From NCBI GenBank assembly GCA_965140935.1, contig CBCSLL010000017.1:225104-285799 (forward strand): DNA of 60,696 bases, written 5' to 3'. The first letter of the stretch is position 1; each line of letters starts with the position of its first letter. A program made the position numbers and the translations under genes. Shown here one piece after another: positions 1-60,696 of this stretch. Under the pieces are notes generated by a model. It searched no databases. It saw only the letters and a list, made by a program, of their open reading frames with translations, and was not told the origin of the DNA. Origin of the DNA: Rotaria magnacalcarata. Lineage: Eukaryota.

Positions 1-536
1 GCTGTTTGTGCTCATTCATTTAGTAACTACGGAGATTATGTACGATCGAAATCTTCAGTAGATTTGCATGCTAACAACGAGGTTTAACAAACAGTATAAT
101 TATTCTTCGGTGATATTTCTTTATAATTCATTGACCTGTATTGTCTTTCACAAAAAGAAATATTTTTCTATTCATATAACCCATAAAAGAACACATTTCC
201 GATCATTAGTCAATATTAATCGAAGTTAATCATTTTTCTTTTCGTTTCTGTGCAGCTCACATTTGATTTTATTATATAAACTAATTATTATTTAAAATTA
301 AAGAAAACACATCATCTGACCAAAATCTCATTAACGAATAAAAAAGACTGTTTTTCATCTTTATTTTCAATTAGTTTGATTCGTTTATTAATTGAGTAAA
401 TAATAAAGGCCAGGAGCGTGCTATTTGAATAGTCACTGATTCTTTTCGAAAAGCATCTTCGATTGCTGATTGTACCAACGATTTCGCCAACGCTGATCGT
501 TCAGCAATGAGCTGTTTAATTTAATATTGATAGTAT

Positions 537-556
537 ACATATATATATATATATAT
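537..556. repeat. (TA)10 microsatellite; a second (TA)10 lies at 21433-21452
   Basis: atatatatatatatatatat read directly at both sites. Confidence 0.9.
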
Positions 557-959
557 TTGCATTTGAAAGTCTTTTGTTTTTCAACTTACGGGGTTTATTT
601 TTGTTTCAATAAGTAATGGATTTATTGTGTCTTGTATTGGTTTGATTACAGGTTTTTGTTGTGCTATTGATGTTGTTCGATTAAATATAGGTGGCGGATT
701 TGTTCTAAAGAAAAAAAGATTTTGCTCAACAAAAATTTTCTTAAATATAATATTACTTGACAGAATCACCATCTGTATCACTACGTTCACTCATAGAATC
801 TTGTTGATTCGCAATGGTGTCAAGAAGACGTCGTTCTCGATTTATATTTATTGATTCAGTAGAATTAGTAGCGCCATTCATATTGTTATTACTGTAATTA
901 TTGGTATTACTGTTGTTAGTATTATGTTGCATTCGTATTACTCGGTGAATCCGTTGATC

Positions 960-2113
960 CTATGAAGAAAATATTCTTGTTTTGCTTTCATCGTCGAAAT
1001 CAAATTCTTTTACTATATTCATCGGTTGACGAACATCTTGTTTATTAGTAGCGGATAATGATTGAGATAAAATAATCTGTTCATATGCTGCTGTAAATGC
1101 TAATGGATTACCTATAAAAATAAATATACTGATAAATAGCTGAATAAATGAAGATCATTAGAGTTTTTTTGTCTTTACCCTCAAGAGATAAACATTCAAG
1201 TGTAGTAAGTTTTGATATGCAACGAATATCATCAAATCTACGAATTTTATTAAAACTTAAAAATAATCTCTGAATAGGTAAATTCTCCAAATCGCACTAA
1301 TTTAAAAAAAGAAAAAGAATAAATTGATTTTGAAGTAAAACGAAAATCATTACCACAGTCGTAATCAGATTTCCTTGTAGGTTAAGTTCGACAAGATTTT
1401 TTAAGCTTTTTAAATTTTCACATTTTTCTATTCGATTGTGTGATAAATTGAGGACACGTAAACGTGTTAGATTTTTAAAATTTTCAATGCGAGAAATCTA
1501 TGTTCATATAAAGAAAAACATTATCAAACGAAGTACTGTTTCAACAGAAACTTGCTTGATTTCCATTTAAATCAAGTACATCAAGTTGTTCAAGTGCGTC
1601 GAGGTTCTTTATTTGCTTTATTCTTCATGAATGATGAAATGTAAATAGTTGATATTTCTTCTTTTTTTTTATGTTTCGTTTTTAAGAATCTTACTTATTA
1701 TTTGCTAGTCGAAGAATTCTCAATGAAGATAAATTATCCAGACCTTGAATACAATCGATTTCATTTTCACATAAATCAAGTACAACAAGACTCGTTAAAT
1801 GATCAAGATTAGCTATTTTAACAATACAATTTTTTTGTAAATTAAGCAATTTTATTTGTTCATCAACTTGTAAATAAGGACACGCTAAAAGTTGTTGCCT
1901 ATCAAAAAGTAAAAAAAAAAAGATAAATTGTAGAATTACTGTTTGTTGTCTTCTTCTATTTTAGTAAATAATAAAATAATAAACAAACCGTTTTAATACA
2001 ACTTTGCCTGTTGATTGCTGAGCTTGTATAGCATTAGCATCTTCTCGAGCCGTCAAACCCGGATTAACGCCCTGAATACCAAATACAGTATCGTTTAGAG
2101 AGCGTTTGTTCAT
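960..2113 (-). CDS. LRRC49-like leucine-rich repeat protein (SDS22-type LRRs + LRRcap), multi-exon; span given, 3' end uncertain
   Basis: ATG at 2113 (MNKRSLNDTVFGIQGVNPGLTAREDANAIQAQQSTGKVVLK), then spliced exons encoding consecutive 22-aa LRRs (LLNLQKNCIVKIANLDHLTSLVVLDLCENEIDCIQGLDNLSSLRILRLANNKIKQIKNLDALEQLDVLDLNGNQISRIENFKNLTRLRVLNLSHNRIEK...). The LRRcap-like exon (ORF 1108..1290: PIQRLFLSFNKIRRFDDIRCISKLTTLECLSLEG + NPL) aligns with the human LRRC49 C-terminal region as I remember it (LQRLFLSFNNITSFESVSCLAESTSLSDITFDGNPIAQ). One intron appears to use a GCAAGT donor. Stop tentatively placed at 960-962. Confidence 0.6.
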
Positions 2114-2367
2114 CTGTAAAAAAAAACAATCGAAGAAAAAAATTCTATTAGACTTCGTAAACTCATAAACAGCGTCTCTCTTCGAGTTGTCATGACTCTT
2201 TCCTCCTTTTTCTTCTTCTCACGTTCTCTTTTTCTATATTCAAAAGCAAATAGAAAAATATGCATTATTTATGTTACTGTCAGTCAACAATAAGAAATAT
2301 GGAATTATTTTCACAACAATCGACATTCACGCCAAAGAAGAAAAAAAAAGAAAAACAACAAAATTGA

Positions 2368-5300
2368 CTATGACAAACGAGAATCTATGTCGATTTGAAT
2401 TTCCACAATAACTGGATAATCACGCATTGATAAAAGAAATCCATCAGTTGTTGTTGATGGGCTGATACCTTGAATGAAACCAAGACCAAATTGAAATTCT
2501 TGAAAACTCTGCTAAAAGTTAATATAAATAATTTAGTGGAAAACTATTAATGATTAAAATGATCTTTTGTTCAGCTTACGTCCGAACGATTTCGAAATAA
2601 ACGAAGTTGCCCATCTTTACCACAGGATAGAACCAAATTTGGAGTAAGAGTAATTACGGATGTATGTATATCAACATTAGATTTTTCTATAAAATGCAAA
2701 TTAGTGATCGAAAATAAAATTAGAAATTTGTCCAATAGGATTTCAGTTTTCTAGATAACTGACATGATTCATAAATTAGAAAACATTTCTTTAATAAACT
2801 AACGTCGAACGCATAAATAATGAGAAAATTTACTAATTTTAATATCCGTATTTAAAATATTCATAGAAGCGTGTATGTTTTCATGTGTCACGCACTGTTT
2901 CATAGTTACAGAAATTTTACGCAACTAACTTAGGCTAATATTTTCGTAATAGAAACTTAATGGTAGAATTCTTTCTAGAAAAATCTTCAATTATGAAGTT
3001 AATCTGTTGTCTTATGAATAAAGATTTAACAGAACTCAATGTTTCTATCAAACATACCTATTAAGTTACACATAATTGGATGTGAAACATGATACCATTT
3101 AATGCTGTTCATATTTATTCCTATCATAAGTTCAAAAGATGGTATTGACCCTAAAAATATTCTTTTGAAATTTGATTTTATTAAATAACTAATCATTACT
3201 TACAAATACTATAATCATTATCGATATAGACAACAAGAAGATACTTTGAATCTATTGACCACATAACATCACTTACAGGTGGATTATTATTCTGAACAAA
3301 AATTATTTTTTTGCTTTTTTACAAAGAATAAATATATTTTCTTTTCAATATATTACATGAAGTATTCCATCGGTGCGAAGATAAAAATCTCCATTACCTA
3401 TAACTTCAAATATATACACTTGCCCATTGTGTAATCCAACAGATAATTCTGAGCCGTCTATTATTTAGAATAAGAAACAAATTTTGTATTTTTAAATAAT
3501 TTAAAAATAATAACAAACCAGGCGAAAATCGAACTGATTTAACGCTTGTATTAATTTTTAATGTTATTGTTGTTATATAATATGATGATAAAGTATCATA
3601 GATCAGTAATTTACTTGTTTCAGTTCCAAGAACAATTATGTTTCGTTCAGGATGTAAATCAGCACATGATATAGGTTGCTAAAAAAACAAAATACAAAAG
3701 AAAATAATTGTACATTCATATTTAGGATAGATAATTATTATTTACTGTTGTTTTCGTTCCCCATTCGACAATTTTTGTGCTATTATTCCATTTAAATAAA
3801 TGTCGATCAGAACTCATAGAAAAAAAATGATGACTATTTCTATGACAACATACACGAATCAATGAACTTGTATGTCCCTAAATGGAACCATTATTATTTC
3901 TTTTCTAAATTAAATTAATCTTAAAAACATACTCGCATAATGATATCAAACTGTTCTTTGCCAACTTCTTTGGATATTATGTAATTTGCTTTTGTTCCGA
4001 TCGCTAAAGCAACAGAAACTGAACCTTGTCGAATACAACAGATCGATTGAATGGAACCAACTGTTTCACTCAACTATTGAAAATTAGACAAAATAAAATT
4101 GAATTATGATTTTTAAAAATTAATAGCTTCTCCTACTCGTATGTGTTCAATTGTATTTGAATGTAAATTCCAAATTTTTATTTGATTTTGTCCATTGGCA
4201 AGAAGAAATTCGTCTGAATTTATTGGTACAATGGTTTCAACATCGTTCTAATATTAAAAAATTAGAAGGGTCTAATTGCATAAAATAAAAATCTTCTCAT
4301 TACTTCTAAAATACATTCTTGAACGACAAGTAATTTTGGTTCATTATCAACTAAATGCCATACATGAATGCTACCAACGTTATCACCAACTAGTAATCGT
4401 TCACCAAGCATATCACAGGCTGCTGCTCCAGTATAAATATTCTAAAATTTCCAATAAATTATTTCTCTAGTCAAACTCAAGTAAAATATTTCTTACTTGA
4501 ACTTCTGATTCTCGTCGTTCTATCATATGTAATGGCCGTAAACTCCAATCTACATGATAGAAAAGTAAATTTCGTTGGCTGATACATGCTATCCATTCAG
4601 TTGTATTGAATACAAATAGTACTGATAGAATGTTATCAGTTTTACACTAGAAAATAAACAATAATATTTTCATTTCGATAATACAATAAATGCGGAAACA
4701 TCGGATTTGCATCCGATCGTTATGTGTACTTCAGAAACTGAGTCGATTTATATATGTTGTAAATAATTCTGAGAAAAAAAGTTTGTTTTTGAAAAAATCC
4801 CTGTACCGCCCCCCCCCCTCCCCCGCCCTCAGGGATCGTCTGGTCAACAATGACAATCTCTTTCGATAACTGAGCTATTTCTTGACGGATCCCTCTGATC
4901 TTCGAATTCAACTGAGATATTTATGAGATCATTCTGTGTACAAAATTTCATGACAACTGGATGAGGCTTTCAAAAGTTATCGTGTTAACGGACGGACACA
5001 CTGATCGAGCCTAGAGTGTACTCACTTTTTGACTACACAAAAGATTCAAGAATTTTCTATTTAACTCAATAAATAAAAATAATAATAGATAAACTAACTG
5101 GTTAAATGTGTCCCACGAAAAGCGGTATGATAGACTTCATCGGTGAAATAATTCCGATCCTACAGCTACAACGATGTCTTTTATGGTTATATAGAATTTT
5201 TATGATGGTTTTTATTCTCTAAATAAAGAAGATAATTCCGGTATGGAGGAATAAATTCGAAATTAAAAAGGTTAAATCATTCATCTATTTTTTCGTTCAC

Positions 5301-6877
5301 GTAAATTTTTCTATGATCGTTTTAAACATCTTACAACGTTGAAGAAATGAAGACGACACTATTTATTACGTTTCGAACTGCTCAAGATGAATTGATATTA
5401 AGAAAATAAATAATGGATTGAAGCTGAATGACACTCACTGTAATACTATAGATTAATTCATTTCGTTTCCAATCAACAAATAAGACAATTTTAGGTCTAT
5501 CACGTGAAATAATAAGAATTAAATTATCATTTGTCTTCGGTGCAAATGATAATAATGTTATATAAGAACCAAATTGTTCTTTACGTATTTCAGTTATTGT
5601 TCGAAGTTTTACATGATCCCAAATATGTATTAAAGCTCGTGAATTAGATTTCGATGAAGGCATTTCACTTGATGCAACTAACGATTGATATTGATGAACA
5701 TGAACACTAATGAAGTTTATCAAAAATTGAAATAGCCATTTTGTTTTTATGAAAATTATTCTTACCTAGTGATTGAATTATTATGTTTGGTATAGAAACG
5801 TTGTTGTTTTAATTTTGATTCATATAAAATACATATTGAACCAATAACATAAAGTATTTCATTTTCTGGAAGAGTATAAAGTTTTTTCGTTAAATCATTG
5901 TCACCATTATAACCATGACTAAATTCAAATTGAAACAAAATAGGGTTCAACTTTTCTAATCTTGAATATTTTATACTTACATCCAAGTTAATGATAATTT
6001 TGCATTTTCAATCACTATAAACAAAAACAAAAAAGCGTTGAAGTTTTAAAAACAAAAAAGCGTTGAAGTTTTAAAAACAAAACATTTTTCTTTCGAACCA
6101 CATACGTCTTTTTGAAGGTCGTCTGTGATATGTTTTAACTATTGCTCGCCGTGGTTGTAGACGTTCCGTAAATAATTCTCTAGGTGTCATTTTTCCTAAA
6201 TAATGTTTTGCATGTACATATTCGTCTTCTGTACATGCAATAAATGTATCAGTCTTTTTTACTGCATTGAATAATTTTGAAAAACTTGAAACATCAGTAA
6301 AAGCATCTTGTGTGACGCCAAATAAATGTGTTATATTTTCATAATTTGTATAATGAGATAGTAAATCTGTTATTTGTACTTGTAGCCATTCTTCAAATGT
6401 TTGTGTTATATTTCGATTAAGAATCATACTTGAATACATATTTAATTTTGAGTAGGGTATCACAAAAATCTGATCATTACTAGACGGTGGCGAATGCCAA
6501 CGTGCATGAACAGGTGCTCGCGTATTCCAATAGGGCATTGCCTCTTTTTGATCATTTGTATGTAACTTTAAATCGGATTCATCAGCAAATGAATTATTGC
6601 TATAGCGGTATTGTGTGGGAATAAATAATCCGGATGCAACAATATAGGATTGACGATTAGAAAATTGATTAATTGAACGAATTTCTTTACCAGTGAATGT
6701 ATAAATATGTTTGATGCCACCAGTTGATAAACGTAGTTTTGGTTGACGATCAAGATAATTAAGAAATGCCTCCCAAGATTTAAGTTCGAATTCATTAACA
6801 GCCAATTTAACACCATGATGATATTCATCGCCATTACGAAAAAATCGAACTAAAGCACCTTGAACTGATTGGTTCAT
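2368..6877 (-). CDS. Doublecortin-domain + EMAP-like (EML) WD40 protein, probably one DCX-EMAP-type gene; multi-exon span
   Basis: ORF 6071..6877 starts with ATG and encodes a doublecortin domain (ALVRFFRNGDEYHHGVKLAV...GGIKHIYTFTGKEIRSINQFSNRQSYIVASG). Exons at 5762..5986 and 5382..5723 match the start of the EML WD40 region (LEKLNPILFQFEFSHGYNGDNDLTKKLYTLPENEILYVIGSICILYESKLKQQRFYTKHNN vs human EML1 PEKLKLEWAYGYRGKDCRANVYLLPTGEIVYFIASVVVLFNYEERTQRHY). Further WD exons lie near 4320-4440 (IYTGAAACDMLGERLLVGDNVGSIHVWHLVDNEPKLLVV), 3545-3680, 3365-3470 and 2590-2690. The C-terminal exon ends at stop 2368-2370. Same strand and adjacency argue for a single DCX-EMAP gene, but the DCX-to-HELP splice junction was not resolved. 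Confidence 0.7.
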
Positions 6878-7285
6878 TGATGGTATAGGACCATACAGTC
6901 GAGCTAACGTTAAAAATAGATGAAATCGAATAAATTAATCTAACTTCAACGGCAATGTACAAAATGATGCTGTTGCCTCATATGCATATAATCAGATGTT
7001 ATAAAATAGCTCGTAAAATTTTTTTTAATAAAAAAATTTCATAGATTCCATTTTATTTGTTAGACTGATTATTATTCATAAGACCTGTGATTAAATATAT
7101 TCTCGACCTTCGTAAAGTATACAATAAGAAATTAAATTTAAAAGGAGTTACTCAAGAGGTTTGTTAATAGTCTTTTTACCAGCAAGAACTTATTAGATCG
7201 AATTAGACTTTATAATTAATTCTGTAGAGTGAAAACTTTTATATTTATACTTTGATTCTTTTATGTTTTTTTCAACTAGACAACT

Positions 7286-8095
7286 TCATTTTTGATATTT
7301 ACGTGTATTTAATGATGAATTATATTTAAGCGACGACGACTTTCCATTTGATGTAACCAATGATGTTGATGATGACATTTTATTTGTATATTTTAATATC
7401 GGTATTAGCTTTGATTGATTTAGGTGTGTATGGATAACACTTCTTATTTCATTTTGTGACTCTTGTTGTTCTATTTCTTGTTCATTATTGAGATTCAATG
7501 GTGAGAAAAGGTCATTTGAATTAGTTCGTTTTACAGTGCCATTTGATGGATGCTTTTGTGTAAATGTCGTCTTTTGTTGATGATCATGACTTTTATTGTT
7601 TGGATAATTATCATTTCTACTAAGAATACTATTGGTTTTATCATTATTATTATTATTATTATTATTGTCAATATTCGACATTTCTCTGGGGCTCGTGTGT
7701 TGAGTATTATGATTTGTAACGGTTGATTTTAATTTATTTGTTGGTGGACTTGATTCTGTACTAGATTGTATTACATCGTCATCATCATTATAATCTTCTT
7801 CAGTGGGAGCTGTTAAGGTTTTTGTTTGTTTTTCTAGAAAATTCAATTAGAAAAGTATGATGAAGGGAATATAACTTGTTTTCGTTTTGATTTTTTCCCC
7901 CACATACTTTCACTGGCATATAGTGTTGTGGATTCTTTTAATAGAGAAAACGAACTAACACCTAATGATGTATTTGTTCGTCTAAATGCAAGATTTGTTG
8001 CTTGCCGATTTAATGATGGAACACGAGCAGCACTGGGTGAAGGATAATCATTGGCGTTGTGATTGTGAACTTCGTTTTCACCATCCTATAAGAAT
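7286..8095 (-). CDS. Asn/Ser/Thr-rich low-complexity coding exons; either 5' exons of the DCX-EMAP gene or a separate low-complexity gene
   Basis: Long minus-strand reading frame 7286..7846 (opens with a TTG, not ATG) with poly-Asn and acidic runs. A further open frame at about 7900-8095 is preceded by an acceptor-like ttcttatag. No recognisable domain. Confidence 0.25.
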
Positions 8096-8958
8096 GATTT
8101 CATAAATAAATTTCATCGGTGCTTGTTATGTATCTTAGAAACCAAGTCAACTAACGATGTGGATTGTTCAAATTACTTTTTTTTTGTACTGTGTATATAT
8201 TTACATTAACTCTTTAGTGTTTTTTTCCGCTGCTTGATTTTTAGCAGTCTAACCGGAAAAGAAAAATTAGAAACGACTTGAACAAGCAATTTTCAAATAT
8301 TCACAGAAGCGTATAAAAAAAACTATATCGATGTAAAAGAAATAATATAGAAAATATTAATTTTAATTTTAATTTTTGCGATTGCTCTACCTGAAGTTTT
8401 CTTTATTTGATTTTCTCCTAGAATTTCTTTTCCTAAACTTGAGTCATCATACTTGATCAAAATCGACATAGCTAATAACGTTAGTGAAACGTGTTGGAAC
8501 ATTAGTATGGTATGACATAGTACTATTTGAATTTGGTAACATAATTTGTAATACGCAAAAAAAAAGATTTTGTACGACAGATGAATTCGAGTAGTATTGA
8601 AAATCTTTTCTTTTTTGTGATGACGTATATTCTGCTTAATAATTCAATTTTTCTTTTTCATTACTTTCTTGTATATTCCAAGGTTTCTATTCATCTTGAA
8701 GCCGAAAGAATGTAGTTGTAATATGTAACTCTGTTGTATTTTCTTTTTCTTTTATTCAATCAAAAAATTTCTTTTGTTTCAATACATAGTATGTACGTTG
8801 TTAGAGATCTGGGGGAGAATTTAGAACCATTCTATTTATCTTTAAATCTATGATGTCAGTTTAACCTCGGAGATTCTTGAGTATGTTTGTTCTATTTAGA
8901 GCTTTGAGCTCAACTCAGGCTACAAAATGACTAAGGGATCATTTTTTTTGTATTAGAA

Positions 8959-9387
8959 CTTGTCCGGCTAACTCAGCTACCGGAGAATGAGTGCGTTACT
9001 ATTTTTATACATTTTGTTTTTCTCATTACTTTTGAACAGTTTACCAGAGAAACACGGGCGACATCTGGTTTTGTTCGCTAAAATGTGCTCTACATAGTAT
9101 ACTGTTCATTTTTGCTGTCTAAAATGTTCTTTCACCTGTCTTCCGAAAAGTACAACAGAAAAAAAAGTAGTTTAAACATATTAAGTAAAGTTTGTATTTT
9201 CCGTAAGGCAGGTGAAAGAATATTTCAGACAAGAAAAGTGAAAAGTACACTTTGTAGAACACACTTTAGTGAACAAAATAAGATGTTGCCCGTGTTTCTC
9301 TGGTAAACTGTTCACAAGTAATGAGAAAAGCAAAATGCATAACAATAGTAACGCACTCATTCTCCGGTAGCTGAGTTAGTCGGACAA
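8959..9387. mobile_element. Long palindromic (foldback / hairpin-type) element, about 430 bp
   Basis: 8961-9060 is the reverse complement of 9295-9387 (cttgtccggctaactcagctaccggagaatgagtgcgttac ... gtaacgcactcattctccggtagctgagttagtcggacaag; one mismatch seen). The inner part is also an imperfect inverted repeat. A direct repeat flanks it (cctcggagattcttgagta at about 8867, gtcggagttcttcaagta at about 9405). Confidence 0.6.
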
Positions 9388-10355
9388 GCTCAGTATTGAA
9401 GTCAATGTCGGAGTTCTTCAAGTAAAAATATCCAATGTTTATATTCTTCTATGCTAAACAAACCTTATTTGTAGAATGTCATGTGATAGACAAAAATACA
9501 CGACTGTATAGATTCAGCAATAATTTTTAAAACAAACAAAAACACGAAAGGAGCGCAATATTCTCATTAATAAATAACAAAAAAGAAGAAGTATGTACAC
9601 TAGCCAAAAGCGAATTTCGAGGGTGGAACTGAAAAAATGAACAATTGCGGCTACATATAACTTTAATTTGTAATTATAATAAACTAATCTTCTTTGATGT
9701 TGTATTTTTAAAAGGTGCTTGTTAGTATTGTGAAAAATTGTCATGGAGACTTGATGAGTGCAAAATTTCAAGAACTTGTTCGATATGTAAATATAGAGAA
9801 AATAAAAACTCTTGAAATCCTGCATATTGAATTCAAAACTGATATTATTTTCCTTATGCGATTTGTCAATAAAAAGTATTCGTAATTAGTCGATCGGTGA
9901 TTTCAAAAATAAAATCAAGTCAAACGTTCATATTATCTGTTTTATTAAAATCTATCGAGTCTTCTATATGATCGTATTACATACAGCAAAGTGTCTCGTA
10001 CGGAATATGCTTTTTTAACTTATTAATCAACTGTATATGAAGTTATTTGAAAAATCAAATATTACACTGCTTCTGATGCAGTTCTTCATCGATTGACACT
10101 TTGTGTATCTATAAGAAAATTTTATATGAAATTGGAAATTTGCTTTTTCACCTCCTTCAAGAGCATTTTTTGGTAAAACAAATACTATCGTTCATGAATT
10201 AGTTTCAAATTGAACTCTCATTTGTGAACAATTAGATTTGAATTTATCGATCCAGTGATCAACTATTTGTTCTCGAGCTTTTTAATCGTCTTAAAAGAAT
10301 AGATATTTCTATGAAAAACAAACGTATAGATTAAGTTTTTAAAAGAAAAACCATT

Positions 10356-13300
10356 TCAATTATTTTTAACGTCAAGACCGAATGATTCAGCCATGTCTAC
10401 TGAATTGTCAGTTATCCACCAAAAATTCATATTGGTACGTTCAAGTGCCCAAAAGCGTGCATCAACATTTGCGTCGACACCTGGTGTTAATGCGAGAAAA
10501 TCATTTAACTAAATAAAATAATAACGCATATTGAAGAACAAACAATTACAAATGTTTCATCGATCTTAGTTACTTCAGTATAATGAAATTCATCTTCAAA
10601 TGTTGCTGCTATCTCAATCAATAATTGCCCTAGTCGTTGATTGGTGCGTTCGTAACTATCATAGCAAAACAACAAATATCTAATATTATAGATAGAAACC
10701 GAAAACATACGTTATTTGAAGTTCATTCCACTTGTTTCGATAATAATACCAGGCTAATTCACGACCTGCGACAAAAGAAAAATTTCAGAAAGACAATATT
10801 TTTATTTATTAGTTTTACTAACCGACAGGATTCTTTGCAAGTAATATTAACACTTCTAACAAATCCATATTCAGATCACGATTGTAGTCTGCATCTTCAT
10901 ATAAAAATCTAATAAACAAAACAAAACAAAAACCAATGCTAATTTTGTGAAATAGTTTTTTTCTTACTGATACAGATGCCATGGTTGACGTGATTGTAGC
11001 AATCCTTTGAGTAAACGATAGCGTTCTTGTACATCAACAGTCATATAAAAACTAACTTCAATGCTTATCCATTCACTATCATTATATGTATTTTGAAAAT
11101 TCGTTTGATATACTACATCACGCGCATGAACAACAATTCTGCAACGAAAAATAAGAACTAATTAGTTGTTTTTTTAAGAATTAAATAACAATACAGATAC
11201 TAACGAATGATTTACGAGTCCATTAGCTAAATCTGGATATCCTTCATCCCATAATGTCGTAGCTTTATCAATGCATTCATGTAATCGTGTTCGACACGCC
11301 AATTGAATAATTATAGTTTTTAGAATACTGAAATAAGAAATCGTATTTGTTTTAAAAATATATAACTACCAAAAAAGAAAAAGATTGTAATTACTGATCA
11401 GAAAATGTTCCTTGATCGTTCCATAACGATACTTCATTGTTTCTATAATAATTGCGAACAACAAGTTGAAAATATTTCTATTTGAAAATTAAAAACAAAA
11501 CATTTTTTTCTTCTTGATTCATTTTAGAAATATTAAATTTTACTTGAACGGCACCAAATAAAGATTCATATTCAAGTACGTCGAGCATACGATTTGCATG
11601 ATACGATAAAACTTGCCATGGAAGTAAACCTGAATAGGCACTACGAAAGAAGAATTGAGTAACCGATCGAACAACTCTATAACTTTCTTCAGTAGTTTGA
11701 GCACTTAAAAATGCATTGTTTATTAAATTAGCTCGATCCTTGTCGGTTATTTGTGTATTATTATTATCTAATGCTTCAGCTAATTCTTCCCAATTTTCAG
11801 ATGTATAGTCCATAATATAATACCCGGCGAAATCCGTGTTACAATAGAAATAATTATAATAAACATTACCGAAATCTACATTCATAGTGACGCGATCAAG
11901 ATAAAATGTTCGATTGTATGAAAATGTTGTTGAATCATTACTAAATCGACATGTTATAGGAACATACCAAACGTAACCAAATGGAGTTGTCTCCGGTGGA
12001 TATAGGTCATATTCATACAAGTGTTCGCTTAAATGTCGATTTTGTATCAATTGAAACGTATAATTACCAGTGGAGGCATTTCCAACAAAATGAGCGAATA
12101 TTTGTGGAAAGTTTGGTTGTAATAACCAACGATCGAAAAACTCGTGACCATTCCATGGACCAATTTGAAATGTAGAAGTTATTTCGTCTGGTATAAGAAA
12201 TCCATATTCATTATCGCGAAGAAAAGACTAAAAAAATGAAGCAAACAATTATCAACTTATCACCTATCGAGAATGAAAATATTTGAATTGATTTCACAAA
12301 ACGAAGATATTTCAAGAAAATTATTTTGTTTTCGGGACTTAGACAATCCGATTGGATAAAATGTTAAGGTTGAACTTCAATTCACATTTACCACAATATG
12401 AGCTAACGTATTATCTTTGATACCCGTTGTTTGTTCCATATAGTAATCAGCCATTTTAAAAATTGCTGCCGTTTTTGTTACTTCAATATTATCAAATAAT
12501 CCATCAATATCTGTTCGACTATTAACTGATTTCTGTATTGGATGTGATACACTCAAAGAATCATCGAACATAGTTTTGAGAAGTTCTCCCGTGTAAAATT
12601 GATCTTTCTAAATAGAGAATGAAAATATTCAATTGTAGTTTTGCATTTGAAACATACGATATTCCATTGTGGAAAAGCAGCATCAATTGCCTGATATTTC
12701 AAATAATTCGCAAGTGCCTCTTGTAGCCATAGATCTGTCCACCATCGAAATGAAATGAAATTTCCACACCACTTTAGAAAAACAAAAATGAAGATCACGA
12801 AATTCAAAGATACTAAAAGTAAATCAAACCTGTTCAGCCAATTGCTTGGCAAGTATTAAAGCAATTTCTTGGTGTTCACTTGCTGATATTGTTTTTGGAT
12901 TGTGAAGAATAGAAAGTTCATGAATAATAATGAAACCCCAATGTGACACTGCATCAGATGGATATTCAGGTACGGCGAGAACATCTAGATCAAATCGAAA
13001 TTTGAACTTAGACACTTAAGTATGAGGAAAAAAAAACCAATCTGTAGTACTTATTTGTGTTGGCACAACAGTCGTTTTAATTTCTTCAAAGATATTTAAC
13101 AGAGCAGTAAAGATTTCACGAAGCATCTCTAAGGGTCCATCAATATAGACTCCATTATCATTGGTAAAAAATTGTTTGCGTGCCCATAGATTAATCTATT
13201 GTTCAACAAAGCAAAACAGAAGAGATTTACTAGACAAAAAATTTGGTTTATGATGCATACACTAATCTGTCTGCCAGTGTCTGGATACGTTGTGATTACT

Positions 13301-14403
13301 GTTTTCTTATCAAAATCTTCAGTATAAAATATTGAAAAAGCAATTAAGCTAGTTGGTATTGCTGGTACGGTTTGAAATTCAGTTTGAATGTAATTCTCAT
13401 CTGGAAAACTTTCCTAACAAAATTGAATGAGATTAGATAGAAAATATTTTTCCTATGTTCTCACCGATTCATCCCAATTACTTAAAATCGTAGTATCATT
13501 CTCGTGTCGAACAGTTAATTCAAATTTGGCTTTAAAATCTGGTTCGTCAAAACATGGAAATGCTTCACGTGCATGTACTGGCTTAAAATGTGTTAATATT
13601 ATACGTGATGCACTAAAATAAAATATAAAAAATCATCAAAAACAAATTATCGCCGTTTTCCTCTACTTTAGTCCAGATGGATCGGTAGTGAATGGAACTT
13701 CAAATATGCCAGTTCCATGAAGACTTAATGCACGAAAGAATGAAATACGGACATCATACAAATTGCCAACTTGCAATTGTTCTCTTAAATGTATGGTTAA
13801 CGTTTGCGTATTAGGAAACGGTAGAACACAATCAACATTTAATGGAATATCATTTGGAGATGAACGTTGAGTAACAACAACATCTGATATGAGCATTTCA
13901 CCATGAAGAATTATATCATATGTAGATGAACGAACTTCAAGAACGATATCCACAGTACCACTGTATTCGTCTTCTCCTTCATTTAATTCAAATAATTCTA
14001 ATGTCAATTGATATTCATTAGGATAAACATTCTTTGGTAATCGACTCTGGCTCCATGGTGCGCTAGGATCAAGTGGTGTGGCACAGCAACCAAACTCGAA
14101 ACATGGTACATTAGCTTTTTTTGATGCTAAACTACGTTTCGGTCGAGAATAATAGACTTGTCTTGGTTTAGGTTCATCTGGTTTGATCAGTTCACTACTG
14201 TCGATATAACATTTAGTATCCTGAGCCCAGTACAATGACACAATTGAAACAAAGAATGCCGATGAAAGAAAAACCACGATTAATAGAGTACATATAGGTA
14301 CTGTTAAATTAACTTTTCTATGTAAAAATGATCGTTGCTGATCAATATCTCCGAGCAAGATCATATCATCTTTGCTGTTCGCCATGAAGACGTCGTTTTT
14401 CAT
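10356..14403 (-). CDS. Type II membrane M1-family aminopeptidase N-like protein with degenerate active site (predicted non-peptidase homologue); multi-exon span
   Basis: ATG at 14403. Exon 1 has a signal-anchor (ICTLLIVVFLSSAFFVSIVSLYW) followed by an aminopeptidase-N N-terminal domain (PWSQSRLPKNVYPNEYQLTLELF...YSGTVDIVLEVRSSTYDIILHGEMLISDVVV). The exon at about 12860-13010 reads SDAVSHWGFIIIHE where M1 enzymes have GAMENWGL. It is spliced to the exon at about 12720-12784, giving LILAKQLAEQ|WCGNFISFRWWTDLWLQEALANY where M1 enzymes have HELAHQWFGNLVT..WW.DLWLNEGFA. ORF 11478..12050 carries an ERAP1_C-like motif (DKDRANLINNAFLSAQT). Stop at 10356-10358. Confidence 0.8.
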
Positions 14404-15317
14404 TGTAAGAGTAACGTTGAAATATTTTCATTATAAATATACTTTAATTTATAAGCTATGTTGTAAAGATAGCGTTGCTAACCACGATTGAATTTATTAC
14501 AAGTTCGATAGATTCTTTTAGATTTCACTTCTTTTCGTCTAGAGACGATTGAATGTTGAGTGGTTTTTATGGATGTATAAAATCATTGTGAAAGTCGACG
14601 ATCATTTCATGCTTGAAAGTTTACTACCTTCAAGTCATAAAAGAAACCATTTAAGGACCTGATGATAAGAAATTGCATTTGATCATTTTAGTAAAAAACA
14701 AATGTACAATAAAAAGCATCGAATGATATTGAAGAGTATTTCGATTGCCATAAAGGATTCAACAGAGAAGACAAATCTTTCAGTATTTTCTTTGGTTTTG
14801 ATTTGCGATTTGTTTGAATAGAACCAGCTTGAAACTAGTGATTCTTGTGTTTAATTAAAATGAATCTGTTAGTTACTTTATTATTTTCTTAACAAGCTTC
14901 TTTTTAACGGTTCGGATAAAATCTATGTTTTGAATTATGTTGTCGATTTTGCAATTCGATTATCATTATCGAACCGAAAAACTATGCATTCGATATTTAA
15001 TTTGTTTCGAAAGAAACAAAAAAATTCACCTATTCGCAGTAGTTATAAAAGTCATTTTATCCTTTGCATTGGATGTTTTATTAGTCGAAAGAAAACAGGA
15101 AATTATGTTGAAGCAGTTTCCTTGATGCAATAGAAATGAATTGAATCATGTATTTAGTAGAATTTATTTTTAATAATGCATGTAAGAAATTTAACGTCAT
15201 CTAATAAGTTCTAGTTCAATCTAATTATATCTGTACAGAAACTATCTTGGATAAGCACGTATAAAAATAGAATAAGCGAAAAGAACAATATTATGTAATA
15301 TATCTGACATTGTTGAT

Positions 15318-18300
15318 TTATTCATTTTCTTCTTCATCGACTTGCTCTTCATCTTCTGGCACCTCTTCTTCAGCTTGATTTTCTTGTTGACTTGTTTGTA
15401 ATGTTCGTTGTTCATCAGGTATACTGTCCAAATTAAATCGAAAATCTCGTACAGCAGACATTTTAAATGTTTCTAATAAACGTTTCTAAAATAAAATTTC
15501 AAAAACTACGGATGAAAATGTATCGAAAACTATTCATGTACGTCTTGTTGTTTGCCTAGTTCAAGTAATGAACGTTCATATTGTTCCATTTGATAGACTA
15601 ATTTTGGTACCAATGTATCTTTAAGAACACTTTTTTTCTACAATACAAAAGAAAATATCTCTTTATTTATGTTAAAATCGTGTAAATTCAATTCTATACC
15701 TTTTTTGGATCCTTTTTATCAGTTTTTTTCTTTTTCTTCTTAACAGTTTCTTCTTCATCATCTAATTCCAAAGTCTACGAGGAGAAACAACATCAAGATT
15801 CATTTGATTTTCTATCCGTGATATAAAAAAGAAAAGTATAATTACCATTGTATAAGTCACAAATCCGTAGCAAGGTTGTTGCAATTGTGAACCGGATATT
15901 GATGCAAGTTTTTCAAATTCATCACGAATTGGTGTTTTATTTTTAATCATCTATAGAATTTAAAAACTAAAATAAAAACATACGAGAATAATTTCATACT
16001 TGACGAGTAAATTCATCAAGAATAGTATATAGTTTCGTTATTAATTTCACTATGTTAATTATTGTCATTCTATTTTTCAATCTACATTGTACAATTTGTC
16101 CGAATGTTGTTACTGAATATGATACTTGTCCACAAAAATGTGTCACTTGATCTTGTGATAATGATTGGGTTTGAATTATCCATTCAAGACTATTTATCAT
16201 ACGTTCTAATTCGACAATAAGAATATTATTTAATATAACCATATGAGTTTTTTCGTTAATTATAGCAAAATAGGGTTGATGAATAAATTGTGTCTATGAG
16301 TCAATACGACATATTTTAGAAAGTAAATTAAAACAAAATAAAGTAAATTTACATCTTCAGAAACATCTTCACATTGACCATGAATATCCATAGCAATTTT
16401 ACGAAGTAATGGTGCATGATTACTTATTTTGGATGAAAGTTTAATTAGAAGACGAACCAATGCTTTACTTAGTTGATGATCCTCTAAAATATACAGGCAA
16501 TATGAAAGATTGAGTGGATCACAAGTGTACAAATCATAGTGTTAGATTGTTATACCTTCGATAGATGTTGCAGAATTTCTCACTAAGTCTTTGAAGATTC
16601 ATTCTGAGCACGATTAGTATTTCTAGATGATGTTTAGCTCAGTAAATAGAAATGAGTGGGTCGTTTGTCAATTCTCTAAGGTTACAAAATAACTATCCAA
16701 GAAAACTTAATTTTAAATATAGCAAAAGTTTCATTCGAACAACCGAGTACTCTGAAAAAAATAAAGGAGGTTTACAGAACCCTCCGAAAAGGTTCTGTAG
16801 ATTTTCAAAATGCTCCAAATGTGTCCAAAGTCTCAAAAAAGGATAAAAATTTTGACAGAACCTTTTTTTCAGTTCTGTACAGCAAAAAAAGGTTCCGTGA
16901 GAAAATACGAAACCTTGAAGGTTCTGTACAAAACCATTAACCGTTGGTGCGTAACCCTAATGGTTCCGTACTGAACCCAATCGTTTTGTAGAGAACCTTC
17001 AAGGTTTTTTATTTTCTCACGGAACCTTTTTTTGCTGTACAGAACCTTAAAAAGGTTCTGTCAAAATTTTTATCCTTTTTTGAGACTTTGGACACATTTG
17101 GAGCATTTTGAAAATCTACAGAACCTTTTCGGAGGGTTCTGTAAACCTCCTTTATTTTTTTCAGAGTAGTAATGGAACGTATAGTTGAATTCGACTATTT
17201 TTACAAGCCGTTCACGATTGTTTTTATTTTTAATTCTAACGGACGAATCATAAAGAGCGAGAAATTCTCCATGTTCTTTGCTAATCAATAAATATGTAGA
17301 GTGATTTTATGCGGACAAAAGCATTGCTGCATCATACCGTATTTTCCTTGCATACAAGTTGAACTTGCCCATTCAGCAAATGATTGATATTCATTTCGAT
17401 CAATATGTTCGCCATCTTTTAATGCTAATTCAAGAATATCTGCAACATAAATTAATGCTTTTAAACAACTCGAGACTTTTGCTGTTGACCCATCTACACC
17501 AGCTGTTTCCATTATTTGATTGTATTCTCCTTCAATTCTTTTATAAATTGCCTAATGTATTTAATAAAAAGTAAATCTCTGGTGTTTATCGAAAGAAATT
17601 TTACTGTTTACTTTAAAACTTTCAGCAAAACGAGCTGTTTGAGGATCAGTTTGACTATAACTTATATTTGAATCAACTGCATCAGGATCACCAGACAATG
17701 CTTTCATTGCACTATCGATCATTAAAGCAGCTGCACCACGAAAATTAAGCACAATAATTTTCCATATTTCAACAATTAATTGTAAAATTTGTTCTGTTAA
17801 TATAATACTGATATCTTTTGTTACAGCTTGATATAGAATTCTATGAAATTTAGAACAATCATTTTTTGTTGTCGTTTATTATTTGCTTCTTAAACTTACA
17901 TATGAAGATCAATCAAGATCATTTGTAATTTTTCCTGTCGCATATTTTCAGCATCAAAATAATGTTTAATACCATTTGATGCAATAGAACGAAATTTCGA
18001 TAAACAACATCGCATAACATACGTACGATAGTTCATATCATCGATGAGTGCATCAATTTCAACACTATTATTTGATGCGTCAAGATCCGTATGAAACATT
18101 TTAGGCCATAGGATTGAGTGTAAAAACCTTCGTAAACATGTAAATGAAATAAGCTTGCCTGTTGTTGGTAAACGTAATTTTGCTTTTGACATTTTATCAT
18201 GAAGACGAGATTCTTGATCAATAGATTTCAAAATACTTGCAGGCGATTCTCTATAAGAAAAACAAAAAATGTCTATAATGAACGAAAGACGCTGCAGAAA

Positions 18301-21300
18301 GTGTTGTAGGATAAGACTTTTTTGCAGTCTGACTCCGTGTATTCTCAACTACAAAACCTCAGGAACGGGAAGAAAACTCTTGATCTAGGAAATAAAATAA
18401 TTTAACAACTTACGAATCTTTCATTCGCATAAATTTATATTCAATAAGAACATTACATATATCAATACAAAGTGTATACATTTGTGGACTTGTCTTATCG
18501 TCAGGTAGACCTTTAACCTAAAATTGATTGTTTCTTGTTTGCTTTGAAAATACACTGTTAAAAATAGCAACTATTTGTTAAACTTACACCAACTGAATCA
18601 GTAAATTCATCATCATCAAATAGAATAATAACTCTTTTGAAAATATCCATTGCTTTTTTTAAATAAACTGCTACGTCTGGATCGTCATCGAATATTTTCG
18701 GATTTGCTTTTAATAGACAATCGGAACGATGCAAGCAAAGGCATAAACAATGAAGTAAATGTGCCTAAGAAAAATTCATATGCTATAGTTTTATCGAATG
18801 ACAAGAAACAGATTTTCAACTTACAAATGGTTCAACAGCTTGTATTTTATCGTCACGTTCAATTAAACAAGAAGATAAATTTAATGTACATTTATCACAA
18901 ATCGGCTCGTAGTATAATGCAATCTAGATTCAAAAATAAAACTCTATTAAACATGAATCTGTATAAATCATGTGTAGAATTCTTTTTGTCGCGAGTCGCA
19001 CGATCATTTACGATTGTCTAGATCGAATAAGTAAACAGAGATTATTAAAATATTTCTATTAAGATAATTCGAGTCTCTAAGATAGATTTATTCTTCGATT
19101 GAATTTTGAGTAGAGCTAAGTATTGCTCAACTCTGTAAGAAAATATCCTACAAAATAAAAAATAAAAAAAAACGCTTTATTTACCTGAGAAATCAGCATA
19201 TCAAGAATTGGTGCCATAAGAATTGGACTTTTACAAAGAACAGGTAATAAACCCTTTGAAATAAAATTAGTTCTGACAAATCTTTCGCGTTTTATTTCAT
19301 ACTTCATAAACTGTCAATCGAACATCATATTGTTGTGTCAAACTTCGTCTTAATTGCATCAATAATTCGATACATTGTCCTTCGGTTGATCGTTGTGTCG
19401 AATTAATTGTGTTCATTTGTGTTGCACCACGCTGCAAACAAACGAAAAGTGAAAATTCTGTTTTACTCCGAAGACTTCACCGAATAAGTTTACGTCAACT
19501 AAAGAAAACATTGTCATTTGGCTAGCTTGAGCAGCTGGTGGTCGTATTAACCATTTCGCATGTTTCAATAAAATCAAATATCCATCAACAGCCATTCGAC
19601 GACAATCAAGACGACTAGAATAAATCGACTACAAACTGTAGTTTCACTCATTTCGACACTTACGGACGATACATAGCTGTGCGAAGTAATTGAAAATAGG
19701 TTTCACGAAATGGTGTATTACCACTTAATTTAATAATCGGTTTAAACGCATCAATAACATCGTGCGCTAAATCATAGCGCATTAATAAAATTTGATCGAG
19801 TCGATCTTTTAATTGTTCAGGCCATTTTACGAATCGATGACTATTTGTTTTCATGACATCGTATAATTGTTCTACAAAACACGTTTTTATGTATAAAAAT
19901 TATTTTTTGTTTTTCTTTAAAACGATACCAATAAAATGTTTAACGGTACGATCGTTTGCTTTTGCTTCAAGAATTCGATCGAATAAACGATGTATAATAT
20001 CTTCTTGAATAGATTTATGTAACTAAATATTGAATTCAGATTTTCAATAAGAAACGAAGCGGTCAAGAGCTCATACTCGAACTATATCAGAGAGCCACTT
20101 TGAAGCTAACGTTTTCAATAGTTCAATAACCGAAAATGAGGATTCATTCATTAATGTTGGTGATTGACTATATTCATCGAGTAATTGAAAACAAAACTCG
20201 ATTAAACCCGCAAGAATTAAATCGCCACCAAATAATCTGAATAGAGAAAAAGAAATTCAAACAATTGAAGTCAATAGATTTTCTCTTGGTTTTACTCTTT
20301 TTTTGCAAGTTGTAATAAATAATCTCGATAGAAATCATTATAATTTATCTTTGTAAAAAGTATGAGCCAAAAAGCTTCATTATTCTTTTCAAATGTTTGA
20401 CAAACAAGATCAAATGACGTTTTAAGTTGTTTTATAAACTAAACAAATAATATTTCTATCGGCGTCAAGAAGTTTTCATTGAATTTACTTTTCCTTTTAT
20501 TGTTCGATCTTTTGGTAGAGCAAATATAAATGCAAGACAAAATGGTGAAAATATTTTCGATACATCATTGCTCTGAATTTTCTGCATCGAAAAACAAAAG
20601 AAAATAATAATTTTTTAGATAAATAATTTTACTTTAAATGTTCTTAGTAATGTCATGCCAAGATCGGCCGATATTTCAATAGTATTTAGTATATGAACAA
20701 TACAAAGACGAATATTTGATGTATATTGTTTATTACTAGAATTAATCAAAAACAATAGATACTGCAAAATTCTTTCGCCAATTATTCATTGTCAAAGGCA
20801 AACAAATCTTAGCAAGAAAAAATTCAAATTGACATTTTAAAACGAAAGTTTTCTTATCTCTCGATAAACTAAACATCATGATATTTTAAACAAAAATAAA
20901 AGGAGAATACTTCTGGATTGCCGTTCTAATTTGCACCGTCTCATTACAATACTAATATGTCGAAGTCGATAGGACTGAATGCGCTCGTAGAAGGTATTTT
21001 TAATTTCTTTCCGATACGAGTGTTTGCTGATGAAAAGTAGAAGAACAGTAGTCTATGAACTTTTCGAGTGTGCTTCAAAAAAAGACGAATATTTATTTAC
21101 TCATATGATTTTGAATCAAGATTAATAAAATATTGTATTAAACGATCGAAAATGTATCCACTACAACTTGTTATTTCATTTTCTAAACGATTATCAACAC
21201 ATAATTGTAGAATGTTTAATACGAAAATTGGTAATTGATCAATGGATGTTTCGAAATCAATTGTAAACATAATATCAATAAATGCACGTTTTTCATTATC

Positions 21301-22488
21301 AGCAAATGGAAGTGTTCTAGAAATTGGAAACATTTTTATTATTATTATTGTTATCGATCTATTGTCGAATAATCCTATTTACTTTATCACAGCTATAAGG
21401 CTAGCATAATTGTCTTCATTCCATCTAAACAATATATATATATATATATATAATTATATAGATTACACAAAAATTGTGAATATTTTTATTTTGTTCTTAC
21501 GTTGTATTTCCTAATTGTTGAACAATAGTTTGACACATTGATGCTGCTAACGAGGAACCTGATTGAGTTTCATCTCGTTTAACTAATTGTAAATAAATAC
21601 TTCGCACAAGTTCAATCATTCTAAAATTAGAAAAAGCAAATTTCTACATAGGAAAATAATTCTCTCGTGTATTACTAACATGTCAGCACTTGCTGCTGAT
21701 TCGATAAGATTTTGAATTATTTCATGAGTAAGATCGAGTAATGCTTCCGATGATATGCTATCAAGCTGAATACAAACAAAATATAGAGTAGAACAAGAAG
21801 ATGATTTCGTTTTTCTTACATAAATAATCATAAGGCCAACAATTTTTGTAAATACAAGATGATGAACAGTTGATACTGATGATGTAACAATAATTTGAAT
21901 AGTTTTTTTAATAAATGTCGGAAGAATTGTTGGATCATTGTTTTCGTCGAGACATTCTAGATTGAAAACAAAATTCTTTCAGTCATTTTCATTGACAAAT
22001 TTTTGAGATTAATTTAAACCGTCTTCTGAATATTGCGTGAGAAACTTAACTAAATTTGAGCAAATTTTGGATGGAGATCAGTTCAAGCATTTATTCCAGA
22101 TGAGAATTAAATCAAAAATCAACTCTCTCTTCTAAGGATTTGATTGAATGAAGAGAAGGAAACCCGTCACTCGCAATATTATTCACAAGTTTGACGTTCT
22201 TTTAAGTTGACTATCTTTCCGATTGGATTATCTTGTATATCTACCTTTTAAAGATTGTTTAAAAATATCGAAAGGTCGTGATTCCGCATCATTGACATCG
22301 ATGGACGATCGAAATTTATCGATGAACTAAATAAAATAAAAACATTATATTTTCTCTCTGAAAAAGTCTAATCGAATATCGATTTGTTTTACCTTATCAA
22401 AATGACCATTAGTATTTACCGATGAATTCGTTGTTTTTTGACGTTTTGACATTGTATCATCGTTATTAAGCTGCTGTGTTCTTTTCAT
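15318..22488 (-). CDS. FANCI: FANCI-like (Fanconi anaemia group I) large alpha-solenoid protein; about 20+ exons; span
   Basis: ATG at 22488 (MKRTQQLNNDDTMSKRQKT...). The exons at 19413..19595 and the next one downstream encode LDCRRMAVDGYLILLKHAKWLIRPP...CIELLMQLRRSLTQQYDVRLTVYEVFTELSQKYP. This matches the human FANCI region as remembered ([22 protein letters not shown]...[33 protein letters not shown]). The final exon ends in an acidic tail (DEQRTLQTSQQENQAEEEVPEDEEQVDEEENE, stop 15318-15320), like the FANCI C-terminus. The call rests on recalled sequence, not a search. Confidence 0.6.
16755..17168. mobile_element. Perfect long palindrome / foldback element, about 410 bp
   Basis: The left half (aaataaaggaggtttacagaaccctccgaaaaggttctgtagattttcaaaatgctccaaatgtgtccaaagtctcaaaaaaggataaaaattttgacagaacc...) is the reverse complement of the right half around a centre near 16960. 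ORFs 16652..16846 (+) and 17070..17288 (-) share an identical 30-aa tail (EKNKGGLQNPPKRFCRFSKCSKCVQSLKKG) as an artefact of the symmetry. Located inside the FANCI-like gene, presumably in an intron. Confidence 0.7.
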
Positions 22489-23039
22489 CTAAAGAAATAA
22501 TTGGCAAATTAGATATCAAAGAAATTATCTGTATTTTTCTCTTAGATCTATGGATACGAAATACATCAGAAACGAAATTTTTAACACAATAGATTAGTTG
22601 AAATAAGCCGTTGAAATTTTCAAAGTGAATCTCTTTCTTCATTTATAAGTTGTTCGGTTACTGTCTCTGACTTTATTAGTTTCGAGGTGTTTTTCGTTAT
22701 TAACGACTTCATCACTCGATTGGTCTTTCAAATAAAACGAAAGGAACGAAAATTACTGGTTAATCTATTGTGATCAATAAGAATTATGTGACGAAGCGGG
22801 GCGTTCATACCAACATCTGTGAGAAACATCACATGAAGTCTACTGAACTTAGATAATAATACATCTATATTTATTTAAAAAATCGTAATCAAAAATTTCG
22901 AAAAAAATATTCTTAGAACAAAACGAGAAAAAGATTAAGTCACAAATGTCAGTTTCAGGGTGTGGGTGTGGGTATGAGTATGAATGCGGGTATATGTTGT
23001 CTTCTTGTACACCCACATCCTTCAAGAAACTATGTAAAT

Positions 23040-23960
23040 AGTTCCAGGGGTGGTGGAACGATCTCAGTCTTGGGTAGACTCAACTTTTGCAGTCCGAGTC
23101 AGTTAGCCCAGTGAAAAAAAAATCAAATTATGGAAGATTTCAGTAGATTATAATCGGAGTTTTCTGCACCAAAATCCAAATTATAATCCATTGAAATCTT
23201 CTAAGTCAACGATAACTTGATTTTTAGGCAAACAATAATCTTAAAAATCCAGCAAAATTTATATTAAAATCATGTATGTTTGATTAAAGTCATATAATCT
23301 GGATTTAATACGATTTTAATCAAAATCTTATCGGATTTTCAAGATTATTATTTGATCAAAAATCAAATTATCGTTGTCTTGGAAGATTTCATGGGATTAT
23401 AACTTGGATTTTGTTGCAGAAAAATCTGATTACAATCCACTGAAATCTTCTATAATTCAATATTTTTTCACTGGGAGGAAGCCAGTTAAACGTGATTTTC
23501 GTATTTTGTTTGCAACAGTGAACGCAATAGGTTTTTGTTAGACTTCCATGCGGTATAAGTGTGATTACTATCTGCTGCTATATTCTCGCGAGACAAAAAC
23601 GATCCAAATGAATATCAGAGAAAAAGTGTTTATAAATTTTTTTTAAATTCTTCAAAGATTAAAACTATGAAACACCAAAAAATGTTTTTCGATTTTGATT
23701 CTTGAAAATAAAATCACAAAAGATGCTGTTCCTTTAATACTAGTTCATACTGGGAAACATATGGAATGACCTTGCAACAACGAGAAATCTGTCACTGTCG
23801 GTAGAACATAAAAACTAAATTCTGGTAAAAGATCTTACATTTAAGTGCGCCTCCCTAAGCCTTCATCTACCTTAGTTTGAGCCTACCCAAGCTTCAATCT
23901 ATCCGAGTTTGAGTCTACTCAAGCCTACCATATCCAAATCTAGGGTAGGCTTGTGCCTAC
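23040..23960. mobile_element. Composite inverted-repeat element: inner palindrome 23107-23476 nested in outer inverted repeats (about 23060-23108 and 23860-23930), plus 22-bp degenerate tandem motifs at 23840-23960
   Basis: cccagtgaaaaaaaaatcaaattatggaagatttcagtagattataatc... (23107 onward) is the reverse complement of ...gattacaatccactgaaatcttctataattcaatattttttcactggg (to 23476). Outer arms: cttgggtagactcaacttttgcagtccgag (about 23065) and ccgagtttgagtctactcaagcctacc (about 23895). A GT-rich run (tgggtgtgggtgtgggtatgagtatg) at 22957-22998 abuts it. Confidence 0.55.
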
Positions 23961-26160
23961 TCAGGCCTAATGGCTCCGCCGCCACTGAATAGTTCAGTTC
24001 TCAGTCAGAAAAAAAGTTTAATACGAGTAGCCCTTGTCAATGTTACTCTAATTAATATCTAATAGCAATGAATGAAATACGTGATGAAGATTAATGACAA
24101 CTGAACTCGTGATTTGTTATTAGATTCATTAAATGAACAATTAATTTCTAGGAAATACAATTGATGAATGGCCCCATAAAGTGACTGTATGAAAAATAAT
24201 CAATAAAAACTCGATTTTGAGTTTCGAGTCCCCAAATAAAGCGCATGCCATCAAAGAATATGTACGTATCATTTATATGTTTTCCAGCGTAAGAAAGAAG
24301 CGGGGCTTTTCTGGACTCTTCAGAAAAAATTGGGAGAGGCAAACAGGTTTCGGAACACAGAAAACTTTGTCCGACAGGTCTCTAATGAAACCAGTTTTAT
24401 TCACTCACACAAAAATTTACTTTCATTATTGCAAGTAGCACGGGCCTATCTAATAATTGAGACACACCCACATCCTAAAGAGAAAATTGTTAAAATTCAC
24501 GGAGAAAATGAAGTTTCAGTGCACTAGAACGAATTAAAACTAAATTATAAAATAAACTCCCATCCACAGAATTAGAAACGGCTGTGAAATTTACTATACT
24601 GAGACTAGATGTTAATGACAATGATATAAATAGTATTCTACATCATTTTTCTATGTATCTGGGACGAGCAAAAGCTCATAACGTCAAAATATATATAAAC
24701 GACAACGATGATGAGGGTGACAATGAAAAATAGGCAATCTTTTGAAAGAGCATTGCTTTTGAAATTATTGATATAAACAATTGTGTGTAGCAAAAATAAA
24801 CTTGTTTCTCATCTATCTCAATTATTTGCGTGAATGTATGAAGACACAAAATAGCGAAGAAAATATTCTTCCAATTCAGTTGATAACAAAATGCTTCCAA
24901 CTTCCAGCTGAGAATACATTTATTTGACTGTAAAAATTCCTGATGCGAAAAGCCGCTTCTCTTTATCTTTGGAAGACTTTCTTCTTGAAATTTTATCTTC
25001 TCGCAGCAGAATTAAACGAAAACTATGCTTGTGCATTATTTATATAGTTTTCATCTCGTACACAACCTATCCTTTTCTTTTCATCGTCAACAAAAAAATT
25101 GAAATTCGTATTTTATTTCTCTTTTTTCTTCTTATTGTACAATTGGAAAACAAAATATCTAACGTGCTTTAATCATTTGACCTGAATTCAACTGAGAGAA
25201 TGTACCAAAGTTATCCTCTTCATTTTTGTTTTCCTTCTATTTTTCTGTGGACATCAATAATGTGTAACAAAGAAATTAATTTTTTTCTAAATCAATCAAT
25301 TATTTCCGACAAGCAATCAAATTCTTTTCGAACAGGGATATTGCTCTGGAAAGAGATATTTAACATTATAATTATTCAGAAACAATTAATGCCATTAAAC
25401 ATACATAAAAAAAAACTTGAAAAAAAAGACGTCTAAAAACTGCTTTTCATCTTGAAAGATTTCAAGTTCATATTTGCAGCATTCAAAGTAACGATACTTA
25501 CTTGGTCAAAAAATAAGAATAGTTTTCGATCAATAATGAAATGTAGTCTATGGAGAATAGTGTCTAAAGTGCAATTACAGAGATATTTTACATTTCACAT
25601 TCAACTCATATCTGTCAAATACTATTTTGAATTATTGTATACATATATCTATAATCTGTATCATATATCGTTGTTGTATCTGTCCGATTATTCAATAGAA
25701 CCAATGATTTGAATTCGATCTATTACTATTGTAATACACTAAAAGCTTTACTACTGAAGACTTCCTAATTATGAACACTCAGGTCTGACAAAGTAGTTTT
25801 TGCTTGAAATATTTTTGGATGTTTGGCTATTCTAAGTTGTGAACACTTTTTGTAGTTCCTCTTGTTATTAGAACATCTTTAATGTGAACACAAGTACAAT
25901 GTCTTGTTTAAGCGTCTTCTATTCTCTATCATTTGCTTCTTATGCACTATGAATGCATTAGATAAAAATAGATAGTCGGAAGTTTGTTCAGAATTAATGC
26001 AGGATCAGATATTATCTAGGTTTTTCTTCATGCCACAGCAAACTGTATATTGTCTCTCTAAAATGAGTGTCTCCGTATAGGGAACGTTTTTAAAAAGTGA
26101 TGAAGGTGTTCACAATAGAGAGGTTCATTGTAGTGTCAAAGCAACTAATCATTTTCACTA

Positions 26161-26974
26161 TTAACCCTTTGAGTCCTAAATTTTTTAAATTACCAGGAAT
26201 GGTAGACCTAGGTATGCTGATGAAGTCCTACTATAGGGCAGGTTTTGGCAATTCCGTGGTTTTATCTGAGGAGGATGCAAACTTGGGAAAAAATCGAAAG
26301 TTGGTTCCAAAGATGCCTTTGCCGTTTGACTTCGGAAGAAGCTACAGATCTGGGAGTTTCAGCATTAGATAGATGGCAGTTAGTCGATTCTAGAACATTA
26401 ATAAAAGTTAAAATTCTGTTTGGGTTTCATAGAGATATTTCAGTCAAAAAAACATCAAAAATTAGCATTTTTTGCAGGTTTTTCCCGAAAAAATAGAACA
26501 CGGGGGAAAGCATATCCGCTACAAAGAAATGATCAACTCAACGAGTGGCATCTATGGTAAAATTTTCAGACTTCTCACATTTGTAATATAGGAGTCAGAT
26601 AATGTCCGATTTGCCTGGGAGGTCCCACCTTGTCCTTCCAATTTGCACCCCTTTACAAGGTTTTCAATTTTTTCGAACCTACAGCTATGCTTACAGGTAT
26701 AAGTCCTACACAAGCGCTGCAAGTTTCATTCCATTCCAATAAAGTCGATGTAAACTTTGGTACACCTCAAATAAGCACCTCTATAGAGTCAAAACTTCGC
26801 AAGGTGCATGTTTCAATGTTGTCATCCATACAGTCCATTATTCATGCAATCGTGTAGGGATCTGTGTTAGCTTCTGACATTTTTTTTGAATATTTCTTTA
26901 AGATTCTCAAAAACTTGAGGACTAGAAGTGTTTCAAGGTGGGATATATGTGTCCCACCGGGACTCAAAGAGTTA
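26161..26974. mobile_element. piggyBac-like non-autonomous element (MITE), about 810 bp, with TTAA at both ends
   Basis: Left end ttaaccctttgagtcc (26161-26176) and right end ggactcaaagagttaa (26959-26974) form 15/16 inverted termini. Each begins CCYTTTGAGTCC directly after TTAA, like piggyBac-family TIRs (5' CCC... inserted at TTAA). Internal ORFs are short and unconserved. A third copy of the terminus (ttaaccatttgagttcc) sits at 27426-27442. Confidence 0.45.
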
Positions 26975-28570
26975 AACATTACAACGGAGGATCCATTGAA
27001 TTTTCCACTAATATATTATATAAAACAACTAAGTATGAAATACATTATATAACATGGCTTATGCACATTGTCCAACAAAATTCAGGGTAGTAAATTTAGA
27101 AAAAATATTGCATATTTTACTTTACGAACGAGAACATCAATGTTAGTTAACTTATGTTTTAAAAGTAGTGATTGACGATTATATTAATCATGGAGAATAA
27201 TAAGTAAAAGAAATGTTTTTCTTTATACAAAAATGAACGCAACATGAATGCTATACACGTTGATATCATTCTACATTCATGTAAATCAATCCTTGAACGC
27301 TGATTTCTTCAAGATATTTCATTACTCAATTAGAATTTGGCTAATAAACAATGATACTCTTAATTTTTGTGATAATCATATAAAGATGTTGACGTTCTAT
27401 TATTAGAAAATCCGAACGATATCATTTAACCATTTGAGTTCCAGTGGTGCATATACATTCTACCTCGAGAGTTTTCAAATTTTCGAGCTTTTCAGAATCT
27501 TTGAAATATGTTTTCAATAAATGCTAGAAGCTAGCAAAGATCCCTACAAGATTAAACGGACAATATAGTCTATGGAGAATATTGAGAAGTGCTTCATGCC
27601 AAGTTTCTTTAGTCAAAAAACGTTTTGACCTTATAACCTCGATTTTAAAAATCTTTCATTTTTTCCTTTTCGTTAGCATAGTTCATTCAAACGAAGTAAA
27701 GATAGAAGTAGAAAGCAAATACAAGAAGCATATGGGAGTGTGTGTGCGTCCACTGCTCAGGTCTATAATCGCCTATTCCCACATTCACACTAACACCCAG
27801 ATCCAGTCACTGAAGAAATGTTTCTCTTTTATGGCTTTAAAACTGAAGATGAGATAAGACAGCAATTAAAAAAGAAAAATTATTAGGATTTTGCCTTTGT
27901 CTTCAGAGTGATTGTACAACAGGTAACGATAATTGGGTAACCGATACAAGTGGTTCTAACTCTACAGTAGTTATTAATAATGATACGAAAAATACGGCAT
28001 TTCTAACGAACGATTGTATACGATTGATGTTAGGAAAACATTCTAGCAAGTTCTTTTTCAAAATAAATCTATTGAATTTTGGTTAGTTTTCAGTACCTTC
28101 ATTAACTTGTTTTTGTTTTAATTTTTTTCATGAAAAATATCTTCTTGAAACCGAAATAGAAAAGAACTTAAATATTTTAGGATAATATCTAGACTTCTGA
28201 AGCATGAAACAGCGAATCAATATCAGGATTAATTGATAGAAAACGTTGCGTTCGCACTCGTCAACAGTCGTTATTACACCGTATGGTCATCATTTACCAC
28301 CCTAAATCACGGCATAATTCCATTCATTTTGACGAATCTGAACATCACGTAAGAAAATCACTTAAGATCTTTGTTTTATAGAATGTTGATACACCAGGCT
28401 ATGGAAATACACAAGTGATGTAAAACAACTATTATTAATGATAAAATGTTTCATAATGAAGATGACTATAGAATGAACATTATATTTTTTTTGTTTTATG
28501 TAAATACGCTTTTTTTCTTGATTATTTATAAGCATATACAAGTAAAGAGTAGATGACGAGATTTGATTAA

Positions 28571-28745
28571 AGAATAGTGGTGGCGCCACGGTGGGGCTAA
28601 GGGAAGCTGAGCCCTCAGATTTTTTTTTGGAGATTTCCTAGTGAGTTTAATTTTTTCTGATATTAATATTTCAGAGCTTGGAATCGAGTCCGCTCACATC
28701 TAAATTTCTGGCGCTGCCGCTATTAAAGAACCCTGGTTTAACCAT
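28571..28745 (+). mobile_element. Possible tRNA-derived SINE / pol III-type retroposon fragment
   Basis: GC-rich head ggtggcgccacggtggggctaagggaagctgagccc and a B-box-like ggaatcgagtccgct (compare GGTTCGAATCC), then an A-rich tail. No clean tRNA cloverleaf. Weak. Confidence 0.2.
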
Positions 28746-29774
28746 AAAAGAATTTCTACATCAATAAATAAGAAACTTCGTTTTCAATGTATGACATCAG
28801 TACTGATAGCAAGGGAGCGTCTGGATGGCACAACCGTCACCAATGTTATCTTGATACTTGTTGTGTGTTGCTCTCTCTAGCGTCCCTCTCTTTTTCTGTT
28901 ATTGTCTTTTGCGCCTAATGTTGTTACTTTAATATAATTCTATTCTTATTCTAATTTTCTTGACGCGTTTGTCTCTTCTCTTAAATGTAATCACATCGAC
29001 ACACTCCATATCGTTCGCTCATCATGCAAGCGTATCTATATCCACTTCGACTATTCCATTCTCTCAAAACGCTTGCTAGCTACTTTCTTTGTCAAGTTCT
29101 TGTTCGCATATTTTTTCTGTTCATTGAATATATTATTGGATCTTTATCTACATTAAATTTTTATTTATCTCATGAATACTATCTGACATAACCAACTATT
29201 GTTGTACCTAGTATTTTGAACATTTGCGTCTGTGATCCTTGTCAACACGATACACATGCCCCTTTAGGCAGAAGAAATAGATGAAATATTTATTACGCAT
29301 GAATGGATAAGTAATATACACGCAGGAATAGGTAAATTTGAGAATACATTGGTTTTATCATCTAGGTTGGGTATAATAAAAAAAAGAGAAAAGTACTTAT
29401 ACGCATGAATTGAAGTAGGTATAATTGTATCGAAATAGTTTTTGCATATCTGCAACGTTTAAGCCGGAAATCAATTAGTTTCCAGTGATATTTCGTAGAG
29501 TCTTACTACTTTGTATATGAGTAAAGTTCTTGAAAGAGTCGAAATCTTTCCATTATAACATTGTAAAAACTTGAAAATAAGCGATCTTTATTTTTCAGCA
29601 CTCTACGATGTTTGCATTTGGTCAGATGCAGCCTGGTGCAGTGCCATCATATGAAGTACGAGGATTTCACGTTTTCTTTGGTAGACAAATTATTCCTCGA
29701 GTTAAATGAATCGGATTCAAAGATTTAGAACAAGGTTACGGTTAGTCATCACTGCTAGTTTTTCTAAATTTCCA

Positions 29775-30668
29775 TATATACCGGGTGTTCCAAAAGTTCC
29801 TTTAAATAAAAAAGATTTAATATCTCCACCGCTCTTTCATCAAATGAGCTCATTTTTTCTTGATGGTGGAGGATACTTTGAAGTATTTTTTCATTGGAAA
29901 ACTATGAATAGATACAGCTTTGAACTGTCACTTTTAACTTGAATATCGAAATGTATCCATTTTCGATATCTAAAAAAATCCTTTCGACGGAGAATTCCTG
30001 AGATCATTAAAAGCGTTTGAGTGATTAGAAGCTTTTGCGACCATATTTTCCCCACTACTAGAGGACCACTGGACAATAATGACTTCCAAAAGGTTCATGC
30101 TCTTGTGCAGTTTTGGCTGAGATATGAAATTTTCAGTGACTTATCTCTTCGATGACCCCAATTTTTCGAAGAAAATTATAGTTTAGAATTTTGACCTGAA
30201 ACTTTGGCCAAAATGAGGTTTCACTGAGAGTAGTTTCTGTACAAAATTTCAGGATTTTTGGATATAGTCGTTCCGAGATCTGAATTTTTCAAATTTTGCA
30301 CAATATCGACAGAAACAGCGCCTAAATTTTGAAAAATTCATATCTCAGAAAGGTCATATCCGAAAATTCTGAAATTTTGTACAGAACCTAGTTTGTGTGA
30401 GACCTCGCTTTGATCAAAGTTTCAGGCCGAAATTAATAATCTCGGGAAATTTCCTTTGAATATTCTCTTTGGAAAATCGAAAATCGGTACATTTCGATAT
30501 TCAAGTCAGAAACGATAGTTCAAAGCAATATCTATTCATAGTTTTCCCATGAAAAAAAACTTCAAAGTATACTCCACCACCGGAAAAAAAATGAGCTCAT
30601 TTGATGAAAGAGCGGTGGAGATATTAATTTTTTTATTCAAAGGAACTTTTGGAACACCCGGTATATAC
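29775..30668. mobile_element. Long palindromic foldback element, about 890 bp, with roughly 200-bp terminal inverted arms and a second internal palindrome
   Basis: Left arm tatataccgggtgttccaaaagttcctttaaataaaaaagatttaatatctccaccgctctttcatcaaatgagctcatttttt... is the reverse complement, at about 90% identity, of the right arm ending ...aaaaaaaatgagctcatttgatgaaagagcggtggagatattaattttttt attcaaaggaacttttggaacacccggtatata. The interior (about 30200-30420) is itself inverted around about 30300 (gacctgaaactttggcc ... ggcctgaaactttgatc). ORFs 29706..29942 (+) and 30536..30739 (-) share YIPGVPKVPLNKK purely from the symmetry. Confidence 0.7.
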
Positions 30669-31918
30669 TCGACCTTTCTTAGGAGCAGACAATGATCATG
30701 TCTTCTTTTTTGGGCAGATTGTTCAAGGGGCAAAACCATTCTTTTTCGAAGTGCTTACAAATGGCTATGCCCACGATCGTGATCATGCTTATCAATACCG
30801 ACGAATCATTCCGGGTGTTAAACCTTTTGGTTTTCAAGCGCCATAGACATCAACCTCCTAGTATATCATTCATCAATCGATTGTCCCTTCTACGAAAATA
30901 AGCTGAAATTTATTTCTATAACCTCATAGCATCTGTATTTTTTCACTCAAAATATATTCTAACTGCTCTGCATAGAAGAAATCCAAAAATTTACAAGAAT
31001 CTCTACAGATAGTCCTTCTTTACAAAAGAAGATTAAATTTATCAAGGTATCAATGTCCACGATATCCAGATTTTAGTTAGTCGAGGAACTAATGTAGAAA
31101 AAGAAATTGACAAAAAAATACAGACGCAAATCATCTCAATCTCGTAGCCAGAAATACAGACAACGAAGACCTACTCGAAAACTATATCAAATGAGGAGCC
31201 TTCAATTGTGTGCCGCATGTGAACAGTCGGACAACGCTGAGATGAAAATCAAGTAAGAACAGAAAATCATTAATACTGAATATAGCTCAGATTTTCATTT
31301 CGAATCGAATGCGAGAGCAATGTAAAGTTTATCTGCACTTTCTAATGAGGTTCATCGAAATATTTCTCTCGAAAACGTTAGTCTGCATTGATTCAATATT
31401 CTTTCTGTATATAATCCGTTCAAAATTAATTAAAATGTGAGTAACAATTAAAAATCCAATCCCCCGCTTCATAGAAGTGAAATCTGAATATTGGTCTTAA
31501 GATTAAATCGATTTGAAAATAAAAAAAAAGCATACTGTCATGCATCAAGAGCTGATCAATTGCGAATAAAACAACTTTATTTATTGTTCTTAATTCTAGT
31601 GTAATAGTGGAAATAATCAAATATACAATGCCATTCATATTCTGCTTGTTCCGTTTCATATGTTTTTTTATTTGATTACACTTTAGATATCTAACTTTGA
31701 AATAGTGTTACAACAATATTAAATGGTCAATTTTTCTCTGCCCTATCTGAATCGAGATTTATTAATAAAACTAACAACAGCAAAAGAAAAAGTATTGAAA
31801 AATACTATCAAGTTCTTTCTGCCTTTTTGAAAGTAATTACAAGTATTTACAAATGAATTTGTCGTTTCTTCTATTCACCTCATGAAATATTCAAAAGCAA
31901 AATGATATATCGAAAAAA

Positions 31919-32464
31919 TCATTTTTTTATTTCTCTTGTAAATACATGCGCATGAAAAACACCCGAAATAGATCTTAAACGTTGTGGATTGATAAAAAAA
32001 AATCTTTCAAATCTTTCAGAATGAAATTCTCTATTCATAACTTGTTCAATAATTTTCTCTGGTTCTTTTGGCTTTGGGTCACACCAAATAAGCCAATGTT
32101 GAATGCCATCAGCTAGATAATATGGAAAAGCATTTGGTGTTACGAGTGGTTCTTTAATTGAATTTTCACTTGGAATAGCAATACATGTTTGACTAGTTTT
32201 ATCAATATCTACATCCCATTTAAGATAATGTATACGGATAAAATCATTGATTGATTTATATTCTTTCGAAATTAATTTCTGATGTTCAATATAACGTTGA
32301 GTATTATGTGTATCACGCCAAAGAGGATATTTTTGTCCATCGTCCAGCCATTTTATTAAATGATTCCATTCAATTGGTTTATTAACTATCAGATTTCGTG
32401 TTAATTCACCTGTCGATAGAGATCGTAGATGGAAAAGACGTTTTTTAATAAATATATTCAACAT
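31919..32464 (-). CDS. Intronless gene for a 181-aa protein of unknown function (HxH-containing, His/Trp-rich motifs)
   Basis: Uninterrupted ATG-initiated ORF (MLNIFIKKRLFHLRSLSTGE...YLADGIQHWLIWCDPKPKEPEKIIEQVMNREFHSERFERFFFINPQRLRSISGVFHAHVFTREIKK) in a genome whose genes are otherwise multi-exonic. Well-behaved composition, not low-complexity. Family not recognised with confidence. Confidence 0.45.
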   Translation of the reverse strand: MLNIFIKKRLFHLRSLSTGELTRNLIVNKPIEWNHLIKWLDDGQKYPLWRDTHNTQRYIEHQKLISKEYKSINDFIRIHYLKWDVDIDKTSQTCIAIPSENSIKEPLVTPNAFPYYLADGIQHWLIWCDPKPKEPEKIIEQVMNREFHSERFERFFFINPQRLRSISGVFHAHVFTREIKK

Positions 32465-32804
32465 AAATAACAGAAAAGAGAAGAAAAAAAAAGAAAACTA
32501 TTATTGGAGCGACTCGTACGCCATCTTGATTCGAGACTGCATAGACGCGATATACAATTCGTCAGCTGATTTGTGTTGTTGTTATTATTTATTGTTTATA
32601 TATCATTTGTTCATTTAACAATTAATACTATCATTGAATCTTACTATTTTCAACAATGGAATGGATGAAAGTTGTTCGATTAATTACGCGTATATTTCGT
32701 GTTGTTTAATTATACTTTCGAATATAGTATATCTTGCTTTTACATTCATCAAACTTTTTCTTCAACATCATCGACGAAGACGATTATCGCGACAAATACA
32801 AAAA

Positions 32805-35800
32805 ATGACAGATAATACAAATGAAACAATAGCATCATCGCGAATGGCAACAAGATCAACAACGACAACAACACCTACAACAACGACTTCAAAAACGACG
32901 AATAATAAAAATGGTTATGAACGTCTTGCTCAACTTTATCCACATGTTAGTGATGATTTACATTTACCTGCAAAATGGAATGGCAAAGATAAAGCGTCAA
33001 CTTTATTTCTTCAACAAAATGATCTTGTTGTGACATATAAAGGTAAACTATATGATAAACTAAGATCGATATAATCAAGTCTTTTCTTTTAAGGTCCTGG
33101 TAAATCACATAAAGATGCAGCTAGTGTTCGTTCGGATTATCCTATTCCGTCATTGACCGGTATCTATTATTTTGAAGTGAAAATTCTGAGCAAAGGTCGA
33201 GATGGGTAAGTGTAACTTTTATTTCTTGTAATAATTTTAAATTGAACTAATTCACGTAAATACTCTTGCTAAGAAAAAACTATCTATGAATAGATTTAAA
33301 ATTTATGGTAAAGACTTTCTGAATATTCTTCGAGCAGGCATCTTCTTTCAGAGAACGAAAGTGCATAATCTGAGATTATACTCTTTTTCTTAAAGGGACA
33401 TTCTTCATTATCTTAGTGCAGATTTGCAGTTTTCCGCTGAAGAAATAATAGATTGACCTTTCTTGTTCTACTCAAGATGCAGTATTCGTTTGCCTAACGA
33501 GGCCTGAAGGTTATTGTATTAGCAAGGAAAGTTTTTTTCTTCTATTCTATGCATTTATATTCACAGATTGGAATGGATAGATTTCGAAATATTAATTTTT
33601 TTGTTTTTGTAATTAGATACATGGGTATTGGCCTATCAACAAGTGAAGTGAATCTCAGTCGTTTACCAGGATGGGATAAAGGTTCATATGGTTATCACGG
33701 TGACGATGGTCATTCATTTTGTTCATCAGGTTCAGGTATTATCTACGGACCGACATTTACAACTGGTGATTACGTTGGATGTTGCGTCAATTTCCTTGAA
33801 AATTCCTGTTTCTACACTCGTAACGGTTACAATCTTGGTAAATATAGTTTTTGAAAAAGAAAAATTCATATATTTATCTTGTTTTCTTTTTAAAGGTACA
33901 TCGTTCCGAGATATACCCGTATGTATTTTTTTTATTTTTCATTTATTCGCTTAATCAAATTTTTTACATATCTTAGGCGGAAATTTATCCGACAGTTGGC
34001 TTACAAACACCTCATGAAGCCGTTGAAGCCAATTTTGGTCTTAGTCCCTTTAAATTTGACATAGAAAAATATATCGATGTAAGTAAACTAATCCAAATAA
34101 GAATAAGAATTTTATTTCACTTGAAATAGGAATATCGCGAAAAAACGCGTCGAGCAATCATTGAATGCACAATAAAAGAAGGCGAGCTATTACATCAAAT
34201 ACAATTACGTCGTATTGTTTCTACATATCTCGTCCATTATGGATATTGTGCTACGGCTGAACAATTCAATAAAAATGCTGAGAGTGTATATGCTGACGAA
34301 CTCAATTCCATGCGCAATAGGCAACGTAAGTACCGGGGAAAAGTCAAAAGATTGTTTTGAAATCTTTTGATAATACGTTACGTATTCAATGGAATTGGAA
34401 ATTGTTTATTTTTAGTCATACAACATTTGATTCTTGATGGCCGCACAACCGATGCTATTGAAAAGACGAGAGAACTTTTTCCGACTTTGCTCAACGATAA
34501 AAATCTTCTATTTGTATTAAAAGTCCGTCAGTTTATTGAAATGGTCAATGGAACTGAAAGCGAAATTCGAAAAAAATCAATATCATGTCCATCATCCTGT
34601 TCTTCCCAATCTATGACAACAACAAATTGTCCATCGCCTACTAATTGTGCTGCTAATAATAGAAATCGTTCGAACAGTCCTTCGTGTTCATCGTCATTGT
34701 CGAATAAAAATCATTCTTATCCAACAACAACTGGACGATCATCATCACCGATGAAAAAAACCAATACATCTTCACGTTCTCGCTCAAATAGTCCGTATAC
34801 ATCAAGCCGTACACAAATGACTACTATATCGGGAGCACAACAACAACATAACAACGGTACAACTAGTGTTTTATCTCGTCGATCAAGTGCAAATAATTCT
34901 AACGAGTTATCACAAGGTATATTCATTTTATTGTTTTTTTTGTTTTGGTATAAATTTTTGTTCTTGTTAATATAGAACTTCTTAATAATGAATCAAAATT
35001 ATTACAAAAATCATGTCAAAATTCAGAATCAAATAGTCATACAACAACAGTGAATTCCATGCCATCGGATGCATCTAGCAATGCTGTTGTGAATCTTATG
35101 GATATTGATGATAATCATCATGGTAATAATACAGCAAATGGTTTTAGAAATCATGGAACAGTATCTCAGTCTTCTTCTTCGTCGTCGTCGTCGTCCTCCT
35201 CCTCTTCTTCTGCAACAAACCAAATCGCTAATGGGTATTCACTATCAAACGATAATAGCAATAATCCAGTCGTTGATCACAATGCAAATAGTAATGGATG
35301 TTCAACAAAATCAACTGATATTATTGATAGTATGGAATATGATGGTTATGCTGATTCAACTCATACTACGATGGATATGGAAACAATGTCATCTGATGTA
35401 CAGAGAAAACCAACGAGAAAAGAAGACGATCAACTTCTTGTTAGAATTCTTCAATTTGGTCGAGAATTACATGCACTCAAACAACAATTGACCATTGAAC
35501 ATGGAGAAAATCAACAAAATGATAAAATGCTCCAAGTAAATATCTTTTGTTTGTCGATTGATTCAAGTAGTTGTAAGATGATAAGTTCATTACAAAATAG
35601 CATAAGACAATACGAAGTATTCATTACAACTAGAGTCTCTATGAATACAGATATTTAGAACTTTTTACTTGAGACACTTGCAAAAATCTAATTAGTTGAT
35701 TTCAAAATAGTAATCTGTATCTTTCAGCTATCTATAATACTATTCAGTTAGAACGGTGTCAAGATACGAAACTGATCTTTTTTTCCAATCTTCCACCAAG

Positions 35801-36189
35801 CAAAAACAATGAATAGAGAGTTTTATTTAGTAGTTTATACATGGAATTTTTTTCATTTTTAGGATGCATTCAGTTTGTTAGCATATTCCGATCCGAAATT
35901 ATCACCACTCGCTCATCTATTAGAACCATCTCAACGTGAAAATGTTTCTAGTGCAGTCAATAGTGCCATACTTGGTATGTAGCTGATGAAAACATTCTTC
36001 ACACGTTTTTAATAAATCTATATTAACGTGTGATCTTTGTATTTTGTTCTTTTTGCAGAAGCACACGATATGCCAAGACATCCAGCACTAGAAGTACTCG
36101 TTGGTTATTTGCATGAATGTGACAAGTTAATGCACAAAAATAACATACCAGATTGTGCTTTTATTGACTTAAACAAATATTTGCGATAA
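32805..36189 (+). CDS. RANBP9: RanBP9/RanBP10 (RanBPM) homologue with SPRY, LisH and CTLH/CRA domains; 9 exons
   Basis: Exons (approx): 32805-33041, 33095-33205, 33607-33840, 33978-34080, 34130-34326, 34415-34916, 34976-35536, 35863-35980, 36058-36189. The SPRY core is almost identical to vertebrate RanBP9 (YMGIGLS...[60 protein letters not shown]). LisH: [27 protein letters not shown]: [20 protein letters not shown]-terminus: [12 protein letters not shown]...SAVNSAIL...[27 protein letters not shown], stop 36187-36189. Long poly-Ser and low-complexity insert in exon 7. Confidence 0.9.
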
Positions 36190-36900
36190 GAAGAAAAAAA
36201 TATTATATATGTATATGTAGAACATTGTCGATTTGTTTATTTCTTCCTTTTTATTATTGTTTCTAAACACATGTATTAGCAACATTTCTTTATTACAGGT
36301 TATTTTGCGTTCGTGTTTTTTTTTCTCCTTTTTTTTGTTTTTTTCTAGAAACATTTTTGAAGCAGAAACAAGAATTTTCTCATTCTCATTATCACTATTC
36401 TTGAAGATTAAGCGAGCACAAAAGAGGCTTTTATCAGACACAAAACATTATGTGTAGGTGTGTACAGTTTCCTTCTTCTCTCTCTCTCTGGATCATTCTC
36501 TCATTGACTCTTTCTCCTTTATGTGTTTTATTGTCGATGAGTTAAAGACATAAGAAGATTTTTCTTTTTTTGCCATTCTATCTTGTACTATATAAGCACC
36601 TGTAATTTAAAACAAAACCATACTCCTCTTCGCTGCTCTACAATATGTTCTCGCGACATTTCTTCATTGTTTTTTTTTTCGCAACAACCATTAGAGTGAA
36701 TAGGTCACTTCCAAGTGTCTGTTACTAATGGTTGAAATAAAATTTTGTTCCATGATTTATCGTGACAACATAAGAAAAAAACAAAAAATAGTTCTGATCT
36801 TTCATTACATAATGTTGTTTCTACTCTATCATAATAAACACAGTATTAACGAAACAAAACAAAAAAAGCGCCTAACCCAAGGTTTGATATAAACAAGAAG

Positions 36901-37659
36901 ATGAGTTGGTTACGCACAGCTGCATCCGCATATTCACATATGACCGCTGATCCTGAATGGCCTAAATTTGACATTGTGGAAAATAACAAGGTATTATTTA
37001 TTATATTGATAAAAATATATTATTTATTATATTGATAAAAATATGTCGTAATTATTGTTTTCAATTAATCAGTCCTACGAGAAACGTCATTATCACCCAT
37101 TCACCTGTGCAGCATATTCATTTACTGCTAAATCTGGCGATGAGCCTGTTATGTCTAATCTATGGAAACTTGTTAAGTATACACAAGGCGGAAATGCCGA
37201 TGGTAAACTTTTATAGTTTGATATCAGATAGAAATAAAGCACGTTGCTTTTTTTGTTCTTCTTCTAGATAAAGTACTTAAAATATGTCTTCCGATAATGG
37301 TTAAAGTTCGACCATTGCTAACAGCCGAAGCAGAAAATCAATTTACAATAATGTTAATACTCGATAAAGATAATAATGCCAGTCCACCACCAACACCGAC
37401 TATCGAAGGTGTTTTTATTTGCCATCAACCTGAACAAATTTTATATGCAAAACGCTTCAGTGGTTTTGCAAAAGAAAACGATTGGAAACGAGAAAGTGCT
37501 AAGATATTAGACGTATGTAAAGAATTATCGATTAACCGGACAGAAGTTATTTCAGCAACATACGATATGCCAATGAAACTCTTCAATCGACATAACGAAG
37601 TTCTAGTTGCTGAGCTTAGTGAAAACATTCCAAATGATGCAGCCGTTAATGTTTCTTAA
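36901..37659 (+). CDS. SOUL / heme-binding protein (HEBP1/2) family; 3 exons (36901-36990, 37073-37202, 37268-37659)
   Basis: MSWLRTAASAYSHMTADPEWPKFDIVENNK | SYEKRHYHPFTCAAYSFTAK... | ...ISATYDMPMKLFNRHNEVLVAELSENIPNDAAVNVS. Matches HEBP2 motifs SYEIRHY and YTAGYNSPVKLLNRNNEVWLIQ. Splice sites read directly: aag|gtatta...aatcag|TCC and GATG|gtaaac...ttctag|ATAAAG. Confidence 0.8.
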
Positions 37660-38367
37660 GTGTGTGCTTTTAATTTGATATGAACAAAAAAAACCAAACA
37701 ATACATCTAACAGATTTACGATGCTTTTCGTCGTTAATTGAATAAAGGCTTGATTAAATGCAATTAAATTCAATACTCGTCTTATTATTAAGAACACAGA
37801 TTTATCTAGTCTATTTACTTTTTTTCTCTCAAGTAAAGAAAGATAAGTTCTGTAAGACGAAAGTTTCACAATGTATTTTATTTTTAATGCATCTGCGCGC
37901 AAGGTCATGGTAGCAGATTGTTTTGTCTCTCTCAAAAGATGCACCATTCTGCACTCAACTTGAGTCCAAAAATTTGGTAGACTAATAAAAGTCTATGCAC
38001 TCTTTCATGCAACATATGAAATAATTTGAACATTCATTCATCGACTGTCACGTCATCATCATGGGATGACACTCATCAAAAAACAAAAAGGTCTGCATTG
38101 TGCGTTACTAATCAAATATTCACAGCTTGATAAAGCATTTTTTTTTCAATGAGAGGATCGAATTCAATTTCTCTCACAACTTATCGTTTCTCAATTTTTA
38201 ATAGAGAGTATCCAATGATAGATTGAACATATTCGTATTTGCAGCATACCACAAGTAGCACACAGAAATATATCTTAATTGCAACAAAAACATGTAGAAA
38301 TCAATTCGATTATACAAAAAGGAAATGAACAAATAATATAAAAGATTGTCGCGTATCGTAATTATGA

Positions 38368-40214
38368 CTAATCAATAATATCAAAGGATGTTGCTGCAAG
38401 TGTAACTAAAGATGACATTGTTGCAATGTGTTTGCAATATATTGTAAATAGTTGTTCAGCCAATGATAAAACTTGTCGGACATCAAGCGTTTTCTGACGC
38501 TCTTGAATCGCTGACAATGCTTCAAGTTCATCACGAGCATCAAATAAACATGCACGAAATAATGATATCATTGCAATACAAACAAATAAATCAAACGAAC
38601 CACCATACTCTTCATTAATTTTAGAATGGGTTTCTGTTGATATTGTTGAACAGCTAGTACTAATACCTTTCTTTTCGGCTCGTTCTAATTGAATATCGTG
38701 CAATAAACGTTCTGCAGCTAAAGTATTTTCTTCCAGAAAATGACTACACACCACTTCGAAACATATTAATGTATCTTCTTCTTCGGAAAATTCACGGCGA
38801 AAACATAAAAATAACCAACCTATGGTTAAATACACATGAGAATATTAATTATTAGTAAAGAAAAAGAAAAATCGATAACATACGATGACAAAATGTCCAT
38901 AATTCAATATCGAGCGATACAACACGATTATATAATGATTGATCAACAATTTCGACAAGTTTTGGTAGCTGTTTTATTTTCAATGCTATACCTGATCTTG
39001 TAAAATGTTCACCCGATTGATTTATATAATAAGCAAAACAGAAATATGCTTCGTGTTCATTATAAGAAAATACTCGAAGAAAACTATAAGCCATATCATT
39101 CATTCCTAAGAATATCAAGAAGCTATTTTTTATATTTCACTTACTATGAGTACCTTGTGAGTAACCGATTCTGGGATTATAGCATGCGAATGTAACAAGT
39201 AAACGCGTTAATGGCCCATAATTGTAATTGTCGGGTTTTTGCTCTGATGATATGAAATCTGTTCGATGTAAATCTTTAGCAATCAGTCGTACATGATGAT
39301 CCATATCTGACCAAACAAATTTCGGTTTATACGCTTCAATGCGTTGTTGAATCGAAAAGAAAATTTGACTGGAGCCGACAGGTTCTTTTAATCTGTTAGC
39401 AGATAAATGGGGTACGTTTGAGCGAACTAGAATTCATACAAAGGAGAACATAAATGCAAAATAAAAATAAGAATTTTTATTTACGTTCTTCTGGCATTTC
39501 TTTTTGACATCGTTCCCACATAAAATCATATCGTAATCTACGCTCAACGTCGATAGTTTCTTGTTCTCTATTAATCGATGATAGAATAAAAGTCATATAG
39601 AATATAAATCTTACACTTTAGAAAGAAGCGGTGGATAGAAACCAAAGAGATATTTCCATGCGTTTGGTCGAAGGTCATTATTTATACCACCTAAACCATG
39701 AGAAATTATTCTTAGAGAATATTTAGTAAAAATGCAAGGAAAATAGTAGTCCTTAACCAGATCGTATTCTTTTGTAGATTTAACAGACTTTGAACTCACT
39801 ATTGAACTTTAATCTATTCGAAGATGAACACAATATTTGGTTAGAGCGAATATGAAGAAAAGTATTTCTTGCTCTTTTTTTATGAATACCGAAAACAATT
39901 TTAAAATTGTAGATGATCATCTCAATTGAGGAAACTCCTAACAATACGAATATTTGAAATTTCGAATTCTAACATTTTACGGATATGTTATTTTATTTGT
40001 ATAACTTGTAATGATAATACAATGAGTTTTAATGTGGTCTATGAGTAACTGTTAAATATTTTTTCAGTCTACTGACCTACCTCTCACCTTTGAAAACAGC
40101 TTTTCTAAATTCATGTTCTTTCACAAGTCGACCATCAGAGTCGAAAAATGATTGAAATCGTTCCTGATCTAATAATTTCCACCGTTGTTCTTCTACATTA
40201 TTATTATTCGTCAT
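38368..40214 (-). CDS. TBC-domain Rab GTPase-activating protein (TBC1D15/17-like); multi-exon span
   Basis: ATG 40214 (MTNNNNVEEQRWKLLDQERF...). TBC signatures: GGINNDLRPNAWKYLFGFYPP (arginine-finger region), IAKDLHRTDFISS (IxxDxxRT), NPRIGYSQGTH (YxQ), and the C-terminal FRREFSEEEDTLICFEVVCS, which resembles FKREF.FEDVLRLWEV. Stop at 38368. Confidence 0.7.
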
Positions 40215-40454
40215 CTTAAAACGAAAATAAGTCTAGATATGGAACCAAAAGTGAAAAATAAGGAAAAGAAAATATTAAAAAAAAAACCGAAAGAATGTGT
40301 CTCTATAATATTTTATTCAATGTATTGACCTATGAGCACTTCTTCTGAATTATCTAGATCATACAAAATAGTGTTTTTTTCTAATTTACAACGCATACTT
40401 ATATATCTATATACACAAACACACACGTGCGAGAAAAAGAAAACAGATATCTTT

Positions 40455-41327
40455 TTAGCGAATATAAGTTTTCATCAGACGAATGATCTGTTGCTGTTGT
40501 TCATACAAATAACTGACATTTGCTTCTGCTTTTTCAAGATCATCAAGCCAATGAGGATGCGTTGCAAATAATTGCTCGAAATGTAGGTAGAAAAATAAAT
40601 AGAACCATGTTTCGCTGACGGGCAAAGAACGATTTGAATTATTAACACAAATTATATTTGAATATGTTTCTTCAGCAATTTGTTTCGCTTGAAAAAATGT
40701 ACAATTAGAACCAGCACGTACTATTGCGTCTATTATAAATGTTTCTTCGGTTGGTGATAAACTATGGCAAACGAAATTTGAACACATAACAATCGGTTGA
40801 TCAGTTGTATGTCGAAATAAAAGAGACGGCAAGGAGGCGTTCGATGGCTACAGAAAAAAAAAATATTATTTTGTCTGTTGTTCATAGCTTAATTACTTGT
40901 TCAGGCTCTGTTTTGATTGTGAGTCGGCGTGCTTTTCCATTTGGTAAACTTGCGTCTTCTAGTTTTCGTTTTTTCTTTCCTTGAATGATCATTGTTTGAA
41001 TAAATTGATGATCATTTTGTAAAGGCTGCGTTGCTAAAATCGAAGCTAAAAAACATCGAATAATTCTAATAGGTGTTTTATCAAATGAAAAGAACATCAT
41101 TTACAATGGTCTTCGGCAATATTTGAATTTGTTTCATCAGGATCTTCTTCATCATCATCATCATTATTATTGCTGCCAAGCTTAAGTTGAAAAAAATCAC
41201 ATGTTGCACCTTTACGCATATTATCAGCTAGTTCAAGTCTTTCGGAAAGATTTGAACATTTAAGAACTTTTGCTGCTTGTTTTATTGCTTCTTGAAATGA
41301 TTCTAAATTTGCTAATGTTATATTCAT
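40455..41327 (-). CDS. Three-exon gene for an about 290-aa nuclear-type protein of unknown family (acidic stretch + KKKRK NLS)
   Basis: Exons about 41101-41327, 40882-41040 and 40455-40810, joined by cat t|gtaaat...ttttag and CAA|gtaatt...ctgtag. Product: MNITLANLESFQEAIKQAAKVLK...DDDDEEDPDE...QGKKKRKLEDASLPNGKARRLTIKTEPEQ...ETWFYLFFYLHFEQLFATHPHWLDDLEKAEANVSYLYEQQQQIIRLMKTYIR. No confident family assignment. Confidence 0.45.
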
Positions 41328-41538
41328 ATCGTATTTGCTTGGTTTGTTTTTGATAAGAATCTATTAAGGAAATTTTTATTTTTGAATATTCAACAATTCT
41401 TGTAGGACTAAATTTTTGTTTTAGACGCTGTGATGATCACTCCGAATCTCTATTATATATATTTCAGGGAGAATTTAAATGAATGTCTCCATACGTAAAC
41501 ACTCATTTTAGATTGTATTCAATAAAAATTAAAGAATA

Positions 41539-41964
41539 TCATACTTCTGAAGCTTTTAATTCCGTAATACGTTGTTTAAATTCGGCAACACCTTCGTATT
41601 TTTCTAACCATTTCTGATCAATGCCTCTAAATAAAATCAACATTTTAACATAATTTACCAAAAAAAATATCATTTACTTACAATCCAAGACTAAATGTTC
41701 CAAAGAACAATACTTCGTAGAGCGTTCGATTTGCTTTGTTTGTCTTCTCCCATACTATACCGGGCCAATAAGGATATTTTTTATATTTACACCATACAAC
41801 GCTGCCACAATCTAAGAAATTTTCATTAAATATAAAATTTAACAAAAACACACTTTTGCCTACGTACCAAATATATGTTGTTTTGGTTGTGGTGGAGAAT
41901 GTTGTCCATTTGTTGACGATGACGATTTACTACTTGTACTAATACTTTTTCGACCAGGAGGCAT
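41539..41964 (-). CDS. Small PWWP-domain protein (HDGF-like), about 108 aa; 3 exons
   Basis: MPPGRKSISTSSKSSSSTNGQHSPPQPKQHIFG | DCGSVVWCKYKKYPYWPGIVWEKTNKANRTLYEVLFFGTFSLGL | GIDQKWLEKYEGVAEFKQRITELKASEV*. The PWWP core resembles HDGF (GDLVFAKMKGYPHWPARI...YQVFFFGTHETAFLG). Stop 41539-41541. Confidence 0.55.
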
Positions 41965-42076
41965 CTAGAAAGTATAGAAGAGGATTAGAATGAAACTCTA
42001 GTTTGACTAATCATTCAAAATAGAAAATAAAAAGAGAATTTATTCAATTAGGAAAATACAAAAACACAAACGTCAA

Positions 42077-43658
42077 TTATAAAATAAATGGGATAATAGC
42101 TTTTCGATTTTTTGGATATGTATCTTTGAATTTGTCAAGATAGAACCTAAATATAATTTCATAATAAAATACAATATCAACGGTAATATTTTTTTTCCAC
42201 ATACTGATGATGATGAATGGCACGGCCGAGTCCAATGTTAGCCCATGTAAAAACCGCAAATGCAAATGCAGGTAATGTCCATGCACAAATAGCATAACCT
42301 GTCCATTCGATGGATTCAGCTAAGAAATTTGCACCAGAAACATATTCGAATAGGCCACCTTGAAAAAAAAAGAATTATGAAACGCTTGTGTAACGATTCT
42401 TTTCGGCTGTTACCTCTTGGAATTTTATAATCACGTTGTTTATCATCTTTACGTAGATTTCTTAGAATTGAGTCTGCTTGAAGATTAAAAATTAATCCAA
42501 TGAAGAAAATAATCGCACCGGATATAAATTGCAATGAAAATAAATAATCTTTTGGGTAAACATGATATGCTAAAATTTCTTGAGCAATCGCATAAGCATT
42601 TATACAACAAAAACAGAATGCAGATATTGTTGTTGAATATGAACTATTTTTTCCACCACGAATTAACATAGGATAAATGAAGACTCTTCATAAGAAATAA
42701 AAAAAAAAAACGTTACACTTTCATCATATGCGCTCCTTCATAAAATCATAATATTGCGTTTGTCTTTTATTTAACTATAGACGTAAACCCTAATATTTTG
42801 TTATTCTAACGACACGCCTCGATAGTATACACGTTTAAACATTTCTACACTTGCTCATGTTCGCTTTTAGAGGTCATCCACAAAGAACATCGAAGAAATC
42901 AGTAGGCGAAGATTGAAACTTTTTCATTTGCCTCAATCATTGATCTTTAATTTTTAATACAATTTGTTATAGCATGAACACGATTGACTAAGGCCTCTGC
43001 GCATTATGAAAATATACTCGATGACCTTCCATTTCAATCATTATAATCTATAGAAAGAACAAAGGAATCAAAGATTTGACTTACTATTTTCTTGAAAAAT
43101 TCATATTAGTTTTCTAGAGAAAAATGCCAATTTATCTAGACATCATATGTGAATAACTAAATTGTGTGTGATCGTTCCTTTTCTTTCATCTAACATATAT
43201 CTTTCGTATTATAATTTCTCGCGATCAGTTTTGATCGAGTTTTTTTTCTTTCGCTCTATCGATTTTAGATACTTTTATGTCTTTCAACGCTAATAACCTC
43301 ACACAAAAAAACAAAAAACTCAACTGTTCACTAGTACAACTTTATGTTTTTATTTATTATGTGCAACATACCTTTGAAAATAATGTATTAGAAAAAGACC
43401 AATTATTGCAAATTTGGTCATGGATAAAGATGACTGGTGGTAATATAAAAGAAAACACGGTACAAAGAAGGATGGAAGTTCTTGAATAAACCAAGCTAAG
43501 CGTGCTGAAATTCCACTACCACTTGTATTGTAACGTCCATAAGTAGCTTTGATATTTAAAACTATTTCAAGAAAAACTACTAAAACTGAACTAATGAGCC
43601 ACATATATGGAAATACATAAGTGACTATGGTTTGATCGTTGGGTATATAGTCAAGCAT
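42077..43658 (-). CDS. 3-oxo-5-alpha-steroid 4-dehydrogenase (steroid 5-alpha-reductase, SRD5A1/2-type) family; 4 exons (43357-43658, 42407-42685, about 42205-42357, 42077-42146)
   Basis: Exon 1: ...GRYNTSGSGISARLAWFIQELPSFFVP...HYFQ(R). Exon 2: VFIYPMLIRGGKNSSYSTTISAFCFCCINAYAIAQ...LQADSILRNLRKDDKQRDYKIPRG. Exon 3: GLFEYVSGANFLAESIEWTGYAICAWTLPAFAFAVFTWANIGLGRAIHHHQ. Exon 4: FYLDKFKDTYPKNRKAIIPFIL*. Near-collinear with human SRD5A1/2 (FIYPFLMRGGKP, HSDHILRNLRKPGDTGYKIPRGGLFEYV, EEYPKFRKIIIPFLF). Confidence 0.85.
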
Positions 43659-44335
43659 TTTGAATAATAAATAATATCGATTTTAATTTATAACACTAAG
43701 GATAAATCCCTAATGAAAAACAAATTTCATTATAAGAAATATTACATCGGGAAAAAAATTAATCGATGTCACTAGTACGGCTTTTTTTCAAAGTGCATTT
43801 TGACACTACTATTGAAAGTAAACGAAAGATCACTGTGAACAAAAATAAATCACAGATGATTACATCACTACTTATTTTTCAATGTTCCGAGTCAACTTTC
43901 TTCATAGACTGAATCGAATGTGTTACCTACATAAGTATCATTATCAAATATTTTACTAATGAGCATTCTCGCACAATTAAGTCTGATCTTTTTTTTCTCT
44001 TTATCGTATCTTCATTGGTTTTCCACTAAGGCACTCACTTATGTAATTAAACAATTCGCCTAATAGTAAAGTAATAGTTGAATCTAATGACTAATCTAAA
44101 ACTAAAAAGAAAAATAAATATTTCAAACAATTACTTTCATAAATAAAATACGGCGAATACTAAAATCTTTGGTGTTAGTAACATCTATGAAAAATGCAAT
44201 TAGTGATCGTATCTCTACATACTTAGATAGTTCTTGATTGCTGTTAGACTCTTAAAACGAAAACGAGAAGATTAATCTAGAGAAACTATCGGTGAAAAAC
44301 CTCGAAGAACAAAGAAACAAGTTCTACTATATATC

Positions 44336-47152
44336 TTAAGCAGTTTGTTGGTCTGTAAACCAATCTGGTAAAATTCCATTTTCTACATATGTTCTGCGTT
44401 GAATTGATTGCGATTCTAGTACGTCAAGTGCACCAAACATAGAACCTATACATTAAATACAATTAATAAAACGAAAAATCAAACAGCTTTACGGCAAAAA
44501 AAAACGATTTTACCTCCTAACCATGCTGTATAATTCAAGTGAGCAGGCGGCGAATGAAAACGGAATTGTTTTATAACTAATCTATTTATATATGCCGGTA
44601 AATTAGCAAGATGAATCAATTCAGCATTGAATCGATGTAAAAAACCTGACATCATAGCTGTACCACCAATAACCAGAATATTATCAGCTAATTGTCGACG
44701 AAAATCAATCGGTGCCTAGAGCATAGGAATATTTCAATTTTAATCACGAACATAATATATCTTTTCTATACTTCAAGTAGACTGTCAAGTACCAATGTTG
44801 CAATGGATCTTCCGTCAATATTTTGTGCGAACAGAGCTTCGCATGCAAATTCTCTATGCAAAAATAAAGAACAACGAGAAAATTCGGATTGTTTTTATTC
44901 TATTCACTATAAACTTATAATACCTAACTATTCCAGGAATATGAATCATGGCGTCTTCATCTACTGGATAGTCAATGGATGCAGCTTCTTTAAATGAACC
45001 GTTCGATTCGTTAGATGTTAATTTATTTTCAGCATAAATTTGTGCACGAGTAAATGGTGAAATGAAACAACACCGAACTAAAGTTAATATTTTAAATTAC
45101 TTTTGCTTTTGAAGAATTCCTTTAACAAACCCTTAATATCTTCCAAAATTTCTTCGGACAATTTTATTTTAGCCGAACTAAATGGTTGTTTCGTTCGTTG
45201 GCGAGTGATTGTGGCATGTTGTTCAAGTAAAAATTGAATTTGTCTAAATAAAAACATTAGTATTAGCTTTTCTTAAATATTTCAAGTTATCGCTTTTTGA
45301 GGTTGAAAAAACCTTTCTTTAGAGACACCATGAAAATTGTAAATAATGACTACGAATGTCAGAGGCTATTCACTTTTTTTTTCATTTTTGTCAATTGAAA
45401 AGAAAATAGCAAAGAAGTAACTGTTCGTAGAGTTTATACGGTAGGTATTATAGTGTAAGATGGGAAGACACTAAGTAATCCTAGCTCATTAGTTCTGTCA
45501 CTCGAGTTAATATGAAAGTGTTCATTTTCTAAGGTGTAAAGCTTTATTATTTATACAATTCTCAGAGAAAGTCTATGACATTCAGAATTCTTTTGTTTTA
45601 TTCATATTGCACATACCTGTGCCGATCTTCATTCGAATGAAATAGGAGTAATAATCTTCATCGTAGTTGTCAAGAAGATTTTTTTAATGTTTTCAAATTT
45701 TAATATAATAAGTGGAAGAATAGTAAAAATAATTTTAGGCGCCACACACTTTATTTTGGAATTCTAAGACTATGGAAAACGAAGATTGAAGTGTGAGAAC
45801 ATGTGATTTTTGATCTTGACTAGTAAAGATAATGTATGGTGTGTTCGTGACAAAAAGAAACAGAAAGATAATTGATAAGAATTCGTAGAGGTCTCTAAGT
45901 GATAGTTGTTTCGATCGCTGCTTGTTTTGAAACGATCCTTGATTTTAAATTAAATACTAAAATCTGCAGTTTTCCCGTGAAGTAACGAATACACAGCAAA
46001 AATACATTTTAAAAATCAAGGATGAAAACTGAAAAATTAATCGGACTTTCATTCATGTGTGTCAACTTGTTGAAGGGCCATCTAGTTTCATATTTTCTTT
46101 TAGGATTATCTTTCTGTATGATTCTACGATATTGTTTCCAAATCTTTAACTACAATTTTCTCATTTCTTTTCGTTACAGAGAAAAGAAATCCTTTGAAGA
46201 TGCACTTTTGTTCGATTTTCTTACTTATGAATAGCTTGACCTGCATATGATAAACTATCGAATCGCATCGGCAATGGTAATCTTTCAGCAATCGGCATGA
46301 TTTGAGCTTCTTTGTAACCGATATCAAGAACGAGTGCTGTATTTTGACCTAATGTATACGTTGCAGCTAGATGTGATGGTATAAATGCTACCGATAATGC
46401 CTACAAAAATAGTATGATTCATATACACACGAACAATCAATTGTTGAAAACAAACTTCAAGTTGTTTTAACAAAATATTGGCGATTAAATGTCGAATACG
46501 TGTTGGTGTAATAACTGATTCAACGATAACTGCACGTCGACCTCGACTATTTGCAATATTATATTTGAACAAAGGCAGATAAAATCAGAGAATTCAACTA
46601 TTGACTCACGTATAATAGACTGATCGAATAAATTCACTAAGACGATCATCGTGTACTATCATAAAATCTGAATTATTTTCAAAGACATGTTTTGTCTGAA
46701 AGAATAAGAACCAAACTATGTGTTAGCAAAAAGCCAAATTCGAAGTATTCAACGAATACTTCTCCATCGATTGTAACAGTAGTCGGAATAATATGACGAG
46801 GTGAAGAATCACCAGCAAAGCCACATCTAGAAAAAGTTGTCATTTCATATTCTGATTGTAAATTATCTTTTTTACAATAGCTACTTCAAACCACTACAAT
46901 TGAAGTTCGATGAAACATTTTATTTTCATAGCAAAATACGCATTCAATTTTCTAAGTAGCCTTCAAATTTTTAATTAAATGATCATTACAGCAGATTAAC
47001 ATTAGTGAATTTTGTTTGTTGAATCAATAAAAACAAACATTCAATTTATGTCGAATACATATTTAATCGACTCACTTCGTATACGCTTGTCCAATATCAA
47101 TAATAATCACTTTTATTTCACTCGCTGCAAGACTATCAATTAACGAAGTCAT
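44336..47152 (-). CDS. ACTR10: Actin-related protein 10 (Arp11, dynactin pointed-end subunit); multi-exon span
   Basis: ATG 47152: MTSLIDSLAASEIKVIIIDIGQAYTK|CGFAGDSSPRHIIPTTV... (human [27 protein letters not shown]). Further matches: RRAVIVESVITPTRIRHLIANILLKQLEV; ALSVAFIPSHLAATYTLGQNTALVLDIGYKEAQIMPI; APIDFRRQLADNILVIGGTAMMSGFLHRF...YTAWLGG. The final exon SMFGALDVLESQSIQRRTYVENGILPDWFTDQQTA* matches the human ACTR10 C-terminus ([35 protein letters not shown]). Confidence 0.9.
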
Positions 47153-47408
47153 GAATAAAAATCTATAAAAACAAAAACAAAAATTAAATAAGCGTAATAT
47201 TATGCACTCGTTCGTTCATCTCTTATCAAAGTGCGTAATTGTTCACTTCTATCGGTGTCTTAGTAACAATCTTTTAGTGCACATCCGTTCCTCTAATATA
47301 AGTAGAAGTACGAGGGCGAAACGGAAATAATCGAACTGAAAAACATTCTATTAGAATTTATATATAAATATTTAAAAAAAAATTTATATTATACATCAGA
47401 AAACAACA

Positions 47409-48110
47409 ATGGAAGAAACACCAAATAAGACAAAGTTAAAAATCAATGCTTGCACTTATCGACGTTTAAGTATCGAACATGAAATGAACGAAAATATTCG
47501 TAAGAAAAATCATTTATCAAAGTTACATTATTATAAACATCGTGAAGATTTGTTTAATAAAAAAATTGATTCTCTTCGAAGAAATTTTGAACATATTGAA
47601 CCTCACGTTTCCGATGATACTGATGATGGAGAAACATTAATGACGCCAAATTGTTTTGCACGTATACAAAATCATTTTCGTTTATTAAATTTTTCAACTG
47701 AATCAGAAAAACGGTTATTATGTCAAGCTCCAGCATATAATAAATCAAGTAAACAAATATCCAATGAATTGCCGACGATTTTACAAAAACGAAATTCTAC
47801 TGGTATAGATCAATGTGTCCGACATGCATCATTTTATCAATCACGTACGTCAGTAAATTATTCATGTCGAACAACACTCAATAGTCGTTTCTCGAGTCCT
47901 GAATCAGTTCAACAAAAAGCTTTGAATTCCTTTGTTAATCACCAATTAGTTGATGAGCAAAACAAACAAATGAAAAACAACGAAAGAAAAACTTTTCTTC
48001 TGAGAGAATTCGACGAACTTAAACATACCATTGACGATCCACATTCGACTCTTTCTGTACTTTCTGCACTATCGCGAGCACTTCTCTTTCTAGATTCAGG
48101 AATAAAATAA
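47409..48110 (+). CDS. Intronless ORF for a 233-aa Lys/Ser/Asn-rich protein with no recognisable domain
   Basis: ATG in an aacaATGg context, with a TATA-like tatataaata about 45 bp upstream (47359-47368). It lies head-to-head with ACTR10 (257 bp between start codons) and tail-to-tail with RPL23. No homology recognised; could be lineage-specific or non-coding. Confidence 0.35.
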   Translation: MEETPNKTKLKINACTYRRLSIEHEMNENIRKKNHLSKLHYYKHREDLFNKKIDSLRRNFEHIEPHVSDDTDDGETLMTPNCFARIQNHFRLLNFSTESEKRLLCQAPAYNKSSKQISNELPTILQKRNSTGIDQCVRHASFYQSRTSVNYSCRTTLNSRFSSPESVQQKALNSFVNHQLVDEQNKQMKNNERKTFLLREFDELKHTIDDPHSTLSVLSALSRALLFLDSGIK

Positions 48111-48292
48111 AATAATCTTTTTTTCTTTTTTTTTTCTTCACAAAACAGCAATTGCATATTTTGATCGCAGATCTTATTTAATCAAAATAGCAAACAAAAA
48201 CAATAAATTTTGTTAGTTTAATTTTTCTCTTTTTTTTTTGTTGTGGTTTTCGGTTCATAGGATGGAAACAAAACAGATAGAAATGTTTTTCG

Positions 48293-48785
48293 TTAAGCTA
48301 CTGATTGTGCATTAGCAGCGATACGTGGCCATAAGTCGGCGCATTCTTTTGCCACTGGTCCTGTTATGGCTGAACCTTTCATTTCGCCTTTGTTATTGAC
48401 GATAACACCGGCATTATCTTCAAAATAAATGAATGTACCATCCTTTCGGCGAAATGCTTTACGCTGTCGGATGACGACTGCTGGCATTACTTTTTTACGT
48501 AAATCAGGTTTGCCTTTTTTAACCGTTGCTAAAAACAAACAAACAAAGAAAGAATAAACAAATCAACAATACGAAATAATTCAGAGAAAACATACAGATA
48601 ATCATGTCGCCAACGCAAGCAGCTGGTAATCGATTGAGGCGCGCACCAAAGCCTTTCACTGAAATAACGTATAAGTTTTTTGCACCTGTATTATCAGCAC
48701 AATTGATTACGGCACCGACTGGTAAACCGAGTGATATACGGAATTTACCACCTCCGACACCACCACGACCTCTTTTTGCTGACAT
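48293..48785 (-). CDS. RPL23: 60S ribosomal protein L23 (uL14); 2 exons (about 48592-48785 and 48293-48530) split by an about 60-bp intron
   Basis: [62 protein letters not shown] | (I)[78 protein letters not shown]. Near-identical to metazoan RPL23 throughout. Donor cT|gtatgt and acceptor ttttag|CAACGG read from the sequence. A TATA-like tatataaatg lies about 40 bp upstream. Confidence 0.95.
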
Positions 48786-49436
48786 GATCGTTTACTAATA
48801 TTAATCTAGAAATATGAACATTTATATAAAAAAAAGAAATGAAACAAACAAACAAACCAAGTTCAGACTTAAAATGTTTTTTGTATTTTTTCTGATATAG
48901 ACGCAAAAAAAAGAGGAGAATAGTAGTAGAGACGACTAACAAGCAAAACAAAACAAAAAAAATATATAGAGAGAAAACAAAGACTATTTGTAGTTTTTTT
49001 TGTTCGTAATGACAAAAAAATGTACATGTTTTTCTTTTTTTTTACAACAACACAAACAACAAGAGAAATTCTTTATAACAATGATTGTAACGAGCGTCAT
49101 TATTGGTTGATTTAAGTAAGGCTCGACTGTAAAAAGAAACAACACAGCAAATAAACAAATAGAAAGATTAACTAATGATGAAAAACAAAAACAAAAACAC
49201 TTTGAAATAGAGAATATCACACACAAGTATTTTTTCTCTATAATCAAACGTTTAAATCGTTAGATGAATGACAAGATTAAAGTTTAATTGTGCTGTGTTG
49301 AAACAAATTCAGAAAACTATAAAAACGAAGGAGAAATGACCGTAGTTACAAGAAAAATGAAAACCAGATTAGTCGAGCACAAAACACGTCAGAGAAAAAT
49401 ACAAGAAACACACAAAAAAAAAGAAGAAGAAGAGAT

Positions 49437-52400
49437 TCACATGCGTGCTGCCGTAGGTACAGAAATTGTCGTAGTAGTATTTATTGTTGTTGTTGTCGTC
49501 GTCGTCGTCGTTGATGTTGTTGCCGGATTTGTATTAGGATTATTTAAGCTTGGATTTTTTAAAATACGTTTCGCGCGATAGTCATAGACGTAGCGACAAA
49601 AGAATATATTTTGATTATCAACACTATTTGATGGCAATAATCGGTGATGAATAGTTGCAGTATTTCTGTTTAACAGTGATTTTAACTGTTCAACTGATTC
49701 AGGATGTTCAAAAAGATCTGGTATTTTTTCACGAACGTAATAACTATAGACAAGAAAGAAAACAAATTCATATTTTAACGAAATCAAAATATTGTGGAAA
49801 TTATTTCAAACGAAATCATAGTTTATAATATATATATTTGTTTGACTCGTAAAAAAGTCTCCTTTGATTACTGTAGAAATGTTCCGAGCAAGGACTAACT
49901 CTCATTTTATTCGGATTTTCTCTAGTCTGACGAGTCGAAACATCCCTGGATTTGAAGTTTCTGAATTCGAAAATGAAAAATTCAATTTACCGATTATATT
50001 CGTTAGCATTCAGTACATAACATTTATCTTCAATGCAAGCCACATTAACACAATCCCAATATTTAGATGCTAACACTTCATTTGGTAGAAAATGTTCTTT
50101 TACACGTGCTGGCAATTCACTATGTTTAGGATGATAATACCAAATAAGCGACATTTGAATTTCTCCTTTAAAGAAATAATAATATTTCGGTTTTGTTTAA
50201 AAAGAAAAAGTTTCTTTGTCTTGCCTGATTCAGGTTCTTTCCAGAACCATTTCACCTTCGCTAAATATGGTGTCATACCGTTATGTTCAGCATTCTCAGG
50301 TCGTAATAGAACACAATCATCTGAGTTAATTATATCTTTTTCCTTGACATGTCGAATCGATGAATAACATTCGCGATAAGTCGGCGGTTTGTCAGCCTGA
50401 ACAAAAGACAAAATCAAATCAAATATTCGAATTTTACTATCGCTTATAGTAATAGAAGCATCCCTAGATGTAATTCGACTGGTGAACTTGAATCATCTTG
50501 CTAATGCTCAAAGATTCAGTGCAATCAAGAAATAAAAGGCTCATGAGAATGAAGTATATAAACAAAAAAAAAAGAAGGCTTCAGCTAATCTCATCAGAGA
50601 CTACTTAAAATCAAAAATATCAATTCAATTAGTAGTTTCCACTTGGGAAACTGCTTCGTAAGTAAGACAATAACATACATCAATTGAAACTAATTTCTGT
50701 TCACATTTTCCAAATAAAGCCCAATAATGAGAAATTTTTTGTTTCTTTCTTTGACCAGGACTTTTATTAGATCCCATTAGCGTCATTGAATGCGGTGAAT
50801 GTGATCGTTTGGGATTTGTGATATTGGTTGATGATTTCGATCGAACTGAGACTGCTGATGATGAATTAGTACGTGCTGTACGAGAGTTTTTATCATTTAT
50901 TGATATATATGTTGTTGCGGTAGCAGTTGCTGCCGATACACTACGGCGTTTATAAATTCGATGGGAATTTTTATGATCCCAATCACTAGCAAAAGATAGA
51001 TCTCCATTTGAAATGAGAATGTTTGATACAGGTGAAATAATTGTTCCCATTGGATTTGCTAAACGTTGACGTGGATGTGATGGACTTATACTTAGATTGA
51101 CACCGGAATTTTTCATAGGCGATGTGATGATTGAATTAATTGTATATAGATTTTTTTCACCAATTGATGGAGTCGGTGAACTGAATAGACAAATTTTTAC
51201 ATTTTCGAGAATGAAAATTTTTCAGTATATTTACCTATTGGGTTTTGATCCGGAATTAACACGTCCTTTAGTCGGAGATGTTCTTTTAGCATTCGTCTTT
51301 TTAACTGCTTCATCATGTTCATTGATATAAGGTTTTTGATTTGCTGATAAATGTTTAATAGAAAAATTTAATGCTTCATTTTCTATCGTTGGTGATAAAG
51401 GTATATCTGTAATTGAAATTTGCTGATGTTCTTTTTTAACAACATTATTTACACTTAATGGCAATATTGTTTTTGTTTCAACAAGCTGTTCTTTATTAAC
51501 TGAAACACATGATTTTTGTGGAGACAATGGTACTGTGGTTGTTTTAGTTGGATTCGGAGATTTAAGCAAAGATGATGTATTTGAAGATAGTGGTGGATTT
51601 GGATTATGTATATGATGATGATGATGGGTATGTAAATGAAATGTTAATGCTTCTTTTTTTGGTGATATAGCTTGTTTCTGTTGTTCATCATAGGTTGATG
51701 ATATAATCGACTGTTGTTTTATAGAATTATTTGAATTGTTTATTGTTGTAGTTGTTGTTGATGATTTTTTCTGTTTAGTTTCTAAATGTGTTGTTGTACG
51801 ATGACGTGTTATAGATGTTTTATGATGAACAACTGGCGATGGTGGAGGCGGAAGAGTTGATGATGGTGGTAAAAGACAACCTGCCGACTGACTAAGTAGT
51901 GATGCAGATGTTGGAAATGTCCAAGCTGAATAAAAAGAAAAGTAAAAGAAATAAAAATAAACAAGAATTCTATGTGAAGTATAGAAAAGAAAAGAAATAA
52001 ATCGTCAAATGATCATTGGAAAAAATACACTGATAGTTCGATAATCAATTAGTAAGGAAAAAAATAAAAATAGAAAGAAAGCATCTTTTTGTAAAAAAAA
52101 GGTTGGGAGAAAAAGCGTAGAAAACAATAGGAGTGTGCGTGTATGTGTGTATTTATTTCGAAATCTACATACCAGTAGCTGCTGTCAATCAAAGAATAAG
52201 TCATTTTTCTTTCTATCTACAATAATTGAACAACATAGCATTGGCAATGAGAGGAAGCATGCAGAACAATATATTAGAAATGGGATACGGATGAAATTAC
52301 TTTTTTTTGTTTTGTTTGAGGAATAGCGGATTAAATACATAATGTATGAGAATATCCTGCTTGTATTTACACAAAAATTACTATTTATACAACTCAGTTT

Positions 52401-55400
52401 GTTCTTTTTTCGCATATTCAAATAATAACAATGCAAGAAATAATAAAGCCAAAAATTAAATAAAAAAAGAACTCATTTATAATAATGAACGAATAAATAA
52501 ATAATGTGTATGCATATATATCCAAGAGAGAAAAAGTAGCATGCAAAGTCATTCATTGATGCGGCTTACCCGGATATTGCCAACAAGGCAGAAGAGGATA
52601 GAATGAACGTAAATCAATGGGAAATGCAGCTGCAGCTGCAGCCGCAGCAGCCGCGGCAGCAGCAGCTGATGGTGCAAGAAAAGCTGGAGTTGTTGCTGAT
52701 GTAACGTTTGTTGTAGATATTGGTGTTGATGCTGTTGATGAATGTTGATGATGAAGTTCATGTGACGATGAAAGTGGTCGCGATGATAACGACGATGGTG
52801 AGGGTGTATTTACTGATGTTGTACCAAGAATTGCAGGAGTTATGGCAGTAAAAGAGTTTATCAAAGGAGTCGATACAATTGAATGATCTTGTACATTCAT
52901 TGATGGAGCTAGAAAAGATAAAATATAGAAAATATAAATTAATTGTTTTCAAATAGTGCAAAGACAAAAAAATTTAGAAAAATAATATATTGGATTATTT
53001 TTTCTTTAAAGGAAACGGTTAGAATAAATCGATGAAAATATTTCATTAGTTGAAAGAACTTCCGAAAGTACAATGTACTTGTCAAATTCCAGGGGAATAA
53101 AGCTTCCTAATCAATCATTTACATTCTAAGATAAATATTTTGCAAAGAAGTTCCTCAGTAAAGAAATGAGTTGTCCTCAAGCTTCCTAAGATCAATCCTT
53201 AGGGAATGGCACTTATTCTATCATAAGATGGAAAGTTGAAAAGACAAAAAATTGATTTAGAAAAAAAAGAAAAGAAAATCGAAACTAGTCTCTTAAGTCT
53301 ATTGAAAATTGACGATAATGTCAAAAAGATAGGTGACGGACAGTGTCGGAACCTTTTGTTTTGTTCTGAAATGTTTTCCTTACGGAATGTACTTCTCTTT
53401 TTTGTAAATCTATTAATAAATAACTCTCTTAATAAGATTATTCTTCTAGCTAAGCACATTGTTTCTTAAATTATTTTTTTGTTGCTAATTTTAAAGGTAA
53501 AATCGCAAAACTAATTCGTTAGTTTAAATGGATTTTTTCCTCTTATATTAATATAGAAAGCATACTTGTTAATGCATTTGAGCCTTTTGTTGCTGTTCGA
53601 TTTTTCTGTGCAAAATTTGTACTAGCTGTATTTGTATTCGTTGGTTGTTTGACTGCAGGCAGCGGTGGTGGTGGTGGTAGCAATGGCGTTGATTTGGCTG
53701 TTGATTTACTGTGAGTATTATTACTTTTTGTACCACATGTTGTAGCTGTACTTGTACCTGCAATTGTGGTTGATGTTGAACCAGCACCACCAACAATTGA
53801 ACCACCATTATTTGTTGCTGCACTCGTGCTTTGATTGCTATTGCTATTATTTTGACTAATAATTATTCCACGACTTGCTTGAATCTGATCGTTGTTTGCT
53901 GTTGTTGCAGATGATATCGAGGATGCAGCACCATGAAATGATTCTAGAGGAATTTCATGTTCAGGAAATGGTGGTGATAGGCGATCATGTAATGCTAATT
54001 CTTGTACCCATTTAATGAGATTATCACGTTTTGTTGTATGATACGGTGGAGTTGTGCCATGTATACGATCGTGTTCAGCTAGAACTATTTCTGTTAACGA
54101 TGGATGTTTTGAATTTGATGTTGTAGTTGTTACTGTAGTTAATGGTGCTTGATTTGTAGTTTTTGTTGTAATAGCATTTAATGATTGAGCATATTCAGTT
54201 TTATTAGATACATTCGCTATTGATGAAGCTGGTGCAGGTACATTAAATAATGATGGTGGTGGTGTTACTTTTCGACTCGTTGTTGTTCCTGCAGTGGTTA
54301 TTATTGTCGTCGTTGTTGTTGCTGCTGCAACTACTGCTGCTGCTGTTGTTGTTGTAGTTGTGGGTTGTGGTGTTGGTACTTGTACTTGAGCTACTGGTAC
54401 GGGCGGAACAGATGGAATATTAAATTTGAATGGTTCATTCGATGATTGTTCAGGTAGATCAACAATAAGATCAGCATGAGAATCATCTTTAGTTGTAACT
54501 GTACTTTTCGTACGACGTCGTCGATTAGCTGATGCTGCACGTTCATTAGCGATCGTATAACTAAAGCGACTACGTTCAATTTCATTTTGTTGCATAATCA
54601 TTGCAGATGCACGTGAACTTGCTTCACGGCGTGCACGTGTATGAATATTTAATTCTGGTTCAACTGGCTTAACATCAGCTGTCGACGAAATTTTCGATAC
54701 TTGACGTTTTCGTCGATTACTTGCTGGTTTAGGTTTAACATTCGTACGACGACGTGATGGTCGAACATTTTCATCGTCACTATTTTCTTCTTCGCTTGAC
54801 TGCTGTTTATTATTATCATTATCATCTGAATTCTCATCATTATCATCATCATCATTATTTGCTTCTTCTTTTTCATTATGCGCACTACTTTCATCATCGG
54901 TGGTTGTTGCTTTTCGTGCACGTGTTTTCCTAGTATTTGGTGTAGCTTTTCTTTTCGCTTCTACTGGTTTTGTCTATAAGTTTAAAGAGTCAAAATTTAT
55001 TTTTATGTAAATATTCAAATTTTACAAACTTTTTTCTTTTTTCGACTTGTTGCAGTTTGATTATTCTTTGACATAGGACTACTATTTGCTGAACGTAATT
55101 GTCGTTTACGAGTTGTTTGCTTCTTTTCATTGGAAGGTGGTGAAAGAACGTTAGTACAATATTGAAGAAGTGTTGCAGCTGTTAAACCGGACAAACGCTG
55201 TTTTCTTGGTGTTGTTATGGCGGCAGCAGTAGTAGTAGCAGAATTAGCGGTGGTGATGGTAACCGGTAGACGCGTTGAAGAACGCGTGCTGGTTGATGAA
55301 CGTTGCTGAAGACGACGTTTAGCTGGTGAAGATTTTTTACTTGATTTTACTGGCGTTTTCTTTTGTACAGCACCACTATTAGCACTACTACGAGTTACTT

Positions 55401-55515
55401 TTCGAATTGGAACGACTTTTTTCTTCGATTTTGATTTATTATTTGATTGAGAAAATGAAGAAGCAGCAGACGTTTTAGCTGCACGAGCAGCAGCAACACG
55501 CGCACGTTGAGACAT
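49437..55515 (-). CDS. Large low-complexity nuclear protein with C-terminal BAH domain (TNRC18 / BAHCC1 / winged-eye-like); multi-exon span
   Basis: ATG 55515 (MSQRARVAAARAAKTSAASSFSQSNNKSKSKKK...) followed by very long Ser/Thr/Ala/Asn/Pro-rich exons (53543..54601, 52553..52900 with poly-Ala from a (GCN)n run, 51231..51569, 50625..51116). BAH domain exons at about 50233-50398 (ADKPPTYRECYSSIRHVKEKDIINSDDCVLLRPENAEHNGMTPYLAKVKWFWKEPESG) and about 49996-50174 (EIQMSLIWYYHPKHSELPARVKEHFLPNEVLASKYWDCVNVACIEDKCYVLNANEYNR), apparently joined by a GC-AG intron (CAG|gcaaga...ctttaaag). Last exon: YYVREKIPDLFEHPESVEQLKSLL...poly-Thr...AARM*. Confidence 0.6.
52625..52668. repeat. (GCN)n trinucleotide repeat encoding poly-Ala (minus strand) inside the BAH-protein gene
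   Basis: gcagctgcagctgcagccgcagcagccgcggcagcagcagct. Confidence 0.8.
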
Positions 55516-56399
55516 TATTTAACAAGAGAGATGCACGTGTTATCAAAATAATTATTAAATTAAAATTTGGTTATTTTTTTACAGATATTCGTGGCTAAAG
55601 CATCTAGAATCAGGTAAATTTATTTTGAAAATCTGCATAAATCGATGATATTTTACATAGCAAATTTTCCTGTTCTACAGTGAATAAACAACAAAAAGCA
55701 AGTGCCATTGGACTCTCTTGAGAGTCCTAAGAGAGTTTTGGAGAGAAGGATGCATGTTAACATTTAATTGAATAAATATTTATTAAGTCAATTTTTAGAT
55801 ATTCGATTTAAAATATCGTTTAATACTTAAAAATATTTGATTTTACGAATTATTCTCAAGTTTACAAAAGATGTCGCTAATTCGCAGTTCTCAATTGAAT
55901 GAAAAACAATATAACTAGAATAATTAGGTCGAAACTATACAACAGATGAAAATTAAACTTCTATTTTTCTAATCGTTCGATCACTATCACTAAAACAATT
56001 ATTGACGGATGTCCAATATGAAGAAATACAGGATAGCGCGTATCACTTCATATTCGAGATATTTTTTATTAACATGTATATTATTATTAAACATCTCTTT
56101 CCTCATTTTTTATTAATTTTAACTTTGAAGAAACAAGTTTACATATGATGCAGAAAAAGGTCCAACAAGAAAACAAAAAGGACTAAATATTTCTTATTGT
56201 TCAAATGAGGAAAAAAAACTAAGCGAAAAGAAAACACACGTGCATTTACATAGGGGTTACTTGCAGAGAGAAAAAGTAAGTGAATTATGAAGTTGTTCGA
56301 AAGCATAGCATATGAATATCCACAATGATATTTTAGTTCGATTAATCTTAAATAAATTTAATTTTGAAAACTATAACGATGGTGACATTAATAATTTTT

Positions 56400-58356
56400 T
56401 ACATTCAGTTCCTTCCTCTATAAAAACCAAAATGAATATTGAATATAAAAAAATATAAACGTTGAAACTGAACCTTCAAGTAATGGATTTGATCGACATG
56501 AAATATTAAGATCTATGAATTCACCTGTTTGATTACATCGTATCACAAGACGAAAATCAAGTTGAGATTTTTTTAATTCATAACTAGCAATCTTATGTTT
56601 TGCACTATTACCAATAAATGGATAAGTGATATCACTGTTATCTACGAAAGAAAAAAAAAATAGATAAATTAATCTTCGAAATAATTTAATCTTACCGAAT
56701 GAAACTAAACAATTTAAAGTTTTAAGGTAACATTGTTTACGACGAGTAAGAATGATATTTGGAAATCTAGAGAGAAAATCATAGGAAATATTTGATTTGA
56801 TGTTCAAGAAAAAATTCATGCAATGATTGCATACTGTTTTGAATGAGAAAAAATTTCTTCTTTGCTGATTTTATAATAGATTGATGGTGACTTTATGACA
56901 ACATCGGCATTTGTTTTTTTCTTTGGAGGTGAATACAGAAGAGGATATGGATGAATCAACGAAACGTTTTGATATGGAACTGTAAGACGGGTAACACGAA
57001 TGAAAAATTCAAAATAATCAGGTAGATTGATTGGAAACTAGAAAGAGAAAAAAAAAGAATATAATTTGATCACTGAAATCAAGAGAAAATTTTATTTGTT
57101 AAGTTTTGGTTAGATTTTTCCAAAATTTAGAAAATCATTCAGCAATATTTTCTTAAAGGGTGAAAAACTTAAGCAGCCGCTTCTGATAGATGATTTGTTT
57201 ATTTCAAACGTAAGTTAATTATACTAGCATTTCCTTTGATATTTAAACATGTATCGATGATAGTGTGAATCAAAGAAAATAACATATCATTCGATAATGA
57301 GGCTACTGATTAGATCGCTTTCTTTTTTTTTTTGCTCTATTCGTATTCATTGTAACATCGTTCATGATCTATCTGTTTATACATATTCGCAGATAAACTA
57401 TTGGTAATAAGTTATAGAGGTTAAGATTTTTCTTTTCAATATATCTATAATATCTAAAATGAAGTTTATTTGAATTACTGGAATCACTTATAGAAATGTT
57501 TGAAACATTATTTATTTTAGCTGTTCTATAAACGTTCCTCTTATTTTTCTTTTTGTCATGGGACTAGTTTCTTTTCTTAGCTATTTATTTATTGATACAC
57601 ACTGAAGACGACATAGAGAACTTACGTGCACACATATATGTACGGTTATTTCTCTTTATGACTTACATCGATAGTAACATGTCGACCATGTGTTCCTTTT
57701 AAATATCGTCCAGAAACGTTCTTTTTCGTTTTCTTCTTCGTATTGACTATGTTACCATCAAGTGGTGAATTTGTAATTTCACTTAAATAGCGTACATGAT
57801 AGATGGGTTCGGGAGGATTGCTAAATGATAATGAAAAAAAGGGTTGATAATCAGAATGAATTGCAGGCTAAACAAAAACAATTTCATTAGAATTATAAAT
57901 ATTGATAATTGAAATAAATTTACAGTATAGCTAGAAACAATATGTTCTGGACAATTAGTAAAGATCGAAGGAGACGATGATTGAATAGGAGAAACTGAAA
58001 TAGGTTATAGAAAAGTGAAATCAATATTTTCGATGAATATGCTGAATTTAACTTACGTGGTTGAAAATCAAAGCTAGAATCTGATAAAAATTGATCAGTT
58101 GATAATGATTCTACTAATATTTCCTCTTCTTTAGTATTATAGTTCATTGAAAATAAATCAAATGGTGAAACAATAGCCTCTTCATCGCTTAGAACTATAT
58201 GATACATATATACATATATTTGTCATGAAATTCTAGTAAAAACTTACTTTCAGTATCCAACATATCGACATGATCCAAGCTATCATCATTAACATCGTGC
58301 ATTAGGGCCGTACTAATTAAGATGTCTCGAACAAGCGGTGATTCGTCGTCCGCCAT
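56400..58356 (-). CDS. Multi-exon gene of unknown function (at least 5 exons); span approximate
   Basis: ATG 58356 (MADDESPLVRDILISTALMHDVNDDSLDHVDMLDTE|gtaag). Exons about 58062-58200 (HMYHIVLSDEEAIVSPFDLFSMNYNTKEEEILVESLSTDQFLSDSSFDFQP), about 57668-57868 (PAIHSDYQPFFSLSFSNPPEPIYHVRYLSEITNSPLDGNIVNTKKKTKKNVSGRYLKGTHGRHVTID|gtaagt), about 56860-57040, and about 56470-56650 (DNSDITYPFIGNSAKHKIASYELKKSQLDFRLVIRCNQTGEFIDLNISCRSNPLLEG). Clean donor and acceptor signals, but no domain recognised. Confidence 0.35.
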
Positions 58357-59559
58357 TCATATAATAAGTTGTGAATTCTTTTCCAAGTTCGTTTCAGTAT
58401 AATTTATGTTTATGGATGCACAATTTTTCTCTTGGAATGAAAATATTTCAATAGATTAATCAATCAAATTAGATAAATAAATAATCAGTTAACAGAATCT
58501 GTGTGTATATCATCGGATGGCAAGTACAGAATGAGATAAATAGCTCGTTTCAGCTCATTTGTTAAATTTCGCGTCGTCGATATGGACAAAAGAAAATGTG
58601 TACATACAGTTTCTATCTTCATATTCCTTCTCTTCCTTTTCTTTTCCTTTTTCCTATTACTAAATATGAGTGTGCTTGAATTTCGTCTGGGAGAGAAGAG
58701 AACATGATTATATACGGCCACGTTTTGTTGGTCGTCTGAATAGAAGACAAATATACCATTAAAAAAAAGAAGAATTGATACAACAGTTACGACAAGAGGA
58801 AAACTTCAACATTTAAATCATATTAACAACCGTCTCTTTCTATCATGATCTCTGTCATTGTCTTCAATAGAAAAACATTTCTAAATGATTTCTTGTTGTT
58901 TTATCATAATATTTAAAAAAAAAGTATTTGAAACGAATAGTTTATGCTTACAATTAAATTAAAATTTTCTTTTGCGACGAATTACTGAAATTTTATGTTA
59001 ATTGGTTCTAAAGAGAAAAAAAACAGTAAATATGAATATTTTCTCAACTAGAATACATTACATAGGATGAGAGGGATTTCCTTGATCCCAGCAGTTTGAT
59101 TTGACCTTTGTGATAACCTGGCGATGCAAATTTCCATGATTTTGATTGAGCACGTACAGCACTGAAATGATCTTTATATCTAGAGTATAAATAAATTTAT
59201 TTTATTTTATATGTCATTTAAAAGATTATATGAAATTATTTGTGTATCTATGTAATCTGTTAATTATTTATATAATAGAATGACACATTTTGTTCGTTAA
59301 TTTCAAAATAATTGTTGTTGCTTTTTCTATATTTTATTCATCTGAAGTATGTTGCAGTTGACCAGTGATATGGACTAGGATTTTCTTCAGAAATATACCT
59401 CTAAAAATACAATGTGACAAAGGAACTACGAATTTTTAAATGAAATAATAGTGAATAACAATTCGATATTATTACCTGCGAAAAAAAGAATTAAACAAAC
59501 ATTGAGGATGTATCTTTATAATAGAACCCAGATTGATCAAAACAGACTCGCTTACTGTC

Positions 59560-59830
59560 TGTTTATCGACGGTAAACGATGTCAAAACGGTATATTTACG
59601 GCAGTAAATAGGCCGTATTTGCTCGTAATACCTGGCACAGTAATACGGCACCGTAAACGGGACTGAATTTTCATGGTTTACGGCTGTTTGTGCTCCGTAC
59701 TCTCATGATCATACGGTCCGTATTACTGCGCCAGATATTACGGCAAACTTTCGCCCGTAAAATAGTCGTAAAGTAACCGTAAACGGCCGTATACGGACCG
59801 TACTGTTCGACCTGGGTCATACTCAATTTT
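59560..59830. repeat. CpG-rich island of degenerate short motifs (TACGG / CCGTAAAC(G)) in an otherwise AT-rich region; a related ACCGG/TACCGC island lies at 60380-60640
   Basis: ggtaaacgatg..tacggcagtaaataggccgtatt..aatacggcaccgtaaacggg..gtttacggctg..tacggtccgtattactgcgcc..attacggcaaac..cgcccgtaaaatagtcgtaaagtaaccgtaaacggccgtatacggaccgtactg. The second island reads ccgccggtttaccgcggttttaccggtccggttaccggctcccattaccgcagaacggataaataccgcggtttaccgc. Confidence 0.6.
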
Positions 59831-60696
59831 AAAAAAGAAACGAGATTCAAACATGAAATAACCACAGCTTGGTTTTTGTATCAATATTTCTAGAGGAACC
59901 TTTTTCAGTTTTAAAAAGCTCTCTTAACGAAAGATTTTCTTTCTGAATGCAAGCGCTTGAATATTTGCATAGGTTACAATTAACTCATGTATTCTACTTA
60001 CGAAAATAAATTTAGGAATTTTTATCAAGAGAAGAATCATTCTAAATGAAACATTGGAAAAAAAACTAAGAGCAGTGCCATAACACCTAAGCATGTAGCA
60101 TTATTTCAATAGTAAAAAAGCAAATGCTTCGATAAGATTTTAAGTTCATATGCAAGAATATTAAGCTTTGAAACAAAACACTAAAGTCTTTTCCTGATTT
60201 AAATTAAAAAAAGCAGCTGTTTCCTCTTGCTTCCTTGCTGCGAAAGCTTTTGCTTTTCATGTGCATTCCATAACATAGTTCAATAAAGATACTCTTTCCG
60301 TTTATTTTACTCTCTCTTCTTTCTATAACATAGATAAAATATTAACAATTTTAGCTGGTAGCGACAATTGCCAAACTTCCCATGTAATAAAAACTGCATG
60401 AAAATCGGCGGTTAACCGGTTCGTCTATAATCTTTGACAGAAAAAGTCTTCCAAATCATCAATTAAACTATTTTAACCATCCTGTTTTTTTAATTTTACA
60501 TGTGATAAACATGCGCAAAAAACCGCCGGTTTACCGCGGTTTTACCGGTCCGGTTACCGGCTCCCATTACCGCAGAACGGATAAATACCGCGGTTTACCG
60601 CAAAAAAATGATCCGGTATTCGCAACATGGGGCTCTTCTTTTTAATTTTAATTTTCAACGATTATCTGTGATTCGAAAGGGATTAAGTTTGTGCAT

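Follow-up and report, generated by a model that had tools for sequence, protein, structure and literature searches.

The palindromes found in the window (the whole stretch of 60,696 nucleotides analysed) are in all likelihood class II DNA transposons of the foldback/MITE type, short, non-coding and non-autonomous. They are inverted repeats across nearly their full length, and their host is the bdelloid rotifer Rotaria magnacalcarata, an assignment backed by exact matches of proteins to R. magnacalcarata records and by the assembly table of PMC7943196. They are ordinary mobile DNA and nothing here shows that they act as RNA genes. The elements are fresh examples of an already known type, and recent class II activity fits existing knowledge.

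Bdelloid rotifers are the standard textbook case of ancient asexuality, and the persistence and movement of transposable elements (TE) in these animals is a long-running question. At one time, the gene-rich DNA of bdelloids was described as nearly free of TE (PMC2861651). The locus provides two base-resolved and cleanly dated DNA-transposon insertions, E2 and E4, which occurred after the split of R. magnacalcarata and R. socialis, one of them (E2) within an intron of an essential DNA-repair gene. These insertions are concrete evidence for recent class II activity in a bdelloid and for where it is tolerated. The locus is also a caution for annotators: the mirrored open reading frames (ORF) and the hairpins are here transposon relics and not genes.

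Architecture of the palindromes and their setting

Reverse-complement symmetry was located by self-BLAST of the window and by repeat finding, which yielded five palindromes of 369-893 bp (Table 1). The four that had been claimed in a preliminary description were all recovered, with coordinates off by 0-7 nt, as was the palindrome nested inside E4; a fifth and weaker one, E5, had been overlooked. The term "near-perfect", previously applied to the elements, is appropriate for E2 alone and does not hold for E1, E3 and E4 (84, 80 and 70%, respectively). The arms of E2 are 92% identical (E=2e-139) and their outermost 120 nt are 100% complementary. The self-match of E1 reaches 84% across 436 nt (E=3e-119) and that of E3 80% (E=3e-82). 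The outer arms of E4 are 85% identical, compared with 70% over the entire length (E=7e-109), and in E5 the identity decreases to about 70% for the arms and 60% overall (E=1e-33).

Table 1. Coordinates of the palindromes in the window, and of the intron that hosts E2.
Feature	Position	Strand	Description
E1	8956-9391	.	436-bp palindrome over full length; arms 8956-9155 / 9192-9391, 84-88% complementary
FANCI intron hosting E2	16484-17337	-	854 nt, canonical GT...AG
E2	16748-17168	.	417-bp core 16750-17166; TA target-site duplication (TSD) at 16748-16749 and 17167-17168
E3	23107-23475	.	369-bp palindrome; arms 23115-23271 / 23312-23468, 80-83%
E5	26792-27606	.	815-bp degraded palindrome; arms 26825-26976 / 27425-27576
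E4	29775-30667	.	881-bp core 29781-30661 within (TA)n tract; TA at 29779-29780 and 30662-30663; outer arms 29775-30012 / 30431-30667
E4 inner palindrome	30165-30460	.	arms 30187-30297 / 30324-30434, 78-81%; loop 30298-30323; 74% overall

As single strands, the palindromes fold at -164 to -439 kcal/mol, with z = -24 to -43 against dinucleotide shuffles. Chance is therefore excluded. The elements are within the size range of MITE, with E4 and E5 (815-893 bp) at the top of it, and terminal inverted repeats (TIR) are present in all five. None has coding capacity. Their ORFs are short and mirrored, and no Pfam domain was found in the ten longest ORFs of the spacer. The mirrored ORF pairs are artefacts, as was already recognized, because they follow from the palindromic symmetry; they occur in three elements (E1, E2 and E4) and not in two as stated before.

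Every palindrome falls in a gap relative to the compact orthologous loci of two other rotifer contigs (L002 and L006). Across related species the intergenic spacer has expanded through the accumulation of such elements, with sizes of about 0, 9 and 45 kb. The R. socialis spacer contains at least six additional palindromes, several of them flanked by TA. The elements pile up in introns and in the fast-growing intergenic spacer, where they are tolerated.

Target sites, relatives and termini of E2 and E4

E2 is located inside the FANCI-like gene, in agreement with the earlier claim: the rebuilt gene model with the E2-bearing intron corresponds exactly to the annotated 1313-aa protein. The homologous intron in related rotifer contigs measures about 60-90 nt. 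In all five R. socialis assemblies the site is empty and reads CGAACAACGGAG-TA-GCAATA, with one TA, versus TA[E2]TA in the window. E2 is carried by two further R. magnacalcarata sequences with a variable interior, one having a different centre (L029) and the other being more symmetric (L028). These comparisons show E2 to be an insertion that postdates the R. magnacalcarata / R. socialis split. The element would leave the FANCI transcript by splicing, together with its host intron. Two other FANCI introns, 21100-20736 and 19184-18906, were considered as TE-derived inserts and rejected, since they are common to other rotifer contigs (L007 for the first, L006 and L002 for the second).

The TIR of E2 is CTCTGAAAAAAATAAAGGAGG, and the arms are composed of short GGTTCTGTA/TACAGAACC hairpin modules. 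The terminal 29-46 nt of both E2 and E4 are identical from arm to arm. The families of these two elements include further copies, one for E2 and two for E4, all in environmental rotifer contigs. The E2-like copy (L010) has unrelated flanks, and its homology begins exactly at the TA/CTCTG junction. The E4-family copies (L011 and L012) are about 82% identical over the whole element and also have unrelated flanks; the L012 copy is complete and reads CAGGG...CCCTG with TA on each side. The consensus of the E4-family terminus, CAGGGTGTTCCAAAAGT, is of the mariner type, and the window copy has CCGGG at both ends.

The empty site of E4 is precise in four of four R. socialis assemblies and lies inside a (TA)n tract; the count of duplicated TA is ambiguous, the target being itself a TA repeat. 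E4, too, is shown to be an insertion made after the separation of the two species. The inner palindrome is kept in all three family copies, which led to the rejection of the idea that it is a nested E2-like MITE. The proposal of MITE or foldback-type transposons is consequently upheld for E2 and E4 by TIRs, TA duplications, exact empty sites and the family copies in other contigs.

The duplication of a TA target on both sides is the hallmark of integration by the Tc1/mariner superfamily. It was found for E2, E4 and the L012 copy, and a TA precedes the L010 copy. In a related rotifer (L007), the homologous FANCI intron is occupied by a bona fide mariner with a terminus similar to that of E4. 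This element carries Transposase_1, and its TIR, a TA followed by CAGGTTGGTTGAAAAGT, matches that of the E4 family (TA followed by the consensus above) at 13/19 positions, with AAAAGT in register. The mariner link of E4 consists of this TIR similarity and the TA duplication; no internal similarity was detected between the E4 family and the L007 mariner. Among the TIRs compared here none matched that of E2 (CTCTGAAAAAAATAAAGG), and no autonomous partner with TIRs matching E4 or E2 was found among the sequences compared. Scans of viral contigs for the E2 and E4 termini returned nothing, and when JGI metagenome contigs were scanned for an exact 20-mer of the E4 terminus, the only two matches were due to chance and stood in unrelated contexts. 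Two proteins obtained with an E4 ORF probe, P0024 (a bacterial FG-GAP-type repeat protein) and P0027 (a repeat protein), were discarded as spurious. E2 and E4 each landed at a TA dinucleotide, now duplicated on either side. In the model proposed, a Tc1/mariner transposase with its gene elsewhere would have mobilised them in trans by cut-and-paste.

Among known systems, the human MADE1, derived from Hsmar1 and the source of hsa-mir-548 (PMC1784062), is similar to E4 in being non-autonomous and non-coding, with a TA duplication and mariner-type termini, and in consisting essentially of two inverted arms capable of forming a hairpin. MADE1 has 80 bp (two 37-bp TIRs plus 6 bp), whereas E4 has about 880 bp, including 235-bp outer arms, a 150-bp asymmetric segment and the second, inner palindrome. 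The copy number of E4 is apparently low and not in the thousands, and it has no known small-RNA product. E2, in turn, resembles the Stowaway-like or Tc1/mariner MITE, which are TA-flanked, short and AT-rich, in its TA duplication (proven by the empty site), its length of about 420 bp, its lack of coding sequence, its further family copy between unrelated flanks and its intronic position. However, typical Stowaway-type MITE have TIRs of 10-30 bp and a non-palindromic interior, whereas E2 is palindromic from end to end and is built from the repeated hairpin modules.

The very long inverted arms, which make up most of the element, and an interior that varies between copies or alleles recall the Drosophila Foldback (FB) elements. 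The arms of FB are arrays of tandem subrepeats, and the target duplications have 9 bp. Neither arms of tandem subrepeats nor a duplication of about 9 bp characterize the present palindromes: TRF detected no tandem array in any arm, and the proven duplications are TA. A precedent in bdelloid gene-rich contigs is the "foldback-like DNA TE insertion" mentioned in a work cited in PMC2861651.

Older palindromes and kinship

E1 lies between an aminopeptidase-N gene and a DCX/EML gene. It is present at the orthologous R. socialis site with 90% identity, is 100% identical in two other R. magnacalcarata sequences (L028 and L029) and is missing from L006 and L002, two rotifer contigs at a greater distance in which the spacer is compact (78-96 bp versus 1.6 kb). 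E1 has the same architecture as E2 and E4 but is an older insertion, common to R. socialis and R. magnacalcarata, now immobile and in neutral decay, its arms evolving independently of each other. No TA duplication surrounds it (the flanks are TTA and AGT). E1 probably belongs to another superfamily, because the flanks suggest instead a candidate 5-bp duplication, GTATT, at 8950-8954 and 9393-9397. A search with one internal-ORF protein probe found no further E1 copy.

E3 lies upstream of FANCI, about 620 bp from the start codon. Its termini read CCCAGTGAAAAAA...TTTTTTCACTGGG, and a separate sub-hairpin is found within each arm. The element is present in all eight other R. magnacalcarata loci spanning the site, with 99.7-100% identity (collinear in L001 and matched in L017-L021, L028 and L029). 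R. socialis homology ends at 23044, 63 bp short of E3. E5 is present in 9/9 other R. magnacalcarata loci covering its site and was not found among the R. socialis loci fetched. In the flanks of E3 and E5 no convincing target-site duplication was found. Judged solely by their architecture and lineage-specific presence, these two are probably remnants of the same kind of element as the other palindromes, in a yet more advanced state of decay.

All pairwise local alignments of E1 to E5 remained at the level of shuffled sequences. Two words, TCTGTACAAAA and GGTTCTGTAC, are confined to E2 and the E4 inner palindrome, with three matches each versus 0.12 and 0.03 expected. The word sharing noticed earlier is thus real, but the related families it was taken to hint at are not borne out: taken as a whole, E2 shows no significant similarity to the inner palindrome of E4 (z=2.6). 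As far as alignment can tell, the five palindromes represent mutually unrelated families, and the shared word is not enough for kinship. The single weak similarity retained is that of the palindrome RsD to the E4 termini. Kinship between the palindrome RsA and E5 (z=4.1) was rejected, the alignment being AT-rich with 58% identity.

Hairpin RNA, arm symmetry and other origins

The palindromes could instead be endogenous hpRNA/siRNA loci, in which the pairing is kept because the dsRNA is diced and either silences cognate transposons or regulates genes such as FANCI. Such a role is quite unlikely. Each palindrome would form a near-complete hairpin if transcribed, and the intronic location of E2 means that the FANCI pre-mRNA must include it. 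The Argonaute and RdRP families are expanded in bdelloids (PMC7943196), the human mir-548 genes arose from a palindromic MITE of mariner origin (PMC1784062) and hpRNA comes quite generally from long inverted repeats (PMC8728187). The geometry of the present palindromes, with arms of 150-240 nt and short loops, is of the kind listed in catalogues of long inverted repeats (LIRBase, PMC8728187) as possible origins of hpRNA. In contrast with hpRNA loci, however, the palindromes give no sign of transcription-dependent constraint, and two of them are shown to have arisen by transposition. Between the arms, G·U and A·C mismatches show no strand bias (p = 0.3-1.0), and transversions account for about half of the mismatches. 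The E1 orthologues lose pairing at the rate of the flanking non-coding divergence (88-92% versus 91.8%), with 38 single-arm changes versus one double change since the species split. Compensatory or wobble-biased change, which would indicate that base pairing is maintained by evolution, was not observed. E2 and E4 are missing from the sister species R. socialis and therefore have no conserved function. In Rfam (15), no family reached the gathering score; the only hit was MIR2606, in the E4 inner hairpin, at 45.2 bits versus 139.7. Given the lack of coding capacity, of an Rfam family and of a G·U strand bias, a selected hairpin RNA is unsupported; siRNAs could still arise as by-products.

The arms behave differently in resident and in propagating elements. 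In the quartet of E1 orthologues (R. magnacalcarata versus R. socialis) the site patterns are ABAB 13 and AABB 1, whereas in the E4-family quartet, which compares the arms across copies, they are AABB 20, ABAB 0 and ABBA 0. The differences between the E4 copies are on both arms (20:0:0), and the palindrome must therefore have been re-symmetrised in the propagating lineages. At resident loci, on the other hand, whole-length symmetry is not maintained. The inverted inner loop of the L011 copy shows that recombination between the E4 arms does take place, and rare whole-arm conversion or template switching between them may be the mechanism. A broader, rather unlikely proposal is that whole-length palindromy is an active property of propagation, in which copies are regrown from one arm and the resulting perfect hairpins feed the expanded RNAi machinery of bdelloids. 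Regrowth from one arm could pass through a single strand folded into a hairpin or snap-back intermediate, or could occur by conversion of whole arms during transposition. If the proposal were true, a 200-bp dsRNA stem from E2 would be present in every FANCI pre-mRNA.

It is highly unlikely that the palindromes are local inverted duplications, made in place by double-strand-break repair through fold-back priming or template switching. In favour of it, DNA breakage and repair are well known to be extensive in bdelloids, the arms are able to recombine, as the inverted loop of the L011 copy attests, and for E3 and E5 neither a second copy, within the loci fetched, nor a clear target-site duplication was found. 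However, the E2 and E4 palindromes are entirely foreign to their sites: the R. socialis empty sites hold no part of either the E2 or the E4 arm. E1 is wholly absent from L002 and L006. Moreover, the relatives of E2 and E4 are found elsewhere, between unrelated flanks and with identical terminal nucleotides, and the TA duplications fit transposase-mediated integration.

The transposon reading also has to be weighed against artefacts, either inverted chimeras generated by multiple displacement amplification (MDA) or inverted duplications collapsed in the assembly. MDA is prone to inverted chimeras. The single-individual R. magnacalcarata assemblies come from DNA amplified with REPLI-g (MDA) (PMC7943196), the arms of E2 are 100% identical over the outer 120 nt and the interior of E2 differs between assemblies (L028 and L029). 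This alternative, which the preliminary description had named, has a negligible probability and, as far as the existence of the palindromes is concerned, is refuted by the recurrence of the elements across R. magnacalcarata sequences and by the divergence of their arms, which is 8-30% where a chimera is expected to be exact. The sequences spanning each site number from three for E1 and E2 up to ten for E4, and the same sites are occupied in every other spanning locus, two to nine per element (L028 and L029 for E1 and E2, eight loci for E3 and nine for E4 and E5). These loci come from ten different assemblies in two accession series. Furthermore, R. socialis has the orthologue of E1, and 13 differences between its arms are common to both species, the E2 and E4 families have the same architecture in unrelated environmental assemblies, and neither arm is homologous to the local ancestral sequence. 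Single-nucleotide polymorphisms between R. magnacalcarata individuals lie within E4 and E5.

Palindromic elements and their insertion sites

The four long palindromes reported in the preliminary description (E1 to E4) are all recovered by self-BLAST and repeat finding, nearly at the positions given there, together with a fifth, weaker and degraded one (E5). No further palindromes of this kind are present elsewhere in the window. The predicted single-strand folds lie 24-43 standard deviations below shuffled controls, in agreement with the hairpins proposed. Since the arms are symmetric, the mirrored ORF pairs are a mere result of symmetry, as had been suggested, but they occur in E1, E2 and E4 and not just in two elements. 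E5 is found in every other R. magnacalcarata locus covering its site.

Coordinates of the features in the window and, where a locus is named, in other rotifer contigs (L007, environmental assembly; L015 and L027, R. socialis)
Feature	Position	Strand	Remarks
E1	8956-9391		arm identity 84%
E2	16748-17168		arm identity 92%, outer 120 nt perfect
E3	23107-23475		arm identity 80%
E5	26792-27606		arms 26825-26976 / 27425-27576, ~70%
E4	29775-30667		arm identity 70% overall, outer arms 85%
E4 inner palindrome	30165-30460		
DUF3605-FANCI spacer	22655-31688		holds E3, E5 and E4
FANCI first intron	22327-22392	minus	66 nt; missing in L006
FANCI intron	21766-21819	minus	54 nt, annotated; within a 90-nt in-frame stretch missing from L006
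FANCI intron	20736-21100	minus	365 nt; also in L007; L006 without intron, exon continuous, 4 codons shorter
FANCI intron	18925-19184	minus	260 nt; ~55 nt in L006 and L002
Mariner, intact-looking	L007 5313-6610		Transposase_1; 29-bp perfect TIRs
Tc3-like element	L007 7772-9479		same FANCI intron as the mariner
R. socialis spacer features	L015 17829-20013; L015 14184-15388; L027 231-3721		

The R. socialis and further R. magnacalcarata loci were reached through the DUF3605 protein cluster and then through a FANCI gene model rebuilt from the window (27 introns, reproducing exactly the annotated 1313-aa protein), and all elements are spanned. E4 is precisely missing in four of four R. socialis assemblies, where the empty site reads TTTCCA-TAGATATACATATATA-CTCGAC, versus TTTCCA-TATATA-E4-TATATA-CTCGAC in the window. 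E2 is likewise missing in all five R. socialis assemblies, with a single TA in place of the TA-E2-TA of R. magnacalcarata. E1 occupies the orthologous site in R. socialis (90% identity), and the R. socialis loci retrieved lack any sequence corresponding to that around E3 and E5.

The protein collections hold ORF-style calls on rotifer contigs, and the ORFs inside the elements were therefore used as family probes. The E2 probe leads to the JGI contig L010, where similarity starts exactly at a TA followed by CTCTGAAAAAAA, between unrelated flanks; the contig breaks off at the centre of the E2-like element. A separate 125-bp palindrome with GAAATTGAAAT-type motifs lies ~20 bp upstream of this copy (L010 749-873). 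The E4 probe leads to two contigs: L012 carries a complete family element, TA-CAGGGTGTTCCAAAAGTCCC...GGGACTTTTGGAACACCCTG-TA, adjoining the 3' end of a metalloprotease-like ORF, and L011 carries the left arm, centre and inner palindrome. The three E4 copies are alignable across the whole element and their similarity ends at the TA. In the E4 family the inner palindrome is conserved along with the rest of the element, and its interpretation as a nested insertion is rejected. The E4 termini of the window (29781-29785 and 30657-30661) both read CCGGG, the other family copies CAGGG.

The TIR of the L007 mariner (Pfam Transposase_1), a TA followed by CAGGTTGGTTGAAAAGT, resembles the E4-family terminus: 13 of 19 positions agree, and AAAAGT falls in register. 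The empty sites of E2 and E4, the TA flanks and the dispersed copies uphold the foldback/MITE-type transposon reading first put forward. The related families once hinted at are not recovered: E1 to E5 are mutually unrelated, and E2 and the E4 inner palindrome do have words in common, but the resulting similarity is not significant.

The questions of RNA-level function and of artefacts

E2 does lie inside the FANCI-like gene, as described, in an intron, and must accordingly be transcribed with it; E2 within the FANCI pre-mRNA is thus a conceivable source of by-product dsRNA. In bdelloids the Argonaute and RdRP families are expanded (PMC7943196), and human miRNAs arose from palindromic mariner-derived MITEs (PMC1784062). 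On the other hand, a selected RNA function is opposed by the sister species R. socialis, which does without E2 and E4, by the absence in every element of a G·U versus A·C strand bias among arm mismatches, about half of which are transversions, and by Rfam, which returns no family and a sole, generic hairpin match below threshold.

The possibility, raised at the outset, that the palindromes are assembly or amplification artefacts, for which the MDA-amplified DNA underlying the single-individual R. magnacalcarata assemblies speaks, fails on five counts: in the R. magnacalcarata loci compared (ten assemblies, two accession series) every other spanning locus is occupied at the same sites (E1 and E2 in L028 and L029, E3 in eight, E4 and E5 in nine), E4 and E5 contain SNPs between individuals, the arms diverge by 8-30%, E1 is orthologous in R. 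socialis with 13 arm differences common to both species, and the E2 and E4 families recur with unchanged architecture in unrelated environmental assemblies.

Arm symmetry and propagation

A four-sequence comparison of outer arms from two E4 copies gives 20 sites at which both arms of one copy differ from both arms of the other, and no site that is side-specific or of the control (ABBA) class; the arms of one copy are 85-95% identical, versus 77-82% between copies. In the same comparison the orthologous E1 copies of the two species display 13 side-specific sites older than the split, together with 38 single-arm changes and one double change. Their arms are 88-92% identical, a divergence equal to that of the flanking non-coding DNA. 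In resident copies each arm therefore decays on its own, and it must have been in propagating lineages that the symmetric differences between paralogous E4 copies arose; occasional whole-arm conversion or template switching could have produced them there.

The inner loop of E4 (25 nt, 30298-30323) is reverse-complemented in L011 (~741-790; alignment score 18 versus 5). Such a flip is what recombination between inverted arms would be expected to give, and the arms thus do recombine. Flanking DNA diverges by ~8-10% between R. magnacalcarata and R. socialis. E4 was already imperfect when inserted, because its arms are 15% diverged, more than could have built up since insertion. The outer arms of E2 are still identical, in line with a very recent insertion.

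The E2 interior (16836-17081) varies ~8-fold more than neighbouring DNA between R. magnacalcarata assemblies. In L028 (15321-15742) the inner arms are almost perfectly symmetric, and L029 (15319-15628) has a different, shorter centre with a module resembling the extra one of the L010 copy. These variants may be true allelic differences, products of ectopic conversion, or family copies mixed up during assembly.

Gene context and the DUF3605-FANCI spacer

The window (~31% GC) is eukaryotic, with long exons that code for a DCX/EML protein, an M1 aminopeptidase, FANCI, a DUF3605 protein and others. The intact DUF3605 ORF (31919-32464, minus strand) has an exact match on a contig of GCA_905319835.1, a single-individual R. 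magnacalcarata assembly (Nowell et al. 2021, PMC7943196), and protein records agree on the species. This contig is 99.87% identical to the window, which therefore belongs to a different assembly of R. magnacalcarata. In the compact syntenic contigs L002, L006 and L007, from metagenome assemblies, the exons are ~75-85% identical to those of the window. The aminopeptidase-DCX spacer measures 1.6 kb in the window versus 78-96 bp in compact rotifer contigs, and the E2-bearing FANCI intron 854 nt versus ~60-90 nt. Among the minus-strand introns compared, FANCI intron presence and length differ between rotifer lineages. L007 4998-9697 is the homologue of the E2-bearing intron (16484-17337); this one intron is hit by independent TE insertions in different lineages.

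The DUF3605-FANCI spacer is a fast-growing TE island: the two genes abut in L006 (~0 kb), R. magnacalcarata has 9.4 kb between them, and in R. socialis the distance reaches 44.7 kb. In the window the spacer lies between the two copies of a ~400-bp direct duplication, which have diverged (22330-22690 and 31712-32080; score 56 versus 16.8±2.3 in shuffles), both copies being homologous to the single gene junction of L006. The R. socialis spacer contains a FLYWCH+MULE transposase gene with 71-bp TIRs, as well as six or more palindromes not shared with the window, all different (185-674 bp). Several of these are flanked by TA, among them RsD, which starts with CTAGGTGTCCCAGAAAT and is weakly E4-like at its termini, and RsF, which starts with GGGATACACC. 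Non-autonomous elements that are palindromic throughout and flanked by TA are thus a recurrent and diverse component of Rotaria genomes, in keeping with earlier mentions of foldback-like insertions (cited in PMC2861651) and GRF-detected MITEs in bdelloids. The palindromes are real and now well explained as elements of a kind already known. The spacer of the window also contains a 32-bp tandem repeat (23849-23924; 2.4 copies, 80% matches) ~370 bp from E3.
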